Below are positions 1 through 64,000 of a stretch of 64,000 nucleotides of DNA, one piece after another. The notes under the pieces are model-generated. The model saw nothing but the letters and a program-made list of their open reading frames with translations. It made no database searches and had not been told where the DNA came from. A program made the position numbers and the translations under genes. The stretch covers positions 73,810 to 137,809 of the forward strand of contig JAUYOV010000007.1 in NCBI GenBank assembly GCA_030697795.1, read 5' to 3'. How positions within the stretch are numbered: position 1 is the stretch's first letter; each line of letters opens with the position of its first letter. The DNA is from a bacterium. Its GTDB lineage: Bacteria; Patescibacteriota; Minisyncoccia; JACQLN01.

Positions 1-930
1 CTTCTTCTAGTATTTGATTTATAAGCTCTGGATTGTTTTCAAATTCAGCTCGGCGAGCGCGAATAGGCTCTAAAAAGTTATTTATAGCTACCACCAGCTT
101 TTCTTTAACTTCCACATCTTTAACAGTGCCTTTTTGATAGCGCGACTTTAGGTCGACAACTTCTTCTTTATTTGTATTAAAAATATCATGATAAATAAAA
201 ACAGGATTGCCTTCTACTTGCCCATGTTCATCGCCGTGAACGCGATTGGGATCAGTATACATACTCATAACTTTCTTTTTCACTTCTTCGGCGCTGTCCG
301 AAAGATAAATACAATTATTAAGCGATTTAGACATCTTGGCTTTGCCATCGGTGCCGACCAGCGTAATCGACTCATTTCCAATTAAAGCTTCTGGTTCTGG
401 AAAAACTTCGCCATACATTTTATTAAATTTATTTGCAATTTCGCGCGTAATTTCTATATGCGATTCTTGATCTTTACCCACGGGCACCAAATTAGCCCGC
501 ACCATTAGAATATCGGCAGATTGCAAAACGGGATACGATAACAAACCCAACGAAGCATTGGCTATTTTAAGATCGCGCATTATATCTTTTAAAGTGGGCA
601 CTCTTTCCAAGCGGGGCTTGCTAACCAACATAGAAAACAAAAGATATAGATAAGCTACTTCGGGCACTTGAGATTGCCGGTAAAAAACAACCTTTTTGGG
701 ATCCAAGCCCACCGCTAAATAATCCAACATAAGTTGGCGAATATTTTCGTTCAGTTTTTGGATATTTTCTTTTTCGGGTTTAGTAGTGAGCGTGTGCAAA
801 TCGGCGAGAATTATAAAAGTTTCGTATTCATTTTGTAATGCAATACGATTTTTTAGTGTGCCTACATAGTGTCCTAAATGCAGACGACCAGTGGGACGAT
901 CTCCAGTTAAAATTCTTTTTCTATTCTCCA
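1..930 (-). CDS. trpS: Tryptophanyl-tRNA synthetase (class I aaRS), C-terminus runs off window start
   Basis: Minus-strand translation from ATG at 928-930: MENRKRILTGDRPTGRLHLGHYVG (HIGH-type motif) and later KMSKS (around 323-337), the TrpRS-like order of motifs. ORF not in 6-frame track because it is open at the window edge. Confidence 0.75.
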
Positions 931-975
931 TAATATTTTTGATATTTGATATTTGATATTTGATATTTAATTTAT
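931..975. repeat. Tandem heptamer repeat (GATATTT)x4-5 upstream of trpS
   Basis: tttgatatttgatatttgatatttgatattt read directly. Confidence 0.7.
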
Positions 976-980
976 TTGTG

Positions 981-1052
981 TGCCCCCGCCAGGACTTGAA
1001 CCCGGAATACGACGTCCGAAGCGTCGCGTGATATCCATTTCACTACAAGGGC
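981..1052 (-). tRNA. tRNA-Arg (anticodon TCG)
   Basis: Reverse complement GCCCTTGTAGTGAAATGGATATCACGCGACGCTTCGGACGTCGTATTCCGGGTTCAAGTCCTGGCGGGGGCA folds as cloverleaf. Anticodon loop CTTCGGA, T-arm GGTTCAAGTCC, acceptor with two G-U pairs, no encoded CCA. Confidence 0.85.
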
Positions 1053-1141
1053 CTCTTATTTATCTAATATCTAGTGGCTATTTACTAATTACTTCTTTAC
1101 TGCTACCTTCCTAGCGTAAATATAGCATATTGTACTAACCA

Positions 1142-1170
1142 TTGACAAGTTAATAATAATATGCTAGTAT
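1142..1170 (+). promoter_or_regulatory. Candidate sigma70-type promoter (TTGACA-17-TAGTAT) followed by small hairpins
   Basis: TTGACA at 1142-1147, 17-nt spacer, TAGTAT at 1165-1170. Downstream hairpin cgcgtttctgacgcg+T-run (1181-1202). Confidence 0.35.
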
Positions 1171-1323
1171 TGCACCATATCGCGTTTCTGACGCGGTTTT
1201 TTGTTTGTTTATCTACGCTTTAGCGTAGGTATAAACCAAACACCCTTCCGAAGCTCCGAGCTTTATCGAGGAGCGAAGGAGGGTATTCCCTACAAATAAC
1301 GTAGGATGATTCTCTAAACTACT

Positions 1324-1866
1324 ATGAAAAATATTATACAAAAAGCGTTTATTATAAGGCTGATTATAGCCATCATAATAATGTCTGCTATACCCGCTTA
1401 TGCGCAGGCCGGCTTAATTGATATAAGCGCCGATAGCATAAGCTCTTGGTTTAAAACAAAACTAGCTCCGGTAGTTTTAGCCGACAACGAAAAAGATATT
1501 AATGGCCTTGCCACCATAAACGGAATCGCTTTGATTACTTCTAAGCAACCTCTGATAGGTGTACTTAAAGTTTACGAAACCTATGTAACCGCTTATTCAT
1601 CTAGCGTAGATGAAACAGACAGCACCCCGTTTATAACCGCTTCCGGTAAAAAAGTAAGAGACGGTATAGTGGCCGCCAACTTTTTACCAATGGGTACAAA
1701 AATAAGGATACCCGATATTTTTGGCAATAAAATATTCGTGGTTGAAGACCGCATGGCTAGACGCCACGCCGATAAAGTAGACGTTTGGTTTCCTACCAAA
1801 CAAGAAGCCAAAACCTTCGGCCGAAAAAAATTGCAAATTGAAGTTATAGAAGATTACTCGCTTTAA
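1324..1866 (+). CDS. Secreted 3D-domain protein (MltA/YuiC-like cell-wall binding/lytic domain)
   Basis: N-terminal signal peptide (IIAIIIMSAIPAYAQA). C-terminal VTAYSSSVDETDSTPFITASGKKVRDGIVAANFLPMGTKIRIP...VVEDRMARRHADKVDVWF matches the 3D (Asp-Asp-Asp) domain pattern. Confidence 0.6.
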   Translation: MKNIIQKAFIIRLIIAIIIMSAIPAYAQAGLIDISADSISSWFKTKLAPVVLADNEKDINGLATINGIALITSKQPLIGVLKVYETYVTAYSSSVDETDSTPFITASGKKVRDGIVAANFLPMGTKIRIPDIFGNKIFVVEDRMARRHADKVDVWFPTKQEAKTFGRKKLQIEVIEDYSL

Positions 1867-1874
1867 ACAAAATT

Positions 1875-1907
1875 CCCCCGACAGAATGTCGAGGGGGTTT
1901 TTGTTTT
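1875..1907. terminator. Bidirectional rho-independent terminator
   Basis: cccccgacagaatgtcgaggggg hairpin followed by tttttgtttt. Lies between convergent genes 1324-1866(+) and 1914-2114(-). Confidence 0.6.
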
Positions 1908-1913
1908 GACTAC

Positions 1914-2114
1914 TTATTCACGTGTTACTTTCGTAGCAGATGTTCTGCCTTCTTTTTCAACAATTTCGAAAGAAACTGTATCTCCAGAATTTAGTTCATC
2001 GGGTGTAACACCCACAAGTTCTGAAAAGTGAAAAAAGGTATCTTTTTCTTGACCTTCGCGAGAAATAAATCCATAGCCTTTTCCTTTTAGAACGCTTTTG
2101 ATTGTACCTGTCAT
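1914..2114 (-). CDS. Cold-shock protein (CspA family)
   Basis: 66 aa. MTGTIKSVLKGKGYGFISREGQEKDTFFHFSEL matches the cold-shock RNP motifs (KGFGFI / VFVHF). Confidence 0.85.
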   Translation of the reverse strand: MTGTIKSVLKGKGYGFISREGQEKDTFFHFSELVGVTPDELNSGDTVSFEIVEKEGRTSATKVTRE

Positions 2115-2204
2115 CGTATGATTATTTTTAAATTTTTAATTTGAAACATTCGACGTTGCTCACACACCATAACACTATTTACGAATAACACAAACTTTAA
2201 AATG

Positions 2205-2286
2205 TGTCGGGAGGGAGACTCGAACTCCCATGGGTTGCCCCGCTAGCTCCTAAGGCTAGTGCGTCTGCCAATTTCGCCATCCCGAC
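2205..2286 (-). tRNA. tRNA-Leu (anticodon TAG), long variable arm
   Basis: Reverse complement GTCGGGATGGCGAAATTGGCAGACGCACTAGCCTTAGGAGCTAGCGGGGCAACCCATGGGAGTTCGAGTCTCCCTCCCGACA. Anticodon loop CTTAGGA, type II variable arm, T-arm GGAGTTCGAGTCTCC. Confidence 0.85.
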
Positions 2287-2425
2287 ATGTGCATTTATGT
2301 TATCAGAATCCGAATCTATTCGCACTTGACTTTTATACTGTTTTGATATATCATATCGGAATTACAGAAAATGGCAAGTTATTTGAAAATTGAATAACAA
2401 ATAAACCTTACCTAAGGAGGCCTAT

Positions 2426-3157
2426 ATGGCAGGCGAGCGAAGACCCAGACGAGAAGAGTTTAAATCTACGCCTTCTCAACCCGTAACCGTAACAGACGTT
2501 CGGCTTGAACAAGTTGGGCGTTCTGGAGACAGGTTAAAAGGACGTATCGCGGCCACCGCGAAGAAGGGTGGCCAGCCATGGTCTGGAGCGGATATAAGTT
2601 TCAAAGTCGGCGGAGTGCAGACGCCAAACTCACCATTGCAAAGTGGTGATGATGGTACTGCCAACGACGATTTTGATATTCCGCTTGATCCTGCCACAAG
2701 CAGGGTTCTCATTGAGGCTTGGTTTACAGGATCAAATCCAGCAAGAAAGTTTCTGGATATTGCCACAGCAACGAAACCTTCAGCACCAAAGAAAATAGAT
2801 AAGCTGGCGGTTAATGCTACGGGCAATAAGAATGGTCAGTGGGTTGTGTCTGTTATGGCCTCAACTCAAGACAACCAACCCGTTGAAGGAGTTGAAGTAA
2901 TTTTTCTTTACAATGGTGAATCGAAACCTGAAACTCTGACTAAAGGCGTGGCCTCGCATACAATCTTGGTAACAGGAAAATCTTGCGAGGTAGTTGTGCA
3001 AGCACCGGGCATAGAGCCAAAAACTCTGCGCCTGGCGGGACCAAAAGAAAAAATTAAAGTCCCGCCTGTTCCAGAAGAAGTAAAAACATGGTGGCAGAAA
3101 ACCAAAGCCGCGTGGAACATGGCAGCTGAAGACTCAAAAAAAGAAAAGGAGAGATAA
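2426..3157 (+). CDS. Hypothetical protein, first gene of GC-rich 3-gene operon
   Basis: 243 aa, no TM. Strong RBS taaggagg 6 nt upstream. Local GC about 50% versus about 35% for surroundings. Confidence 0.5.
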   Translation: MAGERRPRREEFKSTPSQPVTVTDVRLEQVGRSGDRLKGRIAATAKKGGQPWSGADISFKVGGVQTPNSPLQSGDDGTANDDFDIPLDPATSRVLIEAWFTGSNPARKFLDIATATKPSAPKKIDKLAVNATGNKNGQWVVSVMASTQDNQPVEGVEVIFLYNGESKPETLTKGVASHTILVTGKSCEVVVQAPGIEPKTLRLAGPKEKIKVPPVPEEVKTWWQKTKAAWNMAAEDSKKEKER

Positions 3158-3158
3158 A

Positions 3159-3689
3159 ATGTTTAGATTCGTTTACCTTCTGCGTCGGAGCAACAACTTC
3201 CGACTGGTAATGTTGTGGCTGTTGGTTGTGATTCATTGGATCATCAACCATACAATCCTTTCCACTACCGCATCAAAGTTTTCTCACCTTTCGGATATAC
3301 GGCAACGCCATATGAATTTTTATGATATTGGCGATGCCAAAACCGATAATGAAATCGCTGATCTGGGGTCACAGTTTCCTTGGACAGAGCTCAAAGCAAA
3401 CTGGCTCCACACCTCGGAACAAATCTGGTTGCTCCTGCTGATAGGGGCGATTATATATATACCTATCGCCTTATGTGAAGAATGGGGCCGAGCATGGACA
3501 GTTGCCCGCGCTAAAAAAGAAGCATGGGTGAATTTACCGGATGATCCACTTCCAGCAATTACTGGAACAATAACTACCGCAGTAACTCCCAGACATAACC
3601 AGATACTCAAACAAGCCTATATTTTTACTAGAGAGTTCGTTACAGCTCTTATAGCCGAACTCCTTGGAGAAAGGATGATGATACGATGA
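3159..3689 (+). CDS. Hypothetical membrane protein (2 predicted TM)
   Basis: 176 aa. Start overlaps previous stop (taaAATG); translationally coupled. GC-rich. Confidence 0.45.
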   Translation: MFRFVYLLRRSNNFRLVMLWLLVVIHWIINHTILSTTASKFSHLSDIRQRHMNFYDIGDAKTDNEIADLGSQFPWTELKANWLHTSEQIWLLLLIGAIIYIPIALCEEWGRAWTVARAKKEAWVNLPDDPLPAITGTITTAVTPRHNQILKQAYIFTREFVTALIAELLGERMMIR

Positions 3690-5068
3690 CGACGAAACCT
3701 TGGATGATTGTTTGCGGTCTAGCCATAATAGCGTTCTTCAAGTTCGCGGGCTGGATTGGTAGCTGGAGTATTGGTTTAGGTATTATTGCCATTGTTCTCG
3801 CAGTTGTGGTTTTACAGAACGTGGCATCAGCTCAACTAGGAACATTCAGCAAGATTTTTTTGTGGATGTTCGGAATAGCTGTGGTTGTTCCCGGTTTATA
3901 TAACGCAATTCTCGGTGAAGCTCCGCTAACAAGCGAAGCCATAGAAATGCGCAAACAAGAAGCCGATGTTAGTACAGGCCAAAGAATCCGCCCGCCTATG
4001 CTTTATGGTGTGGAAGGAATTTTGAGCGCTGCCAACGAACTAGACGACGAGATTGGCAAGACTTTGGGCAGAAAAGCAAAAAATCTGGTTGATCAATACT
4101 CGCAAGCCACTGGATCAAATACCGAAATTATCCAAAGAGAATTATTGGTGCTAACCGAGGAAATCAACCAGCACAAAAAATACCTAGAACAGATAAGATT
4201 AAAGACTACCGGTGACCAAGTAAGCTTTACAGGTTTTATAAGTGACCTACAAAAATCGTCCTTGCGGATGGTTATGTGGATCATCTGCTTTATCGGCATA
4301 GCCGTTCTCATAGCCTCCCCATGCTTCGCAAGAGAGTGGAAAAAACTCCCCAAAGGCATAGGCTTATCGCTGGCAATTTTTGGAGGAGTATTCTTGCTAG
4401 ACAGTATCGTCTATGCCGAAGGTACTGTTGGTTCGCCAAATGTGCCCAGTATAAACATGCCGAACCTAGAAGGCCAGGCGTTGTTCTGGATCACAGTTGC
4501 TGTAGTGGTCGGCTTTATAATCGTAAGTATAGCAACCAAAAAAGCCCGATGGGCCTTTATCGGAATCACCATTGGCATAGCTGTGATCGCCGCTACCCAT
4601 TTTTCGGGTTGGTATTACGGCGGTGGGTATGCTGCCGAAGTAGCCGCTCATAACAGGTTGGTGGCTAGTGTTCGAAATGTTGAAAAACGTAAGGAATCTT
4701 TAAACCCTCCGCCGAGTCAACGTGGGCGCTATAATAATCCTGTGCTAAAAGTGCAGGGTCTCGCCCAGAAAGTTACAATAAACATGGACGAGGTTCATTG
4801 GTCTCGACCAATCCAGTGGAGCAGGGATTACAATGTCATCTGGGAAATGCCGGGCTGGTATGAAATAATGCTTCTACCCACCGAGGATAGGATTATAAAT
4901 CGTAATGACGGCACCCTTAGTTCTGGTTTTATCACCTATATTCAAAAAATAGGTCCCGTCATTAGCTATCCCAATAGTATGGAGTTTCGGCAACCGGGCG
5001 TAGTTAAGTCGTTCATAATGCGCGGTGCGCCTGGCACCGGCACGGTGACAGTTTATGACAACTTCTAA
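3686..5068 (+). CDS. Hypothetical polytopic membrane protein with coiled-coil and C-terminal soluble domain
   Basis: 460 aa. ATGA overlap with upstream gene. Hydrophobic segments at N-terminus and mid-protein. GC-rich. Confidence 0.5.
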   Translation: MTTKPWMIVCGLAIIAFFKFAGWIGSWSIGLGIIAIVLAVVVLQNVASAQLGTFSKIFLWMFGIAVVVPGLYNAILGEAPLTSEAIEMRKQEADVSTGQRIRPPMLYGVEGILSAANELDDEIGKTLGRKAKNLVDQYSQATGSNTEIIQRELLVLTEEINQHKKYLEQIRLKTTGDQVSFTGFISDLQKSSLRMVMWIICFIGIAVLIASPCFAREWKKLPKGIGLSLAIFGGVFLLDSIVYAEGTVGSPNVPSINMPNLEGQALFWITVAVVVGFIIVSIATKKARWAFIGITIGIAVIAATHFSGWYYGGGYAAEVAAHNRLVASVRNVEKRKESLNPPPSQRGRYNNPVLKVQGLAQKVTINMDEVHWSRPIQWSRDYNVIWEMPGWYEIMLLPTEDRIINRNDGTLSSGFITYIQKIGPVISYPNSMEFRQPGVVKSFIMRGAPGTGTVTVYDNF

Positions 5069-5091
5069 GTTCTTTATTTTGTACACTCATC

Positions 5092-5128
5092 CCCCGAGAC
5101 GCAACGCGTCTCGGGGCTTTTTATTTTT
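5092..5128 (+). terminator. Rho-independent terminator of GC-rich operon
   Basis: ccccgagacgcaacgcgtctcgggg perfect hairpin + ctttttatttttct. Confidence 0.7.
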
Positions 5129-5155
5129 CTAAACACAAATGTATAATAATAGTTA

Positions 5156-5548
5156 ATGGAAAAAGATTTTGACAAATGGAACATTAAGAAAAAATCAGTC
5201 CACTATCACGGAGCTTCCTTATACTGTCATCCGAGAGAGGTCTGGTGGTGTTCCCTTGGTGTTAATGTTGGTTTTGAGCAGGATGGCACGGGTGAAAATT
5301 TCGATCGGCCAGTTGTAGTTATTCGCGGATTTAACGAATATATATTTTTTGGTGTAGCTCTTATTGGTAAAAATAAAAAAGGGAAATATTATTTTCCTGT
5401 TGGAAAAATTGAAGAAAGAGAAGCATCAGCAGTGCTTTCTCAAGTTAGAATCATCGATACTAAAAGGCTAATAAGGAAAATAACTACACTTGATGAGGAA
5501 CTATTTATAAAGTTAAATAACTCTCTCAAAGAGATACTTTTCGGCTAA
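5156..5548 (+). CDS. MazF/PemK/EndoA-family endoribonuclease toxin (no adjacent antitoxin seen)
   Basis: FEQDGTGENFDRPVVVIRGFN...SQVRIIDTKRLIRKITTLDEELFIKLNNSLKEIL parallels B. subtilis EndoA (SEQGGVRPVLVI...EQIRTIDKQRLTDKITHLDDEMM). Confidence 0.6.
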   Translation: MEKDFDKWNIKKKSVHYHGASLYCHPREVWWCSLGVNVGFEQDGTGENFDRPVVVIRGFNEYIFFGVALIGKNKKGKYYFPVGKIEEREASAVLSQVRIIDTKRLIRKITTLDEELFIKLNNSLKEILFG

Positions 5549-5765
5549 AAATAGTTTACCTCCGCTTGCGCGGGGGCGAGGCCGAAGCCCTTTATAAACT
5601 GATTCTAACAAGCTATGTAAAACCAGTCAAGGCTATTGCTGGCAAACCAAAATATCATATAATAAATTAAACAGTTCTTTGTTTTTCTGTTCCGAAGGAA
5701 TAACCTTTAAAACCAGAAGGTCATTCCTTCGGGAAATACTGCTCTTTAAAAATTAGGAGGCATAA

Positions 5766-6248
5766 ATGGATAAGCCCGCTTTAGCTGGCACGGCTGGATT
5801 GCTGGACCCTGTGTTGATAAGTTTAGCCCGCGAAATTGCCAAAATAATTCCTGCTAACAGTTTGTTGCGTTCAAGATTTATGGAATCTTTTATGGGCGCT
5901 GTTCGCGGTTTTTTAGAAGCGCGCACGGAACAACTCCCCGCAGTACCTGCGGTAGTTTCGGAAAAAGCCCTAGACGTTTGGGGATTTGTATCGGCTTTTT
6001 TAGCCAACAGCAAAAAATCTCTCCCAGAAACTGACCCCGAAACTATAATGCTTGCCGCCATAGCCGAAAGATTGCAAAAAGCGGAAGATCCCAAAAAAGA
6101 AGCCGAGAAAATAAAAGAAGAATTAAGGCTAGTTAAAGAAATAATGGACCAGGCACGCCCAGAAGAAGAATCCGAGGATTCGGCTGTGTTACAAGTAATA
6201 AACAAAAAACTTAGAAAAATCCGCCAAGATTTGCAAAAAAGGAGATAA
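5766..6248 (+). CDS. Hypothetical protein
   Basis: 160 aa. RBS aggagg at 5753-5758. Overlapping antisense ORF 5753-6349 judged spurious. Confidence 0.45.
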   Translation: MDKPALAGTAGLLDPVLISLAREIAKIIPANSLLRSRFMESFMGAVRGFLEARTEQLPAVPAVVSEKALDVWGFVSAFLANSKKSLPETDPETIMLAAIAERLQKAEDPKKEAEKIKEELRLVKEIMDQARPEEESEDSAVLQVINKKLRKIRQDLQKRR

Positions 6249-6251
6249 ATC

Positions 6252-7103
6252 ATGGCCACAAAAACGGCGTCATTCGCAGAAACTATAGAAATTTTATGGG
6301 ATATACTTGGCCTTAAAAAAGATGAGGCTTTAGCTAAGATAAAAAGCATAGGCCTTTCATATACAAAAACTCTTCTTTTGATTTTAGCTCTATGGGCTGG
6401 ATCTACTTTTTTCCTGATTTATTTGAAAGCTCTAACCGGAATAAAGTTTTTTGCTTTTTTGGCAGCCCTAGTTTCTTTTGTGTTCGCAGTAGCTATGAGA
6501 ATTTTATGGCTACCTATATCCACATGCCTTAGCATGATGGCACAAGAAACACTAAACCCCGCCAAAGCCAGCGAAGACTATATGAAAAGATCTGCAATGT
6601 TTGTTCTGGCGGGTCTTTCTGCATCTCTTTATGCTATGAATAACCCAATAGAAAACAACACAGATCTTCTTATGGGTTTAGCCGTAGCATTCATTGCGCT
6701 TTTGTTGCTAATTTATATTGCCGGTACTGTTGTTCCAATAAATGTATACGCGATTGCGCTTGGTATATATATAATTTATACCACTCTTCTTTTTAGGACT
6801 GATAAGCCGATTGACTATCTCCTAAGCGGATGCAATCAGCAAGTAACTTACTCCATCTACCAAGGCAAAACATACGGATCAAGCGAAGAGATAACGGTTT
6901 ATAATAAACCAGGAGAATTTTCTAGTGTAATTACTTTATCTGGAGTCTATAAACCAAGGTTCGTGGGTTCGGCAGAACTTCTGCCAGCTGGTTCAAATAC
7001 GGCTGTAAAAATAAAATCTGGCGAAAGATTCAATCTTGATTTCAATACATTCCAAGTCCGTAGCCAACTTGACTGGATAACATTTGTTCCTGCAAACAAA
7101 TAA
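6252..7103 (+). CDS. Hypothetical integral membrane protein
   Basis: 283 aa, multiple hydrophobic helices. 3 nt after upstream stop. Confidence 0.5.
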   Translation: MATKTASFAETIEILWDILGLKKDEALAKIKSIGLSYTKTLLLILALWAGSTFFLIYLKALTGIKFFAFLAALVSFVFAVAMRILWLPISTCLSMMAQETLNPAKASEDYMKRSAMFVLAGLSASLYAMNNPIENNTDLLMGLAVAFIALLLLIYIAGTVVPINVYAIALGIYIIYTTLLFRTDKPIDYLLSGCNQQVTYSIYQGKTYGSSEEITVYNKPGEFSSVITLSGVYKPRFVGSAELLPAGSNTAVKIKSGERFNLDFNTFQVRSQLDWITFVPANK

Positions 7104-7152
7104 CCTGTGCCTCCGAAATTTATCCCGCATATAAATTTATGTGCGAAAACCA

Positions 7153-7182
7153 AAACACTCCGACATATATCGGAGTGTTTTT
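7153..7182. terminator. Bidirectional terminator
   Basis: aaacactccgacatatatcggagtgttt hairpin with T-runs on both strands, between convergent genes. Confidence 0.55.
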
Positions 7183-7219
7183 AAATATCTGCTTTGGAAA
7201 AAACTAATACCTAATAGTA

Positions 7220-7588
7220 CTACCCTAAGAAACTCCTTGCAAAACTAACTATAGAATAAGAAAGTATAACCACAACTATACCAATCACACCATAAAGAAG
7301 CATCTTTTTGGCCTTTTCAACATTCTTCTCGTCCATACCAGCTGTGATATATAAATAGCCCGCCCAAACAATCATAACCACAGCTATTATGGCCACAATT
7401 CCTATAATATAATTAACCACGATTGTTATGGTATCTGTCAGACGCTCTTTAGTAAAGCTTTCTACACCCACTATCTCTGGCTGTATATCTCCATCCTGTG
7501 CTCCAACAACCGCATAACTAAAGGCGAATAAGAAAACCGAGAGTAAACCTACAGAAATCAACTTATTCAAATTTATACTTTTAAACAT
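7220..7588 (-). CDS. VirB2/TrbC-like pilin-family small secreted membrane protein (paralog 1)
   Basis: 122 aa. Signal peptide, then hydrophobic helix - loop (AGMDEKNVEKAKKML) - hydrophobic helix, the VirB2/TrbC helix-loop-helix topology. Same motif in 7746-8120, 8101-9117 and 48880-49722. Confidence 0.5.
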   Translation of the reverse strand: MFKSINLNKLISVGLLSVFLFAFSYAVVGAQDGDIQPEIVGVESFTKERLTDTITIVVNYIIGIVAIIAVVMIVWAGYLYITAGMDEKNVEKAKKMLLYGVIGIVVVILSYSIVSFARSFLG

Positions 7589-7745
7589 TTTTAAATTTTA
7601 GAGAATTTTTTATTTAATTAAATAACAAGAAACGACTTTATAGCATCATTCTATCACATAGACATAATACAAAACAACAAGCCTGTGGATATTACTGCGT
7701 TAGGAATGACAGCCCTTCCAAAAAGGGCGGTCCTTCCTGAATACT

Positions 7746-8120
7746 CTACTTCAAAAAGCTTTCCACAAACACAACCGCCGATTTTGAAAGTATAAGCACT
7801 ATTACACCGATAACAATCCATAACAGCATTTGCCTAGCTTTTTTAACTTGTTCCGGCTTATCACCGCCCGTTATAAATAAAAACCCAGCGTAGACTGTCA
7901 TTATAACTGCTATGGGACCCGCCAAATATAGAAGAAAGTTTACAATTCTATCAACCAAAACTGTTATATCAGCATTATTTCCTAGGGGATTACATATAAC
8001 ACCATCGCAAGCAGGCGCAGGCGCTTGAGCTAGGGAAATTAAAGGAAAAATAAATAAAGCTAGCAAATAAAGAATTTTTTTCATATTTTTATATGTTAAA
8101 TTAATTACAAGTAAAAACAC
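7746..8120 (-). CDS. VirB2/TrbC-like pilin-family protein (paralog 2)
   Basis: 124 aa. Signal peptide (LISLAQA), CxxxxC, helix-GGDKPEQVKKARQML-helix. Confidence 0.5.
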   Translation of the reverse strand: MFLLVINLTYKNMKKILYLLALFIFPLISLAQAPAPACDGVICNPLGNNADITVLVDRIVNFLLYLAGPIAVIMTVYAGFLFITGGDKPEQVKKARQMLLWIVIGVIVLILSKSAVVFVESFLK

Positions 8121-9117
8121 TTAGCCTATTTTTATCTTTTTCTAAATTAGATTTAAGTTCAAAATGCCAAGGTTCTTTGTTGTAAACGCAAAAACCGTTA
8201 ACTTTCATTACTTGTATAACTCTATCTTGACAGCATTTAGATCCACTCTCATTATAACCCCAAACATCTAAAGCCCTACCTGTAGTATGGCGGCAGTTTT
8301 GACCATCCACGCTTCCATTGCCATCAGTGTCTTTAGGAATGCAGGTTATAGCATGTCCTGGTATTGGATCACATTTAACAGCTTCGGGATCTTTGCAATT
8401 TTCTTTAACAAGCTCTTCTTGCCTATCTAAACTTCTAAAACCAGACGCAACTTTTAAATCTACTAGATTTAATTTAGCATCTACTACTGCTCCTCTTAGA
8501 TTGCTAAGAACGTTTCTGCCTATATTATCCAAATCTACACCTGGATTTGTTTTTATTTCCACAGCAATACCTTCATTAGTATCGCCTAAATCGATAACCT
8601 CCTCCTGTCCAGACACAATTTCCGGAGCTGGTTCTTCTTCGGCTAATAAAATTTCTTCCTTTATTTCAAACGAAAAACTTCCGTTTTGCAGATATTTGCC
8701 TGTAACATCATTGATTGTTCCTCCTGTGCACTGAATATCAAACTGGCCATTTTTAAAACTATATCCAGCCACGCTATTTTCGCCGGCAAAAAATCTAACC
8801 ACAAAAGAAGCTAATATATAAGAAGAATAAACAATAGCTATGCCAATTAAAGTGGCGGTTATCATTTTTCTGCCTTTTTTAACTTGGTCGGGCTTGTCGC
8901 CTGCGGTTAAAATTGTAAAACCGCTCCAAATAATCATACCGGTGGCCAATATCGGCACCAGCGTCCACACCACAAGATTAAAAACATTTTGCACCAAATC
9001 AAAAAGACTGCAGAGGGAACAGTCTATGCCGGTACAGGGCACAAGCCCTTGAGCATAAGCAGACAGTGAGATTGTAACAATTACCGCTAAAAAAATAGCA
9101 ACTTTAATAATTTTCAT
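8101..9117 (-). CDS. Fusion protein: VirB2/TrbC-like pilin N-terminal domain + M15 (VanY-like D-Ala-D-Ala carboxypeptidase) peptidoglycan hydrolase domain
   Basis: N-term: signal peptide, CxxxxC, helix-AGDKPDQVKKGRKMI-helix. C-term: SGFRSLDRQEEL...GHAI...HTTGRALDVWG...EPWHFE, the Zn ligands/motifs of peptidase M15. Overlaps upstream gene by 20 nt. Confidence 0.6.
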   Translation of the reverse strand: MKIIKVAIFLAVIVTISLSAYAQGLVPCTGIDCSLCSLFDLVQNVFNLVVWTLVPILATGMIIWSGFTILTAGDKPDQVKKGRKMITATLIGIAIVYSSYILASFVVRFFAGENSVAGYSFKNGQFDIQCTGGTINDVTGKYLQNGSFSFEIKEEILLAEEEPAPEIVSGQEEVIDLGDTNEGIAVEIKTNPGVDLDNIGRNVLSNLRGAVVDAKLNLVDLKVASGFRSLDRQEELVKENCKDPEAVKCDPIPGHAITCIPKDTDGNGSVDGQNCRHTTGRALDVWGYNESGSKCCQDRVIQVMKVNGFCVYNKEPWHFELKSNLEKDKNRLSVFTCN

Positions 9118-9127
9118 CTAAGTAATA

Positions 9128-9260
9128 TAAAATATATTTTTAAATTTCCAATTTCTAATATCTAATTACTAATCAAATCCCAATGACTAATGAACAAATA
9201 ACTAAAAAACTTTCTGACATTAGGCGTTTAAGCATTAGACATTGATTAGAAATTGGTAAT
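9128..9260. repeat. Inverted-repeat intergenic element, TCTAAT-unit family (copy 1)
   Basis: Arms aatttccaatttctaatatctaattactaatcaa ... ttgattagaaattggtaatt are reverse complements of each other. Same architecture at 10631, 34508, 36560, 47428, 52253. Confidence 0.7.
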
Positions 9261-9336
9261 TGCTCGCCCTGCGAAGCTTTACTGTGTCCTTCCGAAGCCT
9301 CGTGCGAAGGAGGAGCGGAGTAGGGGAAATTAGGAA

Positions 9337-10629
9337 TTATCTAAGTAAATTTGTTACTTCCGCTACTCCCTCCTTTAAGGCTTCTTTAGCCGAGGACTGG
9401 CTTAGGGCCACAGAATTTATCATCCGTTCAAATATTTTCTTAACCTCGGCGTCATCCGGTTGCGCCCAACTGGCGGCCGTTAAAATTTGTTTGGCAAAAA
9501 CATTTAAAGCCGCGTCCGAGGCGGTATAAGAAATTAAATCGCGCCTAGCCGGCGGCAAATGCGAAACAGCAATATAACTGCCCTCGGCGTTTTTGGTTGA
9601 AACAAAAAATAAAAACTTCCAAGCGGCATCTTTTTTAGCACTGGCGCCCGTGACCGCGCCGGCTTGATAAGAAGCAAAATTAATATCTAAATAAGAACTA
9701 TCTTTTTGCGAATCTTTAATCTGGGGCGCAGGCGCTACGCCTAAATTATTAACTGCGAAAGCAACTTGTTTTAAATCCTTGGCATAGCCTAAATACATTG
9801 CGGTTTTTCCCGTCTTAAAAGCTTCTAAAGCTTGGGGCATTCTAGCGTTCCAAGTATAAACGGGTTTAGAACTTACGGCAAAACTGGTATAAAAATTTAA
9901 AGCCGATTCGCCTGGGTTAAAAGCCTTGCCTTGCGAGGAGATAGAAGCGTCAAAAGTTGCGCGCTGGCCGTCTTTACTTAGCATAGGCGCGCCGGTTTGG
10001 AGCATTAAAAGAGAAAGAATATCGCTGGCATAATTAACATTAGCCACCGTGCCTAAAGCCGCGCCCGATCTAACAAAATCGCCCGAACTATCTTTTTGGG
10101 TTAGCTGTTTTACAGCCTCGTTAAATTCGTCCCAAGTTTTGGGCGGATTTATTAGGCCAGCATTATTAAAAAGCGCTTTATTGTAATAAAGGCCGATAGT
10201 ATCTATATAAAAAGGTACAGCATAAACTCTGTTAGCTCTAACTAAATCGCTAAAAGCCACATCGGCAAAAGTATCTTTAAAAATTTGCGCGGTCATCAAA
10301 CTGCCGGGCATAGGCGATAATTTATTTAAGTGCTTGTTTAGCCAAGTATTGTTTATGGCTACAATATCTGGGCCCGTGCCCGAAGCTAGAGAATTTACAA
10401 AATCTTTTTCGTATGAAGAAACATTTTTTTGAACATATTTAATAGTAACGTTGGGATTGGCGGTTTGATAAGCAGAAATTATAGGCGTCCAGTAACTGGC
10501 CGGATCGGTGCCCCAAAATTCTAAAGAAACTTTATCGCCTGCCCCCGGCTTTTTACCAAACAAAAAAGCTGAAACTGCCAAAAGCACTAGAATACCGATT
10601 ATTGAAAATATAATTATTTTGTAACGCAT
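9337..10629 (-). CDS. ABC transporter extracellular solute-binding protein (family 1, sugar-type), no adjacent permease
   Basis: 430 aa. N-terminal TM/signal. GPDIVAINNTWLNK...YAVPFYIDTIGLYYNKALF...PKTWDEF is typical of MalE-like SBPs. Confidence 0.75.
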   Translation of the reverse strand: MRYKIIIFSIIGILVLLAVSAFLFGKKPGAGDKVSLEFWGTDPASYWTPIISAYQTANPNVTIKYVQKNVSSYEKDFVNSLASGTGPDIVAINNTWLNKHLNKLSPMPGSLMTAQIFKDTFADVAFSDLVRANRVYAVPFYIDTIGLYYNKALFNNAGLINPPKTWDEFNEAVKQLTQKDSSGDFVRSGAALGTVANVNYASDILSLLMLQTGAPMLSKDGQRATFDASISSQGKAFNPGESALNFYTSFAVSSKPVYTWNARMPQALEAFKTGKTAMYLGYAKDLKQVAFAVNNLGVAPAPQIKDSQKDSSYLDINFASYQAGAVTGASAKKDAAWKFLFFVSTKNAEGSYIAVSHLPPARRDLISYTASDAALNVFAKQILTAASWAQPDDAEVKKIFERMINSVALSQSSAKEALKEGVAEVTNLLR

Positions 10630-10630
10630 C

Positions 10631-10760
10631 TTGGAAATTACTAATTACCAATTTCTAATTACTAATAAAACTTTAAATGACTAATGACTAAATACTTTTG
10701 GACATTGGGATTTTGGTATTAGACATTGATTAGAAATTAGGTATTAGATATTAGAAATTC
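10631..10760. repeat. Inverted-repeat intergenic element, TCTAAT-unit family (copy 2)
   Basis: ttggaaattactaattaccaatttctaattactaat ... attagacattgattagaaattaggtattagatattagaaatt. Confidence 0.7.
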
Positions 10761-11296
10761 TTTTTAAATAAGAGTCCCCAATGATCGTTCGTTGTAATAA
10801 TTTCTTTATCTAAATTAAAACCAAGCCCTGCTACTATTTGCTGACATTCTGCCTTAGAAAATTTGTAACCGGCTTCTTTTGTGCCAAAAAGAGAGGTTGG
10901 TTCCCAATCTATAACAACCAATTCCCCGCCAATTTTTAAAACCCGGTGAGCTTCTTTTATTATTTCTAACTTTTTTTGGGATTGAAACAAAATATTTGTA
11001 AGCAGTGCCACATCCTGGCTGGAGTCGTTAAGTTTAGAACTGCCCCAAACCTCTAAATCGCCCCTGACATAATTTATATTAAAAAGTCCGCGTGATTGCG
11101 CCGCAGACTTTAGCGTATCTAACTTGCCCTGCAAAACATCTATAGCCGTAACCGAACCGGTATCGCCCACGATCGCCGCAATAAGCAAAGCAAAATAACC
11201 CGAACCAGAACCAAAATCGGCCACATTGTAGCCCGTTTTAATATTTAAACTAGAAATTATAGTGTCTGGATTTAAAAATCCGCCTTGGGGAATCAT
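10751..11296 (-). CDS. Class I SAM-dependent methyltransferase
   Basis: 181 aa. VADFGSGSGYFA motif I, and D/E after a beta-strand (AIDVLQ). Confidence 0.6.
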   Translation of the reverse strand: MIPQGGFLNPDTIISSLNIKTGYNVADFGSGSGYFALLIAAIVGDTGSVTAIDVLQGKLDTLKSAAQSRGLFNINYVRGDLEVWGSSKLNDSSQDVALLTNILFQSQKKLEIIKEAHRVLKIGGELVVIDWEPTSLFGTKEAGYKFSKAECQQIVAGLGFNLDKEIITTNDHWGLLFKKNF

Positions 11297-11366
11297 CTAG
11301 CTTTTAGCTTTTAGCTTTTAGCTTTCTAGGGAATTTCCTAAAAAGCTGAGAAGCTAGAAAGCTATT

Positions 11367-13889
11367 TTATAATGTTGTCGTTGAGCCTATCTGATCGCCA
11401 TCTTTTAGCTTCATCACTCTGACGCCTTGCGTGGCGCGCCCTAAAACAGAAATATCTTTTAAGGGAGTTCGGATTAGCTGGCCTTTTTTAGAAATTACTA
11501 TCAAATCCTCTTGTTCCGGATCAAGAATCTTAGCCGAAACTATTTCGCCTGTTTTGGGTGTAACTTTAGCCGTTTTTATGCCCGAACCAGCTCGCTTTTG
11601 ACGTTTATACAGCTTAACGGGCGTTCTTTTGGCATAACCCTTAGCTAGCACCACCAGCATTTGCGCATCTTTATTTTGCGAACTAATTACATCGGCTCCC
11701 GCAATTAAATCGCCATTTTTTAGCCTCATCGCATTAACACCGCTGGCGTTTCGGCCCATATCGCGAACATCATTTTCGGAAAACTTTATAGCCTGCCCCT
11801 TTTGGGTAACTAAAATAATTTCGTCCTTACCCGAAGTTAACTTAACCCAATCCAGCTCGTCATCTTTACGGAGCTTGATGGCAATTAAACCAGACCGCCT
11901 GACGTTAGCAAAATCTGCAACCTCTGTTTTCTTAATTATACCACTGCGGGTTATCATAACTAAAAACCTGCCAGCCTCGTTTGACGAGATTTTTGATTTC
12001 TTGATGTCGAATTTCACCGGCACAATCGCCGTAATGACTTCTTCTTGAGCAATTTCTAAAAAGTTAACCAAAGCCCTGCCCTTAGAAGTTCTAGTGGCTA
12101 CTGGGATCTCGTGAACTTTAGCCAGAAATACTTTGCCGGTAGAGGTAAAGAATAAAATGCTGTCGTGGGTATTGGCTACAACCAAATTCTGTATAAAATC
12201 TTCTTCAGCTACGGCCGCGCCAATCTTGCCCGAACCGCCCCGTTTTTGCGTGCGATAAGTACCCGGGGGCAAGCGCTTAATAAAGCCATCTCGGCTTAGC
12301 GTAATAATAACTTCTTCGTTTGGAATTAAATCTTCTTCGCTAAATTCGCCAATAGGGTTGGCATAAATTTTAGTGCGGCGTTCACTAGGATAGCGCGTCC
12401 TGACTTCTTTAAATTCTTCTTTAATAACGCCCAAAAGTTTTTTAACATCGTCTAAAATGCTATTTAAATAAGCAATCAGTTTCTTTTTCTCGACGAGTTC
12501 GTCTTCTATTTTCTTTCTTTCTAAACCCGCCAAAGTTTGCAAACGCATTTCCAAAATAGCGGTGGACTGAACTTCGGACAGCTTAAACTTTTTAATTAAA
12601 TTAACGTGAGCCTCTTCGCGAGTTTCTGATTTTCTGATGGTATTAACAACTTCATCTATATGATCCAGCGCTTTAGACAGGCCTTCTAAAATATGTTTTC
12701 TTTCCTCGGCTTTTTTAAGATCAAATCTGGTTCGGCGTTCCACAATAACTTTTCTGTGGGCCAAATAATGCTCTAAAACAGATTTTAGCGATAAAACCTG
12801 TGGTTGAATACCGTCAACCAACGCCAGCATATTTAAGTGAAAAGTTTTTTGAAGATCGGTTAATTTATAAAGCTTATTTAAAACTTTTTGAGGATAAGCG
12901 TCGCCCCTTAACTCAATCATTATCCTAATACCGTCTTTATCGGATTCATCGCGAATATCTTTTATGCCTTCAATCTTTTTTTCTTTTACCAAATCGGCCA
13001 AATGTTCCAACATAGTGGCCTTATTAACTTGGTAAGGAATTTCTTTAATAATTATTTGAAAACCTTTTGCACCCTCGCCCTTCGTAGCCTTGGCGGAGGA
13101 GGGTTTGCCTTCTATAACATCGGCCACACCCCGCACCACCATCGGCCCGCGCCCCGAAGCATAAGCTTGTATAATATCTTTTTTGCCATAAATTGCCCCG
13201 CCAGTTGGAAAATCTGGGCCTTTTACAAACTGCATCAAATCTTCGCCTGTAGCTTTGGGGTTATCGGACAAATAAAGCAAAGCGTCTATAACTTCCACTA
13301 AGTTATGAGGCGGAATGTTGGTGGCCATACCAACAGCAATACCCACCGAACCGTTAAGCAATATGTTGGGAACTTTGGCTGGCAAAACCGAAGGCTCTTC
13401 CCTACTGCCATCATAGGTTTCTTTCCAATTTACAGTTTCTTTATCTATATCTGTAAGCATTTCTTCGGCTACAGTTTCCATACGGCATTCGGTGTAACGA
13501 TAAGCCGCTGGCGCATCGCCATCTATAGAGCCAAAATTGCCCTGGCCATCTACCAATGGATAACGCAACGAAAAATCTTGAGCCATACGCGCGAGAGCAT
13601 CGTAAATGGCGGCATCGCCGTGAGGATGATACTTGCCAATAACGTCGCCCACCACCGTGGCGCATTTTCTATATTTAGCACTGTGGCGCAAGCCGTTTTC
13701 GTGCATGGAGTAAAGAATTCTGCGGTGCACCGGCTTTAAACCATCGCGCACATCCGGCAAAGCGCGCGAAACTATAACGCTCATAGCATAATCTAAATAA
13801 GCGTCCTGCATCTCGTGCGTTATTTCGCGCGCTTGAATTTTTTGTTCTATATTTGTTCCTTCGGAGGCGGCTTGTTTTTTTGATTCCAT
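11367..13889 (-). CDS. gyrA: DNA gyrase subunit A
   Basis: 840 aa. [27 protein letters not shown], active-site region, and C-terminal beta-pinwheel repeats. Confidence 0.95.
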
Positions 13890-13893
13890 TTTT

Positions 13894-14241
13894 TTATTCT
13901 ACAGGCAGTTCATATACTGTCCTTTCTTTTTCTACTTTTTCTTGACCGCCATTTGATACACTATTTCCATATTCACTAATTTTGTTAGTAGCATCCTTTT
14001 TAAAACTTTTAAAACCCTGAACCAAAGCGGCCAAGGGGCTAGCCATTTTTTCTTCTTCACCCAGCAACTTAGTTACGCCCGAGCCCTGTGATAAATCTAC
14101 CTTACGCAGCTGACTTTTAAACATCAACACCCAAAAAGACATTAACAATATAAAAGAAACGGCTAAAAGCCCAACCAATATTCTTTTCTTGGCTTTATGG
14201 CTTTTTCTTTGAAGATTATAAACGAAATTATATAAACTCAT
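13894..14241 (-). CDS. Hypothetical small membrane protein (start ATG 14241; GTG 14265 alternative)
   Basis: One TM ([21 protein letters not shown]). 5 nt upstream of gyrA start, so co-operonic. Confidence 0.4.
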
Positions 14242-14247
14242 AAATAC

Positions 14248-14352
14248 CAATCTACGAATGTACACGAATTATACTAATGGCTTCACAAATTCGTTTTCTA
14301 TTCGCATTATTCGTTAAACTTATTCGTAGCATTCGCATAAATTCGTATATTG
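14248..14352. repeat. Inverted-repeat intergenic element, ATTCG/CGAAT-unit family
   Basis: ctacgaatgtacacgaatt...aaattcgttttctattcgcattattcgtt...cgtagcattcgcataaattcgtatattggc. Confidence 0.6.
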
Positions 14353-14359
14353 GCATAAA

Positions 14360-14971
14360 TTACACTACGTTTAGTAACAAAGTTTTGGTTTCCTCCTGCG
14401 GCAAATCTTTCTTTTTTATATTAAGTTTATTCTGCGGTTCAACATCGGAAGCGCCCATTTCTTTAAAAAATACCGAGGCTTTTTTGCTATCATCGTAACC
14501 TATGGGAATAACAATTCTCGGTTCTATTTGGTTAACTATTTTACTGGCAGTTTCGTTAGAATCATCAGTTGAACCTATATCTATTAGCAAAATATCTATA
14601 TCGGAAAAATTTTCTAACTGCGCATCGGTTAGTTCTTTGTCTAAACCAGCCAAATGGCAAAGTCTTACCCCTTCTACTTCTATAGTATAGGCAATATTTT
14701 CGCCAAAACCGCCAAGCCCCATAACAAAAAAGCCCTTAACATCGTATTCGCCGGGATTATTTATTAAAAAAGAATTTGTTTTGGATGGCACTTTGACCTC
14801 TTGAAGCTGTGACACCAAAACCACATCAGCGCCCCTAGCCGACTTGCCTGCCGACGAGGCAGGCTTTAATTCTTTTTCCAAATCCAAAGAACTGACAACA
14901 AGAGAATTTTCCCCGCTATCAATACCTACGGAGTTCTGACCGTACCAATACAAATTCATGTTTGATAACAC
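14360..14971 (-). CDS. Putative MBL-fold metal-dependent hydrolase (UPF0173-like)
   Basis: 203 aa. Weak resemblance (GEYDVKGFFVMGLGGFGENIAYTIEVEGVRLCHLAGL). Assignment tentative. Confidence 0.4.
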   Translation of the reverse strand: MLSNMNLYWYGQNSVGIDSGENSLVVSSLDLEKELKPASSAGKSARGADVVLVSQLQEVKVPSKTNSFLINNPGEYDVKGFFVMGLGGFGENIAYTIEVEGVRLCHLAGLDKELTDAQLENFSDIDILLIDIGSTDDSNETASKIVNQIEPRIVIPIGYDDSKKASVFFKEMGASDVEPQNKLNIKKKDLPQEETKTLLLNVV

Positions 14972-15157
14972 TAAAACATAAACATAACAAAAGAATATTT
15001 GTTATATTTCGCTTTTCAATTTGCTTATATTAGTGAAAAGCATAACATATCATTATTTTTTTCTCACTATTGACAAATAGATGTTATAGAGTGTATAATT
15101 AAAATATACAGTCAAAGCAAGCACCTGAAACCAAAACAACCCCAAAAGGAGGTAAAT

Positions 15158-15436
15158 ATGAGTCGCGGAAAATGGTACTTTACGTACATATATCGAGACA
15201 CATTTGGAGGCGGCCTCGCTGGTACAACCGAGCATGAGGAAATTCCTCTGAACGCAATTACTGAAGACGAAGCGATCATAGAGGCGAAGGTAATGTTAGA
15301 TAAGAAAGTTGTAGCGGCAAAAGCCTATTGGGAAAAACAAAGAAAGGAATGGGTGAATCCGCCTGCAACTCCATTTGAAGACGGACCTATAAATCCTTAT
15401 GTCGTATATAAAATCCCACTACAATGTCCAGATTGA
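15158..15436 (+). CDS. Hypothetical protein
   Basis: 92 aa. Strong RBS aaaggagg. Terminator follows. Confidence 0.5.
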   Translation: MSRGKWYFTYIYRDTFGGGLAGTTEHEEIPLNAITEDEAIIEAKVMLDKKVVAAKAYWEKQRKEWVNPPATPFEDGPINPYVVYKIPLQCPD

Positions 15437-15461
15437 TCGAAATTCGACTTCAACCACAACC

Positions 15462-15491
15462 CCCCGACGCTAAGCGTCGGGGCTTTTTTTA
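15462..15491 (+). terminator. Rho-independent terminator
   Basis: ccccgacgctaagcgtcgggg + cttttttttatttt. Confidence 0.7.
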
Positions 15492-15518
15492 TTTTGTAAA
15501 TTTAGCTAAGATAACATT

Positions 15519-15953
15519 ATGGTACTGGATATTAAAAAGAATAAACTAAAAATAGAAAAAATCGCCCAGAACCGCAACTTAAAATTTGCGGTGGTTTTTG
15601 GCAGCGCGGCTTCTGGTTTAATGAGGGACTCCAGCGACACCGACATAGCAGTTTTGCAGAAAAACCATATTCCCCTTGATTATAGATCATTCTTAGATAT
15701 CAACTCTGAATTGACTGACGCCTTGGCGCTGGGCTTTAGAAAAATAGACCTAGTGGATCTGGCAACAGCTAATATACTTTTACGTTACGAAGCTACCCAA
15801 AATGGAATCCTGCTTTATGGAGATGAAACTGATTACCAAAATTACCGAACCTTCGCCTTTAAAGACTATATAGACAGCCAATCACTACGAGATCTGGAGT
15901 CATTGATTATAAGAAAACGACAAAGCGCCCTAGCCACTCAACTTAATGTTTAA
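15519..15953 (+). CDS. mntA: MntA-type minimal nucleotidyltransferase (antitoxin of HepT/MNT TA pair)
   Basis: 144 aa. AVVFGSAASGL...SDTDIAVL matches the Pol-beta NTase GS...D.D motif. Overlaps next gene by 8 nt. Confidence 0.6.
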   Translation: MVLDIKKNKLKIEKIAQNRNLKFAVVFGSAASGLMRDSSDTDIAVLQKNHIPLDYRSFLDINSELTDALALGFRKIDLVDLATANILLRYEATQNGILLYGDETDYQNYRTFAFKDYIDSQSLRDLESLIIRKRQSALATQLNV

Positions 15954-16377
15954 AAAAGATCTAGTTCAAAGGAAAATATCTCTTATACAAGACGACTTGA
16001 GCAATCTTGCTCAATTGTCTAGTTTTTCCATTGAAGAAATCGCGGGCGATTTTTTAAAACAAGCCACAGTAGAACGACTTTTAGAGCGAATCATTTCGCG
16101 GGCTATAGACATTAACGAACATCTTATTGCCGAACTGGCAACCGCAAACACTGTGCCGCCCAAAGATTACCGAGAAACATTTTTTAGACTTTCAGATTTA
16201 AACATCTATCCCAAAGAGTTTGCCAAGGAAATCGCCAAAAGCATCGGCACCAGAAATCTTTTAGTTCACGAATACGACAAGATAGATTATGAAAAAGTGT
16301 ACGCCTCTATCGGCGATTGCTTAAAAGACTATCATCAGTATGTTGATTATATTATAAAGTTTTTAGAAAATCGCTAG
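15946..16377 (+). CDS. hepT: HepT-type HEPN-domain toxin (DUF86)
   Basis: 143 aa. RNLLVHEYD matches the Rx4HxY HEPN motif near the C-terminus. Confidence 0.65.
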   Translation: MFKKDLVQRKISLIQDDLSNLAQLSSFSIEEIAGDFLKQATVERLLERIISRAIDINEHLIAELATANTVPPKDYRETFFRLSDLNIYPKEFAKEIAKSIGTRNLLVHEYDKIDYEKVYASIGDCLKDYHQYVDYIIKFLENR

Positions 16378-16396
16378 TTCTAAACCAGCTTTTACC

Positions 16397-16428
16397 CCGC
16401 ACCTTTTTAATCAAAAAAGGTGCGGGAT
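16397..16428. terminator. Bidirectional terminator hairpin (cccgcaccttttt...aaaaaggtgcggg)
   Basis: 13-bp stem, A/T-rich flanks, between convergent HepT and RelE genes. The same stem sequence recurs at 53287-53335. Confidence 0.6.
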
Positions 16429-16704
16429 TTATTTTAGACCCTTATAAACATCTTTGCGGTGACGGATTCGCAATAATATTATGGAATCTTTATTAAATGA
16501 ATAGATTAAACGATGTGTTCCCACTCTAACACGCCATAGATTAGTGCCAATTTTTAATTTTTTAAGTTTAAGCGAAATATCCGTTAGATTTAATTTCAGC
16601 ACAGATAAAACCATCTCGGCTTTGGCAAAAATATCTTTGTTGACTTCGGCTAAGTCTTTTTTAAACTGCGGTGTAGCAAAAATATTCCGCATACAACGAG
16701 CCAA
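16429..16704 (-). CDS. relE: RelE/ParE-family toxin
   Basis: 91 aa. LWRVRVGTHRLIYSFNKDSIILLRIRHRKDVY is the classical RelE/ParE C-terminal signature. Confidence 0.7.
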   Translation of the reverse strand: MARCMRNIFATPQFKKDLAEVNKDIFAKAEMVLSVLKLNLTDISLKLKKLKIGTNLWRVRVGTHRLIYSFNKDSIILLRIRHRKDVYKGLK

Positions 16705-16741
16705 AAGGACCGCCCTTCCTGGAAGGGCGGTCCTTTTTCGA

Positions 16742-16963
16742 TTATTTAAGGTTCTTTAAGGATTTAATTTTCTTAAGCTTCCCGTTTTTAGCTTCTTTAA
16801 CAGACTGTTCTAGCCCTAACAAAAATTCTTGTTTATATTCTCCCAATTCTTCCAGAACCTCCTCTGCTAATTCGGCAACTTCCGAGCCAACATTAAACAA
16901 TCGGCGTATTTTACTGATACCTAGAGGAGTTACTTCCCTATTTTTGATTATAGCCCCATTCAT
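16742..16963 (-). CDS. Putative antitoxin partner of RelE (start uncertain; internal Met of the 116-aa track ORF)
   Basis: Small acidic, helical protein (EVAELAEEVLEELGEYKQEFLLGLEQSVKEAKNGK) immediately upstream of the toxin. The longer N-terminal extension would overlap the rpsA start, so a shorter start was chosen. Confidence 0.35.
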   Translation of the reverse strand: MNGAIIKNREVTPLGISKIRRLFNVGSEVAELAEEVLEELGEYKQEFLLGLEQSVKEAKNGKLKKIKSLKNLK

Positions 16964-17045
16964 AAGTAAGTATATTAGCATATTACTATCATTTTTGACT
17001 ATATTGTCTTTGTCTAGGCGTTCTGTTATAGTTTCTACACAAAAT

Positions 17046-18197
17046 ATGACTATCAACGAAACCAACACTTTTGTTTCCCTAGCCCCTCCCAAAGAGGCTC
17101 AATCTATGAAGGATTTGCTTCTGGAAAAAAACATAAATATCGTCGTGCCTAAAGTGGGCGATACCTTACAAGGCCTAGTTATAGAAAAGGGCCGAAACAG
17201 AATATATCTAGATTTAAGCGGTTTTAGAACTGGCGTTCTATATAAGAACGATCTGGAGTCTTTTAATGCCAGTTTTCAAGATATTAAAAAAGACGATATT
17301 TTGACAGTTAAAATAACTGAAATAGAAAATAAAGATGGCTTGGTGGAAGTTTCTTTAATACAAGCTACTATGGACCAATCTTGGGATGTTATAAGAAATC
17401 TTAAAAATAGCGGCGAAGTTATAGAAGCCAAAATAACCGGCGCTAACCGTGGCGGTTTAACCGCTCAAGTAGAAGGGCTTGCCGCTTTTTTGCCGGTATC
17501 CCAGCTGGCCAGCCAAAACTATCCTCATGTTGAAGGCGGCGATAAAGAAGAGATATTAAAAATACTTAAAAAGTTTGTGGGCCAAACAATTTTGGTTAAA
17601 GTTATTGATTACGATCAAAAAAACCAAAAAATAATCCTTTCCGAAAAAGCCAAAATATCTAAAGAAATGGAGGCTAAATTATCTGGCTACAATGTGGGCG
17701 ACAACGTAGCGGGCGAAATATCTGGCTTAGTTGATTTTGGGGCTTTTGTTACATTTAACGGCATTGAAGGTTTAATTCATATTTCGGAAATAGGCTGGCA
17801 ACTGGTGGAAAAACCTAGCGATGTTTTAAAAATAGGCGACAAGATAGAAGCCAAAGTTATTTCTGTAGAAGGCGATAAAATCTCTTTATCTTTAAAGACC
17901 TTAAAGCAAAACCCATGGGATGAAGTTGAAAATAAGTATAAAAAAGGCGATGTGGTTGATGGCACAGTGGTTAAATTTAACCCCTTTGGCGCTTTTGTTA
18001 GATTAGATTCCGAAATACAGGGCTTAGCCCATATTTCCGAATTCAAAACCTATAAAGATATGACCGCCGCCATGGAGCTAGGTAAAACCTATCCTTTTAA
18101 GGTCTCTACTCTAGAGCCCAAAGAATACAAACTGGCCTTACAGCCAGCCTTTGAGTTTAAAATAAGCGGCAGCACCGAAAACTCTATCCAGAGTTGA
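17046..18197 (+). CDS. rpsA: 30S ribosomal protein S1 (short, 4 S1 domains)
   Basis: Four S1-domain repeats (GDTLQGLVIEKGRNRIYLDL; GEVIEAKITGANRGGLTAQVEG; VGDNVAGEISGLVDFGAFVTFNGIEGLIHISEI; KGDVVDGTVVKFNPFGAFVRL...GLAHISEF). Start could alternatively be ATG 17106. Confidence 0.75.
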   Translation: MTINETNTFVSLAPPKEAQSMKDLLLEKNINIVVPKVGDTLQGLVIEKGRNRIYLDLSGFRTGVLYKNDLESFNASFQDIKKDDILTVKITEIENKDGLVEVSLIQATMDQSWDVIRNLKNSGEVIEAKITGANRGGLTAQVEGLAAFLPVSQLASQNYPHVEGGDKEEILKILKKFVGQTILVKVIDYDQKNQKIILSEKAKISKEMEAKLSGYNVGDNVAGEISGLVDFGAFVTFNGIEGLIHISEIGWQLVEKPSDVLKIGDKIEAKVISVEGDKISLSLKTLKQNPWDEVENKYKKGDVVDGTVVKFNPFGAFVRLDSEIQGLAHISEFKTYKDMTAAMELGKTYPFKVSTLEPKEYKLALQPAFEFKISGSTENSIQS

Positions 18198-18305
18198 CAT
18201 CTTATATTCAGTGTGTTAGACTGAACAAGTTTTAAATTAAGTATCAAAAATAAAATATAAAAATTTAAGATTTTTTATATTTGATATTTAATCTTTTATT
18301 TTTTT

Positions 18306-20141
18306 ATGAAAGATGTGTTAAAAAATATATTTTTTGCTTTGGTAATTTTTATGGTTTTGGTCTCCCTTTTCTCGGGAGCTAATACCTTTTTTGTTAAGGA
18401 AAACGTTATTTCCTTGTCCGATTTAGCTCTAAAAGCTAAAGCCGGAGAAATTAAAACTGCTCTAATTTCTGGCGATAAAATAGAACTGGCCTTAACCGAT
18501 GAATCTAAGGCGGTGGCTTACAAAGAAGCTTCCGGTTCTCTTTTAGAAAGCTTAAAGAATTTAGGCGTAAGCGACAACGATATAAAGAAAATAAATATTC
18601 AGGTTAAAACCGAAGGCGGTTTAGCCTATTTTTTAATAAATATTCTGCCTATAGTTCTACCTTTTCTTTTGATCCTGCTTTTCTTTTACTTTATGTTTCG
18701 CCAAGCCAAAGGCGGGCAGATGCAAGCTTTTAATTTTGGCGCTTCCAAAGCTAAATTGTTTGATGCCAATAAAGAAAAAATAAATTTTAAAAATGTGGCG
18801 GGCGCCCATGAAGCCAAAGAAGAACTAAAAGAAGTTGTGGAATTTTTAAAAAGTCCGGCCAAGTTTTTGGGTATGGGCGCTAAAATTCCTCGCGGCGTAA
18901 TTTTAATAGGCTCGCCCGGCACAGGCAAAACCCTGCTCGCCCGGGCCGTAGCCGGCGAAGCCAGTGTGCCGTTTTTTCATATTTCTGGCTCGGAATTTGT
19001 GGAAATGTTTGTGGGCGTAGGCGCCTCTAGAGTTAGAGATTTATTTAATGTAGCCAAAAAACACGCACCCGCCATTGTTTTTATAGACGAAATTGACGCC
19101 GTCGGTAGGCACCGCGGTTCGGGTATGGGCGGTGGCCACGACGAACGCGAACAAACCTTAAACCAAATACTGGTGGAAATGGACGGTTTTGAGCGCGACA
19201 CCAATATTATTGTTATAGCGGCCACCAACAGACCAGACATTTTAGACCCGGCTTTATTGCGCCCGGGACGTTTTGATAGGCGCGTAATAATAGACGAACC
19301 AGATATAAAAAATCGAGAAGAGATTTTAAAAATACACTCCGAAGGCAAACCCTTATCCAGCACTGTTAATTTGCGAATAATTGCCGAGCGCACCCCCGGT
19401 TTTAGCGGAGCTGATTTAGCCAATTTAATGAACGAAGGCGCGATTTCGGCCGCTCGTAAAAATCAAAAAGAAATTACCCAAACCGAGCTGACCGAATCCA
19501 TAGAAAAAGTTATGATGGGGCCGGAAAGGCGCAGTAAAGTTTATTCGGCTAAAGAAAAAGAAATCGTGGCTTTCCACGAAGCTGGCCACGCTTTGGTGGC
19601 CGCTTCCCTTTCTAACGCTGATGCTGTTCATAAAATTTCTATAATTTCGCGTGGCCGAGCTGGGGGTTACACCTTAAAATTGCCAGTGGAAGAAATAAAT
19701 TTTTATTCCAAAAATAAATTTGTAGATGAACTAGCTACTTTGCTGGGCGGTTACGCCGCCGAAAAAACTGTTTTTGGCGATGTGACCACCGGCCCGCATT
19801 CCGATTTAAAAACCGCTTCCGATTTAGCCCGCCGGATCGTGACCGAATACGGTATGTCGGAAAAAATGGGGCCGATGACCTTTGGCGATAGGGAAAGGTT
19901 GGTATTTTTGGGCAAAGAACTCTCGGAAAACAGAAACTATTCCGAATCTGTGGCCACTAAAATAGACGATGAGGTTTCCAGTTTTATAGATAAAGCCTAT
20001 AAAACAGCTATGAAAATTGTTAAAGAGAAAAGAAATGCTCTAAACAAAATCGCGTCTGTGCTTATAGAAAAAGAAACCATAGAGCAAACTGAATTTAATG
20101 AGCTGATGAAAAGCATGCGCATCTCGGGATCAACGGCTTAA
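18306..20141 (+). CDS. ftsH: ATP-dependent zinc metalloprotease FtsH
   Basis: 611 aa. N-terminal TM, Walker [18 protein letters not shown] zinc motif. Confidence 0.95.
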
Positions 20142-20163
20142 AAAATTTCTGAAATGATTATAA

Positions 20164-20193
20164 AAACACCTCCTTGAATAAGGAGGTGTTTTT
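20164..20193 (+). terminator. Rho-independent terminator after ftsH
   Basis: aaacacctccttgaataaggaggtgttttt. Confidence 0.65.
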
Positions 20194-20252
20194 AGTTAAA
20201 GTAAGTTCATATGTAAGGGCATTGCCCTTCGTAGCTCCAAAGGAGCGAAGTA

Positions 20253-20329
20253 GGGCGTGTAGCTCAATTGGTTAGAGCACAGAGCTTATACCTCTGCGGT
20301 TCTAGGTTCGAGTCCTAGCACGCCCACCA
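20253..20329 (+). tRNA. tRNA-Ile with anticodon TAT (UAU), CCA encoded
   Basis: GGGCGTGTAGCTCAATTGGTTAGAGCACAGAGCTTATACCTCTGCGGTTCTAGGTTCGAGTCCTAGCACGCCCACCA. Ile-like body (compare E. coli Ile GGGCCTGTAGCTCAG...). Anticodon loop CTTATAC. Confidence 0.75.
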
Positions 20330-20406
20330 CGTAGGAAAAGTCAAAGAGTTTTGGGGGCAAAAACAAATTGGCGGTTTCGCATTTTGGGGGAAGAAAATTT
20401 TTAATC

Positions 20407-20637
20407 ATGATGAATAAATTAGAAAAAACAATTTTTTGGGGCGGTTTGATAGTTATAATCATAGATAATATCTATTGGCAGTGGTGGATTAAACTAACAG
20501 TAGACCCGTCTGTTGGCGGAGATGTCTTCAAAGGGTGGAGTATGGCTTGGGATATAATTTTTTTGGCTGTATGGGTTTATGTTCTTATCCGAATTTATAA
20601 AAGAGCCAGCAGAAAAGAAAAAGAAACAGGCGAATAG
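20407..20637 (+). CDS. Hypothetical small membrane protein
   Basis: Two hydrophobic helices. Start taken at first ATG (MMNKLEKT); the track ORF starts upstream at a non-ATG codon. Confidence 0.35.
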   Translation: MMNKLEKTIFWGGLIVIIIDNIYWQWWIKLTVDPSVGGDVFKGWSMAWDIIFLAVWVYVLIRIYKRASRKEKETGE

Positions 20638-20652
20638 GAACTTAAAAAATAC

Positions 20653-21108
20653 ATGGACTCTCAAAACAAAACTTTTAGTTACGCTGGATTTTGGAAAAGA
20701 TTTGCCGCTTTTATCATAGACATGTTTATTGTGTCTATCGGTGGTTTTATTATTGGTTTTATATTTGGAGTTCCCTACGATGTTCTCACTGGCAAAGCTG
20801 AGCTTGTTGGATTTGCCGATGATTATATTCTTAGTTTCATTTTGAGTTTTCTGCTTGTTTGGATTTACCAAGCGGTCATGGAAAGCTCTTCTAAACAAGC
20901 GACTCTTGGCAAAATGGCTCTTGGAATAATAGTTACTGATTTAGATGGAAGCCGAGTATCTTTCGGAAAAGCATCGGGTCGCTATTTTGGACAAATGCTT
21001 TCCGGGTTTATCCTCGGTATAGGATTTCTCATGATTGCTTTTACTGCAAGAAAACAGGGTCTTCACGATAAAATGGCTGGTTGTTTTGTTGTAAATAAAA
21101 ATGCATAG
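20653..21108 (+). CDS. RDD-family membrane protein
   Basis: 151 aa. FWKRFAAFIIDMFIV...KQGLHDKMAGCFVV matches RDD-domain topology/motif. Confidence 0.6.
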   Translation: MDSQNKTFSYAGFWKRFAAFIIDMFIVSIGGFIIGFIFGVPYDVLTGKAELVGFADDYILSFILSFLLVWIYQAVMESSSKQATLGKMALGIIVTDLDGSRVSFGKASGRYFGQMLSGFILGIGFLMIAFTARKQGLHDKMAGCFVVNKNA

Positions 21109-21200
21109 ATTTTTGTCACCAAAGAAAAACTTGAAATCGTAAAAACTTAAGTTTTAATTTCGGAATATTTAACCAGACTACCAATACCAAACTCACAACT

Positions 21201-21230
21201 CTCATTTTCACGCTCGAGCGTGAAAATGAG
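21201..21230. repeat. 30-nt perfect palindrome ctcattttcacgCTCGAGcgtgaaaatgag (CTCGAG-palindrome family, copy 1)
   Basis: Read directly. Preceded by ccaata and followed by ggaaagtttaa, as is copy 2. Confidence 0.8.
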
Positions 21231-21366
21231 GAAAGTTTAAATCTAAATTAGTCCAATGTTGACTTATAAATTATGTTTTGTTATAAATCTTAAATCGGAA
21301 AAACCGATAATCCCTTAACAGGGAAATTGCAATAACTTAGTCCCTTAAAAGAAAGAGAGTGATACC

Positions 21367-21669
21367 GTGAAAAGATCTAGATCTACGCTGTATCTAGTTC
21401 TCCTAGCTACAATTTTTGCCATCAGCTGTACTGCTGGACCAAACTCTGCAGTAGGGACATCTGCTTTGGATGGCAATATCGCTGGTTTCTGGCTCGGTCT
21501 ATGGCAAGGAATGATTATAGGGTTTTCGTTTATTATTTCACTCTTTTCTGATAGTGTGCGCATATACGAAACGCACAACAACGGAAGCTGGTATGACTGG
21601 GGTTTTGTGCTCGGTATTGGCGGACTAAGTGCTTCTTTAAAATTACTAGACAGAAAAAGTAATAAATAA
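21367..21669 (+). CDS. Hypothetical small lipoprotein/membrane protein (GC-richer)
   Basis: 100 aa. Signal peptide with lipobox-like IFAISC. Terminator follows at 21697-21735. Confidence 0.45.
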   Translation: MKRSRSTLYLVLLATIFAISCTAGPNSAVGTSALDGNIAGFWLGLWQGMIIGFSFIISLFSDSVRIYETHNNGSWYDWGFVLGIGGLSASLKLLDRKSNK

Positions 21670-21696
21670 TAGAGTTACTCCTAACAACCTTCATCA

Positions 21697-21735
21697 CGAA
21701 CTCCTAGCAGGCAAACTCCGCTAGGAGTTTTTTTA
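21697..21735 (+). terminator. Rho-independent terminator
   Basis: aactcctagcaggcaaactccgctaggagtt + tttttattt. Confidence 0.6.
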
Positions 21736-21759
21736 TTTAATTAACAAAATCCAATAACT

Positions 21760-21789
21760 CTCATTTTCTCGCTCGAGCGGGAAAATGCG
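21760..21789. repeat. CTCGAG-palindrome family, copy 2 (ctcattttctcgCTCGAGcgggaaaatgcg)
   Basis: Read directly. Stem differs from copy 1 by compensatory changes. Confidence 0.75.
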
Positions 21790-21821
21790 GAAAGTTTAAG
21801 ACTGATAGACAAAATTAAATT

Positions 21822-22388
21822 TTAAGATAATCCGAAGCTATTCTTGAGAGCTAAGTCATCATCAAACTTACTAATTTCCAAAAACCTTACGTGCGGGCGT
21901 AAGTTGAAGAATTCAACCACGTAATCAACCTCATTTTTGCATTCATAAGGCAAAATGAAAGCGCTTTCCTGGTATTTTATAAATCCCAGCTGTTTTAGCA
22001 TATTTCTTAGCACATCCCTTTCTTTTTTACGTTTATTGGGTATATCGAACATAACCATTCGCCATTTGCCGTCCCATCTGGCGGGTTTTTTGATGGTCAT
22101 GGTATCCATATTGTAAGTTAAAGCCTTTTTGCGCCCATCATCCGAAAGAACCACCGTCATAGAACCGTTTTCATGTTCTCTGGCTTCTATAAGTTTAGAT
22201 TCATAAAGTGATTTTATAGCGCGCTTAAGCGAGGTCTCATTAATTTTATTCCATTCATCTGCTACACTTTTAATAACAGCAAAATATTTTTTAGGCGTAC
22301 CCGCCAAAGAAAGCCCTACTCCCCCAGCCAGCAATAATATAATTTTTTTCTTTGTTGGGCCTAATTTGTTAAAACTATTCTTATCCAT
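21822..22388 (-). CDS. PaaX-like winged-helix transcriptional regulator (short form)
   Basis: 188 aa. ...ARWDGKWRMVMFDIP...LKQLGF...ESAFILPY parallels the E. coli PaaX central WDGKWLLLLSEGL...LIWQGFG region. N-terminal wHTH-like segment. Confidence 0.45.
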   Translation of the reverse strand: MDKNSFNKLGPTKKKIILLLAGGVGLSLAGTPKKYFAVIKSVADEWNKINETSLKRAIKSLYESKLIEAREHENGSMTVVLSDDGRKKALTYNMDTMTIKKPARWDGKWRMVMFDIPNKRKKERDVLRNMLKQLGFIKYQESAFILPYECKNEVDYVVEFFNLRPHVRFLEISKFDDDLALKNSFGLS

Positions 22389-22490
22389 TTTATATTTTTA
22401 TTTATCTTATTATATATAATATTTTTATATAAGATTATTTTATTTATACAACACTTTATACAATATTCTAACCTACTTCCGCTAGACAAT

Positions 22491-22520
22491 CTCATTTTCA
22501 AGCTCGAGCGACAAAATGAG
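22491..22520. repeat. CTCGAG-palindrome family, copy 3 (ctcattttcaagCTCGAGcgacaaaatgag, imperfect)
   Basis: Read directly. Confidence 0.7.
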
Positions 22521-22569
22521 AATAGTTAGAAACGGATGTTTTAATTAATTAGAGTATACACCATATTTT

Positions 22570-23079
22570 ATGTTCCATATAGAATCAAATTCTCCACAAC
22601 ATTTAAAAGTAGGAAAAGCAGGCGAAGACATTGCCTGTAAATATTTAAAAAACAAAGGCTATAAAATAATAGAAAGAAATTTTAGAAGAAAGTGGGGCGA
22701 AATAGATATTGTTTGTTTAAAAAAAAATAATAACGGTTCTATATGGAATAAAATAGCTAATAATGTTTTAGTTGTTCTACAGGGAACAAATTACAACAGA
22801 CAAAACTTAAATATTGATCTGTGCGATGATCCACAAGAAGCAAGTAATAATAAACTTATTTTTGTTGAAGTAAAAACATTAAAAGAAGGATCTGGCTTAA
22901 GTCCGGAAGATAATCTGACTTACTCCAAACAAAAGAAACTAATTAGAACATGTAAATTATATGTTTCAAATAATCCTACATATGCAGATTACGACTGGCA
23001 AATAGATGTGATATTAATAAACATAAATAGTGATCTAAAGAAAGCAAAAATAAAACATATGGAATCAGCCATATATTGA
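22570..23079 (+). CDS. yraN: YraN-family (UPF0102) endonuclease-like protein with low-complexity insertion
   Basis: GKAGEDIACKYLKNKGYKIIERNFRRKWGEIDIV...LIFVEVKT matches the YraN/UPF0102 core. Asn-rich insert in the middle. Confidence 0.6.
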   Translation: MFHIESNSPQHLKVGKAGEDIACKYLKNKGYKIIERNFRRKWGEIDIVCLKKNNNGSIWNKIANNVLVVLQGTNYNRQNLNIDLCDDPQEASNNKLIFVEVKTLKEGSGLSPEDNLTYSKQKKLIRTCKLYVSNNPTYADYDWQIDVILININSDLKKAKIKHMESAIY

Positions 23080-23163
23080 TATAATAGAAAAATATTTTTA
23101 TTAATTCCTTACAGGAAACCCCGCACTCTGTGCTGGGAGAAGATAATTTAACCTAAACCTACT

Positions 23164-23201
23164 CAATCTCATAATCACGCTCGAGCGTGATTATGAGATT
23201 G
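23164..23201. repeat. CTCGAG-palindrome family, copy 4 (38-nt perfect palindrome caatctcataatcacgCTCGAGcgtgattatgagattg)
   Basis: Read directly. Confidence 0.8.
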
Positions 23202-23463
23202 AATTTCATTAAAGAAAAAAACAAAAAGAACAAAAAAATGGAAAATGGAATGGAAAATGGTCAGATTGTTATTGGTTTATTTGATTCATTTGGTTTATAG
23301 GCTTATCTCTAAGCTATTTAATATGAAATTATTTAATATTAAATAAAGAGACCAGATATTACAAACAATATCCACATTTGCCAAAAAAGATAATGGCTGT
23401 TAATATTATATAAATAAGTTAAGTACCCACTTGGAACAGTGACGCTGTCCCAGTTGATCTTTC

Positions 23464-23730
23464 ATGCTTACAACAAAACAAAAGGATAAAATAATCAAGT
23501 CTTATCAAGACCACGAAAAAGACACTGGTTCAGCCAGTGTTCAAGTTGCCGTAACCACAGAAGAAATAGAACGGCTAGCTTCACATCTTAAGAAAAACCC
23601 TAAGGATAACCACTCGCGCCGAGGGCTTCTTAAGATGGTATCCAAAAGAAAATCCCTTTTGGATTATTTATCTAAAAACGACGAGAAAAAATATAATTCT
23701 CTGATCCGCAAATTGGGATTAAAGAAGTAA
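23464..23730 (+). CDS. rpsO: 30S ribosomal protein S15
   Basis: 88 aa. ...DTGSASVQVAVTTEEIERLASHLKKNPKDNHSRRGLLKMVSKRKSLLDYL is the canonical S15 sequence pattern. Confidence 0.9.
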   Translation: MLTTKQKDKIIKSYQDHEKDTGSASVQVAVTTEEIERLASHLKKNPKDNHSRRGLLKMVSKRKSLLDYLSKNDEKKYNSLIRKLGLKK

Positions 23731-23746
23731 GATAGCCAATCAAAAG

Positions 23747-24262
23747 ATGAGCGCAATAAAGCATAAAGAACAAAGAGTAGGCGTTTTTATAGACGTCCAA
23801 AACTTATACCACTCTGCCAAACATATATACAGTAGCAGAGTTAATTTTAAAGAAGTCTTGCGCATGGCCACCTCCGGCAGGAAACTTGTTAGAGTTATCG
23901 CCTACGTTATAAAAACAGAGTCTGGCGAGGAAAAGTCTTTTTTTGAGGCTCTAAATAAATTAGGTATAGAAATGAGGGTTAAAGATCTTCAGATTTTTCC
24001 TGGTGGCATGAAAAAAGGCGATTGGGATGTAGGCCTGGCCGTTGATGCTGTTAGGTTATCGGCCCAGCTGGATGCCGTTGTTTTAGTTACGGGCGATGGT
24101 GATTTTGTGCCATTGGTTGAATATTTAAAGTTTAATCGCGGACTTCAGGTTGAAGTTATGGCTTTTGAAAGAACCGCCTCGAGCAAACTTATGGAATCTG
24201 CCGATATTTTTATTAATTTAGGAATTAACGAACAATATTTACTAGGTAAAAACAATAAATAA
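23747..24262 (+). CDS. NYN-domain (LabA-like/DUF88) protein inserted between rpsO and pnp
   Basis: 171 aa. VGVFIDVQNLYHSAKH...DVGLAVDAVRLSAQLDAVVLVTGDGDFVPLVEYL is the NYN/LabA signature. Confidence 0.6.
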   Translation: MSAIKHKEQRVGVFIDVQNLYHSAKHIYSSRVNFKEVLRMATSGRKLVRVIAYVIKTESGEEKSFFEALNKLGIEMRVKDLQIFPGGMKKGDWDVGLAVDAVRLSAQLDAVVLVTGDGDFVPLVEYLKFNRGLQVEVMAFERTASSKLMESADIFINLGINEQYLLGKNNK

Positions 24263-24342
24263 AGCCGACACTCAATCGGAAAGCGAGTTTATCCTTATGT
24301 TTCTTGGCGAAGGGAATATAAGGATATATTCGAGCCTTGGTT

Positions 24343-24362
24343 GTATTGTCGGCCGACAATAC
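24343..24362 (+). promoter_or_regulatory. 20-nt perfect palindrome in pnp 5' leader, 2 nt before the start codon
   Basis: gtattgtcggccgacaatac read directly. In position to occlude the translation-initiation region. Confidence 0.35.
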
Positions 24363-24364
24363 AA

Positions 24365-26464
24365 ATGAATAACAAAAAAAGATTTGAAACCGAAATCGGT
24401 TCAAAGAAATTAGTGGTAGAAACAGGACACTGGGCTATACAAGCCAGTGGCGCTGTAACGGTAAGCTATGGAGAAACAGTAGTACTAGCTACTGTAGTTA
24501 TGTCTAAAAACGAAAGAACTGGCATAGACTATTTCCCTTTAACCGTAGATTTTGATGAAAAATTTTATGCCGCAGGTAAAATCAAAGCTTCCCGCTGGGT
24601 TAAAAGAGAGGGTAGACCTACGGACGAGGCTATTTTAACAGCCAGATTAGCCGATAGAACCCTGCGACCACTTTTTAACCACAGATTAAGAAACGAAGTT
24701 CAGCTTATCTTAACTGTACTGTCTTTTGACGGAGAAAACGATCCAGATGTACCAGCCATAATTGCAGGCTCCACCGCTATATTAATTTCCGGTATTCCTT
24801 GGAACGGGCCGGTTGGGGCTATAAGAGTAAGTCGAGATGAAAATAAAAAAATAGTAATAAACCCTACTTATGCCGAGCGCGCAAAAAGCGATTTAGATTT
24901 AGTAGTGGCCGGCCCAGAAAAATTAGTAAATATGATAGAGTGCCGGTCCCGCGAAGTAACCGAGGAAGATTTGCTGGTGGCTTTTGAAAGCGCCCAAAAA
25001 GAAATTCAAAAGATAATAGATTTTCAAAAAAATATTGCCGAATCTCTTGGTCATAAATCGTTATTAACCGCTGTGCCTTCGGCCGATGAAATCTTAAGAA
25101 AAGAAATAAAAAATTTTGTGGGCCAGCGCTTAGCAGAAACAATTTCTAAGGGCGATATGAACGCAACTGAAGAAATTAAAAAAGAATACTTCCAAAACCT
25201 GTCCGAAGAAAAGAAAAATCCCAAAAATATAGCCGAGGCCAACATTCTTTTTGAAGAAGAAATGAATGAAATAATCCACAGAAATGTTTTAGAAAAAAAT
25301 CAGCGTGTGGACGGCAGAAAAATAGAAGAAATTCGCCCTTTGAGCATTGAAGTTGGTGTATTACCGCGCACCCATGGTTCAGCTATTTTCCAAAGAGGCC
25401 AAACCCAAGCTTTGTGTGTAGCTACACTGGGCGCGCCAGGTATGGAGCAAGCCATTGAAACCATGGAATTTGAAGGCACTAAGCGCTATATCCACCATTA
25501 CAACTTTCCTCCGTTTTCATCTGGAGAAACAGGTAAAACTGGCAACCCCGGCCGAAGAGAAATCGGTCACGGCGCTTTAGCCGAAAGCGCGCTAGAACCG
25601 GTAATTCCTGCTAAAGTGGATTTTCCTTATACCGTTAGAATCGTAACAGAAATACTTTCTTCCAATGGTTCAACGTCTATGGCCGCAACTTGCGGTTCGA
25701 CTTTGGCTTTAATGGACGCTGGGGTGAAAATTAAAAAACCGGTGGCGGGCATAGCTATGGGCTTATTTATTGAAGACGAAACCAATCCAGAAAAAAAATT
25801 CGTGGTGGTCACAGATCTGCAAGGCGCGGAAGATCACTACGGCGATATGGATTTTAAAATAGCTGGCACCACAGAAGGTGTTAACGTTTTGCAGTTGGAC
25901 GTAAAAATATCTGGTCTAACTTCTAAAATACTGGCTCAAGCCTTAACTCAAGCCAAAAAAGCTAGATTAGAAATTCTGGAAGCCATGCTTAAAGTTATAC
26001 CTAAACCCAGAGAGAAAATGTCACCTTATGCACCGAAAATATTAACTTTAAAAATAAATCCTGCTAAAATTAGAGATGTTATTGGCGTCGGCGGAAAAAC
26101 TATACACCAGATAACAGACGAAACAGGTGTTACAATAGATATAGATGACGATGGCACTATATTTATAACTTCCAGCGATGAAGCCTCGGCCGAAAAAGCC
26201 AAGGAATGGATAAACAACCTGACGCGCGAGATTATTCAAGGCGAAATATTCCAAGGTAAAATAGTAAAAATATTAGATTTTGGAGCCTTTGCCGAAATAC
26301 TGCCGGGCCAGCAGGGTCTGATTCACATTTCCGAATTAGCGCCCTTTCGCGTAAACAGAGTGGAGGATATTGTTAATATAGGCGACATTGTGCCTGTTAT
26401 AGTAAAAAACATAGACACCGAAGGCAGAATTAATCTTTCGCTTAAAGACGCGCAAAAAAAATAA
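24365..26464 (+). CDS. pnp: Polynucleotide phosphorylase
   Basis: About 700 aa. Two RNase PH domains, KH and C-terminal S1 domain (GKIVKILDFGAFAEILPGQQGLIHISEL). Start chosen at ATG MNNKKRFETEIG; the track ORF begins at upstream TTG inside the palindrome. Confidence 0.92.
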   Translation: MNNKKRFETEIGSKKLVVETGHWAIQASGAVTVSYGETVVLATVVMSKNERTGIDYFPLTVDFDEKFYAAGKIKASRWVKREGRPTDEAILTARLADRTLRPLFNHRLRNEVQLILTVLSFDGENDPDVPAIIAGSTAILISGIPWNGPVGAIRVSRDENKKIVINPTYAERAKSDLDLVVAGPEKLVNMIECRSREVTEEDLLVAFESAQKEIQKIIDFQKNIAESLGHKSLLTAVPSADEILRKEIKNFVGQRLAETISKGDMNATEEIKKEYFQNLSEEKKNPKNIAEANILFEEEMNEIIHRNVLEKNQRVDGRKIEEIRPLSIEVGVLPRTHGSAIFQRGQTQALCVATLGAPGMEQAIETMEFEGTKRYIHHYNFPPFSSGETGKTGNPGRREIGHGALAESALEPVIPAKVDFPYTVRIVTEILSSNGSTSMAATCGSTLALMDAGVKIKKPVAGIAMGLFIEDETNPEKKFVVVTDLQGAEDHYGDMDFKIAGTTEGVNVLQLDVKISGLTSKILAQALTQAKKARLEILEAMLKVIPKPREKMSPYAPKILTLKINPAKIRDVIGVGGKTIHQITDETGVTIDIDDDGTIFITSSDEASAEKAKEWINNLTREIIQGEIFQGKIVKILDFGAFAEILPGQQGLIHISELAPFRVNRVEDIVNIGDIVPVIVKNIDTEGRINLSLKDAQKK

Positions 26465-26552
26465 GCACGAAGCACGAAGCACGAAATCCGAAACATTTTG
26501 AATTTAGAATTTGGGATTTGTTTCGAATTTCGAATTTCGATATTCGAATTTA
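26465..26552. repeat. Inverted-repeat intergenic element, CGAAAT/GCACGAA-unit family (copy 1)
   Basis: gcacgaagcacgaagcacgaaatccgaaaca ... tgtttcgaatttcgaatttcgatattcgaattt. Similar modules at 48786-48879 and 50866-50990. Confidence 0.65.
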
Positions 26553-26621
26553 AGAAAATTGCCTCCAGCTTCTTCAACAACCCAAGAACCTAAAAGTGCT
26601 CCGGCTTACAAAATAAGAACT

Positions 26622-28001
26622 ATGGCCGGCGATATTGAAGCCCTCAAAAAAGGCTCGGTGCCTTCGCATTCAGAAATAAAAATAGACCCAGCCATCGTAC
26701 CTCAAAACAACAATATTAAATTATCTTTTCCTAAATTAGAACCTTTAAAACAAGAAGAAAAACCTACTATAAAACCTATATCGATGGGAACAGCCAACCC
26801 AAAAGAGGAAATACCAAAACCAATAATAACGCCTCCTGTTTATAAACCATTAGTTTCTCCTCCTCCGCTCTCTCCTAAGCAACCTCAACCTTTTGAAAAT
26901 CCAATCAAAAAACCTATTATGCCTCCGGAAAATTTAAATCAACAACGTGTTCAAGCTCCACCGCTGGGCTTACCAACAGAGCCATCAACACCTCCGCGCC
27001 CAACAACCACACCTATGAGGCCACTAACACCGCCTCCAATATACCAACAAGCGCCAAAACTACCCCCGCTACCTCCTTTACCAGTATCAAGGCCAAACCT
27101 GCCACCCTTGCCACCTATACCATCAAGACAGGCAATCCAAATGCCTTCTTTACCTTCCAGAGGTGGTAAGAGTAAGTTGATTTTGATTGGAATTGTATCG
27201 GTTTTAATTTTATCTTTTGTGGCTGGAGAAATATGGTGGTTCTTTTTAAGACAAACCCCAGCAACCGAACAAGCGACCACGCAAGATATTTTGCCCCCAC
27301 CCCAAGAACTTCAGCCTCTTTTACCGGTTGAAGAAGCCCCAGCAATAACAGACACCTCAACTGAAACAGTAATCCCCGCCGTACCGGCAGGACTTCTTTC
27401 TTATAATCAATCAGAACAAATTGTAAGTGTTGCCAATATAAAAACCTTAAATAGTGATTCTGTAGCGGAAAATGCCTTTGTTAGGCTAATGGTTGAGCAG
27501 AGCATAGTTGATAAAACAACGAGTGAAGCTTCAACTTCAGAAATAACGACTATAGACGAGCTACTGACGGCTTTAAAAATTAAGATACCTGCTTCGGTAA
27601 AAAAAGAACTATCTGAAGAATTTGATGTGTTTGCTTTTGGAGGAAACACATTCGATAAAACCGAATGTGAAAAAATAAAAAATACTTCTCCTTCTTGTTA
27701 CGGGCCAAGATTGGGTCTCGCTTTAAAGGTTTTAGATTCTGCTAAAATGAACCCCTTGCTTAAAACTTGGGAAAAAACAATGGTTACCGACCTTAAACCT
27801 ATGATACTAGCTAAAGTAGGTTCGTCGGCTAGCACTATTTTTCAATCTGGGATTTATCAAGATCAAACTATCCGCTATAAAAATTTACCCTTAAATACCA
27901 TAACAGTTGAATACGCTTTGGTGGGAAATGTTTTGATAATAACTACTTCTAAAAGCGCGGTGCTTAAAGCTATAGATTCTGTAAACGTTTCAAACCCGTA
28001 A
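26622..28001 (+). CDS. Proline-rich single-pass membrane protein with C-terminal globular domain (function unknown)
   Basis: Start at ATG MAGDIEALKKG; the track ORF extends upstream into the repeat via a non-ATG start. Long PPxP-rich region, then TM LILIGIVSVLILSFVAGEIWWFFL. Confidence 0.5.
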   Translation: MAGDIEALKKGSVPSHSEIKIDPAIVPQNNNIKLSFPKLEPLKQEEKPTIKPISMGTANPKEEIPKPIITPPVYKPLVSPPPLSPKQPQPFENPIKKPIMPPENLNQQRVQAPPLGLPTEPSTPPRPTTTPMRPLTPPPIYQQAPKLPPLPPLPVSRPNLPPLPPIPSRQAIQMPSLPSRGGKSKLILIGIVSVLILSFVAGEIWWFFLRQTPATEQATTQDILPPPQELQPLLPVEEAPAITDTSTETVIPAVPAGLLSYNQSEQIVSVANIKTLNSDSVAENAFVRLMVEQSIVDKTTSEASTSEITTIDELLTALKIKIPASVKKELSEEFDVFAFGGNTFDKTECEKIKNTSPSCYGPRLGLALKVLDSAKMNPLLKTWEKTMVTDLKPMILAKVGSSASTIFQSGIYQDQTIRYKNLPLNTITVEYALVGNVLIITTSKSAVLKAIDSVNVSNP

Positions 28002-28003
28002 CT

Positions 28004-28714
28004 ATGTTAGAAAAAGATTATAAAATATCTCTACTAAAAAAATTTTTACCAATACTAATAAACTGTCCCTATACTCGCGCAATTTTTTTAGCGGGCTCTA
28101 CCGCAGTAGGTAATCCCAAACCGGAAAGCGATATAGATTTAATAATAATTTCTCAAGAAAAAAGAGTCTGGTTAAACAGACTCTTTTTAGAACTAGCAAC
28201 TTTTATTTTTGGTAAAAAAAGATCAGGAAAAAAAATAAAAAATAGATTTTGTTTTAATATTTTTTTAGCCAACGCTTCGCCCTTATTACCCCACCAAGAT
28301 CTGATAGGCGCCAGTTTTTATAAAAATATAAAACCGGTCTGGGGCAGTGAAATTGAAATAAAAAAATTTTGGAGTGAAAACTTTTGGCTGAAAAACTTTT
28401 ATGAAAATGATTTTGAAAATGAAAAAAGTTTTTTAATCAAATATGATAATAAGAAAATCTGGCTTAAAAATATTTTAGAAAAAGTTTTAGAAAAAATTCG
28501 CCTGGGAAATATTTTAGAAAAAGTTTCTTACCAAACGCAAACCTATTATTTAAAAAAGATATTTGAAAAAAAGGTTTTTAATAAAAATTCTAAAAAATAT
28601 GACTTCGAAATTACCCCGGATTTAATCGCTTATCACTTTCCAATATCAAATCACTTTAAAGCCTCTTTGGGGTTATCCACTAAAAAGGAGAATTCAACCT
28701 CTGTGGAAAATTAG
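28004..28714 (+). CDS. Nucleotidyltransferase-domain protein (Pol-beta superfamily)
   Basis: 236 aa. AGSTAVGNPKPESDIDLIII has the GS...D.D motif. Confidence 0.45.
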   Translation: MLEKDYKISLLKKFLPILINCPYTRAIFLAGSTAVGNPKPESDIDLIIISQEKRVWLNRLFLELATFIFGKKRSGKKIKNRFCFNIFLANASPLLPHQDLIGASFYKNIKPVWGSEIEIKKFWSENFWLKNFYENDFENEKSFLIKYDNKKIWLKNILEKVLEKIRLGNILEKVSYQTQTYYLKKIFEKKVFNKNSKKYDFEITPDLIAYHFPISNHFKASLGLSTKKENSTSVEN

Positions 28715-28989
28715 CTGTTCTACATATATTTTTAGCTAATATTGTTCAAAAAAGCCAAGCATCCATCGGACGATTAACTTGCTGACAGCTCTCGACAGCA
28801 TTTTAAGATTCTGTTGTATTTACTTTTGAAGAACGAAGTGAGAAAATTAGATAGTTCTAACTAGTTCAATGTTTTTCTCGATGCCAGCTGGTCACAATGT
28901 TGGTGTCACTTGCTCTTTATTATTCCTTATTATATAGGATGAATTTGTTAGAACTCTAAGGTGTCCGTATTTAAATTGGGATACCCTAG

Positions 28990-29320
28990 AAATTTTTTCT
29001 TGCAGCAAAAAAACTGCTTGAATCTTGTTGGGTCGGTTCCGACCCAAATATAAATTAGTGGTCGCTAGAACCGGCTCCAACATATCCCCTCCGATAATAA
29101 TCGGGGAACAACGTTGTTCCGAGCCTAGAACGGAACAGGCAAATGTTTCTGTTAGTATAATCTTTCAGTTATGGATTGCTCTTTCTAAAAAAATAAAGGG
29201 AACAAGAGAAAAGTAATTTTCTCTTGGAGGCATAATGCCTCACACAGGGTGCTTAAACAATCTAGCAGTTTGGAAAAAAACAAACTGCGCAACCGGCTCG
29301 TTCCAGAGCCGGTTTTTTTA
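28990..29320 (+). ncRNA. Candidate structured non-coding RNA (unassigned family) ending in an intrinsic terminator
   Basis: About 770 bp with no credible ORF. Multiple perfect hairpins (gggtcggttccgaccc; ggaacaacgttgttcc; gaggcataatgcctc). Terminator ccggctcgttccagagccgg+T7 at 29293-29320. Confidence 0.25.
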
Positions 29321-29440
29321 TTGTTTATCTATGAGCGAAGCGAATAGTTATAAACAATAACCCGCTTAAGTTTTTGTTTTACAAAAATTTTGGCGGGTTA
29401 TAATATTAAAATAATATAATTTTTCTCTCCTGCAAGTATG

Positions 29441-29478
29441 AAAAATCCGCGCTCTTTGTAGAGCGCGGATTATTTTTT
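29441..29478. terminator. Bidirectional terminator
   Basis: aatccgcgctctttgtagagcgcggatt hairpin flanked by A5/T6 runs. Confidence 0.65.
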
Positions 29479-29488
29479 GGAACTAGTT

Positions 29489-30397
29489 TTAAAACCTGAA
29501 TATCACCGAGAGCTGACCGCCTTTGGGAAGATCATCGGCAAATCTAGACATAAGTTTCACATCTATATTTTTTGTGTAGTATCTTATTCCCGGTGTAAAA
29601 ATGTTTTCTCGCCCTCTAAGATTTTCATATCTTGCTGTAAAAATACAGTCTGGCGCAATCATCTTGCCGTAATTAAAAAACCATTGAATATCTTCTCCAA
29701 AACCAACAGCTTCGAAAGATATATTTTCAGAACTTCCTTTCCGCCATTTGACTGCTGCCGCCCAAAGATTATCTCTGGTACGGCTCCAACGATAACTGCC
29801 AGAAAGTCCTAGGCCGGCTGGCAAATCTAAAATCGCTTTGGAATAGAGATGGATCTTGCCATCTTTTTGTTCACGCATAACTCCGCCCTCACGTTCGCCC
29901 AAAAAAGAGGCAAGCGACCAGCGAAGTCTTTTTTCTATAAAATCAATCTGTGCGCCATCATCTCTGTACACCAATTGACCAAAAATCGATGAATATCCAA
30001 TCAAGTTTAGCTGATCAGGGTACTTCAACCATTCCTCCGCAAATGGAGGAGCGAAACGGCCCACAGTGACTTTACTGATCGCCTTAATTACCTTAAAAGG
30101 ATTTGCGCACTTGATACTAGCCTGCTTGACCTCTATCTTTCCACGAGACACCACTGTGGAAACCTCCATATAGGAATATTGGATATCTTTGGGATGGCCA
30201 ATATTTTTCATTCCGTTTATCCAAAGATCTCCTAAGGCAAGATGGTTATCGCTATTTGCACGCTTGTGCTCATAGTTGTAACCCAAACTCACAAATCCAT
30301 CAAAATAAACAGAGTCTCCTCTAGCCACAAAGGCAGAGGCGGTTCTCGGTAAAAACGTGAAAATCGCCAATAAAGCCATTAAAACAGCCTGTTTCAT
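29489..30397 (-). CDS. Secreted beta-barrel OMP/porin-like protein (GC-richer; C-terminal Phe beta-signal)
   Basis: 302 aa. Signal peptide MKQAVLMALLAIFTFLPRTASA. Alternating hydrophobic pattern. C-terminus ...GQLSVIFRF ends in F like BAM-dependent outer-membrane proteins. Confidence 0.4.
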   Translation of the reverse strand: MKQAVLMALLAIFTFLPRTASAFVARGDSVYFDGFVSLGYNYEHKRANSDNHLALGDLWINGMKNIGHPKDIQYSYMEVSTVVSRGKIEVKQASIKCANPFKVIKAISKVTVGRFAPPFAEEWLKYPDQLNLIGYSSIFGQLVYRDDGAQIDFIEKRLRWSLASFLGEREGGVMREQKDGKIHLYSKAILDLPAGLGLSGSYRWSRTRDNLWAAAVKWRKGSSENISFEAVGFGEDIQWFFNYGKMIAPDCIFTARYENLRGRENIFTPGIRYYTKNIDVKLMSRFADDLPKGGQLSVIFRF

Positions 30398-30528
30398 ACA
30401 TCAAACTCCTTATTATGGGGTAAGTTTATAAGGTTCTATCCATTTTCAGTGTCGTTATATATAAGCACAATACCTAAAACACGGCAAATGAGCTTTTAAT
30501 CTTTGAAGCAATAAAATATAATGGGGGT

Positions 30529-30876
30529 ATGAATCAGGAACTAATGAAAGAGCTAGGCTCGCTTTTAGAAAAAGAAAAGAAAGCTTTAACCGAAGAGCTG
30601 GGTACTTTTGCTCACCCCGACAAAAACGTAAAAGGCGATTGGGATGCTAACTACGAAAACTTAGGCGATGGTTGGGATGAAAATGCTCAAGAAGTAACTG
30701 AATACGCCACACGGCTACCTATGGAACATAACTTAGAAACAAGGTTGCAAGATATTAACGATGCGCTAGAAAAAATAAAAAATAACGCTTTTGGTATTTG
30801 TGAAAAATGCGGAGAAGCGATTGATGTTGAAAGATTAAGAGCTGAACCGGCAGCGAGAGTATGTGTTCAACATTAA
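30529..30876 (+). CDS. DksA/TraR-family C4 zinc-finger protein
   Basis: 115 aa. N-terminal coiled coil, C-terminal CEKCGEAIDVERLRAEPAARVC Cys4 finger. Confidence 0.7.
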   Translation: MNQELMKELGSLLEKEKKALTEELGTFAHPDKNVKGDWDANYENLGDGWDENAQEVTEYATRLPMEHNLETRLQDINDALEKIKNNAFGICEKCGEAIDVERLRAEPAARVCVQH

Positions 30877-30963
30877 AATCAAAAATTAAATAGTAAATAT
30901 TAAAAATACATATAAAAATATCAAATTTTGATTTTTTATATTTTATATTTTATTTTGTAAATC

Positions 30964-32481
30964 GTGCCCAGTAAAATTTATTCCGCCGCCCTAGTCGGCT
31001 TAGAGGCCCAACCCGTAGAAGTTGAAGTAGACATGGCTCGAGGTCTACATATTTTTAATATTGTAGGCCTGCCAGATAAAGCCATAGAAGAAGCTAAAGA
31101 CAGAGTTTCGGCGGCTATAAAAAACACAAAATTAATTCCGCCCAATCAATCTAACCGCAGGGTAATTGTTAATTTAGCTCCGGCCGATTTAAAAAAAGAA
31201 GGGCCAAAATACGACCTGCCCATTGCTCTCGCTTATCTTTTGGTTTCTAGGCAGATTAATTTTAACCCTGAAGGAAAGATATTTATAGGCGAATTAGCTT
31301 TAGACGGGTCTATTCGGCCTGTTTTTGGCGTTATGCCAATAGCGCTTATGGCCAAAGCCTATGGCGCCAAAGAAATTTATGTGCCCAAAGAAAATGCCCA
31401 AGAAGCGGGATTAGTTGATGGCCTAGCTGTCTATCCGTTAAAGAATCTAGCCGAAGCCTGCGAGCATTTTTCTAAAAGAAAAATAATAAAACCCATAGAT
31501 CCAGTTATACTCGAGCCTATTAAACAAGAATATGAACACGACTTTGCTTTTATTAAAGACCAAGATTTTGCTAAACGCGCTTTGGAAATTGCGGCCGCCG
31601 GTAGCCACAATGTGCTTATGTCTGGCCCGCCAGGAAGCGGCAAAACATTGCTAGCAAGAGCCCTAGTTTCTATATTGCCAGCTATGACTAAGGAAGAAAT
31701 TTTGGAAACTACAAGAATTTTTTCGGTAGCTGGCTTAATTAGCCACCAAGAACCTTTAATAAGAACTCGGCCATTTAGATCGCCCCACCATACTTCTTCG
31801 GCCGCAGCTTTAGTGGGTGGAGGCAGTATACCCCGCCCCGGCGAGATAACTTTGTCGCACCGCGGTGTTTTGTTTTTAGACGAGTTTCCAGAATTTAATC
31901 GCGACGTTTTAGAAAGCTTGCGCCAACCCTTAGAAGACGGCGTTGTTACGGTTTCGCGCGTAAAAGGCAGTTTAACTTTTCCCGCCAAGTTTATTTTAAC
32001 CGCTACTATGAACCCGTGCCCCTGCGGTTTTTTAAACGACCAGCAAAAAGAATGTGTCTGCACGCCTTTTCAGGTTCAAAAATACAAACGTAAAATTTCT
32101 GGCCCATTATTAGATAGGATTGACCTTCATGTGGAAGTGCCTAGGGTAAAATACGAAAAATTAGCTTCGGAAAGCGTAGCCGAAGCTTCTAATAAAATTA
32201 GGGAGAGAGTGGAAACAGCTAGAAAAATTCAGCGTGAAAGATATAAAAATTTTTCTTTCGCCACCAACGGCGAAATGCGGTTAAAAGATATAAAACTATT
32301 TTGCCGTATAGATGAACAATGCCAAGAGCTTATCAAAACCGCGGTTTATAAATATAATCTTTCCGCTCGCGCCTACCACCGAGTTTTAAAACTCGCCCGC
32401 ACCATCGCCGACCTAGGCGAATCGGAAAATATTGCCCCCGACCATATTAACGAGGCTTTGCAGTATCGACCACAGAGTTAG
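30964..32481 (+). CDS. comM: YifB/ComM-family Mg-chelatase-like AAA+ ATPase
   Basis: 505 aa. N-terminal Lon-like domain, Walker A GPPGSGKT, C-terminal chelatase domain. GTG start. Confidence 0.85.
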   Translation: MPSKIYSAALVGLEAQPVEVEVDMARGLHIFNIVGLPDKAIEEAKDRVSAAIKNTKLIPPNQSNRRVIVNLAPADLKKEGPKYDLPIALAYLLVSRQINFNPEGKIFIGELALDGSIRPVFGVMPIALMAKAYGAKEIYVPKENAQEAGLVDGLAVYPLKNLAEACEHFSKRKIIKPIDPVILEPIKQEYEHDFAFIKDQDFAKRALEIAAAGSHNVLMSGPPGSGKTLLARALVSILPAMTKEEILETTRIFSVAGLISHQEPLIRTRPFRSPHHTSSAAALVGGGSIPRPGEITLSHRGVLFLDEFPEFNRDVLESLRQPLEDGVVTVSRVKGSLTFPAKFILTATMNPCPCGFLNDQQKECVCTPFQVQKYKRKISGPLLDRIDLHVEVPRVKYEKLASESVAEASNKIRERVETARKIQRERYKNFSFATNGEMRLKDIKLFCRIDEQCQELIKTAVYKYNLSARAYHRVLKLARTIADLGESENIAPDHINEALQYRPQS

Positions 32482-32520
32482 AATTGACGTAGAACTAACC
32501 ATTGTATATACTTTGGTTAT

Positions 32521-32799
32521 ATGTCAAAAACTGTAATAAACATCAAAACCGAAAAAGAAGTAAAAAACCTAGTTCAAAAACTAGCTAAGGATTTGGGCTT
32601 ATCTTTGAGCGATGTAATGAATGCGGCCTTAAGAAATTTTATCCGTAGCCGCGAGGTTTATTTTTCCCATATTCCGCAAATGACACCAGAATTTGAAAGG
32701 CTTTTAGGCGACATTGAAAAAGATATACAGATAAAAAAGAACCTGTCGCCAGCTTTTGATTCGGCCGACAAGGCTATAAAATATCTTAATTCTCTATGA
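32521..32799 (+). CDS. dinJ: DinJ/RelB-family antitoxin
   Basis: 92 aa. INIKTEKEVKNLVQKLAKDLGLSLSDVMNAALRNFI is RHH-type. 4-nt overlap with the toxin gene. Confidence 0.6.
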   Translation: MSKTVINIKTEKEVKNLVQKLAKDLGLSLSDVMNAALRNFIRSREVYFSHIPQMTPEFERLLGDIEKDIQIKKNLSPAFDSADKAIKYLNSL

Positions 32800-33056
32800 T
32801 TATTCTTTTTCATAGAAATTTCAAAAAACAGTTTCAGAAATTAAAAGCGGGCGAGAAATCTAAATTAAAAGAAAGGCTAGAACTTTTTCTGGTGGATATA
32901 TTTAACCCTAGCCTAAATAATCATCCGCTTAAAGGTAAATATGCCGGTTATAGAAGCATAAACATAAGCGGCGATTTAAGAGCTATATATAAACAAAATA
33001 CTAAAGACGCAGCCATCTTTGTAGCTGTTGATAGCCATAATCATCTATACCAATAA
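32796..33056 (+). CDS. yafQ: YafQ-family (RelE superfamily) toxin
   Basis: 86 aa. ...LKGKYAGYRSINISGDLRAIYKQ...VAVDSHNHLYQ resembles the YafQ C-terminal ...GSHSDLF. Confidence 0.6.
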   Translation: MIILFHRNFKKQFQKLKAGEKSKLKERLELFLVDIFNPSLNNHPLKGKYAGYRSINISGDLRAIYKQNTKDAAIFVAVDSHNHLYQ

Positions 33057-33057
33057 A

Positions 33058-33096
33058 CAAAAACCGCATGGTTCGCCCAGCGGTTTTTTATTTTAT
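33058..33096. terminator. Putative bidirectional terminator
   Basis: aaaaccgc...gcggtttttt with 13-nt loop. Weaker than the others. Confidence 0.35.
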
Positions 33097-33118
33097 ATAT
33101 TAATTACTACTTTCAATA

Positions 33119-34225
33119 TTAATTCACAAAAGGATTTCTGGCGCCTCTAACTTCAAAGTGCACGTGGCAACCTGTAGTATTACCGGTGGAACCCATCAAG
33201 GCAATGGTTTGGCCCTTAGTTGCAAATTGGCCTTCGCTAATTAATAATTGCGAAGCGTGAGCGTAAAGAGTAATAGTGTTATTATCGTGAGCTATTTTTA
33301 TATATTTGCCGTAGCCACCATTCCAGCCTTGAGCATCGGCTGTAATAATTGTACCCGCCGCCGAAGCATAAAGCGGTGTGTTGCACCATTCGCGCCCACC
33401 AATATCCACGGCGTTAAATCTGTGTAAACCAAATGTTTTTCGCCCATTAGACGGGTAACCGTAATAACCCGTAAGATTTGGCAAACTTTCGGCCGGCGGA
33501 TTTTTGGCTGGAGCGTATTTTGCGCTTATAGGTACGTGATATTCGCCGCCAGGAATTGTTAAAATTTGCCCCGACACTATTTTGCCGTCGTCCGGTAAAT
33601 CGTTAAAAGCCAATATTCTAGCTTCATCGGCATTGTATTTAATGGCGATAGATTTAATAGTGTCTCCAGATTTTACCGTGTGCCTTACACCATCAACTGG
33701 TAAAACCGAAAGTTTATCGCCAATTTTTAATTTTGTGCCCCTAGGCAAGTTATTAGCGCTAAGCAGAGTAGCCACTGAAATTCCAAAATCATCTGCTATA
33801 GATTCCAAACTATCGCCCGATTCAACTTCGTAAGTAAGAATGTTGCCATCGGACAGAGAACCTTCGGCGCTAGCTGGAATTATGGCTAGCACCGAGCCTT
33901 GCGCTACTAAAGCGTTGCCCACGGTTTCCAAACTAACAGAATTTAAACTTTCGTCTGGACCGCCTAAAGCGCCGTTAGAATTTGTGCCACGGAAAATACC
34001 GCTAATTTTACTTTCCAAATTACCGGCAAAAAGAATAGCCGAAGTTACGGGAGATTCTTGAGGTATTATTTTTTTAATAAAACTTTCGTCTTCGGTATCT
34101 ATTTCTTCTACTATATTTTTATTAGCCGAATCTAAACTGGCAGAATCATTGCCAGAAAAAAACAAAATTGAGACAGAAAAAAACATAACAAAAAAAGCTA
34201 GTATATAAACCAGCTTTTTAGACAA
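33119..34225 (-). CDS. LysM-domain M23-family peptidoglycan metalloendopeptidase
   Basis: 368 aa. N-terminal TM. Two LysM repeats (GDSLESIADDFGISVATLLSANNL; GDTIKSIAIKYNADEARILAFNDL). C-terminal M23 motifs (GYGKYIKIAHDNN...HVHFEV). Confidence 0.8.
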   Translation of the reverse strand: MSKKLVYILAFFVMFFSVSILFFSGNDSASLDSANKNIVEEIDTEDESFIKKIIPQESPVTSAILFAGNLESKISGIFRGTNSNGALGGPDESLNSVSLETVGNALVAQGSVLAIIPASAEGSLSDGNILTYEVESGDSLESIADDFGISVATLLSANNLPRGTKLKIGDKLSVLPVDGVRHTVKSGDTIKSIAIKYNADEARILAFNDLPDDGKIVSGQILTIPGGEYHVPISAKYAPAKNPPAESLPNLTGYYGYPSNGRKTFGLHRFNAVDIGGREWCNTPLYASAAGTIITADAQGWNGGYGKYIKIAHDNNTITLYAHASQLLISEGQFATKGQTIALMGSTGNTTGCHVHFEVRGARNPFVN

Positions 34226-34507
34226 AGAAAAACTTAAAAATAAAACTCGCTTACCCCTTAGAGCAGTCAGAAGATTTTCAAAAAAAGATGAAATTTTATA
34301 CCAAATACTAATCGGATATTGACCTTTACTTAACTAATCTGGTTTAGATAACTATTCTAACCCCAAAATAGGTGGGTATTGGCCTAACAAGCTTACTTAA
34401 GCACAAAACCCTGGTGGGCAGGGTTGTAGGTAAATACTAGCTTTTTTGAGAAGTAAGGTCAATTAGGATATTCCACAGACTACAGCCAAAACACAAGGCT
34501 AGGAAAT

Positions 34508-34618
34508 GTCTAATTTCTAATATCTAATCAATGACTAATTCCAAAATGGCTAATTTTAAAATTTGATCATTAGGCATTAGGATTTGATTAGAAATTAGAA
34601 ATTGGTAATTAGAAATTT
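34508..34618. repeat. Inverted-repeat intergenic element, TCTAAT-unit family (copy 3)
   Basis: gtctaatttctaatatctaatcaatgactaatt ... ggatttgattagaaattagaaattggtaattagaaatt. Confidence 0.7.
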
Positions 34619-34643
34619 TATTATGATCTGCTATAATTTTGTG

Positions 34644-36554
34644 ATGTCTAATATTCTTGACTCTCTAAATAAAGAACAGCGCGAAGCGGTAACTACTATA
34701 GATGGCCCTATTTTGATAATTGCGGGCGCAGGAAGCGGAAAAACCAAAGCCCTGACGCACAAAATTGCCTATTTAATAGAACAAGGAATTTCCCCGGAAA
34801 ATATTTTAGCTTTAACTTTTACAAATAAGGCTGCGGGGGAAATGAAAAACCGTATCAATAAACTGCTGACTAATAACTATCCACTACCAACTTTTGTAGG
34901 CACTTTCCATTCTTTTGCGGCCAGAATTTTAAGACGAGAAATAGATAATATTGGTTATGGCAAAAATTTTGTTATATACGACGTAAGCGACGTACTCTCT
35001 CTCTTAAAAGAAATTGTAGCCGAACTCGGCTTAGACCCAGACCAATTTAAAGCCAATGGTATATATTCGGCTATATCGCGCCAAAAAAATGAACTTGTTA
35101 ATGCCACGATTTATGCTGAAAAAGCAGGAAATTTTAGAGAAAAAATAATAGCTAAAGTTTTCGAAAAATACGAAGCGAGATTAAAAGAAGCTAATGCTTT
35201 AGATTTTGATGACTTGCTTTTACTGCTGGTTAAAGTTTTAAAAAATAATCCTGTTATATTAGAAAAATATCAAAACCAGTTTAAATATGTTTTGGTAGAC
35301 GAATACCAAGACACCAACCATGCTCAATACACTTTGTTAAAGATGTTAGCGCAAAAACACAAAAATATTTGTGTGGTGGGCGACGACTGGCAATCGATAT
35401 ACCTGTTTAGAGGATCCGATTTTAGAAATATGCTTAATTTTGAAAAAGATTATCCCGGCACAAAAATAATTTTTTTAGAAGAAAATTATAGAAGTTCTCA
35501 AAATGTTTTGGATGCCGCCCACGCGGTTATAGCCAAAAATGTTTTTAAAACAGAAAAAAAATTATGGACCGAGCGGGGCGGGGGCGAAAAAATTAAAATA
35601 ATCCAAACGAGCAACGAAACAGAGGAGGGGATTTTTGTGACCGAAGAAATTAAAAAAATATTAAGGACGCAATCAGAAATAGCGCGGGATTTAAATGATT
35701 TTGTTGTTCTTTACCGCACCAACGCCCAATCTCGCGCCATAGAAGAAGCCGTTATAAGGGCTGGCTGGCCCTACCGAATGGTGGGTGCTATAAAATTTTA
35801 CGAACGCCGAGAAGTTAAAGATATTATTGCTTACTTGCGATTTATTCAAAACGAAAAAGATTTAATCAGCTTAAAAAGAATTGTTAATGTGCCACCGCGC
35901 GGGATTGGCAAAACCACGCTAAACCAAATACTTTTAGCCGAACATATTTATGTCTTTAAACATACTAAGTTCGAAGGCTTTCTTAATTTAATTAACGAGA
36001 TTAAAAATGAATCGGCTAATAAAAAAGTTTCCGAGTTAATAAAATTTTTATTAGAAAAAATAGATTATAAAAAATATTGTTTGGATGGCACGGCCGAAGG
36101 CGAATCCCGTTGGGAAAATATTTTAGAACTTATAACCGTGGTCACTAAGTTTGATGTTTTAGAAACACCGGATGGGCTTTCTTCTTTTTTAGAAGAAATA
36201 ACTTTAACAACTTCGGCCGACGATATTTCGGAAGAAAACGGCACGCTAAATTTAATGACACTACATTCGGCCAAAGGTTTAGAATTTCCTGTGGTGTTTA
36301 TTATTGGTGCCGAAGAAGGCTTGTTACCACATGCACGAAGCATGTTTGACCAAACCCAAATGGAAGAAGAACGCCGTCTGGCTTACGTGGGCCTAACTCG
36401 GGCTAAAGAAAAGGCCTATTTTGTTTTTACGCGCCGAAGAAGCATATATGGTAAAAGTGAACCCGCCTTGCCTTCACGTTTTTTGGGTGATATACCAGTA
36501 AGATTGGTGGAGTTTGAAGAATACCAAGCAGGAGAAGAGGTGTTGGATATATAA
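34644..36554 (+). CDS. pcrA: UvrD/PcrA/Rep-family ATP-dependent DNA helicase
   Basis: Start at ATG MSNILDSLNKEQREAV; upstream track extension lies in the repeat. Walker A AGAGSGKT and helicase motifs through to C-terminus. Confidence 0.9.
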   Translation: MSNILDSLNKEQREAVTTIDGPILIIAGAGSGKTKALTHKIAYLIEQGISPENILALTFTNKAAGEMKNRINKLLTNNYPLPTFVGTFHSFAARILRREIDNIGYGKNFVIYDVSDVLSLLKEIVAELGLDPDQFKANGIYSAISRQKNELVNATIYAEKAGNFREKIIAKVFEKYEARLKEANALDFDDLLLLLVKVLKNNPVILEKYQNQFKYVLVDEYQDTNHAQYTLLKMLAQKHKNICVVGDDWQSIYLFRGSDFRNMLNFEKDYPGTKIIFLEENYRSSQNVLDAAHAVIAKNVFKTEKKLWTERGGGEKIKIIQTSNETEEGIFVTEEIKKILRTQSEIARDLNDFVVLYRTNAQSRAIEEAVIRAGWPYRMVGAIKFYERREVKDIIAYLRFIQNEKDLISLKRIVNVPPRGIGKTTLNQILLAEHIYVFKHTKFEGFLNLINEIKNESANKKVSELIKFLLEKIDYKKYCLDGTAEGESRWENILELITVVTKFDVLETPDGLSSFLEEITLTTSADDISEENGTLNLMTLHSAKGLEFPVVFIIGAEEGLLPHARSMFDQTQMEEERRLAYVGLTRAKEKAYFVFTRRRSIYGKSEPALPSRFLGDIPVRLVEFEEYQAGEEVLDI

Positions 36555-36559
36555 AAACA

Positions 36560-36682
36560 AATTTCTAATTACTAATATCTAATTTCTAATCAAATCCTAA
36601 GGCCTAATTATCAAACCTTAAAATAGACATTTTAGAATTAGACATTGATTAGATATTAGAAATTGGATATTAGATATTTCAA
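36560..36682. repeat. Inverted-repeat intergenic element, TCTAAT-unit family (copy 4, clearest example)
   Basis: Left arm aaatttctaattactaatatctaatttctaatcaa. Reverse complement of right arm aaatatctaatatccaatttctaatatctaatcaa. About 50-nt unique centre. Confidence 0.75.
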
Positions 36683-36685
36683 AAT

Positions 36686-37564
36686 ATGTTAAAAAGAAAA
36701 AATAAATTGTTATTAGAATCAGCCGACATTCGCCCAATTAAACATATGGGGCAAAACTTCTTAGTTTCCGAAGAAATTATAGAGAAAATAATTTTAGAGG
36801 CAAAGATTAAAACGGGCGAAACTATTTTAGAAGTTGGACCAGGTACGGGCAATTTAACTATGGCGTTATTGGCAACAGGGGCAAAAGTGGTAGCAATAGA
36901 AAAGGATTCTAAATTAGTTCATCTGTTAATTTCTAATTTCCAATTTCTAATTTCTAAAAAAAAATTAAAGGTAATTGAACAAGATATTTTGAGTTTTGAT
37001 GAAATGGCGATCAAATCGCCATATAGAGTAATCGCCAACATTCCCTATTATTTAACGGGCAAGCTGATTCAAAAATTTCTGCTTTCGGCTAATAAACCAT
37101 CGGAATTAATACTTATGGTTCAAAAAGAAGTGGGCGAGAGGATAACGGCGCAACCACCCAAAGCTAATTTTCTTTCTTCGCTAGTGCAGTTTCTGGCCGA
37201 AACCAAAATTTTATTTAAAGTAGGTAAAGAAAACTTCTGGCCTCAACCTAAAGTAGATTCAGCCTTGATTAAACTAACCCCGTACCAATATACACCGAGC
37301 ATACGATCGTATGCTCGTGATACGGTTGGAATCAATATCAATAATAATGAGGAATTTATAGAGTTTTTGAAGATGGTTTTTAGGCAACCGCGGCAGACGC
37401 TTTTTAATAATCTAAGAAAATATCTAGTTAGCACGAGTCAGCGATCGCCAGCTCATGCTAAATTAGATTCAGTCTTTCAAGAGCTTGGATTTGATAAAAA
37501 AATACGAGCTCAAAACTTGGGCAAGGAAGACCTTGTCAATCTTTTTAGCTTATTAGGATATTAG
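36686..37564 (+). CDS. rsmA: 16S rRNA (adenine1518/1519-N6)-dimethyltransferase RsmA/KsgA
   Basis: 292 aa. ILEVGPGTGNLT (SAM motif I) and NIPYYLTGKL match KsgA. Contains an internal ttaatttctaatttccaatttctaatttctaaaaaaaaa stretch coding LISNFQFLISKKK. Confidence 0.8.
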   Translation: MLKRKNKLLLESADIRPIKHMGQNFLVSEEIIEKIILEAKIKTGETILEVGPGTGNLTMALLATGAKVVAIEKDSKLVHLLISNFQFLISKKKLKVIEQDILSFDEMAIKSPYRVIANIPYYLTGKLIQKFLLSANKPSELILMVQKEVGERITAQPPKANFLSSLVQFLAETKILFKVGKENFWPQPKVDSALIKLTPYQYTPSIRSYARDTVGININNNEEFIEFLKMVFRQPRQTLFNNLRKYLVSTSQRSPAHAKLDSVFQELGFDKKIRAQNLGKEDLVNLFSLLGY

Positions 37565-37722
37565 CTTCCTAGTTTTCTAAAATATTATCTTCCTAATTCC
37601 TAAAAACCTAGAAAGCTAACTCCTAGTTAGCATAGTTTATTAATGTTTTTGCTGTTTTTCTGTGGAAAACATTAATAAATTTGCAGACGTAAAAACTCGC
37701 TAATAGTGTTAAAATTTACCTA

Positions 37723-38508
37723 ATGATTAATCACCCGAGAAAATACTTTTGGCTTGGCTTAGTTTTGGTTTTTTTGTTGGGTATTTTTGGTGGCGCTTAT
37801 TTGGTTTTAAGAACCACGGTTAGCTATGGCGAAGAAGAAGCTTCTACACCGCTGTCGGCAGGGAAATCGAGCGACGAACTGTTAGCCGAACTTTTAACAC
37901 TTAACGAACAAGAAAAAGAAAGCCAAAATGCTTATGTCGCGCCCGAAGATAAAAACTTAACAGATGATTTTTTAAGCACAATGGTTTCTGCCACTGGCAT
38001 ATCTGAAGCAGCTGTCAGAAAAGCTGAGAGTTCTGATTTTATGGTAGAAACGGTTTTGCCTTATTTTAAGTCAAACGAAATCAACTTACTTCCTATAATA
38101 CCGACTTCTGTTTTTAAAACAGTATCAGATTCAAAACTAAATTATAAAAAATATTTTACCGATACCGAAAAAGACGCGACAAATATATATGGTGCCATTA
38201 ACAAGATTCTAGATGTTGATTTAGAGAACATATCCGAAACGAAAGTTATAAATAATCTTACAACTTACTCCGAAACCTTAAGCATATCGTTTGGAAAACT
38301 TTCAGAAGTAAGTGTTCCTAAAAAATATACCGAACTTCACAAAAATATTTTGTTAAGTGCCATCTCTGCAAAAAAAATTGCGGAAGCAATGATTAACCGA
38401 GAAGAAGACCCTTTAAAAACCTTGATTGTTCTAAACCAATTCGACGAAGTTGTTTTGTTTTGGACAAAAACTTTTGGCGATTATCAAAAATATTTTTTGT
38501 TAAAGTAA
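37723..38508 (+). CDS. Hypothetical secreted/membrane-anchored protein (first gene of T4SS-like cluster)
   Basis: 261 aa. N-terminal TM/signal. Confidence 0.45.
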   Translation: MINHPRKYFWLGLVLVFLLGIFGGAYLVLRTTVSYGEEEASTPLSAGKSSDELLAELLTLNEQEKESQNAYVAPEDKNLTDDFLSTMVSATGISEAAVRKAESSDFMVETVLPYFKSNEINLLPIIPTSVFKTVSDSKLNYKKYFTDTEKDATNIYGAINKILDVDLENISETKVINNLTTYSETLSISFGKLSEVSVPKKYTELHKNILLSAISAKKIAEAMINREEDPLKTLIVLNQFDEVVLFWTKTFGDYQKYFLLK

Positions 38509-38511
38509 CTA

Positions 38512-41124
38512 ATGGAAAATAATAAAAAACACAAAAAAATAATATTAGTTACTTTAATATTGTTTATGTTTTTTTCTCTATTAATACCTAAAAAAGTAGA
38601 TGCTTTTGCTCCTTTTGGCGTTACCATAACTCTAAAAGACGTAGAAAGAAAAGCAGACGCATTTAAAAAAAAGCTTGGAAAATTTGGTGAAATTGCCTTT
38701 CAAGCTCTAAGAAAAAGAATGTTGATCCAGATCCAAAATGATTTGGTTAATTGGGCGCAAGGCAACGGAGATCCAAGATTTATAACAAATCCTGGAAAAT
38801 TTATTAAAGAAAACGCTACGTTTGCAGCAGTATCAACTATAGATAAATTTTTTAGACAACACGGAACCGACATCTGTTCTCCATTTAAAGCTAACGTACA
38901 ATTTTTAGTAAACAAAACCCAATTTTTAAGGGAAGAACAGCTACGTTGCAGCTGGACGGACGTTAAAGAAAATATGGAAAAGTTTGCTAATAATTTTGAG
39001 GATGGCGGCTGGACATCTTGGTTAAAACTTCACGAAACCAGAAACACATTACCCGGAGTCTACTTGGCCTCTACACAGCTTATAGGCCAGGAAGTTGCTC
39101 TTGCCGGAAATACAGCCCAAGCCAAGCTTTCAGCTGGCAAAGGTTTTTTGGATCAGAAAAAGTGCGCGGTATATACAATTCGTGCCGAATATACAATAAG
39201 TGGCGATGCCATAGACTCGGAAGGAAATTTAATAAGTCCAGACTCTCCACAATTTCAAGGTTTTACTGGTGTGGGGATATCGGATCCTGTAAAACCCCTA
39301 AAACCAATAGATATGGATAAACTACCGCCAAACGCAACATGTATCCAAGAAGAAACTGTAACACCAGGAAGTGTTGTTGGGGATTTTGTTACACAAGGAT
39401 TATTAAAGGGAAGTTTAGACAGTATAGTAAATGCTACTGAACTTAGTCAAATAGTTAATGCTGTTTTAGATGCTTATATAAATAAAGTTGCCCGTGATGG
39501 TTTATCTAACGTAAAAACTGGCAATGGATCATGGACATCGGCAAGTAAAGCTAATGGTGGAACATATAGTAGTTTGGATACTATAAAAACAAGCCAATTA
39601 GGCTTTGAAAGTCCCGAGGTAATTTCTTTATTAAATAGACTGATAGGATTTCAAAATACAGCGGGCCAACTAATAAACCAAATAAATTCTTTGGTAAGAA
39701 GCGAAGAACAAGCTGAAAATTTTAAAGAGAAGCTGAAAAATGACATTACAGCAATCAAACTTTCTACTGTGGGTGTAAATTTGGGTGGCGAAACTGACGA
39801 AACAGATGATGTTATTGATAGGCTTTACCACAGAAAAAATTACAACGATGAACCAAAGAACCCTGGCCCATATGTGGCTAATCAAGTTTTTTATAATGTA
39901 ATTGGTGGCTTATGGGAACAAATAGAAACTAAGCTAGAAGACATAGAAAATAAAAGCTGTTCAATTGCCAGTATCCCAGATATTCGAATCTACGCATCGC
40001 CTAAAAAAGAAGCACTGCCATTCACGGATGGTAATGGTAAAGTTTTTATTTGGCTCCCAGAAACCCTTACTTCTCCTACTGGAGCTCGTGCACCTTTTAC
40101 ATATCTTACATATGATGGAACGTTTACCCAAAATGTTGAAGATGTAGAACCAACAAAAATGACATCTTTTGATGCTTGGAAAAGCAGCTACTTAACGACT
40201 AACGGACTAATAGTGGCTGGGTCGGCAAAAAGTATAAATAAAACAACGGCTCAAGCATATGCAGAATCTATATCAAATTCAAAAAAGATTGCAGAAACCT
40301 TTCAAGAGGACTTAAAGGAGGTGTCGGAAGTAGTTGATGGCACAAGCAGGCTTACTTCTTTGCTTACAGATTACGACAAAGCGCTAAGAGAAACTAACAC
40401 TATAAAAGCAATGCAAGACTACTTATCTGCCTTAGAATCTAGTGATGAAAACCAACTCAAAACCAAGCGATCTGTTCTATTAGAAAAACAGCTTGAAGCC
40501 AGAAATAAATGGCGTTTAGACCAAGAAACAATATTAAAAGACTCAAACATCTCTATAACAGAAAAAGATAAAGTTGCCGCTAAAATTAGAATAATAGAAA
40601 TAGCTATAGACGCTATAGAAAGCTCTTTAAGAGGTTTGGCATCACTTGCCCCAGATTTAACGTCAAATTATATTTCTCTTAATACCGAAAATTTTTCGGA
40701 ACTCTCAAAAGATGAAGTTATAGAACTGGAAGAAAACACCAGAATTTATATTCGTTCTAGGATACCTACACCAGAACTAATTAAAATAATAGCTGTTTTA
40801 GATTCAGTAGATTTTATTAAAAACGGAGAAAGCGTTTCTGATGCTGTAGCTAACGCTTTGAGTATAAATATTCCACAAATAGAAAAAATGCTGGAAGAAA
40901 AAGAAAGCAGAGCTAGTTCATATTCTACAGATGTAACTAATACAGTTGGTAATTTCCTAACAAAAGAAGACGAAAACGAGGTGGGTAACATAGCAGAAAA
41001 AAGAAAGGAATTGGGAGTTACTGGTGGAGAAAGCGAGTGGGAAAAATATTATAAAAATAGATTTCAGTTGGCTTATGCGGTCTTAATTGATGACTATTTT
41101 ACAAATAAATTTCCCTGCAAATAA
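38512..41124 (+). CDS. Large (870 aa) secreted protein of the T4SS-like cluster, function unknown
   Basis: Signal peptide (LILFMFFSLLIPKKVDA). Long coiled-coil-rich C-terminal half. Start 4 nt after upstream stop. Confidence 0.5.
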   Translation: MENNKKHKKIILVTLILFMFFSLLIPKKVDAFAPFGVTITLKDVERKADAFKKKLGKFGEIAFQALRKRMLIQIQNDLVNWAQGNGDPRFITNPGKFIKENATFAAVSTIDKFFRQHGTDICSPFKANVQFLVNKTQFLREEQLRCSWTDVKENMEKFANNFEDGGWTSWLKLHETRNTLPGVYLASTQLIGQEVALAGNTAQAKLSAGKGFLDQKKCAVYTIRAEYTISGDAIDSEGNLISPDSPQFQGFTGVGISDPVKPLKPIDMDKLPPNATCIQEETVTPGSVVGDFVTQGLLKGSLDSIVNATELSQIVNAVLDAYINKVARDGLSNVKTGNGSWTSASKANGGTYSSLDTIKTSQLGFESPEVISLLNRLIGFQNTAGQLINQINSLVRSEEQAENFKEKLKNDITAIKLSTVGVNLGGETDETDDVIDRLYHRKNYNDEPKNPGPYVANQVFYNVIGGLWEQIETKLEDIENKSCSIASIPDIRIYASPKKEALPFTDGNGKVFIWLPETLTSPTGARAPFTYLTYDGTFTQNVEDVEPTKMTSFDAWKSSYLTTNGLIVAGSAKSINKTTAQAYAESISNSKKIAETFQEDLKEVSEVVDGTSRLTSLLTDYDKALRETNTIKAMQDYLSALESSDENQLKTKRSVLLEKQLEARNKWRLDQETILKDSNISITEKDKVAAKIRIIEIAIDAIESSLRGLASLAPDLTSNYISLNTENFSELSKDEVIELEENTRIYIRSRIPTPELIKIIAVLDSVDFIKNGESVSDAVANALSINIPQIEKMLEEKESRASSYSTDVTNTVGNFLTKEDENEVGNIAEKRKELGVTGGESEWEKYYKNRFQLAYAVLIDDYFTNKFPCK

Positions 41125-43391
41125 TGCCTAAGCTAATAAATTTAATTACGAAAAATTATTTTAAACTCCTAACTTTTGTTGGCTTGTTTTTGTTTGTACC
41201 AAAAATGGCTTTTGCGCAGTGGACTTTAATGGGTCTGGCCATGGATTCATTTTGGGACATTGTGCTGGGTATAGTTTCCCTGGTTATAGATTTTTTTGGA
41301 ATGTTATTAATAACCGCGGCGGGGTCTATAGTAAATTATGTTTTTAGTTTTCAATCTTTCGCCACTGTACCCGTGGTTCAAATCGGCTGGACCATCAGCC
41401 GAGACTTAGCCAATATGTTTTTTATATTAATAATGTTGCTTATAGCTTTTGGCACGGTTTTGCGTATGGAAACTTATAGCTGGAAAAAACTTATACCCAA
41501 ACTGGTTATTGCCGCTTTAACCATTAACTTTAGCTTGATAATCTGCGCCGCCGTAATTGATTTTGGCAATTCTGTTTCTAAATTTTTTATTTCTGGCGGT
41601 AATACTAGCGAAGAACTGGACGTGAGCGCCTCTATTTTAAGTTCTTTGCGCGCCGGCACCATCGCCCAGTTAAGAAACAACGTCAGCGGCAATTCGCCTG
41701 TAACATCTTTAATAATGGCCTCCATCGGCCAGCTTATAATGTACGTGGTTATTGCTCTTATATTACTGGCTTACGCGGGAGTTATGATATCTAGGTTAAT
41801 AAAATTGTGGATTTTAATTATAATCTCGCCTTTGGCTTGGGTAAGCTCGGCCTTGCCGGGAATTAAAGGCGTGCCGGGGCTTAGCAACCGCTTTAGCGAA
41901 TGGTGGGGCAAATTTTTTAACCTGGCTGTATTTTTTCCTGTTTCTATAAGCTTTTTTTTGATGCTGGGCTTGATAGCTGGGTCTACATTTAATTCGCTGG
42001 AACAAAGCACTATAAATGATATTAGCGGTAGCAATTTTGACAGCCTAAGAGACGCCGGCGGATTTTGGGAAGTACTTTTTCCATCTACGGGTTTTTCGGT
42101 AATAATGCAGTTTATTCTGGTGATTGGCATTTTATGGTACGGCTTAGAGCAGGCCAAAGCCTCGGGCACTTACGGCGGTAAATTGGTGGTGGGCTGGGCC
42201 GAACAAGGCAGAAAATGGGCGGAAGGTAAGTTAAAAACCAGCCCACGATTGGTTGGCGGAACCGCCTTGAGAATGGCTGATCGGCTTGCGGGAACAGGAG
42301 CGGCCACCAGAGGTATAGCTAGAGGCTTAGAATATTTAGAAAAAAAGCCACTAATAGGCCGAGCTATTGGCGGAGCCGGCACAAGGTTTGCGGCTCAACA
42401 AAAGGCGCTTAATGATGCTGCGGGCAAAACTGCTAAGCTCCGTCCTAACGATATAGAAGTTAAATTAAAACAAGCAGCTTTTACGCCCGAAGGTTTAGCT
42501 GAACGCGCTGGTTTAATAAAGAATTTAATAGACAAGGGGCAATTTACTTTGGACCAAAAACCTGAATTTGAGAAGGAATGGCTTAGTATGCTTCAGACGT
42601 TTCAAAACTTTGGCGGAAGTGTAGTTGATCTTATAAAAAAACGTCCAGACTTAGCTTTAAACGAAAATGTTCAAAAAATGATTGGGCGCGATGTTAATGC
42701 TCCACCACCCGTACAGGCTAAATGGAACAAAATTTCAACCCTCGCAACACCAGAAGCTAAAGAAGCCGATATTCATAAAATACTTAATGAGGATATATTT
42801 AAAACATCTGCTGATATTGCAGGTATTCAAAAAGAAGCCTTTGATACAAAAGGAAAATTGGATCCAGTACAACTTACACAATACGATAGGATTGGTGGTG
42901 ATATGAAAACAAGAAAAGAAACACATGAAACAGACATCGAAAGCAATAATAGAGAAATTAAAGAACTGGAAATTCAACTTGCAGCCGCAAGAAACCAAAA
43001 TAACGCCGCTGACATTACCCGTCTTGAACATATAATAGAAGGACTAGCTTCGGCCGAAGAAAACCTAATGAGAAATTACACGGTAGAAATGAAAGATCTT
43101 ATGACTCAACAAATCCAAGTATCTGGCCGAACGGGGCAAAAAATGTTGCTTGATTTTTTGGCTAAGGAGTCTGAAAAAGCGGGCACTATGACCCAGGGCA
43201 ACTTAAATTCTTTAGCTTCCAAAAATAAGGCTGCTCATTTGGAACTTATGAAATATCTTAGCCTTGTGGCTCCTGGCATGAAAGGTAAATGGAAAGACAG
43301 TATTTATAAACAAGTCATAACCAACGAAACATTAAATACTATGCCTGATCCCTTAGCGGCAGCTCCACCACCACCTCCAGCAGGTCCATAA
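41124..43391 (+). CDS. VirB6/TrbL-like polytopic membrane protein with long C-terminal coiled-coil tail ending in poly-Pro
   Basis: 755 aa. 6+ hydrophobic helices in the first ~330 aa. Position adjacent to the VirB3/VirB4-like genes. C-terminus ...AAAPPPPPAGP. ATGA overlap with upstream gene. Confidence 0.5.
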   Translation: MPKLINLITKNYFKLLTFVGLFLFVPKMAFAQWTLMGLAMDSFWDIVLGIVSLVIDFFGMLLITAAGSIVNYVFSFQSFATVPVVQIGWTISRDLANMFFILIMLLIAFGTVLRMETYSWKKLIPKLVIAALTINFSLIICAAVIDFGNSVSKFFISGGNTSEELDVSASILSSLRAGTIAQLRNNVSGNSPVTSLIMASIGQLIMYVVIALILLAYAGVMISRLIKLWILIIISPLAWVSSALPGIKGVPGLSNRFSEWWGKFFNLAVFFPVSISFFLMLGLIAGSTFNSLEQSTINDISGSNFDSLRDAGGFWEVLFPSTGFSVIMQFILVIGILWYGLEQAKASGTYGGKLVVGWAEQGRKWAEGKLKTSPRLVGGTALRMADRLAGTGAATRGIARGLEYLEKKPLIGRAIGGAGTRFAAQQKALNDAAGKTAKLRPNDIEVKLKQAAFTPEGLAERAGLIKNLIDKGQFTLDQKPEFEKEWLSMLQTFQNFGGSVVDLIKKRPDLALNENVQKMIGRDVNAPPPVQAKWNKISTLATPEAKEADIHKILNEDIFKTSADIAGIQKEAFDTKGKLDPVQLTQYDRIGGDMKTRKETHETDIESNNREIKELEIQLAAARNQNNAADITRLEHIIEGLASAEENLMRNYTVEMKDLMTQQIQVSGRTGQKMLLDFLAKESEKAGTMTQGNLNSLASKNKAAHLELMKYLSLVAPGMKGKWKDSIYKQVITNETLNTMPDPLAAAPPPPPAGP

Positions 43392-43400
43392 AATAAAAAT

Positions 43401-44087
43401 ATGAACAGCCAACAACTAACATTAGACCAAATAGAACAACTAAACCAAGTTTCGGACCCAGTGGCCCGAAGACGCTTTTCTGTTCTGTTTCAGTTGCCCC
43501 AAGACTTGCAAACTGCTTTTGAAAGCGAGCAAACCGAAAATAGCGTTTGGGATATTGCTAAGGTAAAATATGATTTAGTCGATAGCGACGTCAGCAAAGT
43601 TTCACGAATAATCGGCTTAATATTTTTGGGTGAACTGCCCATTAAAAACTTTATTGCCGAATTAAAAAATAAATTAAATGTAGATATTCAAAAAGCCCAA
43701 GCCATTGCTCAAGATATTAACCAAGCCATCTTCCAGCCGGTCAGAACAAGTTTGATGCAAGTGCATGGGATAACCTCTACCGAAAATCCGAAATCCTCCT
43801 CCTTCGCTAAAGCTACGAAGGACAAGCAAATACCCCTACTCCGCCCACCCTTCGCCAGAGGCTACGGCGTGGCACAGCAACCTGTTAAACTTACACCACC
43901 GGCCTATCAACCTAGTTACGATAATGCCCAAAAAAGAAGAGATGAGGTGTTAAGTAAAATTAGACAGCAACCCCCTCCAGCTAAGCCCGCCTCGTTTTAT
44001 TTTTCTCGCAATATAAGACCAAATAACCTGAAGAAAAGTAAAATGACGAAGAGAGTTAATAATAAGTACGATGGATTTTTTAGTTAA
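43401..44087 (+). CDS. Hypothetical protein (T4SS-like cluster); contains in-frame GC-rich palindromic motif
   Basis: 228 aa. Internal segment aaatcctcctccttcgctaaagctacgaagg (43794-43821) coding SSSFAKATKD, see findings. Confidence 0.45.
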   Translation: MNSQQLTLDQIEQLNQVSDPVARRRFSVLFQLPQDLQTAFESEQTENSVWDIAKVKYDLVDSDVSKVSRIIGLIFLGELPIKNFIAELKNKLNVDIQKAQAIAQDINQAIFQPVRTSLMQVHGITSTENPKSSSFAKATKDKQIPLLRPPFARGYGVAQQPVKLTPPAYQPSYDNAQKRRDEVLSKIRQQPPPAKPASFYFSRNIRPNNLKKSKMTKRVNNKYDGFFS

Positions 44088-44122
44088 CACACTAATATAT
44101 AAATGACAAATGAATCCAAAAA

Positions 44123-44155
44123 CCCTAAATCATAAATCCGAAACTCTAAACAAAC
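44123..44155. repeat. Left arm of inverted-repeat element carrying four-helix-bundle gene (CTAAAT-unit family)
   Basis: ccctaaatcataaatccgaaactctaaacaaac. Reverse complement resembles right arm at 44531-44575. Confidence 0.6.
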
Positions 44156-44159
44156 ACTA

Positions 44160-44519
44160 ATGAACCAAATTACAAACAAGAATAATTACGACCTAGAAGA
44201 AAGGACGTTAAAATTTGCCCAAAGAGTAAATGAATATGTCCGTAAGTTATCAAGGACAATAACTAACATAGAGAATGGCAAACAATTAGTGAGATCAGGT
44301 GGATCAGTAGGAGCAAACTATATAGAAGCTAACGAATCCCTTGGTAGAAAAGACTTTATGATGAGAATTAAGATATCCAAAAAAGAAACAAAAGAAAGTA
44401 GATACTGGCTAATACTAACAGAGCCGAATAAAGACAACCTACTTGAAAAAGAAAGTTTGATTAAGGAATCTACGGAGCTTATGAAAATATTTGGTTCAAT
44501 CCTAGAAAAATCAAAATAG
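44160..44519 (+). CDS. Four-helix-bundle protein (family often found in 23S rRNA intervening sequences)
   Basis: 119 aa. ...TLKFAQRVNEYVRKLSRTITNIENGKQLVRSGGSVGANYIEANESLGRKDFMMRIKISKKETKESRYWLILTE matches the four-helix-bundle (TIGR02436-type) signature (QLxRS..SIGANI.EA...S.KDF...I..KE..ET.YWL). Confidence 0.7.
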   Translation: MNQITNKNNYDLEERTLKFAQRVNEYVRKLSRTITNIENGKQLVRSGGSVGANYIEANESLGRKDFMMRIKISKKETKESRYWLILTEPNKDNLLEKESLIKESTELMKIFGSILEKSK

Positions 44520-44530
44520 GTTATTGGTAA

Positions 44531-44575
44531 ATTGTGATTTATAATTTGTTTAGGATTTAGATATTAGAATTTAGT
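44531..44575. repeat. Right arm of inverted-repeat element carrying four-helix-bundle gene
   Basis: aattgtgatttataatttgtttaggatttagatattagaatttag. Confidence 0.6.
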
Positions 44576-44591
44576 ATTTCACACACATATT

Positions 44592-44870
44592 ATGCAATTT
44601 CAGGTTCCACAATTTATAGAAATGGAAGATAAAATAATCGGCCCGTTAACCCTAAAGCAGTTTGGCTTTGTGGCGGTGGCCGGTGTACTTTGTTTTATAT
44701 TTTTTAGCACTCTTACCACCACTTTTGCGTTTATTCTTTCTTTCCCTGTGGCTTTAGCGGCTCTGGTTTTGGCTTTTGGCAAAATTAAGGGCCTACCAGC
44801 CTTAAAATATTTATCGTCGTTTATTAAATTTTCCTTAAAGCCACAATTATACTTGTGGAAGAAGAAATGA
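44592..44870 (+). CDS. PrgI-family / VirB3-like small membrane protein (precedes VirB4 as in Gram-positive T4SS)
   Basis: 92 aa. MQFQVPQFIEMEDKIIGPLTLKQFGFVAVAGVLCFIFF... fits the PrgI family N-terminal pattern (..P.FI..EDKI.GPLTL.Q) plus two TM helices. Confidence 0.55.
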   Translation: MQFQVPQFIEMEDKIIGPLTLKQFGFVAVAGVLCFIFFSTLTTTFAFILSFPVALAALVLAFGKIKGLPALKYLSSFIKFSLKPQLYLWKKK

Positions 44871-44892
44871 TAAACAATCAAATTATAAATAC

Positions 44893-44985
44893 TAAATCCG
44901 AAACTCTAAACAAACTCCAAATGCCAATTTACCAAATTAGAATTTGTGATTTAAATATTGTTTAGGATTTAGATATTAGAATTTA
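44893..44985. repeat. 'Empty' copy of the four-helix-bundle-carrying inverted-repeat element (left + right arms with about 25-nt gene remnant)
   Basis: ctaaatccgaaactctaaacaaac | tccaaATGccaatttaccaaattag | aatttgtgatttaaatattgtttaggatttagatattagaatttag. Arms near-identical to those at 44123 and 44531. Confidence 0.6.
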
Positions 44986-44991
44986 GAGATT

Positions 44992-45660
44992 ATGGCAAAT
45001 ACTTCTTCAACCCACCAACTTATAGAAACCAAAGAAATTAAAGATGGTCTTGTTGTTTTAAAAAATGGGGGATTAAGAGCTATTTTGATGGTATCTTCCA
45101 TAAACTTTGCTTTAAAATCCAGCGAAGAACAAGAAGCCATAATCGACCGCTTTCAGGGTTTTATAAATTCCATAGATTTTCCTGTTCAAATTTTGGTTCA
45201 ATCCAGAAAACTGGATATTTCTGAATATTTAAAATTTCTAAACGAAAGAATCGGCATACAAACCAACGAGCTCTTAAAAATACAGACTTCTGAATATATT
45301 AATTTTATACAAGAATTAATTAAGCTAACCAATGTTATGTCTAAGTTCTTTTATGTGATAATTCCCCTAAGTACGGTGGCCGTTCTAGCAACAGGGTTTT
45401 TTTCTAAGTTTTTTTCTAAAAACAAAAAAGGCGTTCAAGATCAAAAAGACTTAAACTTTGAAACACAAAAAAATACAATTCAACAAAGAGTAGACCAAGT
45501 TACCAGTTTGTTAAGTTCTATGGGTTTAAAAGCGATACCCTTAGAAAAAGAAGCTTTAATCGAGCTTTTGTATACATCGTATAACCCCGGCAGCGAAGTT
45601 AAGCAAAAGAATATGGAGGCCTTAATTGCCACAGGGGATGAAGCTAAAAAATCAGGATAA
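44992..45660 (+). CDS. virB4: VirB4/TrbE/PrgJ-like ATPase, N-terminal fragment (gene interrupted at A6 run)
   Basis: 222 aa. ...IKDGLVVLKNGGLRAILMVSSINFALKSSEEQEAIIDRFQGFINSIDFPVQILVQSRKLDISEYL is the typical VirB4 N-terminal domain. Confidence 0.75.
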   Translation: MANTSSTHQLIETKEIKDGLVVLKNGGLRAILMVSSINFALKSSEEQEAIIDRFQGFINSIDFPVQILVQSRKLDISEYLKFLNERIGIQTNELLKIQTSEYINFIQELIKLTNVMSKFFYVIIPLSTVAVLATGFFSKFFSKNKKGVQDQKDLNFETQKNTIQQRVDQVTSLLSSMGLKAIPLEKEALIELLYTSYNPGSEVKQKNMEALIATGDEAKKSG

Positions 45661-45665
45661 AATAT

Positions 45666-47426
45666 ATGGAACCGAAAAACCAACAAATCGCCTCGGCCGG
45701 CACCCTAGAAGATCTTTTAGCCCCGCCGGCTTTACAGGTCAATCCTTCTAATTTGCAGATAGGCGAGAAATTTTCTAGAACAATATTTGTGGCTAATTAC
45801 CCTAGATTTTTGAGCGTGGGCTGGTTTTCGCCTATTATTAACTTAGATAAAATTTTTGATGTTTCTTTATTTATTCAACCCTCCGAAACTGGTCCTGTTT
45901 TAAAAAAACTAACCAAAAAAACAGCGCAGATCGGCGCGCAGATGTCGGAAAAAGAAGAGGGGGGTTTTATACGCGATCCCATGCTAGAAACAGCTTACCA
46001 AGATTTAGAATCTTTGCGCGATAAACTGCAACAAGGCACTGAAAGGTTTTTTCGGGCCGGCTTATATCTTACTTTTTATGCTAGTTCCGTAAAAGAACTG
46101 GATGATGTTGAAAGCAGAGTAAATACGATATTAGAATCAAAATTAATATATTCTAAAGTTGCGGTGTTCCAGCAACAAGAAGGCTATACCTCTACCCTGC
46201 CTTTAAATTTAGATAAGCTTCAGGTTTATAATAGCTTAAACACTGGCCCGCTTTCTTCTTTCTTTCCTTTTGTTTCAGCCGATCTTACCTCCAACAAAGG
46301 TGTGCTTTATGGCATAAACAGGCACAATAACAGCCTTATACTTTTTGATAGATTCTCTTTAGAAAACGCCAACACGGTTGTTTTTGCTAAATCCGGTTCG
46401 GGCAAAAGCTATACTGTTAAATTAGAGGTTTTACGTTCCTTAATGCTAGGCACCGATGTAATAATTATAGACCCAGAAAGCGAGTATAAATACTTAAACG
46501 ATGTAGTGGGCGGAACTTTTGTAAATATTTCTTTAACTTCTGCTAACCATATAAATCCGTTTGATTTAACTATACCCAGCGAAGATGAAAGCCCAGCCGA
46601 AGTTTTAAAAGCTAATATTATAGAGCTGACCGGCTTATTAAAAGTAATGTTGGGCCAGTTAACGCCCGAAGAAGATTCAATTATAGACAAAGCCTTAACC
46701 GAAACCTATGCTTCGCGCGATATCAGCATAAATTCGGATTGGCGGGGCAAACAGGTACCTTTAATGGGCGACCTGCATACCGTATTAAAAAACATGCAGG
46801 GCGCGGAAAAATTAGCCATTCGCATAGAAAAATATGTGACAGGCACATTCTCTGGCTTTTTAAATCAACCCACCAATGTGGCCTTAAACAATAACTTAGT
46901 TGTTTTTTCTATAAGAGATCTGGAACCAGAACTTCGCCCAGTGGCTATGTATATTTTATTGCACTATGTTTGGAACTTAATAAGAGCGCAAAGAAAGAAA
47001 AGAATAATGGTGGTGGACGAGGCCTGGTGGATGATGCAACATCAAGAAGCCGGCGCGTTTTTATTTAGCATTGCCAAAAGATGCCGTAAATATTATTTGG
47101 GGCTTACCACTATAACCCAAGACGTGGAAGATTTTATGAAATCGCAATACGGCAAGCCCATTGTAACCAATTCCGCCCTGCAAATATTGCTAAAGCAATC
47201 GCCGGCGGCCATAGACACGGTGGCTCAAACATTTAATTTAACCGATGAAGAAAAGTTTTTACTTTTAGAGTCCAGCGTGGGCGAAGGCATATTTTTAGCC
47301 GGTTTAAAGCGCGCGGCTATAAAAGTGGTGGCTTCTTATACCGAAGATCAAGTTATTACATCCGACCCAGCGCAATTATTGGAAATAGAAGCGGCTAAGA
47401 AAGAACTAGCCGAAGCACAGAAATGA
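45666..47426 (+). CDS. virB4: VirB4/TrbE/PrgJ-like ATPase, C-terminal ATPase fragment
   Basis: 586 aa. Walker A FAKSGSGKS, Walker B/DEAW (IMVVDEAWWMM), and the conserved motifs of T4SS VirB4 ATPases. Confidence 0.85.
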   Translation: MEPKNQQIASAGTLEDLLAPPALQVNPSNLQIGEKFSRTIFVANYPRFLSVGWFSPIINLDKIFDVSLFIQPSETGPVLKKLTKKTAQIGAQMSEKEEGGFIRDPMLETAYQDLESLRDKLQQGTERFFRAGLYLTFYASSVKELDDVESRVNTILESKLIYSKVAVFQQQEGYTSTLPLNLDKLQVYNSLNTGPLSSFFPFVSADLTSNKGVLYGINRHNNSLILFDRFSLENANTVVFAKSGSGKSYTVKLEVLRSLMLGTDVIIIDPESEYKYLNDVVGGTFVNISLTSANHINPFDLTIPSEDESPAEVLKANIIELTGLLKVMLGQLTPEEDSIIDKALTETYASRDISINSDWRGKQVPLMGDLHTVLKNMQGAEKLAIRIEKYVTGTFSGFLNQPTNVALNNNLVVFSIRDLEPELRPVAMYILLHYVWNLIRAQRKKRIMVVDEAWWMMQHQEAGAFLFSIAKRCRKYYLGLTTITQDVEDFMKSQYGKPIVTNSALQILLKQSPAAIDTVAQTFNLTDEEKFLLLESSVGEGIFLAGLKRAAIKVVASYTEDQVITSDPAQLLEIEAAKKELAEAQK

Positions 47427-47427
47427 C

Positions 47428-47538
47428 AAATTCCTAATTTCTAATCAATTTCTAATGCTTAAATGCCTAATTTCAGAACTTAGCCATTAGACATTTTGGT
47501 TTGATTAGATATTAGAAATTAGATATTAGACATTTTAA
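47428..47538. repeat. Inverted-repeat intergenic element, TCTAAT-unit family (copy 5)
   Basis: caaattcctaatttctaatcaatttctaatgcttaaatgcctaatt ... gtttgattagatattagaaattagatattagacatttt. Confidence 0.7.
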
Positions 47539-47539
47539 A

Positions 47540-47941
47540 ATGGATGAACAAAACGAATTAGAAGCCGAGGGCTTAACAGAAGAAGAAATTGAGGGCGTTA
47601 AAAACGGCGATATTAAAGAACCAGTGTTTCCAACTATGATTTTTGCCGCCGCTTTAACTAAAGATACTTTAGATATAATAGAGGCGTTGTGGGTTGTTAC
47701 TTTTGGTATAATAGGCACAATAACAAATACATTTATGGTGCCTCTAGTTTATACTTATGTGAATACTAACTTAAACCTATCCAGAAGATATATTTATAAA
47801 AGACTCATCGGCAAAGCTATAGCGGAATTTGTGCCATATTTATCGGCTGTCTCGTTTTGGTCGTTGTTTGTTTGGAAAGCTCATCAAAGAGAAAAAAAGA
47901 AAATGGAAAAGGTGCTAAGCATTATGAATAAATCATCTTAG
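47540..47941 (+). CDS. Hypothetical small membrane protein (acidic N-terminus, 2-3 TM)
   Basis: 133 aa. Immediately downstream of virB4. Confidence 0.4.
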   Translation: MDEQNELEAEGLTEEEIEGVKNGDIKEPVFPTMIFAAALTKDTLDIIEALWVVTFGIIGTITNTFMVPLVYTYVNTNLNLSRRYIYKRLIGKAIAEFVPYLSAVSFWSLFVWKAHQREKKKMEKVLSIMNKSS

Positions 47942-47944
47942 ATA

Positions 47945-48781
47945 ATGAAATTAAAACATACAAAACTATTTACGATTCTAGTTATAACTATTTCTATAAT
48001 AACAGTGCCTATTTTTTCTTTGGCTCAAGAAAATCTAGATCAAGTTAGCGATACAGATATTGAGCAGGTAGAAAATTTAATAAACTCTACAATAGAAACA
48101 GCTCTTAAGGAAGAGCGAGCAGAAGGCAACGACTTTAATTTAGATATAGTTTGGAAAGCCAATACTTTATTGCCTTACGATTATAAAGGTAAAGCCTGGC
48201 CCAGCTCTTTATCGTCTATCGTTTTTTACGCTATGGCCGACGTGCCCAACCCCGATAGTTTAGTTTATACCTGGTTAATAGACGATATTTCTTCTAACAA
48301 AGAGGGTCCCGAACTTCAAGGCCGGGGTAAAAGCACCTTTAACTGGTTTACATTCCAAACTCCAGAGTTTACACACGAGTTAAGGGTTTTTGCCCAAGAC
48401 AACGATGGGCGCAAGGGTAGTGCTTCTTTAAATATTAAAACAGTAAGCCCAGAAATTAATTTTAGTATAATCAACAACAATATTTTTAATAATTCAATTT
48501 TTGGTTCATTAAAACTCCAACCGGGTAGCAGTACTAATATATTGGTTCGCCCCTTTTACTTTAATTTATTTAATCTGGATGGTTTAGATTTTATATGGAA
48601 GTTAAACGGCAAAGCCGATAAAAATTCTGGCCCCAGAAAAGATATTCTGCCTTTGAACATTTCCTCTTCAGCCCTACCGGGCGCTTATTCTAATTTACGC
48701 CTAGAATTAAAAAATAATAAGCAAAAAAATAATATTTTTGACAGTGCTAATGCCACAATCAATATAAATATAATTAAATGA
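47945..48781 (+). CDS. Hypothetical secreted protein
   Basis: 278 aa. Signal peptide LFTILVITISIITVPIFSLAQ. Asn-rich. Confidence 0.45.
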   Translation: MKLKHTKLFTILVITISIITVPIFSLAQENLDQVSDTDIEQVENLINSTIETALKEERAEGNDFNLDIVWKANTLLPYDYKGKAWPSSLSSIVFYAMADVPNPDSLVYTWLIDDISSNKEGPELQGRGKSTFNWFTFQTPEFTHELRVFAQDNDGRKGSASLNIKTVSPEINFSIINNNIFNNSIFGSLKLQPGSSTNILVRPFYFNLFNLDGLDFIWKLNGKADKNSGPRKDILPLNISSSALPGAYSNLRLELKNNKQKNNIFDSANATININIIK

Positions 48782-48785
48782 TAAA

Positions 48786-48879
48786 TAAATCCGAAGCACG
48801 AAATCCGAAGCACGAAACAAATCTCAAATTCAAAATTTTAAATTACAAATTTTGGGTATTAAGATTTGGATATTGGAAT
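48786..48879. repeat. Inverted-repeat intergenic element, CGAAAT/GCACGAA-unit family (copy 2)
   Basis: aaatccgaagcacgaaatccgaagcacgaaacaaatctcaaattcaaaat ... attttgggtattaagatttggatattggaatttgtttg. Confidence 0.6.
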
Positions 48880-49722
48880 TTGTTTGTAATTTGTTGCTTG
48901 GGATTTGTAATTTTGTCGTCTTCGTCTTCGGCGCTGGAGGTTTCTTTTCCCACAGTTCAAGGCGCGGAAGTGGGCGACTCTATGGGGCCGGCTGAATGGA
49001 TAAAATATATTTTTCTTTTGGCCCAAGCTCTGGTGGGCCTCGCCATAATATACGCCTTTGTTAGAGCGGGCTTATTATGGATGACGGGCGGCGACAATCA
49101 AACCAGAATAGGCGAGGCTAAAAAGTGGATCACCGGCGCTATAACAGGACTCGTTATACTTTTAGGCTCTTATTTATTTTTAAAAACTATAAACCCGCAA
49201 CTGGTTAACATTAAAAACCCGGGCGTAAACTTTGGCACCGACGCACCCAGTGGTATATTAGATTTTTGGAATAAATTGTTTTTTAAAAAACATGGCGTGG
49301 GAGAATCTTGTGGGTCTAGTTTTGATTGCCAAGGCCTTCTTGAGTGCGTGAGAGACCCTAAAAACCCCAGAGCATCTAGTGGTGTATGCACCAACACAAG
49401 CGAGTTATTTTTAGGATATGAAGCTGGTCATGCATGCGGAAAAGATTCTGAATGTGGTGATGATTTAACTTGTGACGACGAAAAAAAAGTTTGTGTCGCT
49501 GGAACAAAAACAGCTGGGGGATCAATATGCGGACCAGGAAATCAGTGTTCTAGTGAACAAAGATGTTTTAAAACATCTTCTGGCGAATTAGCTGAAAACA
49601 TACCTGGCGAGTGTAGTTCTTACAAAGCGCTAGGCGAAGATTGTAGAACAGATATCGCCAATGAATGCCGTGGTATTGGAACAGAATGCGACCTAACAAC
49701 TAAAAAGTGTATAAAAAAATAA
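48880..49722 (+). CDS. VirB2/TrbC-like pilin-family N-terminal domain fused to a C-terminal domain of four Cys-rich repeats
   Basis: Probable TTG start at 48880 (signal-like LFVICCLGFVILSSSSSA). Helix-MTGGDNQTRIGEAKKWI-helix as in the 7220/7746/8101 paralogs. C-terminus has four repeats of C-x-C-type modules (CGSSFDCQGLLEC; CGKDSECGDDLTC; CGPGNQCSSEQRC; CRTDIANECRGIGTEC). The track ORF starts at 48778 inside the repeat. Confidence 0.5.
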   Translation: MFVICCLGFVILSSSSSALEVSFPTVQGAEVGDSMGPAEWIKYIFLLAQALVGLAIIYAFVRAGLLWMTGGDNQTRIGEAKKWITGAITGLVILLGSYLFLKTINPQLVNIKNPGVNFGTDAPSGILDFWNKLFFKKHGVGESCGSSFDCQGLLECVRDPKNPRASSGVCTNTSELFLGYEAGHACGKDSECGDDLTCDDEKKVCVAGTKTAGGSICGPGNQCSSEQRCFKTSSGELAENIPGECSSYKALGEDCRTDIANECRGIGTECDLTTKKCIKK

Positions 49723-50859
49723 ATGAGTCAAAAAGGTAAAAAACTTCTAATTATTTTATCGGTAATTTTAGGCTTAACTTTAATAAGTTTGGGTATATAT
49801 TATTTTTTCTTTAAAAAAACCGTTGAAGCACCGGCAACTGTAACAGATGAAGAATTACTAGGCGGAGAAGTAACTCCGAGTGCCAAAGAAAGGTTAATTC
49901 CCATAACCGAAGAGGCTGTTTTAGGCGCGGGCTTAAACATAATCGACCAAGAAGCTGGGGTAAGTAAAATTGTTTACGCGGCTTGGGACGGCAGTATTAA
50001 CCAAATAGATTTAAACGGCGCGGGTAAGAACAAAATTGGCCTAGTGGCTGTAGACAGAATCGGTGAGGTTAATGTTTCAGAATCCGGAGAGCTTTTGTCT
50101 TTTAAATATAGTTTAGCTTCGGGCGCCAATAGATTTATAATTTATAATGTAACCGACAAAACCCTAAAAACCCTGTCTCAAGAAACAGAGGATGTTTCTT
50201 TAAGTAATAGCAATAAAGAAGCAGTTATTGTTTATTCCGATAGAAATGGCAAAAAAATAGCTATAAGTTATGACGATTTTTCAAAAAATAGGGATATTAT
50301 TCCAACCAAAATACCCGATATTAAAATAGATTGGTTTAACAGCGATAACATTGCCCTAACCACAAGACCGTCCGGCGTGGCCCAAGGCATTTTTTATGTG
50401 TTAAATATTAAAACTAAAAAAAACACCCGTGTATTGGGCGGGGAATACGGTTTAACTACTAATTTTTCACCCAGTGGTAAAAAAGTTTTAGTTTCCAGAA
50501 CAAATTCCGATGGGCGCAATTTAAAACTTTCTAGTATTAACCTAGACAAAAAAACAGAAAGAAATATCAGCCTGTTTACACTGCCCGAAAAATGTTCGTG
50601 GGGCCAAGATGAAAGAATTCTATTTTGTTCTGTTTTTAAAGTTAACGACCCAGATATTTTTGTAATGCCCGACGATTATTACAAAAGACGCGTGCGCTCC
50701 AACGGCGAAGAAATTGTGAGAATAAACACCGAAACCGGCCAAATCCAAAAAGTTATAGACGGGTCTTTTGATGCTTCAAATTTGTTTTTAGTGCCAGACG
50801 AGAGCTACCTTTTCTTTATAAATAAGATAGATGGACGTCTATATCGTTTGACGCTCTAA
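49723..50859 (+). CDS. Membrane-anchored TolB-like (PD40) beta-propeller repeat protein
   Basis: 378 aa. N-terminal TM. Repeated ...SPSGKKVLVSRTNSDGRNLKL... / ...IVYSDRNGKKIAISYDD... blocks characteristic of PD40/WD40-like propellers. Confidence 0.5.
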   Translation: MSQKGKKLLIILSVILGLTLISLGIYYFFFKKTVEAPATVTDEELLGGEVTPSAKERLIPITEEAVLGAGLNIIDQEAGVSKIVYAAWDGSINQIDLNGAGKNKIGLVAVDRIGEVNVSESGELLSFKYSLASGANRFIIYNVTDKTLKTLSQETEDVSLSNSNKEAVIVYSDRNGKKIAISYDDFSKNRDIIPTKIPDIKIDWFNSDNIALTTRPSGVAQGIFYVLNIKTKKNTRVLGGEYGLTTNFSPSGKKVLVSRTNSDGRNLKLSSINLDKKTERNISLFTLPEKCSWGQDERILFCSVFKVNDPDIFVMPDDYYKRRVRSNGEEIVRINTETGQIQKVIDGSFDASNLFLVPDESYLFFINKIDGRLYRLTL

Positions 50860-50865
50860 AGAAAA

Positions 50866-50990
50866 TTCAAAGCACGAAATACGAAATTCGAAACAAATTC
50901 CAATGTTCAAAATCCCAAATCCAAAACCGTTTAGAATTTATAATTTGGTATTTAGATATTGTTTCGGATTTCGATATTGGGATTTCGTAT
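50866..50990. repeat. Inverted-repeat intergenic element, CGAAAT-unit family (copy 3)
   Basis: aaagcacgaaatacgaaattcgaaacaaattccaat ... attgtttcggatttcgatattgggatttcgtattt. Confidence 0.65.
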
Positions 50991-51446
50991 TTAAGCAGGT
51001 TTGATTACTACTCTCCTTTCCTCTCCTTCGCCCACACTTTCACTCTTAACCCCGTCAATCTGTTCTACTGTTAAGTGTATTATCTTTCTTTCCATGGCCG
51101 ACATAATTCCCAGTTCTACAGCTTGGCCGGTTTCTAAAACTTTATGGGCGCTATTTTTGGCTAAAGCCACCAAATAATCTTCTTTTTCTTTTTGGTAGTT
51201 ATTAATATCAAAAACAAAACTGGAGAATATAGAAAAATCTCCAGTTTTTTTAGCCACCAGTAAAGATATTATATACTGAAAAGATTTTAGATTCTCTCCG
51301 TCTCGGCCAATTAAAAACCCTGCTTCAGTAATAGAAACATTGGCTCTTATCCGTCCATTATTATTTTCTATAGTTAGCTCCGGTTCAATATTTAAAAAGC
51401 TAAATATTTTTAAAATAGTTTCCCGAATTATTTCTGCATTTTCCAT
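50991..51446 (-). CDS. jag: Jag/KhpB-like KH + R3H domain RNA-binding protein
   Basis: 151 aa. KH-like GFLIGRDGENLKSFQYII and R3H-like ERKIIHLTV. Conserved position downstream of yidC. Confidence 0.7.
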   Translation of the reverse strand: MENAEIIRETILKIFSFLNIEPELTIENNNGRIRANVSITEAGFLIGRDGENLKSFQYIISLLVAKKTGDFSIFSSFVFDINNYQKEKEDYLVALAKNSAHKVLETGQAVELGIMSAMERKIIHLTVEQIDGVKSESVGEGEERRVVIKPA

Positions 51447-51541
51447 GAGTTTTCGCCAATATGACTAATCTAAACTAATATACCAATAGATTTAATTAGC
51501 TATATTCGCGTCAATTCGTATATTAGCTTTTATTGGCTATA
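51447..51541. repeat. Inverted-repeat intergenic element, ATTCG-unit family; contains 27-mer identical to 56824-56850
   Basis: tatattcgcgtcaattcgtatattagc at 51501-51527 is identical to 56824-56850. Confidence 0.7.
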
Positions 51542-52249
51542 TTAGCGATTACGCATAATAACATACTGCTGAAGTAGGGTAAACAAAGTTGTAACTACCC
51601 AATAAAGAGCAAGCCCCGAAGGCAGTTTCCAAGAAATTAATACAGTAAACACTGGCAAAAAGTATAGAGTTTGCTTGGTTATGGCTTGAGTTATGTATTC
51701 ATCGGAGGCTTTGGGTGCGTTAGGCAATTTACTGTTTTTGGGCATCGTCATTTTAGCCTGAAAAAACTGGCTCACGCCGGCTAATATAGCCAAAACACTG
51801 TTCGGCAATGCTAAATTAACAAAACCAAAAAACATAGGATCAATAACATTTGGGTTATTAACAAAAGAATAAAGATCCGATAAACTATTTGGATCAAACC
51901 CCTTAAGAAAGACTTGATATAGAGCTATAAGAATAGGAATTTGGACCAACAAGGGCAAACAGCCAGACATGGGGTTAACCTTGTTCTCTTTATAGAACGC
52001 CATTAACTTTTTTGACTGCTCTTCTTTATTATCTTTATATTTTTCTTGAATTTCTTTGATTTTCGGCTGAATTTCTTGCAAAGCCCTTTGGGATTTAACA
52101 GCTTTGCCGGTCAGGGGCCAAAAAACAAGTTTAACAATCGCCGTTACAGCTATAATGGCAAGGCCAATGTCGGAACCGGGTATGGTGTTGTATAAAAAAA
52201 CTAAAAGATTAAATAAGGGGCGATATAAAAATTCGTTGAAAATATTCAC
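51542..52249 (-). CDS. yidC: Membrane protein insertase YidC (short monoderm-type)
   Basis: 235 aa. ...GLAIIAVTAIVKLVFWPLTGKAVKSQRALQEIQPKIKEIQEKYK...MSGCLPLLVQIPILIALYQVF is typical of YidC/Oxa1. Confidence 0.9.
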   Translation of the reverse strand: MNIFNEFLYRPLFNLLVFLYNTIPGSDIGLAIIAVTAIVKLVFWPLTGKAVKSQRALQEIQPKIKEIQEKYKDNKEEQSKKLMAFYKENKVNPMSGCLPLLVQIPILIALYQVFLKGFDPNSLSDLYSFVNNPNVIDPMFFGFVNLALPNSVLAILAGVSQFFQAKMTMPKNSKLPNAPKASDEYITQAITKQTLYFLPVFTVLISWKLPSGLALYWVVTTLFTLLQQYVIMRNR

Positions 52250-52252
52250 TTT

Positions 52253-52352
52253 AATATCTAATGTCTAATTACTAATATCTAATCAATTTCTAATGTCTAA
52301 ATAGTCTTATCATTAGTCATTGGGATTTGATTAGAAATTAGATATTAGAAAT
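52253..52352. repeat. Inverted-repeat intergenic element, TCTAAT-unit family (copy 6), inside the rnpA-yidD-yidC operon
   Basis: atatctaatgtctaattactaatatctaatcaatttctaatgtctaaat ... gggatttgattagaaattagatattagaaattt. Confidence 0.7.
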
Positions 52353-52355
52353 TTG

Positions 52356-52586
52356 TTACTTACACCTAATTATTCTTTTAATAGCCAGCCGAAGACCCCT
52401 GCACACCCCGTGTTTATCAATAGACTCCACACTATATTGTGAACAAGTAGGTTTTTGCCTGCAACCAGAAGGTAGGCCTGAGTTTAAGTTAAACATAGGC
52501 GATAAATAAATAAAATTAAAAAACCCCGTGCTAGGCGATAGGGTTTTTTGATAAATTTTAATCAAAAATATGGCTAGTTTCTTCAT
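52356..52586 (-). CDS. yidD: Membrane protein insertion efficiency factor YidD
   Basis: 76 aa. ...CRQKPTCSQYSVESIDKHGVCRGLRLAIKRIIRC matches the YidD Cys motif (CRF.PSCS.Y...A....G...G..L...RI.RC). Confidence 0.75.
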   Translation of the reverse strand: MKKLAIFLIKIYQKTLSPSTGFFNFIYLSPMFNLNSGLPSGCRQKPTCSQYSVESIDKHGVCRGLRLAIKRIIRCK

Positions 52587-52587
52587 C

Positions 52588-52854
52588 TTATAAATCGCTT
52601 AGTATTTCTGTCAGGCTTGTTTTAATATCGGAAAATTTAATATTAACAATACTGGGCAAAACAACAATCTTTAGACTCGCCGCCGATTTAGTTAAATCAA
52701 TCCTTCTTACTATTTCCCTTATTTGTCTCTTTATCTTATTCCTTACAACAGCTTTTTTAGACACGTTAAGCCCTATAACAATATCAATCCGGCGATCCTC
52801 GTTGGATTCTTTCTTACTAGCATAAACAACAAAAAACTTGCCGGAACGCTTCAT
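52588..52854 (-). CDS. rnpA: RNase P protein component
   Basis: 88 aa. ...GLNVSKKAVVRNKIKRQIREIV matches RnpA (VSKKVGKAVVRNRVKRRLRE). Immediately downstream of rpmH. Confidence 0.7.
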   Translation of the reverse strand: MKRSGKFFVVYASKKESNEDRRIDIVIGLNVSKKAVVRNKIKRQIREIVRRIDLTKSAASLKIVVLPSIVNIKFSDIKTSLTEILSDL

Positions 52855-52866
52855 TTTATATAAAAA

Positions 52867-53010
52867 CTAACGAGAAACAGTTAGCCTCTTCCTGCCTTTG
52901 GCTCTACGTCTTTTAACCGTATTACGTCCTGTATAGGTAGACATTCTATTCAAAAAACCGTGTGTTCTGGCTCTTTTTTTATTCTTTGGTCGATATTTAG
53001 TTATTTTCAT
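52867..53010 (-). CDS. rpmH: 50S ribosomal protein L34
   Basis: 47 aa from reverse complement: [46 protein letters not shown]. Not in the track (<60 aa). Confidence 0.85.
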
Positions 53011-53341
53011 TTAAAATAATCCTAATCTACGAATTTTATCCGAATTCTCCGAATAAATCTATTTGGAGCATTAGGATACATTCGGATTTTTTGGATTATG
53101 TCATTGTAGCAACAATGTAAAAGTTAGACAATATTTGGTTAAAGTATTCTCGCGTAAAATAACTTTACAAACTAGGCAAGATTTATTGCACAATTAATTA
53201 ACAAGTTATCCACAGTTTGGTACAATTGCTTAACAAATTTTATTATTTGCTTGGCGTGATATAATTCCCAACGTTAAAAGCCTCCCGCACCTTTTCAAAG
53301 TAAAAATATCTATACCACAAAAAGGTGCGGGACAAAAAATA
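53011..53341. promoter_or_regulatory. rpmH-dnaA spacer: oriC candidate / dnaA promoter region with perfect DnaA box TTATCCACA (53206-53214), an ATTCG-type inverted repeat and a hairpin immediately before dnaA
   Basis: TTATCCACA read at 53206-53214. AT-rich. Hairpin cccgcaccttttc...aaaaaggtgcggg at 53287-53335. Confidence 0.5.
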
Positions 53342-54715
53342 ATGGACAAAGACGAACTTTGGCAGGCGGCTCTGGCCGAATTAGAACTTTCTCTTTCTAA
53401 ACCTAATTTTATTACGTGGTTTAAAAATACTTCTATAGCTTCTAAAAAAGAGGGTATGGTTTTAGTCTCAACTCCCAGTGCTTTTATAAAAGAGTGGCTA
53501 GAAGATAAATATAATCTGCTAATACTAAAAACCCTTAGGGGACTATCTAACGATATTAAGGAAGTAAAGTTTTCAATTAAACCCCAGTTATCTGCGGAAG
53601 ACAAAAAAAGTTTAAAAAAGAAGGATATACCAAACCAAATCTTACTAGACCATCAGTTAAACTTAGCTGAATCTGCGGTTTTAGATAAAGAAACCAATCT
53701 AAACCATAAATATACGTTTGATAGCTTTATAGTCGGCTCATCCAATCAACTGGCTCACGCGGCCGCCATCGCTGTTAGCAAAGACATGGGCACGACTTAT
53801 AATCCGTTATTTATCTATGGTGGCGTAGGTTTAGGCAAAACCCATTTACTTCAAGCTATTGGTAACGAAATAGTTAAACAAAACCCCAAAAACAAGGTTC
53901 GCTATATGTCTTCGGAAAAATTTTTGGGCGATCTGATAAATTCCATAAGAAATAAAACTATAGATAAGTTTAAAGAGGAATACAAAAAAATTAACCTTTT
54001 AATTGTTGATGATATTCAATTTATTGCCGGCAAAGAAAAAACCCAAGAAGAATTTTTTCATATCTTTAACGAATTATACGCCAATAACAACCAAATAGTT
54101 TTGTCTTCGGATAGGCCACCTAAAGCTATTACCACGCTGGAGGAGCGCTTAAGGAGCCGGTTTGAGGGTGGTATGATAGCCGACATAACCCCGCCCGACT
54201 ACGAAACCAGAATGGCTATTTTAAAGGCTAAGTTAATAGAAAAAAACCTTGGCGATTTAGACGACAGCATACTTGGTTTTATAGCTAATACGGTAACTAA
54301 AAATATAAGAGAGTTGGAAGGGTCTTTAAATAGGGTGGTTATGTCGTGTAAGGTAGCTAATTCAATTCCGACGTTAGACAAGGTTAAATCTATCCTAGCC
54401 ACCACAAATTCGTTTAATAGTGCTAAAACCTCGCCTAAAGCCATAATTAAAATAGTATCCGAATTTTATGATATTAGAGAAGAAGAGTTAATTAATCAGT
54501 CCCGTAAAAGAGAAATTGTTTTACCCCGACAAATTTGTATGTATTTGATGCGGGAGGAATTAAAAAGCTCGTATCCTTTTATAGGCGACCGGTTTGGCGG
54601 TAGAGACCACACTACTGTTATGCACGCTTGCGATAAAATAAATAAAGAAATTCAAAGTAACGAAAATTTAGTTGAAGAATTAAGCATAATTAAAAATAGA
54701 ATTTACGAAGCCTAG
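53342..54715 (+). CDS. dnaA: Chromosomal replication initiator DnaA
   Basis: 457 aa. Walker A GGVGLGKTHL, sensor motifs, C-terminal DNA-binding domain (...YLMREEL..S...IGDRFGGRDHTTVMHA). Confidence 0.95.
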   Translation: MDKDELWQAALAELELSLSKPNFITWFKNTSIASKKEGMVLVSTPSAFIKEWLEDKYNLLILKTLRGLSNDIKEVKFSIKPQLSAEDKKSLKKKDIPNQILLDHQLNLAESAVLDKETNLNHKYTFDSFIVGSSNQLAHAAAIAVSKDMGTTYNPLFIYGGVGLGKTHLLQAIGNEIVKQNPKNKVRYMSSEKFLGDLINSIRNKTIDKFKEEYKKINLLIVDDIQFIAGKEKTQEEFFHIFNELYANNNQIVLSSDRPPKAITTLEERLRSRFEGGMIADITPPDYETRMAILKAKLIEKNLGDLDDSILGFIANTVTKNIRELEGSLNRVVMSCKVANSIPTLDKVKSILATTNSFNSAKTSPKAIIKIVSEFYDIREEELINQSRKREIVLPRQICMYLMREELKSSYPFIGDRFGGRDHTTVMHACDKINKEIQSNENLVEELSIIKNRIYEA

Positions 54716-54969
54716 TAGCGTGGGAAAACTTGTGGAATAAATTGTTGATTATAAGTGTTAAAAGAAAAATAAACTTATTAGAAAAAATTTTAAACAGGTT
54801 ATTCCACAAAAATAATAAATATTAACCTAAAATAATCCCACTATTTTCCACAATACTTTTTACCAAAAACATAAATAAAATCTGGCTATAATTTAACTTA
54901 ATAAAATATGTGGATAGCTAATAGTTATAATAATTTAATTAAACATATAAAGAATAATTATAAGAACAT
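54716..54969. promoter_or_regulatory. dnaA-dnaN spacer: AT-rich oriC candidate with DnaA-box variants
   Basis: TTTTCCACA at 54844-54852. TGTGGATAG (reverse complement CTATCCACA) at 54909-54917. Weaker ttgtggaataa (54729-) and ttattccacaaa (54799-). About 80% AT. Confidence 0.5.
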
Positions 54970-56085
54970 ATGGAAATAGTTTGTAATATAAATAAATTAA
55001 AAGAATCTTTAGGCTATACCGAAAGAGTTGTAACCCGTCATCTTACTTTACCTATTCTTAATAATGTTCTTATTAAGTCTGACAAGAATGGATTAAGAAT
55101 TTCTTCTACTAACTTAGAAATAGGTGTTAATTCATGGTTTCCTTGTAAGGTTGTTCAAGCTGGAGAAATAACTGTTCCGGCAAAAATATTTCATAGTATT
55201 ATTTCATCTTTAGTTTCAGATAAAGCCAGTTTAGAAGTAAAAGGAGATAATACTTTAAATATTACTTCAGAAGGATATAAGGCGTCTTTAAAAGGAGAAA
55301 GCGCAAAAGATTTTCCAATAATACCTAAGCTTAAAGATGATTTAGTTATTACGTTAAACTCTAGTATTTTTTGTAGGGCCTTGTCCCAACTGGTTGGTTT
55401 TGTTTCTAATTCGGAAACTAGGCCAGAAATAACCGGTGTTATGCTGTATAAAGATGCTGGAGAAAAATTTTTAACAGCCGTAGCCACCGACAGCTTTAGA
55501 TTGGGCGAAAAGAAGATAGAGTTAAAAGAAGAGTATAAAGATGTCACTTTCTCGGTGATCGTGCCTGCCAGGACTATCACAGAGGTTGTACGAGTGTTTT
55601 CTGATAAGACCGAGGATATAAATATTATCTTAGAGAAAAATCAAATAGGCTTTGAATTAAATAAAACGGAAATAATTTCTAGATTAATAGAAGGTAATTA
55701 TCCGGATTATAAAAGATTAATTCCTAATGAATTTAATACTGTGGTTAGATTGGACAAGGATAGATTTAGTAAAATAATAAAGCTGGTTGGTCTTTTTTCA
55801 AGCAAAGTTAATGATATTAAATTATCTTTTGTTAAAGAAAATGGACCCAAATTGGTTATTTATGCTGGAGATAGTGATTTAGGTGAAAACGATTCCGAAT
55901 TTAAAATAGATATGTCGGGTGAGGCTTTAGAAGTTAAATTTAATTGGAGATATTTAGTTGAGGGTGTTTCCAGTATTAGCGGCAATACCGCGGTTTTTAA
56001 TTTTATTGATGAACAAAAGCCTTGTTTAGTTAAATCTTTAGAAGATACCTCGTTTTTATATATAGTGATGCCCATAAGGGCTTAA
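54970..56085 (+). CDS. dnaN: DNA polymerase III beta sliding clamp
   Basis: 371 aa. Three-domain clamp pattern. Immediately downstream of dnaA. Confidence 0.9.
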   Translation: MEIVCNINKLKESLGYTERVVTRHLTLPILNNVLIKSDKNGLRISSTNLEIGVNSWFPCKVVQAGEITVPAKIFHSIISSLVSDKASLEVKGDNTLNITSEGYKASLKGESAKDFPIIPKLKDDLVITLNSSIFCRALSQLVGFVSNSETRPEITGVMLYKDAGEKFLTAVATDSFRLGEKKIELKEEYKDVTFSVIVPARTITEVVRVFSDKTEDINIILEKNQIGFELNKTEIISRLIEGNYPDYKRLIPNEFNTVVRLDKDRFSKIIKLVGLFSSKVNDIKLSFVKENGPKLVIYAGDSDLGENDSEFKIDMSGEALEVKFNWRYLVEGVSSISGNTAVFNFIDEQKPCLVKSLEDTSFLYIVMPIRA

Positions 56086-56196
56086 GGAGTAATCACTAAT
56101 ATACGAATATTAAACGAATATACAAATAATAAAGAATTAGATTCGTTATGCCTATTCGTATATTGAAATAGATTTGTATATTCGCGATTACTAAAT
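56086..56196. repeat. Inverted-repeat intergenic element, ATTCG-unit family
   Basis: gtaatcactaatatacgaatattaaacgaatatac ... ttcgtatattgaaatagatttgtatattcgcgattac. Confidence 0.65.
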
Positions 56197-56745
56197 ATGT
56201 CTGGTCACAGCAAGTGGTCTACCATCAAAAGAAAAAAAGAGGCAACTGATGCCAAAAAAGGTCAGTTGTTTTCCAAACTATCAAAATTAATAGAAATAAC
56301 AGCAAAAAAGGGAGCTGACCCTAAAACCAACTTTTCTTTAAAAGCTGTAGTAGATAAAGCCAAAGCTTCTAATATGCCCGTGATTAATATAGAGAAAGCT
56401 ATTAAAAAGGGCGCGGGTCTTGGGGCAAATGTGAGCAATTTAGAAGAGATTTTATACGAGGCCTACGGTCCGGGCGGAGTGGCTATTTTGATTACTGGTG
56501 TTACCGATAATAAAAACAGGACTACGGCCGAAATTAAACATATCCTTACCCAGCACGAAGCTAATTTGTCTGGAGTGGGTAGTGTTAAATGGCTTTTTGA
56601 ATCCAAATACGAAGACGGCAACGCGGTTTGGGTTTCCAAACAAACTATAAAATTAAGCGATACAGATGAAAACAAATTGGAAGGTCTAATGGAAGAACTG
56701 GATGAACAAGAGGATGTGTCGGAGGTATACACCAATGCGGAATAA
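56197..56745 (+). CDS. yebC: YebC/PmpR-family transcriptional regulator
   Basis: MSGHSKWSTIKRKKEATDAKKGQLFSKL is a canonical YebC N-terminus. Here 182 aa, shorter than the usual ~240. Confidence 0.8.
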   Translation: MSGHSKWSTIKRKKEATDAKKGQLFSKLSKLIEITAKKGADPKTNFSLKAVVDKAKASNMPVINIEKAIKKGAGLGANVSNLEEILYEAYGPGGVAILITGVTDNKNRTTAEIKHILTQHEANLSGVGSVKWLFESKYEDGNAVWVSKQTIKLSDTDENKLEGLMEELDEQEDVSEVYTNAE

Positions 56746-56858
56746 TTTGTAGTGTTCGCCAATATAGCTAATCAAAGCTAATATAGCGAATCGCGTCTGA
56801 CGCTACGAATGAATTCTTATTAGTATATTCGCGTCAATTCGTATATTAGCGAAAAGTA
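56746..56858. repeat. Inverted-repeat intergenic element, ATTCG-unit family (shares exact 27-mer with 51501-51527)
   Basis: ...agtatattcgcgtcaattcgtatattagcgaaaag. Confidence 0.7.
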
Positions 56859-57332
56859 ATGATTATCTTAGGCGTTGATCCCGGCACCAATAAAGCAGGT
56901 TATGGCCTAATTAAAAAAGATGGAGATAATATTTCTTTGTTAGATTATGGTTGTATAGAAATCAAAGCCAAGAGTGATCACAACAACGGGCTTCTTATCG
57001 TTCATAAGGCTTTTGGCAAAATTATTAAAAAATGGAAACCAGAAGTACTCGCCATAGAAAAACTTTTTTTCTTTAAGAATGCTAAAACCATAACCAAAGT
57101 CAGCGAAGCTAGGGGAGTTATTATTTTGGCTGGATTAAAATTAGGTTTGGCCATTAGAGAGTTTACCCCCTTAGAAGTAAAGCAAGCTGTTTCGGCTTAC
57201 GGTAGAGCCGACAAAAAAGCTGTTCAAAAAATGGTTAGGCTTATACTATCTTTAAAAGAAGACCCTCAACCAGATGATGCAGCCGATGCCTTGGCTGTGG
57301 CTATTTGTTCGGCGAACACTAGGGTTTTCTAG
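56859..57332 (+). CDS. ruvC: Holliday junction resolvase RuvC
   Basis: 157 aa. MIILGVDPGTNKAGYGLI and ...DAADALAVAICSA catalytic Asp motifs. Confidence 0.85.
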   Translation: MIILGVDPGTNKAGYGLIKKDGDNISLLDYGCIEIKAKSDHNNGLLIVHKAFGKIIKKWKPEVLAIEKLFFFKNAKTITKVSEARGVIILAGLKLGLAIREFTPLEVKQAVSAYGRADKKAVQKMVRLILSLKEDPQPDDAADALAVAICSANTRVF

Positions 57333-57466
57333 TCACTACAGGGTGGGGACAAAAAGGTCTTGACCTATGTTTAAGCTAAGTGTATTCTGTATAAAAATAA
57401 ATCTCACACCTTTTTAAGGTATACATTTTTACTCTGAAAAGGCGTGGGAAGTCATAAATAATAAAT

Positions 57467-57631
57467 ATGAAAAAAAATAAGCCTTACGGTGATGACTACA
57501 TACCTAGCGATGACGCGGCCGATACTGTGGACGCACAAGAAGAAGAATTAGACGATGAAGACGGGGACGAAGAAGATGCGGATCTCGATGATTCAGATGA
57601 AGACGATGATGAAGAAGAGGAGTTAGAATAA
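57467..57631 (+). CDS. Small (54 aa) extremely acidic protein (Asp/Glu about 60%); not in ORF track
   Basis: MKKNKPYGDDYIPSDDAADTVDAQEEELDDEDGDEEDADLDDSDEDDDEEEELE translated by hand. Followed directly by a strong terminator. Confidence 0.3.
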   Translation: MKKNKPYGDDYIPSDDAADTVDAQEEELDDEDGDEEDADLDDSDEDDDEEEELE

Positions 57632-57637
57632 GAAAAA

Positions 57638-57669
57638 GCACCTCCGACATAAGTCGGAGGTGCTTTTTA
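57638..57669. terminator. Bidirectional terminator (shared with tyrS on minus strand)
   Basis: gcacctccgacataagtcggaggtgc + ttttt. A-run on the other side. Confidence 0.7.
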
Positions 57670-58878
57670 ATCTTCAGGGATTATTTTTATAAATCTATGT
57701 TTGCCTATTTTTACAGTTATAGGTTTATCTACGGTTATTTTTTTATATGGAGAGGCAATAACTTCGCCGTCTTTGTCAGTGGCGCCGTCTTCTATTAAAC
57801 GCCTGGATTCTGTTTTTGATTTTGTTAATCCAGATAAATTTATCACCTCAAGCCAAGTGTATTCTCCTTTTTTAATCTTCTTTTCTTCTATGTTGCTAGG
57901 AGTTTCTTTTTTAGAAAATGTTTTTTCGAAATTATCGGCAACTGCTCTCGCTTCTTTGGCGGAGTGAAAGAAGGAAACTATCTCTTGGCCTAATTTAATT
58001 TTTAAGTCACGCGGGTTAACAGAGTTTTTTTCTAAAGATTCAGATATTTCCTTAATATCAGCTAACGGCAGGCGCGTTAGCAGGGTAAAGTAATCTACCA
58101 TTAAGCTATCTGGCAAAGACATTATTTTCCCAAATTTATCTGTGGCGGAATCATTTAAGGCAATATAGTTGTTCAAACTTTTAGACATTTTTTGATTACC
58201 ATCCAACCCCGCTAAAATTTTAATAGCCACAATATCTTGGGGTTCATCGCCGTGTTTCTTTTGTAAGTCGCGGCCAAAACTTTCGTTAAAAACTTGGTCA
58301 CTGCCTATGACGGTTAAATCGCTTTTTAACATTACAGAATCGTAACCCTGCAGTACTGGATAGATAAGTTCATGTAATTGAATGGCTTCTTTTCTTTTTT
58401 TTCTCTCTTGAAACATATCTCTTTCTAAAACTTGATCCACCGTAAAGTTAGACATTAACTTAAGCAGTTCTTCCGCATTCATTTTATCGTACCATTCGTT
58501 GTTGGTGCGCACCTCAAGCTTCTCTGGATCTAAAATACCACTTATTTGTTTAATATAATTTTTAGCAGCCTCTGTTGTTTCCTCTCTAGACTTTAAGGTT
58601 CTTGATTTTAGTTTTTGCGTGGGGTCGCCAAAACGCCCGGTAAAGCCACCTATTAAAAAGACTATAATATGGCCCATTTCTTGCAAATCGCGCAGTTTCA
58701 AGTAGACTGCTGCGTGCCCTAAATGCAAATCTTGGCCGGAAGGGTCAACACCGTGCTTAACCCTTAAAGGCTTGCCCGAAGACAATTTCTTTGTCACACT
58801 GTCACGGGTTATGATTTCGGAAACGCCCCGCTCTAGGAAGTCGGCTATCTTTTGTGGAGAAGTATCAATCTTATTCAT
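57667..58878 (-). CDS. tyrS: Tyrosyl-tRNA synthetase
   Basis: 403 aa. GVDPSGQDLHLGHAAV (HIGH), KMSKS, C-terminal S4-like domain. Confidence 0.9.
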   Translation of the reverse strand: MNKIDTSPQKIADFLERGVSEIITRDSVTKKLSSGKPLRVKHGVDPSGQDLHLGHAAVYLKLRDLQEMGHIIVFLIGGFTGRFGDPTQKLKSRTLKSREETTEAAKNYIKQISGILDPEKLEVRTNNEWYDKMNAEELLKLMSNFTVDQVLERDMFQERKKRKEAIQLHELIYPVLQGYDSVMLKSDLTVIGSDQVFNESFGRDLQKKHGDEPQDIVAIKILAGLDGNQKMSKSLNNYIALNDSATDKFGKIMSLPDSLMVDYFTLLTRLPLADIKEISESLEKNSVNPRDLKIKLGQEIVSFFHSAKEARAVADNFEKTFSKKETPSNIEEKKIKKGEYTWLEVINLSGLTKSKTESRRLIEDGATDKDGEVIASPYKKITVDKPITVKIGKHRFIKIIPED

Positions 58879-58907
58879 CTATCTAATATATAATATAAAA
58901 CAGAGCC

Positions 58908-61088
58908 ATGCCAGTCAGACGATTTTATAACAGCAGAAGTTTTAGGTTTTTAAAACCGATTTTTTTAATATTCTTTTTTTCGGCGATTGTAATTTCTGCC
59001 CTGCTCCTGATTCTTTTTGTTGTTTTTGCTAGAAACTTACCCAATCCCTATAATTTAGAGGATAGAAATATTACGGAGTCTACAAAAATTTATGATCGTA
59101 CTGGCAAAACTATTCTTTACGATATTCACGGCGAAGAAAGGCGCACGGTGGTGCCTTTTAACGAAATTCCTCAAGTGGTAAAAGATGCCACCATAGTTTC
59201 GGAGGATAGGAATTTTTATAAACATAAAGGCATAGATTTTGAGGCTATTATCAGAGCAGCTTGGCTAAGTTTAACCAGCGATTCTTTACAGGGCGGTTCA
59301 ACTATCACCCAGCAGTTTATTAAAAAATCTATATTAACTTCCGAAAGGACTTTTAGCCGAAAAATAAAAGAAGCCATTTTAGCCTTAGAATTAGAAAGGA
59401 AATATTCCAAAGACGAAATTTTAAATTTTTATTTAAATCAAATTCCTTACGGTATTAATGCTTATGGTATTGAAGCGGCGGCCGAAACATATTTTTCTAA
59501 AAAAGCTACCGAATTAGATTTAGCCGAAGCCGCTCTTTTAGCTTCTTTAATAAGAGCGCCCAGCTATTTTTCGCCCTACGGCGATCACAAAGAAGAATTA
59601 ATAAAGCGCCAACATTTAGTTTTAGATAGAATGCTAGAACTAGATTATATTTCTAAAAGCGACGCTACCAAAGCCAAAAAAGAGGTTTTAGAATTTTCCA
59701 AAATAAGAACAAGTATTTCGGCGCCCCACTTTGTTTTTTATGTTAAAGCTTTATTAGAAGAAAAATACGGCGAAGAATATATAGAAAAAGCCGGGTTAAG
59801 AATAATAACTACGCTGGATTGGGAGCTTCAAGCCCTGGCCGAAGAGGTGGTGGCTACGGGCGCTGAAAGAAACGATAAAGCTGGTGCCCGTAACGCTGCC
59901 CTTGTTGCTCTTGATCCAAAAACCGGGCAAATGTTGGCTATGGTGGGCTCCAGAGACTATTTTAAAGATCCTATTCCGGCAGGTTGTACGCCGGGTGTTA
60001 ACTGCCAATTTGAAGGCAATGTAAATGTGGTAACCCGTATGCGCCAACCGGGCTCTTCTTTTAAGCCTTTTGTTTATGCCACGGCTTTTAAAGAAGGCTA
60101 TACAGATAAAACAATTCTTTTTGATATACCCACGCAATTTGATACGGGTTGCAACCCTCAAGGCCAGCCCATAACGCTAGGCGCAAAATGTTATGCGCCC
60201 AGAAATTTTGATTTTAAATTTAGAGGCCCAGTTACTGTTAGGCAGGCTTTAGCTAATTCTTTAAACATTCCGGCGGTTCAAGTTCTTTATTTGGCTGGCG
60301 TGGATGATTCCATAAACACCGCCGAAGATATGGGTATCACCACATTAAAAGATAGATCTAGATTTGGTTTGTCTTTGGTTTTAGGCGGAGGAGAGGTTAA
60401 ACTTTTGGAAATGGCTTCGGCCTACGGAGCTTTGGCTACAGAAGGCGTCAGGCATCCCTTCGCATCTATTTTACGCATAGAAGATAACAAGGGAAATATT
60501 TTAGAAGAATACAAAGATGAACCGGTGCAGGTTTTAGACACAGAGGTTTCTAGAATGGTAACTAATATTCTTTCCGATAATGTGGCCAGAACCCCAACTT
60601 TTGGCGCCAGAAGCCCGTTATTTTTTTCAGATAGGCCGGTAGCCGCCAAAACCGGTACTACTAACGAATTTAGAGACGGTTGGACAGTGGGTTACACGCC
60701 TTCTTTGGTGGCTGGCGTTTGGGTGGGCAACAATGACAATACTCCTATAAAACAAGAGCCGGGTGTTTATGTGGCAGCGCCCATTTGGCATGATTTTATG
60801 GTGCAAGCTTTTGATAAATTAAATTTAGCGCCGGAAAGTTTTACTCCGCCACATTTTCCAGAAGTTTCTAAGCCCATTTTAAATGGGCAGTATTTAATAA
60901 ATGGAGAAATACATTCTACTTTATATTATGTAAATAAAGATGAGCCTACTGGGCCAGCGCCGGCTAATCCTAGCGCGGATCCGATGTTTAATAATTGGGA
61001 GACTGCAGTAAGAAGCTGGTTTGGGCCCGTGCCTGTGGTCAATAAAGAAACAGCTCCGCTGCAAACGGAAAATACGCCCCAACCATAG
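58908..61088 (+). CDS. mrcA: Class A penicillin-binding protein (glycosyltransferase + transpeptidase), PBP1A-type
   Basis: 726 aa. N-terminal TM. GT51 motifs (EDRNFYKHKGID; GGSTITQQFIKK). TP motifs (SxxK in RQPGSSFKPF, SLN, KTGTT). Confidence 0.9.
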   Translation: MPVRRFYNSRSFRFLKPIFLIFFFSAIVISALLLILFVVFARNLPNPYNLEDRNITESTKIYDRTGKTILYDIHGEERRTVVPFNEIPQVVKDATIVSEDRNFYKHKGIDFEAIIRAAWLSLTSDSLQGGSTITQQFIKKSILTSERTFSRKIKEAILALELERKYSKDEILNFYLNQIPYGINAYGIEAAAETYFSKKATELDLAEAALLASLIRAPSYFSPYGDHKEELIKRQHLVLDRMLELDYISKSDATKAKKEVLEFSKIRTSISAPHFVFYVKALLEEKYGEEYIEKAGLRIITTLDWELQALAEEVVATGAERNDKAGARNAALVALDPKTGQMLAMVGSRDYFKDPIPAGCTPGVNCQFEGNVNVVTRMRQPGSSFKPFVYATAFKEGYTDKTILFDIPTQFDTGCNPQGQPITLGAKCYAPRNFDFKFRGPVTVRQALANSLNIPAVQVLYLAGVDDSINTAEDMGITTLKDRSRFGLSLVLGGGEVKLLEMASAYGALATEGVRHPFASILRIEDNKGNILEEYKDEPVQVLDTEVSRMVTNILSDNVARTPTFGARSPLFFSDRPVAAKTGTTNEFRDGWTVGYTPSLVAGVWVGNNDNTPIKQEPGVYVAAPIWHDFMVQAFDKLNLAPESFTPPHFPEVSKPILNGQYLINGEIHSTLYYVNKDEPTGPAPANPSADPMFNNWETAVRSWFGPVPVVNKETAPLQTENTPQP

Positions 61089-61236
61089 GCGTATCTTGAG
61101 GTACTCGTTGGACTTTACAAACAATTTTCGCAATGGTATAGTCTTTTTAATAGTTCCTTGTCAATTTTCTTAAATAATGTCATAAACACACATTATTTCA
61201 ACCCTATACCTATCCTAAAAGGATAAGGAGGCAGTT

Positions 61237-63897
61237 ATGAACAAGAATTTCGGCTGTTTTTTGGCCATTCTCGCGTTGGTTTGGGCGACGAGTTTGCGGG
61301 CCCAGACGGTGGAGTTGGGCGGCATCAACAATGATGGTGGCAGTTTCGTAAACTTTGGCATCGCTGACAGCTCTAATAACGAAAAGATAACGATGCCCTT
61401 GAGTCTTTCGGCTCCAGTGGCCATCAGCAAGGTAGTTATCCATTTGGCAAAAGTCGGCAACCCAACCGATAATGCCGTGATAGAAGTCAGACAGGGTTCT
61501 CCCGATGGGGCTGTGCTTGCCAGCGGTTCTATAGGTGGATCTTCCGTCGGCGCTACGGGGTCTCGACACGAATTAACAGTGTCAAGTTTCGTGGTTCCTT
61601 CAGGAACTATCCATGTGGTTTATTCTCGATCTGGCGCCTCTGACCCAAGGAATTTTTTCAAGGCAATTAGAGGCACCAGTGCGTCGGCTTACGGCATTGT
61701 GAGTTCCGGCGGATACATGTACCTAAAAACAGGCTACGGCTGGAATGGCACTGATTTTGCCAACAGTCCCATCGTTTCCCTTTGGGGAACACTTGTTTCT
61801 TTGGGTCAAGTGACTTTGTCGCCGGCCAGTCTTGATTTCGGTAATGTTAATGTTGGACAGACTGCCCAGCTCACACTCCGAATCAAAAATACCGGTACGG
61901 CGGCGCTGGCGCTAAATAGCGCTGTGTCCAATAATTCCACGATTACTTTTTCTCCGGCGATTCCGCCGAGTGCAAACGCGAATGCGGGAGACAGCACCGC
62001 TGTCGTTGTTAGCTTTATGCCAACTGCGGCAGGAAGTATTTCTGGAAATATCACGATCACCCACAATGGGGTCAATAGCCCCACGGTGGTTGCGGTAACT
62101 GGAAACGGTGTTGCGAGTGGTGGAGGAGGAAGCTCTGGTAGTGGCGGTTCTATTGTCACCGGTCCGATGACTTTTTCTAATACCAATCCCAACATTGGCG
62201 CAGTTAATGTTGGTGCAAGCGCATCGACCATTATTTATCTACGTAACCCGAGTTCGTCGGTAGTAGCTGTGGGGCTGGCCGTTCCTAATTCTGAGTTTGG
62301 AGTTAGTCCGGTGTCTACATCGGTGCCAGTCAACGACAGCGTGGCTGTTACTGTGAGTTTTATACCTTCGTCCGGAGGAACCAAGACCACTACTTTAGTT
62401 GCCAGTTACGGCTCCAACAATAGTGCGTCGGCTGTCCTCACTGGTACAGGAGTAGGATCGACAAGTCCTATACCTGTATTGACGGTGTCCAGCACCAATG
62501 TCTCGGTCGATAGCACAATCGTCAACCAGACAAGGGGATTTACAGTCTCTATGCAGAATACAGGGGCCTCAAATCTTTTCATAACCAATATGTATATTGG
62601 CGGGAATAATGTGTCGGCGTTTACGCTGACATCGGCTTCCGCTGTTACTGTTGGTTCCGGAGAGACTTACCCTGTTTCCATACTCTTCGGTCCTCGTGTT
62701 GCAGGCCTAAGAACTGCTGTCTTGAACATTAACCATAATGGTTCTGGTGGCAGTACGCAGATTTCTTTGAGCGGTGTCGGGAAAGAGTCTCCTCCGGAGG
62801 CAAAACCTGTCATTAACATCAAGGCCACGTCGCTTTCTGGTATGCCCCCGTATTCGATTACTTTTACGAATGAGAATACGGGCGGCAGTGTTACCAGAAC
62901 AGAGTGGCAAGTAATACGGCTCAGGGATGATGCACTAGGTATTGGGATCAGAAGCACTGCCGAAGTTTTTCCTTGGTATCAAGAGAGCTACACATACAAC
63001 TTCACCGAAGTGGGGCGATATGTGATAGAACTTGATCTAGAAGGACGAGGCGGCGGAGATCATCAGCCTATGAGGGATACGGTATGGATTTCTATTAAGG
63101 ATCCGAAAATTTCCGTGTCCCAAGAGGTTGTCGCTTTGCCGGCGGTTGAGCTTGGTAAGGGTAGTAGTACTGCCAAGTTTTCTATCGCGAATGTTGGAGA
63201 ATCGGGTTTAAACGTTATTCGATTTCAGATGTCCGGTTTGGACTCAACTGATTTTCGGGTGATCACACTTCCGGATTTCAGTGTTAGTCCAAATTCAACC
63301 AAGGATATAGAGGTAGAATTTAGGCCAATCAAGACGATTGGCGATAAACAAACCTATCTTTATATTCATTTCATAGGTCCGGATTCTCCAGCAAGGGTCA
63401 AGTTGTCTTCTACGGCAACAGATCCTCCATATGGGCCGGCTTCGATCATCGATTTCACTGCCAACAAAAGGCAGGGAATCGACAGCCTCGCTGTTCAGTT
63501 TTCCTATAGGTTGGAAGGGGTTCGATATTCGTCGCTTATGATGTATTTCGGCGACGGAGATTCGTCTTCTGTGTTTGATCCTGTCCATGTCTATATGACC
63601 AAGGGTAAGTTCTCTCCAAATTTGGTGGTCACACTCGCTAATGGCGAGAAGGTGACGCCAAAAGTAAAAGAAAACTACATCGAGGTTATTACTTTGCCGC
63701 CGTCACCAGATTTTAATGGCAGTGGTGGCAAGATCGATTTCGCCGATTTTTTTATGTTGGCGGAACAGATCAACAAAGCGAGCCATACCGTTGAGGAGGT
63801 TAAGAAATATGACCTCAACGTGGATGGTTTTATCAATATGGATGACTTCTTTGCCTTCAATGATGTTTACGGAAAGGAGGCACCAGTAGTTCCTTAA
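61237..63897 (+). CDS. Large secreted protein with multiple ASH/HYDIN-type Ig-like repeats and a C-terminal dockerin-like module (GC-rich, about 50%)
   Basis: Signal peptide MNKNFGCFLAILALVWATSLRAQ. Repeated ...LDFGNVNVGQTAQLTLRIKNTGTAAL... / ...GAVNVGASASTIIYLRNPSS... blocks. C-terminal DFNGSGGKIDFADFF...DLNVDGFINMDDFFAF resembles paired dockerin Ca-binding loops. Confidence 0.55.
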   Translation: MNKNFGCFLAILALVWATSLRAQTVELGGINNDGGSFVNFGIADSSNNEKITMPLSLSAPVAISKVVIHLAKVGNPTDNAVIEVRQGSPDGAVLASGSIGGSSVGATGSRHELTVSSFVVPSGTIHVVYSRSGASDPRNFFKAIRGTSASAYGIVSSGGYMYLKTGYGWNGTDFANSPIVSLWGTLVSLGQVTLSPASLDFGNVNVGQTAQLTLRIKNTGTAALALNSAVSNNSTITFSPAIPPSANANAGDSTAVVVSFMPTAAGSISGNITITHNGVNSPTVVAVTGNGVASGGGGSSGSGGSIVTGPMTFSNTNPNIGAVNVGASASTIIYLRNPSSSVVAVGLAVPNSEFGVSPVSTSVPVNDSVAVTVSFIPSSGGTKTTTLVASYGSNNSASAVLTGTGVGSTSPIPVLTVSSTNVSVDSTIVNQTRGFTVSMQNTGASNLFITNMYIGGNNVSAFTLTSASAVTVGSGETYPVSILFGPRVAGLRTAVLNINHNGSGGSTQISLSGVGKESPPEAKPVINIKATSLSGMPPYSITFTNENTGGSVTRTEWQVIRLRDDALGIGIRSTAEVFPWYQESYTYNFTEVGRYVIELDLEGRGGGDHQPMRDTVWISIKDPKISVSQEVVALPAVELGKGSSTAKFSIANVGESGLNVIRFQMSGLDSTDFRVITLPDFSVSPNSTKDIEVEFRPIKTIGDKQTYLYIHFIGPDSPARVKLSSTATDPPYGPASIIDFTANKRQGIDSLAVQFSYRLEGVRYSSLMMYFGDGDSSSVFDPVHVYMTKGKFSPNLVVTLANGEKVTPKVKENYIEVITLPPSPDFNGSGGKIDFADFFMLAEQINKASHTVEEVKKYDLNVDGFINMDDFFAFNDVYGKEAPVVP

Positions 63898-63914
63898 AGC
63901 CTAAATAAGGCGAA

Positions 63915-63947
63915 CCCCCGACTGCAACAGCAGTTGGGGGTTTTCTT
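63915..63947 (+). terminator. Rho-independent terminator
   Basis: cccccgactgcaacagcagttggggg + ttttctttac. Confidence 0.65.
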
Positions 63948-64000
63948 TACTCAACACTTGATGTTGAGTAAAGACTCTGAGCGAGTCCGCGAGTCGAAGA

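Follow-up and report, generated by a model that had tools for sequence, protein, structure and literature searches.

According to Wang 2023 (PMC10633639) and Quinonero-Coronel 2025 (PMC12102498), the T4SS of Patescibacteria is derived from Gram-positive conjugation machinery, and its described parts are VirB4, TrsD, PrgI, VirB6, and VirB2-like pilins. In the latter survey, VirB4 was found in 2,417 of 3,035 Patescibacteria genomes, where it forms a monophyletic clade within MPF_FATA and has TrsD as its commonest partner. Relaxases are absent from these systems, a coupling protein (T4CP) is rarely adjacent, and the Paceibacteria locus lies near dnaA/dnaN/ksgA/rnpA/rpmH. In Southlakia, a cultured relative, the T4SS and its pilin array were essential for epibiotic growth, and no coupling protein or relaxase was recognized (PMC10633639). 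Essentiality is known only for this Saccharibacteria system. A FEMS review lists the Patescibacteria system as a T4SS subtype and raises the idea of a pilus conduit (PMC12857230), and tubular structures, possibly T4SS pili, have been described at a parasite-host interface (bioRxiv 10.64898/2026.06.21.733656). Genes near virB4 that lacked profile matches were left unannotated in these two papers (gray in Fig. 6).

The locus studied here is a cluster in a 64-kb window, the whole stretch of DNA that was analyzed (Table 1). The ORF check found 11 ORFs on the + strand, all intact, at the positions and in the order given by an earlier note on this DNA. Profile searches bore out most of its domain calls, namely, PrgI/VirB3, a two-piece VirB4, a VirB6-like protein, a pilin with Cys-rich repeats, and a TolB-like propeller. 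In Pfam searches, the cluster was flanked by ksgA on one side and by jag-yidC-rnpA-rpmH|dnaA-dnaN on the other (rpmH at 52867-53010), and these origin genes followed the cluster in identical order across related loci L001 to L014. The earlier note did not mention that the cluster directly adjoins the rpmH|dnaA origin region. A synteny comparison across related genomes, which the earlier note had suggested, found the whole module collinear in L001 to L015, whereas L016 to L022 kept PrgI-TrsD-VirB4 with the pilin and mostly also the propeller, with VirB4 identity falling to 55%. All loci with the conserved module or its core were from Patescibacteria MAGs, the closest being a Yanofskybacteria MAG. 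The same gene order recurs in at least 15 Paceibacteria/Parcubacteria genomes; the locus is therefore chromosomal and inherited vertically, rather than an ICE.

Table 1. Features of the cluster and of related genes in the 64-kb window
Coordinates	Strand	Feature	Evidence
7220..9117	-	Three VirB2-like pilin genes in a distal array (122, 124, and 338 aa, the last a pilin-VanY fusion)	
33119..34225	-	LysM + M23 peptidase	Pfam LysM 3.9e-25, Peptidase_M23 9.1e-25
37723..38508	+	First gene of conserved module; 261-aa protein with a single membrane segment at its N terminus	Segment at 11-29
38512..41124	+	870-aa exported, mostly alpha-helical protein	Signal-like segment at 8-26
41124..43391	+	755-aa "extended" VirB6-like polytopic membrane protein; large helical C-terminal domain, Pro-rich tail	
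43401..44087	+	228-aa soluble basic protein	No membrane segment
44160..44519	+	119-aa four-helix-bundle (23S rRNA IVS-type) ORF	Pfam 23S_rRNA_IVP 1.3e-11
44592..44870	+	PrgI/VirB3-like small membrane protein	Pfam PF12666 4.7e-13; TcpE 3.6e-4
44992..45660	+	TrsD-like, 222 aa; N-terminal VirB4 domain as its own polypeptide	NCBIfam
45666..47426	+	VirB4 ATPase, monoderm type (MPF_FATA, CD1110-like)	NCBIfam conju_CD1110
47540..47941	+	Small membrane protein of 133 aa, encoded downstream of VirB4	Hydrophobic helices from ~residue 43
47945..48781	+	278-aa exported protein	N-terminal signal-like segment
48778..49722	+	VirB2-type pilin domain + four Cys-rich repeats	Pfam T4SS_pilin PF18895
49723..50859	+	378-aa TolB-like beta-propeller, membrane anchored or exported	N-terminal hydrophobic segment
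50991..56085		Origin-region context: jag/khpB(-), yidC(-), rnpA(-), rpmH(-), then dnaA(+), dnaN(+)	Pfam matches

The cluster is therefore the already described origin-adjacent, relaxase-free T4SS/pilus system of the ultra-small, episymbiotic CPR/Patescibacteria, and the view that its architecture had not been described is out of date (PMC10633639 and PMC12102498; listed in PMC12857230). It is a good, well-conserved example of that system, in which several conserved partner proteins are still uncharacterized. Like the T4SS of Southlakia epibionticum ML1 (SEML1_0006-0019), it combines VirB4 and a separate TrsD with PrgI/VirB3, a VirB6-like protein, VirB2-like pilins, and a pilin array; it is chromosomal, at the genome start near dnaA, and has no relaxase or coupling protein beside virB4. 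However, some differences were apparent. First, in this Paceibacteria version most pilins are ~37 kb from virB4. Second, the pilin inside the cluster bears Cys-rich repeats. Third, no peptidase or lysozyme is encoded directly downstream of virB4. We consider it likely that this is the chromosomal, vertically inherited Patescibacteria T4SS in its Paceibacteria/Parcubacteria version and that it functions in contact with the host of the episymbiont rather than in conjugation. A host-interaction surface machine of a small-genome episymbiont, as the earlier note had envisaged, agrees with all tests made here and with the literature.

The PrgI/VirB3-like protein has two hydrophobic helices and was found in 21 of 23 loci, directly ahead of TrsD. 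The best NCBIfam model of the VirB4 ATPase was conju_CD1110, the model of CD1110-type ICE systems (2e-109; profile 185-728), at 366.9 bits against a cutoff of 325; Pfam P-loop_TraG (2e-25), AAA_10, and DUF87 also matched, and the Walker A motif AKSGSGKS is at residue 241. The earlier note's split VirB4 is literally correct, as the 222-aa ORF aligned to the N-terminal region of these VirB4 profiles (NCBIfam VirB4_plasma, 1.5e-12, profile 101-234; conju_CD1110, 8.8e-6, profile 8-113; TrsD, 3.1e-5). TrsD and VirB4 are separate ORFs in 22 of 22 related loci, and the two-piece VirB4 is therefore a conserved, normal TrsD+VirB4 arrangement and not a frameshift. The same observation bears on whether the system is decaying, pseudogenized, and nonfunctional, as the two VirB4 frames only 5 nt apart and a foreign four-helix-bundle ORF between two cluster genes might indicate. 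Against this, VirB4 has a dN of 0.025 at a saturated dS of ~1.2, the eleven ORFs are undamaged, and the insertion is intergenic. Because of this conservation the idea is already refuted, and its probability is negligible.

In NCBIfam, the ATPase and TrsD fall among the conjugation systems of monoderms, and the order PrgI(VirB3)-TrsD-VirB4 is that of the pGO1/pIP501 subclass of MPF_FATA (TrsC-TrsD-TrsE). As in Gram-positive MPF_FATA systems, there is no outer-membrane core (VirB7/9/10). Unlike them, the cluster contains no relaxase, T4CP, VirB1-type hydrolase, or recognizable VirB8-like protein, it does contain VirB2-type pilins, and it is inherited vertically on the chromosome rather than carried on a plasmid or ICE. 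Within the window, none of the ORFs of at least 120 aa matched a VirD4, VirB11, relaxase, or integrase domain, as the earlier note had claimed for the cluster and its vicinity. A Walker-A scan of the window found genuine P-loop NTPases in a Mg-chelatase (ChlI)-family ATPase, DnaA, FtsH, PcrA, and VirB4; a sixth match fell in the S1 protein and was not counted among them. From these absences within one 64-kb window, we infer that the cluster is probably nonconjugative. A T4CP homologue may be present elsewhere in the genome, beyond the window; in most genomes of Patescibacteria, VirD4-like genes lie at a distance from virB4 (PMC12102498).

An ICE or its remnant, with relaxase, coupling protein, and integrase encoded outside the cluster and DNA moved between cells, would be in keeping with the homology of VirB4, PrgI, and TrsD to Gram-positive conjugation proteins, and the window limits the view of the genome to 64 kb. 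A few Patescibacteria genomes do carry relaxases, but these number only 103 of 3,035 and their T4SSs are not distinctive (PMC12102498). Moreover, the housekeeping flanks keep the same order across genomes in which VirB4 is 55 to 96% identical (23 Patescibacteria MAG loci), no tRNA adjoins the cluster, no att-type direct repeats flank it, and its GC content resembles that of its surroundings. With relaxase, T4CP, and integrase also missing from the 64 kb, the mobile-element interpretation, which the earlier note had likewise rejected, is largely refuted and very improbable.

Some features recall the MPF_T systems R388 Trw and Agrobacterium VirB. The membrane domain of the 755-aa protein superposed best on TrwI/VirB6 in the structure comparison, with nonsignificant Foldseek E-values, and all its sequence matches to VirB6 were subthreshold; a VirB6-like identity is supported at the level of fold and remote homology only. 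An exported helical protein, the 870-aa protein, is encoded directly upstream, which in virB operons is the position of virB5, and its stop codon overlaps the VirB6-like start at 41124. The pilins match Pfam TrbC/VirB2. In contrast to those systems, the cluster has no VirB7, VirB9, VirB10, VirB11, or VirD4, the organism has a single membrane, and the 870-aa protein is four times larger than VirB5 and has no detectable similarity to it. The earlier note had regarded the cluster as packed with big extracellular proteins. In the 755-aa protein, however, the large domain at the C terminus may be on the cytoplasmic rather than the extracellular side.

The 870-aa protein had no Pfam, NCBIfam, or PDB match, and its AF2 model was poor (pLDDT 56.5). 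It consists of a conserved N-domain containing cysteines (C122, C146, C218, and C277 are invariant) and a hypervariable helical C-terminal region. The family profile reached 4011 50%-identity clusters, mainly via the N-domain. In relatives whose VirB4 is 87 to 95% identical, the N-domain is 62 to 88% identical compared to 20 to 46% for residues 350 to 800, and dN was 0.57 compared to 0.025 for VirB4. The protein is a candidate surface or host-contact partner of VirB6. The 261-aa protein matched no Pfam or NCBIfam family; its homologues immediately precede that of the 870-aa protein in L001, L003, L007, L008, and L009, with weak matches in L011 and L014.

As judged from their sequences, five conserved accessory proteins (261, 870, 228, 133, and 278 aa) belong to no known family; these and the propeller are unnamed in the text sections of PMC10633639 and PMC12102498. 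The 261-, 870-, 278-, and 378-aa proteins each have one N-terminal hydrophobic segment, which, as judged from hydrophobicity, fits export or membrane anchoring. The 133-aa protein (no Pfam or NCBIfam match) keeps its position in L001 to L009 and, weakly, in L011, L013, and L015. The gene for the 278-aa protein is collinear in L001 to L015, and G61, W70, P77, Y80, G82, Y108, and W110 are invariant in 13 homologues; the protein had no PDB match even at E=10 and none in Pfam or NCBIfam. By analogy only, its gene occupies the place of VirB8-like proteins in Gram-positive systems; no VirB8-like or VirB1-like component was identified in the cluster. The propeller family profile matched PDB TolB propeller chains (5.7e-7 to 6.6e-5), and NCBIfam propeller_TolB matched the 378-aa protein at 0.0031, far under its cutoff. 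In 18 of 23 loci, the most distant included, this gene accompanies those for VirB4 and the pilin.

The 228-aa protein, which had no PDB, Pfam, or NCBIfam match, is conserved at both ends, in an N-domain and a C-terminal PY(R/N)E / Y-x-GFF motif that a disordered linker joins, and in 12 aligned homologues its gene is always between the VirB6-like gene and prgI. It is a candidate adaptor or substrate. The same machine might export effectors, injecting proteins into the host bacterium or releasing them onto it; the cargo might then be this basic-tailed protein, or proteins that the Sec pathway exports and the pilus takes over, as in the T4CP-less Bordetella Ptl and Brucella VirB systems. Protein-secreting T4SSs without a T4CP exist in Ptl and Brucella (PMC12102498), Wang et al. 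offer protein export as an option (PMC10633639), and Sec-type N termini are found on many cluster proteins, besides a 228-aa protein that is soluble and basic with a conserved motif. However, that protein may just as well be an assembly factor, and no effector was identified. We regard effector export as unlikely.

The pilin in the cluster matched PF18895 at residues 72 to 129 (1.4e-5, just below the gathering score) and has 16 Cys at residues 178 to 311 in four 4-Cys repeats, three of the form C-x5-C-x5-C-x6-15-C and a fourth of the form C-x7-C-x6-C-x6-C. Its homologues range from 106 to 1580 aa and the C-terminal extension is therefore variable. The distal array, ~37 kb away and not noticed in the earlier note, is related to it by phmmer and hmmsearch. 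Its pilins matched Pfam T4SS_pilin (1e-13, 2.4e-11, and 3.9e-9) and TrbC/VirB2 (1.3e-8 and 4.5e-8, which exceed the gathering score), and the 338-aa pilin also matched VanY (6.9e-6). In the structures of the F- and T-pilus, the termini of the pilins point outward; this is a property of those pili and not a result for the present pilins. A LysM + M23 gene 3.5 kb upstream of the cluster, with pcrA and ksgA between, is a possible cell-wall-remodeling (VirB1-analogue) partner; it was not recovered in the related loci. VirB1-like matches with M23 or LysM domains are reported in a Patescibacteria survey (PMC12102498).

For the host-contact T4SS, the following mechanism may be proposed. PrgI would tether a VirB4 hexamer, together with the TrsD N-domain, to a platform of VirB6 in the single membrane. 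The hexamer would pull VirB2-like pilins from the membrane and polymerize them into a tube or pilus across the cell wall, with the pilin C-terminal extensions (Cys-rich repeats and VanY) displayed outside the filament. The 870-aa protein, which evolves fast and is coupled in translation to VirB6, would join the 278-aa protein and the propeller in building or decorating the wall-spanning, host-contacting part, roles that we infer from their export signals, their synteny, and how fast they evolve. The machine would serve episymbiotic host contact and not conjugation. Within this T4SS reading, a conduit for uptake of host-derived macromolecules is a tentative choice, effector export is doubtful, and pure adhesion or junction formation somewhat more so, with the rest of the probability left unassigned.

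Bordetella Ptl, Brucella VirB, H. pylori ComB, and archaeal Ced, which lack a canonical coupling protein and/or import DNA, are precedents for nonconjugative use of a T4SS, but they belong to other MPF classes and have other partner sets. By analogy to ComB or Ced, the machine might be dedicated to uptake of DNA or other nucleic acids. The organisms lack nucleotide synthesis, ComEC is dispensable in Southlakia whereas the T4SS is essential, and host-RNA feeding has been linked to a lineage with T4SS-like tubes (bioRxiv 10.64898/2026.06.21.733656). VirB4 is similar to CedB (2.6e-9) and CedD (4.3e-5), but these NCBIfam matches are weak and subthreshold, at 36 bits against a family cutoff of 700. 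In addition, no CedA-like or ComB-specific partner was found, and Pfam and NCBIfam detected no nuclease or nucleic-acid-binding domain in the cluster. Such dedicated uptake appears quite unlikely.

Finally, the four-helix-bundle cassette of the earlier note contains a real ORF, but it is a variable intergenic insertion and not a T4SS component. At this site, the ORF is confined to the window and L009; in L001 a PDDEXK_3 ORF takes its place, and in L003 the site is empty. It is bounded by 35-nt inverted arms (44120-44154 and 44545-44579), which are members of an intergenic hairpin family.

The cluster at 37723-50859 consists of eleven consecutive plus-strand ORFs with one further ORF inserted among them, and every gene listed for it in the earlier note was found at the coordinates listed there. 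The last base of the 870-aa gene is the first base of the 755-aa gene (position 41124), the stop and start codons of the 278-aa gene and the pilin gene overlap at 48778-48781, and the other intergenic gaps range from 2 to about 160 nt. A promoter and terminator scan of the cluster gave counts equal to the shuffled expectation. The profile matches (see the table) bear out the PrgI/VirB3-like assignment and identify the ATPase as a monoderm-type VirB4 whose Walker A motif (AKSGSGKS) is intact. Directly upstream of it lies a TrsD-like 222-aa ORF that matches the NCBIfam models VirB4_plasma (1.5e-12) and TrsD (3.1e-5). This ORF covers positions 8-113 of the CD1110 profile and the 586-aa VirB4 covers positions 185-728. 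Since both ORFs thus match the VirB4 profiles, the 222-aa one in the N-terminal part, "split VirB4," as the gene had been called, is a fair description. A frameshift or pseudogene was considered as the origin of the split and rejected, because TrsD and VirB4 are adjacent but separate ORFs in all 22 of the 22 related loci that contain both parts.

Coordinates of the cluster genes and of other features in the window, with profile evidence where it applies
Feature	Position	Strand	Evidence or content
261-aa protein	37723-38508	+	
870-aa protein	38512-41124	+	
755-aa VirB6-like protein	41124-43391	+	
228-aa protein	43401-44087	+	
23S-rRNA-IVS-type four-helix-bundle ORF	44160-44519	+	between the 228-aa gene and prgI
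PrgI/VirB3	44592-44870	+	PF12666, 4.7e-13, above gathering score
TrsD-like 222-aa protein	44992-45660	+	
VirB4	45666-47426	+	NCBIfam conju_CD1110 2e-109, 366.9 bits (cutoff 325); Pfam P-loop_TraG 2e-25
133-aa protein	47540-47941	+	
278-aa protein	47945-48781	+	
Pilin domain	48778-49722	+	PF18895, 1.4e-5, just under gathering score
378-aa propeller	49723-50859	+	
VirB2-type pilin array, three genes	7220-9117	-	about 37 kb from virB4
Third array gene	8101-9117	-	338-aa fusion
Hairpins	36567-36704, 44886-44986, 47422-47560, 50869-50987; near 9150, 10726, 34503-34603, 52258-52353		
Toxin-antitoxin-type module	15519-16377		nucleotidyltransferase (Polbeta/MNT-type)/HepT
Toxin-antitoxin-type module	32521-33056		RHH/YafQ-ParE
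Toxin-antitoxin-type module	5156-5548		PemK/MazF
886-aa surface protein	61237-63897		ASH/DUF1573-type Ig-like domains, PKD-like stretch, C-terminal dockerin domain
188-aa protein	21822-22388	-	PaaX central Cas2-like domain 1.8e-21; weak CRISPR_Cas2 match

Type IV secretion systems (T4SSs) of this kind have been published. Quinonero-Coronel et al. (2025; PMC12102498) report VirB4 in 2,417 of the 3,035 Patescibacteria genomes surveyed; these proteins make up one monophyletic clade within MPF_FATA, with TrsD, PrgI, VirB6, and VirB2-like genes nearby, relaxases almost absent, and a T4CP rarely adjacent. The same paper names TrsD plus VirB4 as the commonest feature of the Patescibacteria T4SSs, describes their pilin arrays, and places the systems of Paceibacteria and Microgenomatia in a neighbourhood of dnaA, dnaN, ksgA, rnpA, and rpmH. 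In the cultured epibiont Southlakia epibionticum, according to Wang et al. (2023; PMC10633639), an essential T4SS (SEML1_0006-0019) and an essential pilin array are present, with no recognisable coupling protein or relaxase. A 2025 FEMS review (PMC12857230) likewise speaks of a distinctive Gram-positive-type T4SS with potential pili.

The cluster shares several features with this clade. First, it has a monoderm VirB4, an adjacent TrsD, PrgI/VirB3, and VirB2-like pilins (PF18895/PF04956), including an array. Second, neither a relaxase nor a coupling protein accompanies virB4 in the 64-kb window. Third, it occupies the dnaA/dnaN/ksgA/rnpA/rpmH site. All of the defining features tested were found, and by its gene content and position the cluster represents the known Patescibacteria type of T4SS. 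The earlier note had therefore read the nature of the system correctly and overstated its novelty: what was called "not a described canonical architecture" belongs to a system that PMC10633639, PMC12102498, and PMC12857230 already describe. The locus is categorically nothing new and serves as a clean, complete Paceibacteria example of a machine that counts among the few on which epibiotic life in a very large bacterial radiation is known to depend. The locus has a fixed 11-gene order that extends beyond those components that published work has named. In the selected passages of these three papers that were consulted, the conserved accessory proteins do not appear by name, and genes without profile matches are left unannotated in the synteny figure of PMC12102498. 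The partners of most interest are the fast-evolving 870-aa protein, the propeller, the 278-aa protein, the basic 228-aa protein, and the pilin fusions.

The chromosomal setting of the cluster is conserved. On the upstream side, a gene for an M23/LysM peptidase and pcrA/uvrD are followed by ksgA, which directly adjoins the cluster; immediately downstream come jag/khpB, yidC, rnpA, and rpmH, followed divergently by dnaA and dnaN. Elsewhere the window carries housekeeping genes (gyrA, ftsH, pnp, the S1 protein gene, tyrS, a PBP gene, ruvC, and others) and small toxin-antitoxin pairs. Scanning the VirB4 sequence against one genome per species gave 23 related loci, most of them under Patescibacteria/CPR names, three under the bare label "bacterium," and two under "Gammaproteobacteria"; a locus labelled Candidatus Yanofskybacteria has the closest VirB4 (96% identity). 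The near-origin arrangement is repeated in loci L001 to L014 of this set, and the nearer loci show, by tblastn and family HMMs, the full order ksgA-261-870-755-228-PrgI-TrsD-VirB4-133-278-pilin-propeller-jag-yidC-rnpA-dnaA-dnaN. Even where VirB4 is only 55-58% identical (L016 to L022), PrgI-TrsD-VirB4 is kept with a pilin nearby, and the propeller is found in most. This shared gene order means that the cluster is a vertically inherited chromosomal locus, which removes the reading as an ICE.

A conjugative element, whether ICE or plasmid, was rejected on the content of the window as well, in line with what had first been noticed. No relaxase, VirD4/TcpA, VirB11, or integrase domain was found in ORFs of at least 120 aa across the 64 kb, and as far as the window extends there are no linked VirD4, relaxase, or integrase genes with att sites that would make it an ordinary conjugative element. 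In a Walker A scan, the only matches besides an incidental one in the S1 protein were VirB4, DnaA, FtsH, PcrA, and a Mg-chelatase (ChlI)-family ATPase, which leaves no unassigned P-loop protein in the window that could be a coupling protein. The absence of a coupling protein and a relaxase from the window argues against conjugation. No tRNA lies within 17 kb of the cluster, no att-type direct repeats were found flanking it, its GC content is unremarkable, and its chromosomal site is fixed across relatives. Membership in the Ced/ComB class of DNA-import systems found no support either, with CedB at 36.3 bits (cutoff 700), CedD at 22.4 (cutoff 600), and no partner families.

Residues 13-343 of the 755-aa protein contain seven to eight hydrophobic helices; C-terminal to them lie a helical domain of 400 residues and a tail rich in Pro. 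The assignment of this protein as VirB6/TrbL-like is supported by the predicted fold and stays below threshold by sequence. The protein itself has no Pfam TrbL match and no significant Pfam match at all. Within its family, TrbL scores reached 0.0068 in 1 of 11 locus homologues and 3e-4 and 6e-3 in two distant homologues (P0041 and P0045, respectively), all below the gathering score. An identical database protein carries a precomputed label for PF19590, which we take to be a TrbL-like family. The AlphaFold model (pLDDT 77.6) has as its best Foldseek PDB matches R388 TrwI/VirB6, at a probability of 0.94-0.98 and an E value of about 0.1, and so predicts a polytopic membrane domain with a VirB6 fold. 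On the strength of this model, and with sequence scores below threshold, the protein was accepted as a predicted "extended VirB6," a type described in PMC12857230. Its loop charges conflict on the membrane side of the C-terminal domain.

In addition to the in-cluster pilin, three pilin genes form a distal array with T4SS_pilin scores of 1e-13, 2.4e-11, and 3.9e-9. Two of them encode short classical pilins that match TrbC/VirB2 above the gathering score (1.3e-8 and 4.5e-8), and in the product of the third a pilin domain is fused with that of a VanY-like D-Ala-D-Ala carboxypeptidase. A cell-wall enzyme anchored to a pilin is an unusual combination. Homologues of the in-cluster pilin range from 106 to 1580 aa, and the C-terminal extensions are therefore variable add-ons. 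Beside the array, at 2426-7103, lie ORFs without a Pfam family (243, 176, 460, 160, and 283 aa), several of them polytopic; the GC content at about 2-6 kb is somewhat higher (about 0.43-0.44), and the PemK toxin gene sits in the middle of the block. This block might belong with the pilins.

Among the accessory proteins, the 870-aa protein stands out for its mosaic rate of change: a conserved N-domain containing cysteines is followed by a helical, hypervariable C-terminus. A signal-like segment lies at its N-terminus, four of its cysteines are invariant, neither Pfam nor NCBIfam has a family that it matches, and its family profile found nothing usable in the PDB. The structure model was poor (pLDDT 56.5, built from only 10 sequences), and its Foldseek PDB matches to helical bundles (ClyA, AhlB, and NheA; probability at most 0.07) were given no weight. 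An exhaustive profile search assigned 4,011 50%-identity clusters to the family, of which 2,887 reach an E value of 1e-10 or lower; for the majority, length falls within 470-680 aa and only the N-terminal roughly 240 residues are shared, and no Pfam domain was found in ten sampled members. The N-domain is 62-88% identical to that of relatives, compared to only 20-46% for residues 350-800, in genomes whose VirB4 proteins are 87-95% identical. Correspondingly, dN is 0.57 for the 870-aa protein and up to 0.86 in its C-terminal part, compared to 0.025 for VirB4. A look for positive selection on the C-terminus gave a dN/dS of about 0.2-0.4 under saturated dS (1.2-3); because of this saturation, the values indicate weak constraint only and are no proof of diversifying selection.

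The remaining accessory proteins are conserved in position. The 378-aa protein is recognisable as a TolB-like propeller, as the earlier note had it, rather than as TolB. A profile of 17 homologues matches PDB entries for about a dozen different TolB sequences (5.7e-7 to 6.6e-5), whereas the single sequence reaches only 0.0031 and 16.5 bits against NCBIfam TIGR02800, far below the 343-bit cutoff, and no Tol or Pal genes indicating membership in a Tol-Pal system are present in the window. The soluble, basic 228-aa protein combines a conserved N-domain with a disordered linker; at its extreme end, after the basic linker, it carries a conserved C-terminal motif, either PY(R/N)E (PYRE..) or Y-x-GFF (KY.GFF). 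This positively charged tail is, speculatively, reminiscent of T4SS secretion signals. The 278-, 261-, and 133-aa proteins keep their positions and have no family match in Pfam or NCBIfam, and the family profiles of the 278-aa and 228-aa proteins gave nothing usable against the PDB.

VirB4 is the pilin dislocase and assembly ATPase of T4SSs, VirB3 is its membrane anchor, and VirB6 is the membrane platform and stalk base. By analogy with this established biology, the PrgI-TrsD-VirB4 ATPase module would work on the VirB6 platform and would polymerise VirB2-like pilins, giving a tube that crosses the cell wall, and the exported accessory proteins may form or decorate its distal part. In F and T pili, both termini of the pilin are at the outer surface; if the same applies here, Cys-rich or VanY modules at the pilin C-termini would line the outside of the filament. 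The 870-aa gene is translationally coupled to the VirB6-like gene through overlapping stop and start codons. It is possible, if on balance improbable, that the accessory set (the exported 870-aa and 278-aa proteins, the former coupled to VirB6, together with the TolB-like propeller and the extended pilins) makes up a monoderm host-facing tip or wall-spanning module new among characterised T4SSs, in which the 870-aa family would be a VirB5-like tip, adhesin, or translocon setting host specificity. If the accessory proteins do build the host-contact end, they are the place to look for host specificity. As for what the machine does, we lean toward import of host macromolecules over effector export or junction building alone. 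This leaning comes from the literature and not from the sequence: the T4SS is essential in Southlakia, ComEC is dispensable, and tubular structures have been reported at a parasite-host interface.

The four-helix-bundle ORF, which the earlier note had included as a cassette within the cluster, is present but is not part of the T4SS. The site between the 228-aa gene and prgI (44088-44591 in the window) is empty in L003 (9034-9036), holds a PDDEXK_3 ORF in L001 (8623-9031), and holds the four-helix-bundle ORF in L009 (5745-6270) as in the window. The L009 cassette is closely similar to that of the window at the DNA level, whereas the flanking 228-aa protein is only 35% identical. The site has the look of a hotspot for small selfish-looking ORFs. 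In the window, the ORF sits between 35-nt inverted arms of an AT-rich hairpin family, much like an rRNA intervening sequence; long-range pairing of these arms is absent from the minimum-free-energy fold of the 504-nt region (z -0.66).

Within the cluster and next to it, most of the larger gaps between genes are filled by imperfect AT-rich hairpins of 80-120 nt. In the window, their core motif, TTAGATATTAGAAWTT, is found 14 times compared to 0.04 expected; in the related loci it is rare. The hairpins have fold z-scores of -2.5 to -4.8, and 6-18 nt separate the end of the 3′ arm from the start codon that follows. They could be processing, terminator, or regulatory elements.

Three minor observations concern the rest of the window. 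First, it holds three small toxin-antitoxin-type modules in one reduced genome. Second, no CRISPR array was noticed near the gene for the 188-aa PaaX Cas2-like protein. Third, the 886-aa surface protein ends in a dockerin domain, and the essential adhesin-like proteins of Southlakia, according to PMC10633639, include dockerin-containing envelope proteins.

Follow-up and report, generated by a model that had tools for sequence, protein, structure and literature searches.

A four-helix-bundle gene bracketed by heptamer-repeat arms in a T4SS operon is probably a cassette of the rRNA intervening-sequence type

A gene for a 119-aa four-helix-bundle (4HB) protein lies between two arms of heptameric repeats in a T4SS operon, and the feature is probably a selfish gene cassette of the kind known from rRNA intervening sequences (IVSs), here placed between two cistrons instead of inside rRNA. 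As we read it, the unit would consist of a left arm of ~7-nt repeats, the promoterless 4HB gene, and a right arm in which the repeats are inverted; a search of the plus strand found no sigma-70-like promoter in the arms. The window, i.e. the whole 64-kb stretch of DNA that was analysed, contains no rRNA, and the element stands between two protein genes.

All parts of the locus are on the plus strand. The upstream cistron (43401..44087) encodes a 228-aa protein without a Pfam match, and its TAA (44085-44087) forms the left boundary of the insertion. The left arm of the occupied cassette (44104..44159) is made of units of ~7 nt (CTAAATC, ATAAATC, CGAAACT and CTAAACA, then AAC) and stops 4 nt short of the cargo gene's ATG (gene at 44160..44519); the right arm (44520..44579) comprises an inner stem, GTTATTGGTAAATTGTGATTTATAA, and an outer heptamer array, TTTGTTTAGGATTTAGATATTAGAATTTAGTATTT. 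The occupied cassette takes up the entire spacer from the 228-aa gene's stop codon to the prgI start codon. This PrgI-family gene (44592..44870; PF12666, E 4.7e-13), which has orthologues in loci L001 and L101-L113, lies between the cassette and a second, ORF-less element. The latter has a left arm (44886..44915) that is 28/30 identical to 44126-44155, an inner stem and loop (44916..44942; TCCAAATGCCAATTTACCAAATTAGAA) that includes an ATG, and a right arm (44943..44986) that is ~93% identical to 44531-44574 and stops 5 nt short of the TraC-like gene, whose ATG is at 44992. The downstream cistrons (44992..47426), a TraC-like 222-aa N-terminal part and a 586-aa VirB4 ATPase, provide the context and served to find orthologous operons; the cargo gene thus has PrgI and a split VirB4 as neighbours.

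The preliminary description, made from the DNA letters, had placed an occupied and an empty pair of arms at this locus, and both pairs are found at the coordinates it gave. The left-arm 22-mer AAATCCGAAACTCTAAACAAAC occurs exactly at 44134 and 44894 and nowhere else in the 64 kb with up to 3 mismatches (0 matches are expected from shuffles), and the right-arm 29-mer TTGTTTAGGATTTAGATATTAGAATTTAG has its sole two matches in the window, both exact, at 44546 and 44958. The arm pairs of the two copies can be aligned at 91-100% identity, and the extended direct repeats between them measure ~30 nt on the left (28/30) and 46 nt on the right (91%). The concern that the arms might be a generic spacer repeat does not apply to these exact arms, which are confined to two sites though the window has many related gene-less heptamer hairpins. 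The arms of the window copy, taken as inverted repeats, are ~71% complementary, with 24/35 Watson-Crick pairs in the anchored register.

The cargo protein matches PF05635 (45.1 bits against a cut-off of 33.8, E 1.3e-11) and TIGR02436 (62.8 bits against 24, E 3e-17), and its gene is the sole one of this type in the window. It also matches PDB 2RLD (E 3e-12), and from this match, with five chains in the entry, and from the description in PMC4990558, the protein probably has a four-helix-bundle fold and is pentameric. Searches of PADLOC and PHROGs gave no match to a defence-system or phage family, and no relative was found among the viral contigs scanned with the single protein and then with alignment A4. 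As in IVSs, the ORF is preceded by tandem heptameric repeats. The inner part of the left arm doubles as the first ~8 codons of the gene (MNQITNKN), an overlap of about the same length being present in all cassettes. The cassette is syntenic and ~85% identical in L001; the left arm is identical at 31/37 and the right arm at 55/61 positions (84-90%), compared with 67% at third codon positions, and the cargo gene has a dN/dS of 0.085 at a dS of 0.95. This pairwise comparison indicates that protein and arms are both under purifying selection.

Homologous genes with the same flanks are widespread. We compared 77 independent loci whose 4HB homologues are 56-85% identical and stand in unrelated contexts in Patescibacteria, Omnitrophota, Planctomycetota, Desulfobacterota, Ignavibacteria and others. 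The idea that related genes would carry such arms, raised in the preliminary description, is borne out for other 4HB genes of the cargo subfamily in unrelated contexts and phyla: a left anchor ending in CTAAACAA precedes the ATG in 58/77 loci (75%; background 0.45%), and a right anchor TTGTTTAG (TT[GA]TTT[AGC]G) follows the stop codon in 64/77 (83%; background 2.1%). Matching arms flank genes 72-85% identical whose contexts are Bro-N/large protein (L007), RNase HII/DnaE (L010) and pilin/PilB (L011-L020). The cassette genes are co-oriented with their surroundings (upstream neighbour on the same strand in 65/72, downstream in 60/71), with median spacers of 49 nt upstream and 80 nt downstream, and the GC content of the gene is below that of its flanks in 80/81 loci. 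Both arms are 7-nt periodic (lag-7 identity 0.47 in left and right), and the heptamer type agrees between the arms of a locus (rho 0.74 for CTAAA/TTTAG and 0.59-0.65 for CGAAA/TTTCG); cross-types are negatively correlated, and host GC does not explain the agreement. Gene and arms form a discrete conserved unit in many unrelated loci and phyla. Gene-less hairpins with cassette arms are common as well, and the distance between the two anchors is bimodal, at ~50-100 nt and ~400-450 nt. Among 12 loci with long non-coding flanks that were scanned with Rfam, none had its cassette in an rRNA gene. The sole rRNA match in that scan was a 217-nt 16S 3' end that lies ~3.7 kb upstream in L011.

Orthologous T4SS operons differ at these two spacers. 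The closest orthologous operon, L101, whose VirB4 is 93% identical to that of the window, is without both elements, and its spacers at the two sites are one base each (TAAcATG and TAAtATG). Its relative L102, with a VirB4 98% identical to that of L101, yet has a different 4HB cassette at the occupied site. Both come from Hainich groundwater, and at the junction a serine codon changes from AGC to TCA between them. Another 4HB cassette subfamily is found in L107 and L109; in L108 a 4HB gene lies in the PrgI-TraC spacer; L104 has a PDDEXK_3 (GxxExxY) cassette at the site, and L111 a deleted remnant of one. The arm family switches with the cargo at one and the same site: 4HB cargoes of different subfamilies have CTAAAT, CTAAT or CAAATGA arms, and the PDDEXK_3 cargo has ACGAAT arms. 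The unit thus exists without a gene and with a second type of cargo, and the comparison that had been suggested with related operons, where the element is present, absent or replaced, indicates that the cassette has been gained, lost or replaced between near-identical operons.

Such clean presence and absence between 98%-identical operons would also be expected of a DNA transposon whose arms are terminal inverted repeats for a transposase encoded elsewhere, the empty copy being its MITE. This explanation, which we consider unlikely, can further draw on the inverted arms, on the gene-less copies at several intergenic sites, and on the sequence ATGCAAnT, which is found at both junctions in L102 and L104, where 8 bp of the PrgI start may have been duplicated. 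L001 and L107 have no such repeat, however, and the window has only a loose similarity (CACAC..ATAT) in its place. Instead of short defined termini, the arms are imperfect heptamer arrays 35-60 nt long; no transposase lies near the element in the window, no transposase or recombinase was found among the neighbouring genes scanned, and full-length elements encode only the 4HB protein or the PDDEXK_3 protein, i.e. a four-helix bundle or a small PD-(D/E)XK protein. Nor is there a sign of recent transposition: each of three abundant proteins, looked up by exact sequence, has a single genomic context and no identical copy at another site. The preliminary description had taken the locus as direct evidence for how 4HB genes move, a claim that goes too far, with no transposase, no consistent duplication, and a single context for each exact protein looked up.

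The element in the next spacer (44886-44986) derives from the occupied unit and has no gene. Its 28-nt loop had been described as a remnant of the cargo gene, and it does resemble the 5' end of that gene (p about 0.009). The match is equally good, however, to the region that directly follows the stop codon, read as reverse complement (15/17, p about 0.0065). The likeness to the gene start therefore stands, and the status as a remnant does not follow from it, since an inner hairpin stem, not necessarily a deletion scar, explains the loop equally well, as the stretch of left arm that in all cassettes coincides with the first ~8 codons. The derivative arose either by a MITE-like internal deletion or by conversion that copied the arms.

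The window holds further gene-less hairpins. At 50880..50990 the arm family of the cassette recurs a third time, as a diverged hairpin with no ORF (CGAAAC.. on the left and ..GTTTCGGATTTCGATATTGGGATTT on the right); hairpins related to it are seen in the VirB4-p133 spacer of L106 and L132. A sister family with arms CTAAT.. and ..ATTAG has an ORF-less hairpin in the window's own VirB4-p133 spacer (47430..47536) and others at 9140-9262, 10636-10756, 34498-34604, 36558-36682 and 52252-52355. These fold with z of -2.7 to -7.9 and are homologous to the arms of the L102 4HB cassette (28/28 and 35/38 matches). In 64 kb there are thus two copies of the cassette arm set and one diverged copy, and at least six of the CTAAT family. 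Heptamer hairpins adjoin many housekeeping genes in the window, yidC, jag, yebC, ruvC, uvrD and ksgA among them.

Hairpins of this kind beside many housekeeping genes invite the explanation that the 4HB gene is a resident gene among generic intercistronic hairpins for RNA processing or stability, and that the second arm pair came about by local duplication or gene conversion. Its synteny and ~85% identity in L001, which point to stability over some evolutionary time, and the single context of each exact protein agree with residence. We nevertheless give it little credence: these specific arms accompany the gene subfamily in unrelated operons and in other phyla, next to different genes, the closest relative has one-base spacers and no hairpin, the arm family changes together with the cargo at the same site, and the cargo is AT-richer than its host in 80/81 loci.

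In 58/77 loci the arm duplex reaches z < -2, and in L071 the whole cassette folds as a panhandle (z -5.1) with a perfect 35-bp stem that contains the AUG. In the window the duplex is weak as plus-strand RNA (z -0.76), and the plus-strand fold of the occupied cassette shows no panhandle (z -0.46), so that arm complementarity has probably decayed in part in this copy. The ORF-less copy folds as DNA (z -3.2 and -3.0); as RNA it reaches z -3.8 on the minus strand and only -1.4 on the plus strand. Over all loci, G-U-compatible mismatches are not in excess on the transcribed strand (111 vs 134, p 0.16), nor is duplex energy asymmetric between plus and minus strands (44/77, p 0.16). These comparisons do not separate RNA from DNA roles; an RNA-level role is therefore putative, and the repeats may instead act in DNA or bind protein. 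With anchored, ungapped alignment, in which heptamer indels blur the register, an arm is complementary to its own partner at 23.9 and to foreign arms at 22.2 of 35 positions, a small difference that suggests that much of the apparent pairing reflects a shared family consensus.

These same observations, the hardly better pairing of own arms and the lack of strand asymmetry, are what would be expected if the heptamers were iteron-like DNA or RNA sites for a pentameric, Avd-like 4HB protein, with base pairing not the cause of their arrangement. The strict 7-nt periodicity of both arms and the conserved, non-complementary motifs TCCGAAA on the left and TAGATATTAG on the right fit binding sites too; moreover, PF05635 includes the nucleic-acid-associated DGR protein Avd (PMC10053308), and S23p has been reported to be a homopentamer (cited in PMC4990558). 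We regard this as an improbable account of the whole, since the heptamer arms are built alike in PDDEXK_3 cassettes, whose cargo is unrelated in structure, and some copies have a perfect 35-bp complementarity for which binding sites alone have no need. That the gene is the Avd gene of a diversity-generating retroelement (DGR), or an integron-type gene cassette, can be dismissed as highly implausible: the cargo does share the Avd family and a homologous four-helix-bundle fold (PF05635 / cd16375; PMC10053308), and the cassettes are promoterless, co-oriented and bounded by an imperfect inverted repeat as integron cassettes are, but the genes within ~10 kb are T4SS components and housekeeping genes, with no integrase, template/variable repeat or reverse transcriptase among them, the ORF has an arm on either side, and the cassettes sit singly inside housekeeping operons and are not arrayed. 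Both readings were rejected at the locus because it has no reverse transcriptase, template/variable repeat pair or integrase, the only direct repeats being the arms. An integron cassette, furthermore, has a single 3' attC hairpin and is arrayed beside intI/attI, whereas the 4HB cassette, in a T4SS operon, has two-sided arms and no integrase nearby.

The IVS-type cassette remains the reading we favour. What counts against it is the weak plus-strand pairing of the window's own arms, the even balance of the strands across loci, the small edge of own over foreign arms, the lack of a consistent target duplication and of a recombinase, the single context of each exact protein looked up, and the absence of copies in rRNA among 12 loci and in the viral contigs scanned. 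Under this reading, the cassette would be transcribed by read-through of the operon, and in well-preserved copies pairing of the arms would yield a long stem with the AUG inside it, as the 35-bp stem of L071 suggests. RNase III would then cut the stem as it does in rRNA IVSs, and by analogy the predicted cut would free the mRNA of the cargo without damage to the cistron on either side. Such a presumed cut, leaving the neighbours whole, would explain why the cassettes are tolerated only in rRNA loops and intercistronic spacers.

The closest known counterpart is the IVS of 23S rRNA in Leptospira, Coxiella burnetii, Xanthomonas and others, which like the cassette has a PF05635 cargo, an ORF in the loop of a terminal-inverted-repeat stem (the window copy itself pairs poorly), heptameric repeats directly before the ATG, and no good Shine-Dalgarno sequence. 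In Coxiella the terminal inverted repeats of the IVS form a 28-bp stem, heptamers are repeated in tandem immediately before the S23p ATG, and RNase III excises the element (PMC4990558). IVSs have long been suspected to be selfish or mobile, and the same source summarises hypotheses of a transposition remnant and of a mobile element (PMC4990558); ORF-less insertions are known at matching sites in CPR rRNA genes (bioRxiv 10.1101/2024.02.27.582315). IVSs are co-transcribed with the host gene, to which the probable read-through of the cassette can be likened. The two differ in their host, an rRNA helix as against an intercistronic spacer of a protein-coding operon, and in the standing of RNase III excision, which is known for the IVS and predicted for the cassette. 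The Coxiella ORF is reported to be decaying, whereas the 4HB protein of the window is under strong purifying selection.

Other repeat families share single traits with the cassette. Correia/NEMIS elements of Neisseria and ERIC/IRU elements of enterobacteria are hairpin-forming MITEs that are co-transcribed in operon spacers and carry no gene; they have many copies per genome, differ in presence between close relatives, have been proposed or shown to be processed as RNA hairpins, and have defined termini, with a TA target duplication in Correia. The gene-less copies resemble them as short imperfect palindromes between co-transcribed genes; unlike them, the cassette has heptamer arrays as arms, full-length versions with a conserved gene, and a family that extends across phyla. 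In REPtrons a RAYT gene lies between inverted REPs, and REP/BIME copies are dispersed in intergenic regions. Here too a small gene is bracketed by an inverted repeat that is also found gene-less at many intergenic sites. RAYT, however, is an HUH (IS200/IS605-type) nuclease of known DNA-cleaving chemistry, whereas the cargo is a 119-aa helical bundle without a known catalytic motif; REPs, moreover, are short palindromes and not heptamer arrays.

A wider reading is more tentative, and taken jointly we think it a possibility rather than an expectation: PF05635 and PF13366 (GxxExxY, PD-(D/E)XK) genes with heptamer inverted arms may make up an unrecognised class of transposase-less mobile cassettes. 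The class would spread across phyla and insert where the cutting of an RNA needs no religation, i.e. in rRNA loops and between cistrons. Its cargo protein would take part in spread or maintenance and would recognise the heptamers of its own arms; the classical rRNA IVSs would be one special landing site, and the abundant heptamer hairpins of CPR operons would be gene-less progeny.

The searchable literature yielded no description of a 4HB cassette outside rRNA; subscription journals lie mostly outside that search, so a prior description is possible. Where rRNA IVSs come from, and what their conserved S23p/four-helix-bundle ORF does, have been questions since the early 1990s. The locus and its relatives supply what the rRNA cases could not, namely near-identical operons with and without the element, and beyond that several cargoes at one site, gene-less derivatives, and a cassette architecture that crosses phyla; they make the question of IVS origin testable. 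The cassette view also explains a large share of the odd 7-nt-periodic hairpins in operon spacers of small CPR genomes, the abundance of PF05635 genes, with at least ~8000 close homologues, and the finding that about half of 120 homologues among the matches listed lie on contigs shorter than 2 kb. The "intervening sequences" of rRNA thus look like a single instance of a selfish cassette that is far more widespread and apparently undescribed.

The arms that the preliminary description had placed around the four-helix-bundle gene, and again in an adjacent copy, lie where it had put them: the left-arm core, AAATCCGAAACTCTAAACAAAC, occurs as exact matches at 44134 and 44894, and the right-arm core, TTGTTTAGGATTTAGATATTAGAATTTAG, at 44546 and 44958. 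No further copy of either core with up to three mismatches was found in the 64-kb window, where chance would also give none. The direct repeats span about 30 nt on the left (28/30) and 46 nt on the right (91%). The first pair encloses a 360-bp ORF (44160-44519), the only four-helix-bundle gene in the window, whose product matches PF05635 (23S_rRNA_IVP; E 1.3e-11), TIGR02436 ("four helix bundle protein"; E 3e-17) and PDB 2RLD. The neighbours of the cassette are a 228-aa gene, a PrgI-family gene and VirB4 in two parts. As inverted repeats the arms are modest, at 71% complementarity; the gene-less copy (44886-44986) folds with z about -3 as DNA and -3.8 as minus-strand RNA but only -1.4 as plus-strand RNA, and no panhandle was found in the plus-strand fold of the occupied copy (z -0.46). 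VirB4 itself comprises a TraC-like N-terminal ORF of 222 aa (44992-45660) and a 586-aa ATPase ORF (45666-47426), an arrangement kept across every orthologous operon examined.

The same arms surround other four-helix-bundle genes in unrelated contexts. Three homologues, P0010 (flanked by a Bro-N protein and one of 1135 aa), P0055 (with RNase HII, on the opposite strand, to one side and DnaE to the other) and P0059 (flanked by a pilin-like gene and the PilB/T2SSE ATPase), share the upstream flank ..CTAAATCCGAAAT.CTAAAT.CTAAACAAAttc.a ATG and the downstream flank TAA/TAG ..tttgg.a.tt..ATTTGTTTAG.ATTTAGATATTAG.ATTTAG. Homologues of the window protein number at least about 8000, and the best 120 are each at least 70% identical to it; a scan of one genome per GTDB species returned more than 566 relatives, and the hosts of the best 80 (56-85% identical) include Patescibacteria, Omnitrophota, Planctomycetota, Desulfobacterota, Ignavibacteria, Nitrospirota, Gammaproteobacteria and others. 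Of 77 non-redundant loci, 58 have the left anchor C[TGC]AAA[CT]AA no more than 30 nt from the ATG (background 0.45%) and 64 have the right anchor TT[GA]TTT[AGC]G no more than 110 nt from the stop (background 2.1%); compared with dinucleotide shuffles, the arm duplex shows excess stability at z < -2 in 58/77 and z < -3 in 49/77. Both arms have a 7-nt periodicity (lag-7 identity 0.47, against 0.23-0.37 at other lags except lag 14), and within a locus the left and right arms agree in heptamer type (CTAAA with TTTAG, rho 0.74, p 2e-14; CGAAA with TTTCG, rho 0.59-0.65; cross-type correlations negative), an agreement for which host GC does not account. The first codons are themselves heptamer-like (ATG ACC GAA ATT CAA AAT TCA AAA in many copies) and pair with the post-stop sequence; at one locus, L071, the whole 511-nt stretch folds into a panhandle (z -5.1) whose outer stem is a perfect 35 bp and whose second stem holds the AUG.

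These genes are co-oriented with their upstream (65/72) and downstream (60/71) neighbours, and the median spacers are 49 nt upstream and 80 nt downstream, so that the spacer is filled by the arms. A simple sigma-70 scan found no plus-strand promoter within the arms, and the gene is AT-richer than its flanks in 80/81 loci (GC 37% vs 46%). The four-helix-bundle gene thus travels together with its arms. At the Sungbacteria-like loci L144-L153 the cassette (gene about 2936-3450) sits directly 5' of a PemK/MazF toxin gene; the window has a PemK-like gene at 5156-5548, away from the cassette.

Scanning metagenomes with VirB4 yielded 43 orthologous loci, which were compared by tblastn mapping, spacer reading and a VirB4 tree. 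In L001 (VirB4 88-89% identical to that of the window) the spacer between the 228-aa gene and PrgI holds the window's cassette, its gene 85% identical, and the PrgI-TraC spacer an unrelated hairpin. In L101 (VirB4 93%, joint closest with L102) neither spacer holds anything, the junctions reading TAA c ATG and TAA t ATG. L102, whose VirB4 is 98% identical to that of L101, carries at the first site a different four-helix-bundle gene (38% identical to the window's) with CTAAT-type arms, and has 31 nt with no hairpin noted at the second. A third subfamily with CAAATGA-type arms occupies the first site in L107 and L109 (VirB4 84% and 82%), with PrgI-TraC spacers of 113 nt (an ACGAAT/ATTCGT-type hairpin) and 20 nt, respectively, and in L108 (84%) a geneless, hairpin-like spacer of 119 nt is followed by a four-helix-bundle gene between PrgI and TraC, the site of the window's gene-less copy. 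L104 (88-89%) has instead a PF13366 PDDEXK_3 (GxxExxY) gene (E 2.5e-19) within ACGAAT/ATTCGT arms and a compact 3-nt PrgI-TraC spacer; L111, with VirB4 97% identical to that of L107, keeps L104-type arms enclosing a remnant of that gene with an internal deletion, and its PrgI-TraC spacer is 110 nt (ACGAAT/ATTCGT-type hairpin). The spacer between VirB4 and the following gene, p133, is compact in some relatives and holds various hairpin types in others. The cassette is therefore an insertion in the T4SS operon, and the proposal of an inverted-repeat-bounded cassette with a gene-less copy adjoining it holds in substance.

Since the flanks of L101 and L102 are about 99-100% identical up to the junction, the difference in cassette content is recent. 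At that junction L101 (3528-3540) and L102 (1842-1856) differ by three bases in the upstream gene's last serine codon, AGC in the former and TCA in the latter, which hints that the cassette may have come or gone with a few flanking bases by allele exchange rather than by clean cut-and-paste.

The arms of the gene-less copy are 93-100% identical to those of the adjacent cassette, whose own arms are 84-90% identical to their L001 orthologues, and the corresponding spacer holds a different hairpin in L001 and nothing in L101; the gene-less copy therefore derives from the neighbouring cassette within this lineage alone, whether the cassette was copied and the copy then lost its ORF or a hairpin already in place was converted. 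The suggestion that it retains a gene remnant went too far. Its 28-nt centre matches the 5' end of the cargo gene (p about 0.009) and equally well the reverse complement of the post-stop sequence (15/17, p about 0.0065), as expected if the centre is simply the inner stem, a part that extends over the ATG and the first ~8 codons in every cassette; a remnant is possible, and the data do not require it. Many gene-less hairpins elsewhere retain the ATG plus a few four-helix-bundle codons. In L053 (Falkowbacteria, a different phylum-level lineage), such a hairpin (774-900) stands in tandem with a full cassette and consists of a second left arm right after the gene, the ATG plus 8 codons, and a fused right arm.

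Gene-less hairpins of the window cassette's own arm family are common elsewhere, and the spacing of left and right anchors falls into two modes, about 50-100 nt and about 400-450 nt. One such hairpin lies between T2SSE and T2SSF in L014; sister strains have a four-helix-bundle cassette (113 aa) with different arms there. Short perfect palindromes of unlike sequence span the T2SSE/PilB stop codon in two strains (L013, about 3376-3400, and L014, about 3075-3100; AATTCGAGAATAAATTCTCGAATT vs GCGGGTTATTCGGGAATAACCCGC), which suggests a conserved structure at this gene end.

The window (GC 38%, from a genome of CPR/Patescibacteria-like type, its T4SS genes adjoining rnpA-yidC-jag-dnaA-dnaN) has long AT-rich imperfect hairpins in many intergenic spacers, their arms being arrays of ~7-nt units. 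CTAAT../..ATTAG hairpins lie at 9140-9262, 10636-10756, 34498-34604, 36558-36682, 47430-47536 and 52252-52355, with RNA fold z down to -7.9, and at least seven hairpins of this gene-less type match the L102 cassette's arms (for example 28/28 at 52354-52327); these hairpins thus relate to the gene cassette of a sister genome much as MITEs do to a full-length element. A third, diverged member of the occupied cassette's own arm family lies at 50880-50990. The cassette arms belong to this class of spacer hairpins, and their specific sequence is confined to two sites. Other types are also present, among them an ACGAAT/ATTCGT family of heptamer hairpins: those at 14266-14359, 51447-51541, 56086-56196 and 56746-56858 adjoin the housekeeping genes jag, yidC, yebC and ruvC, the first matching the arms around the PDDEXK_3 cassette of L104 and its deleted remnant in L111, the other three resembling them by eye. 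Arrays of other sequence at 932-980, 11297-11366, 18198-18305 and 30877-30963, among them (GATATTT)n beside tRNA-Arg, a (TAGCTTT)n hairpin and A/T-only hairpins, are also 7-nt periodic; a unit of this length appears to be typical of the genome's spacer repeats in general. A ~32-bp palindrome centred on CTCGAG, CTCATTTTCACGCTCGAGCGTGAAAATGAG, occupies successive spacers beside small genes (21200-21231, 21759-21790, 22490-22521 and 23167-23198), one copy with a compensatory TTTT/AAAA to TAAT/ATTA change, and may represent either a family of operators or one more repeat element. Nearby, the tRNA-Ile gene at 20253-20329 has the anticodon TAT (UAU), an uncommon bacterial way to read AUA.

Compared with its syntenic relative L001, the window's gene has a dN/dS of 0.085 (dS 0.95), and the arms, at 84% (31/37) and 90% (55/61), are more alike than third codon positions (67%), indicating purifying selection on protein and arms alike, in contrast to the Coxiella IVS ORF, reported as decaying (PMC4990558).

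The closest known system is the rRNA intervening sequence with its S23p ORF, which has the cargo family and heptamer repeats, and probably the inverted-repeat stem and co-transcription, in common with the cassette but is defined by its rRNA location; no rRNA host was found in the window or among 12 related loci. The gene-less copies behave comparably to Correia/ERIC-type hairpin MITEs, and the gene-plus-arms unit recalls REPtrons, yet neither a consistent target duplication nor a nuclease of the kind expected of these was found for the cassette. Readings as a diversity-generating retroelement (Avd) or an integron fail because their defining partners (reverse transcriptase, template/variable repeats, integrase) were not found among the genes within about 10 kb, and the protein has no PADLOC or PHROGs match. 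CPR rRNA genes carry 23S_rRNA_IVP ORFs and ORF-less insertions (bioRxiv 10.1101/2024.02.27.582315), and PF05635 has been likened to Avd in a DGR survey (PMC10053308). Of related elements, the literature searched, largely outside subscription journals, covers only the Coxiella IVS, these CPR insertions and the Avd likeness, with no description of an intercistronic heptamer-armed cassette, its cross-phylum conservation or its gene-less progeny; an earlier account is possible.

The comparisons establish gene and arms as a discrete, conserved, promoterless unit that is positioned exactly between cistrons in sense orientation, has been gained, lost or replaced among close relatives, and exists in gene-less derivatives and with a second cargo type. 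That the locus reveals how the element moves was an overstatement: no transposase was found among the neighbouring genes scanned, no consistent target-site duplication at the junctions of the orthologous operons (L102 and L104 have a possible 8-bp duplication, ATGCAAnT), and no phage copies in viral-contig scans, and each exact protein sequence looked up (n=3) sits in one genomic context. Mobility is thus evident on evolutionary, not population, time scales.

As to its working, the anatomy and the rRNA precedent, in which a terminal inverted-repeat stem with heptameric repeats before the S23p ATG is excised by RNase III (PMC4990558), suggest that the operon transcript would run through the cassette, the arms would pair with each other, and RNase III, by analogy, may cleave the arm stem, setting the cargo mRNA free while the flanking cistrons persist as separate mRNAs. 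Across the surveyed loci the duplex energy does not favour either strand (44/77, p 0.16), G-U-compatible mismatches are not in excess on either (111 vs 134, p 0.16), and own-arm pairing hardly exceeds cross-locus pairing; these results count against an RNA-only view, so that a DNA-level or protein-binding role of the heptamers is also possible. Transcript cutting with surviving neighbours would explain why such elements are tolerated only in rRNA loops and intercistronic spacers.
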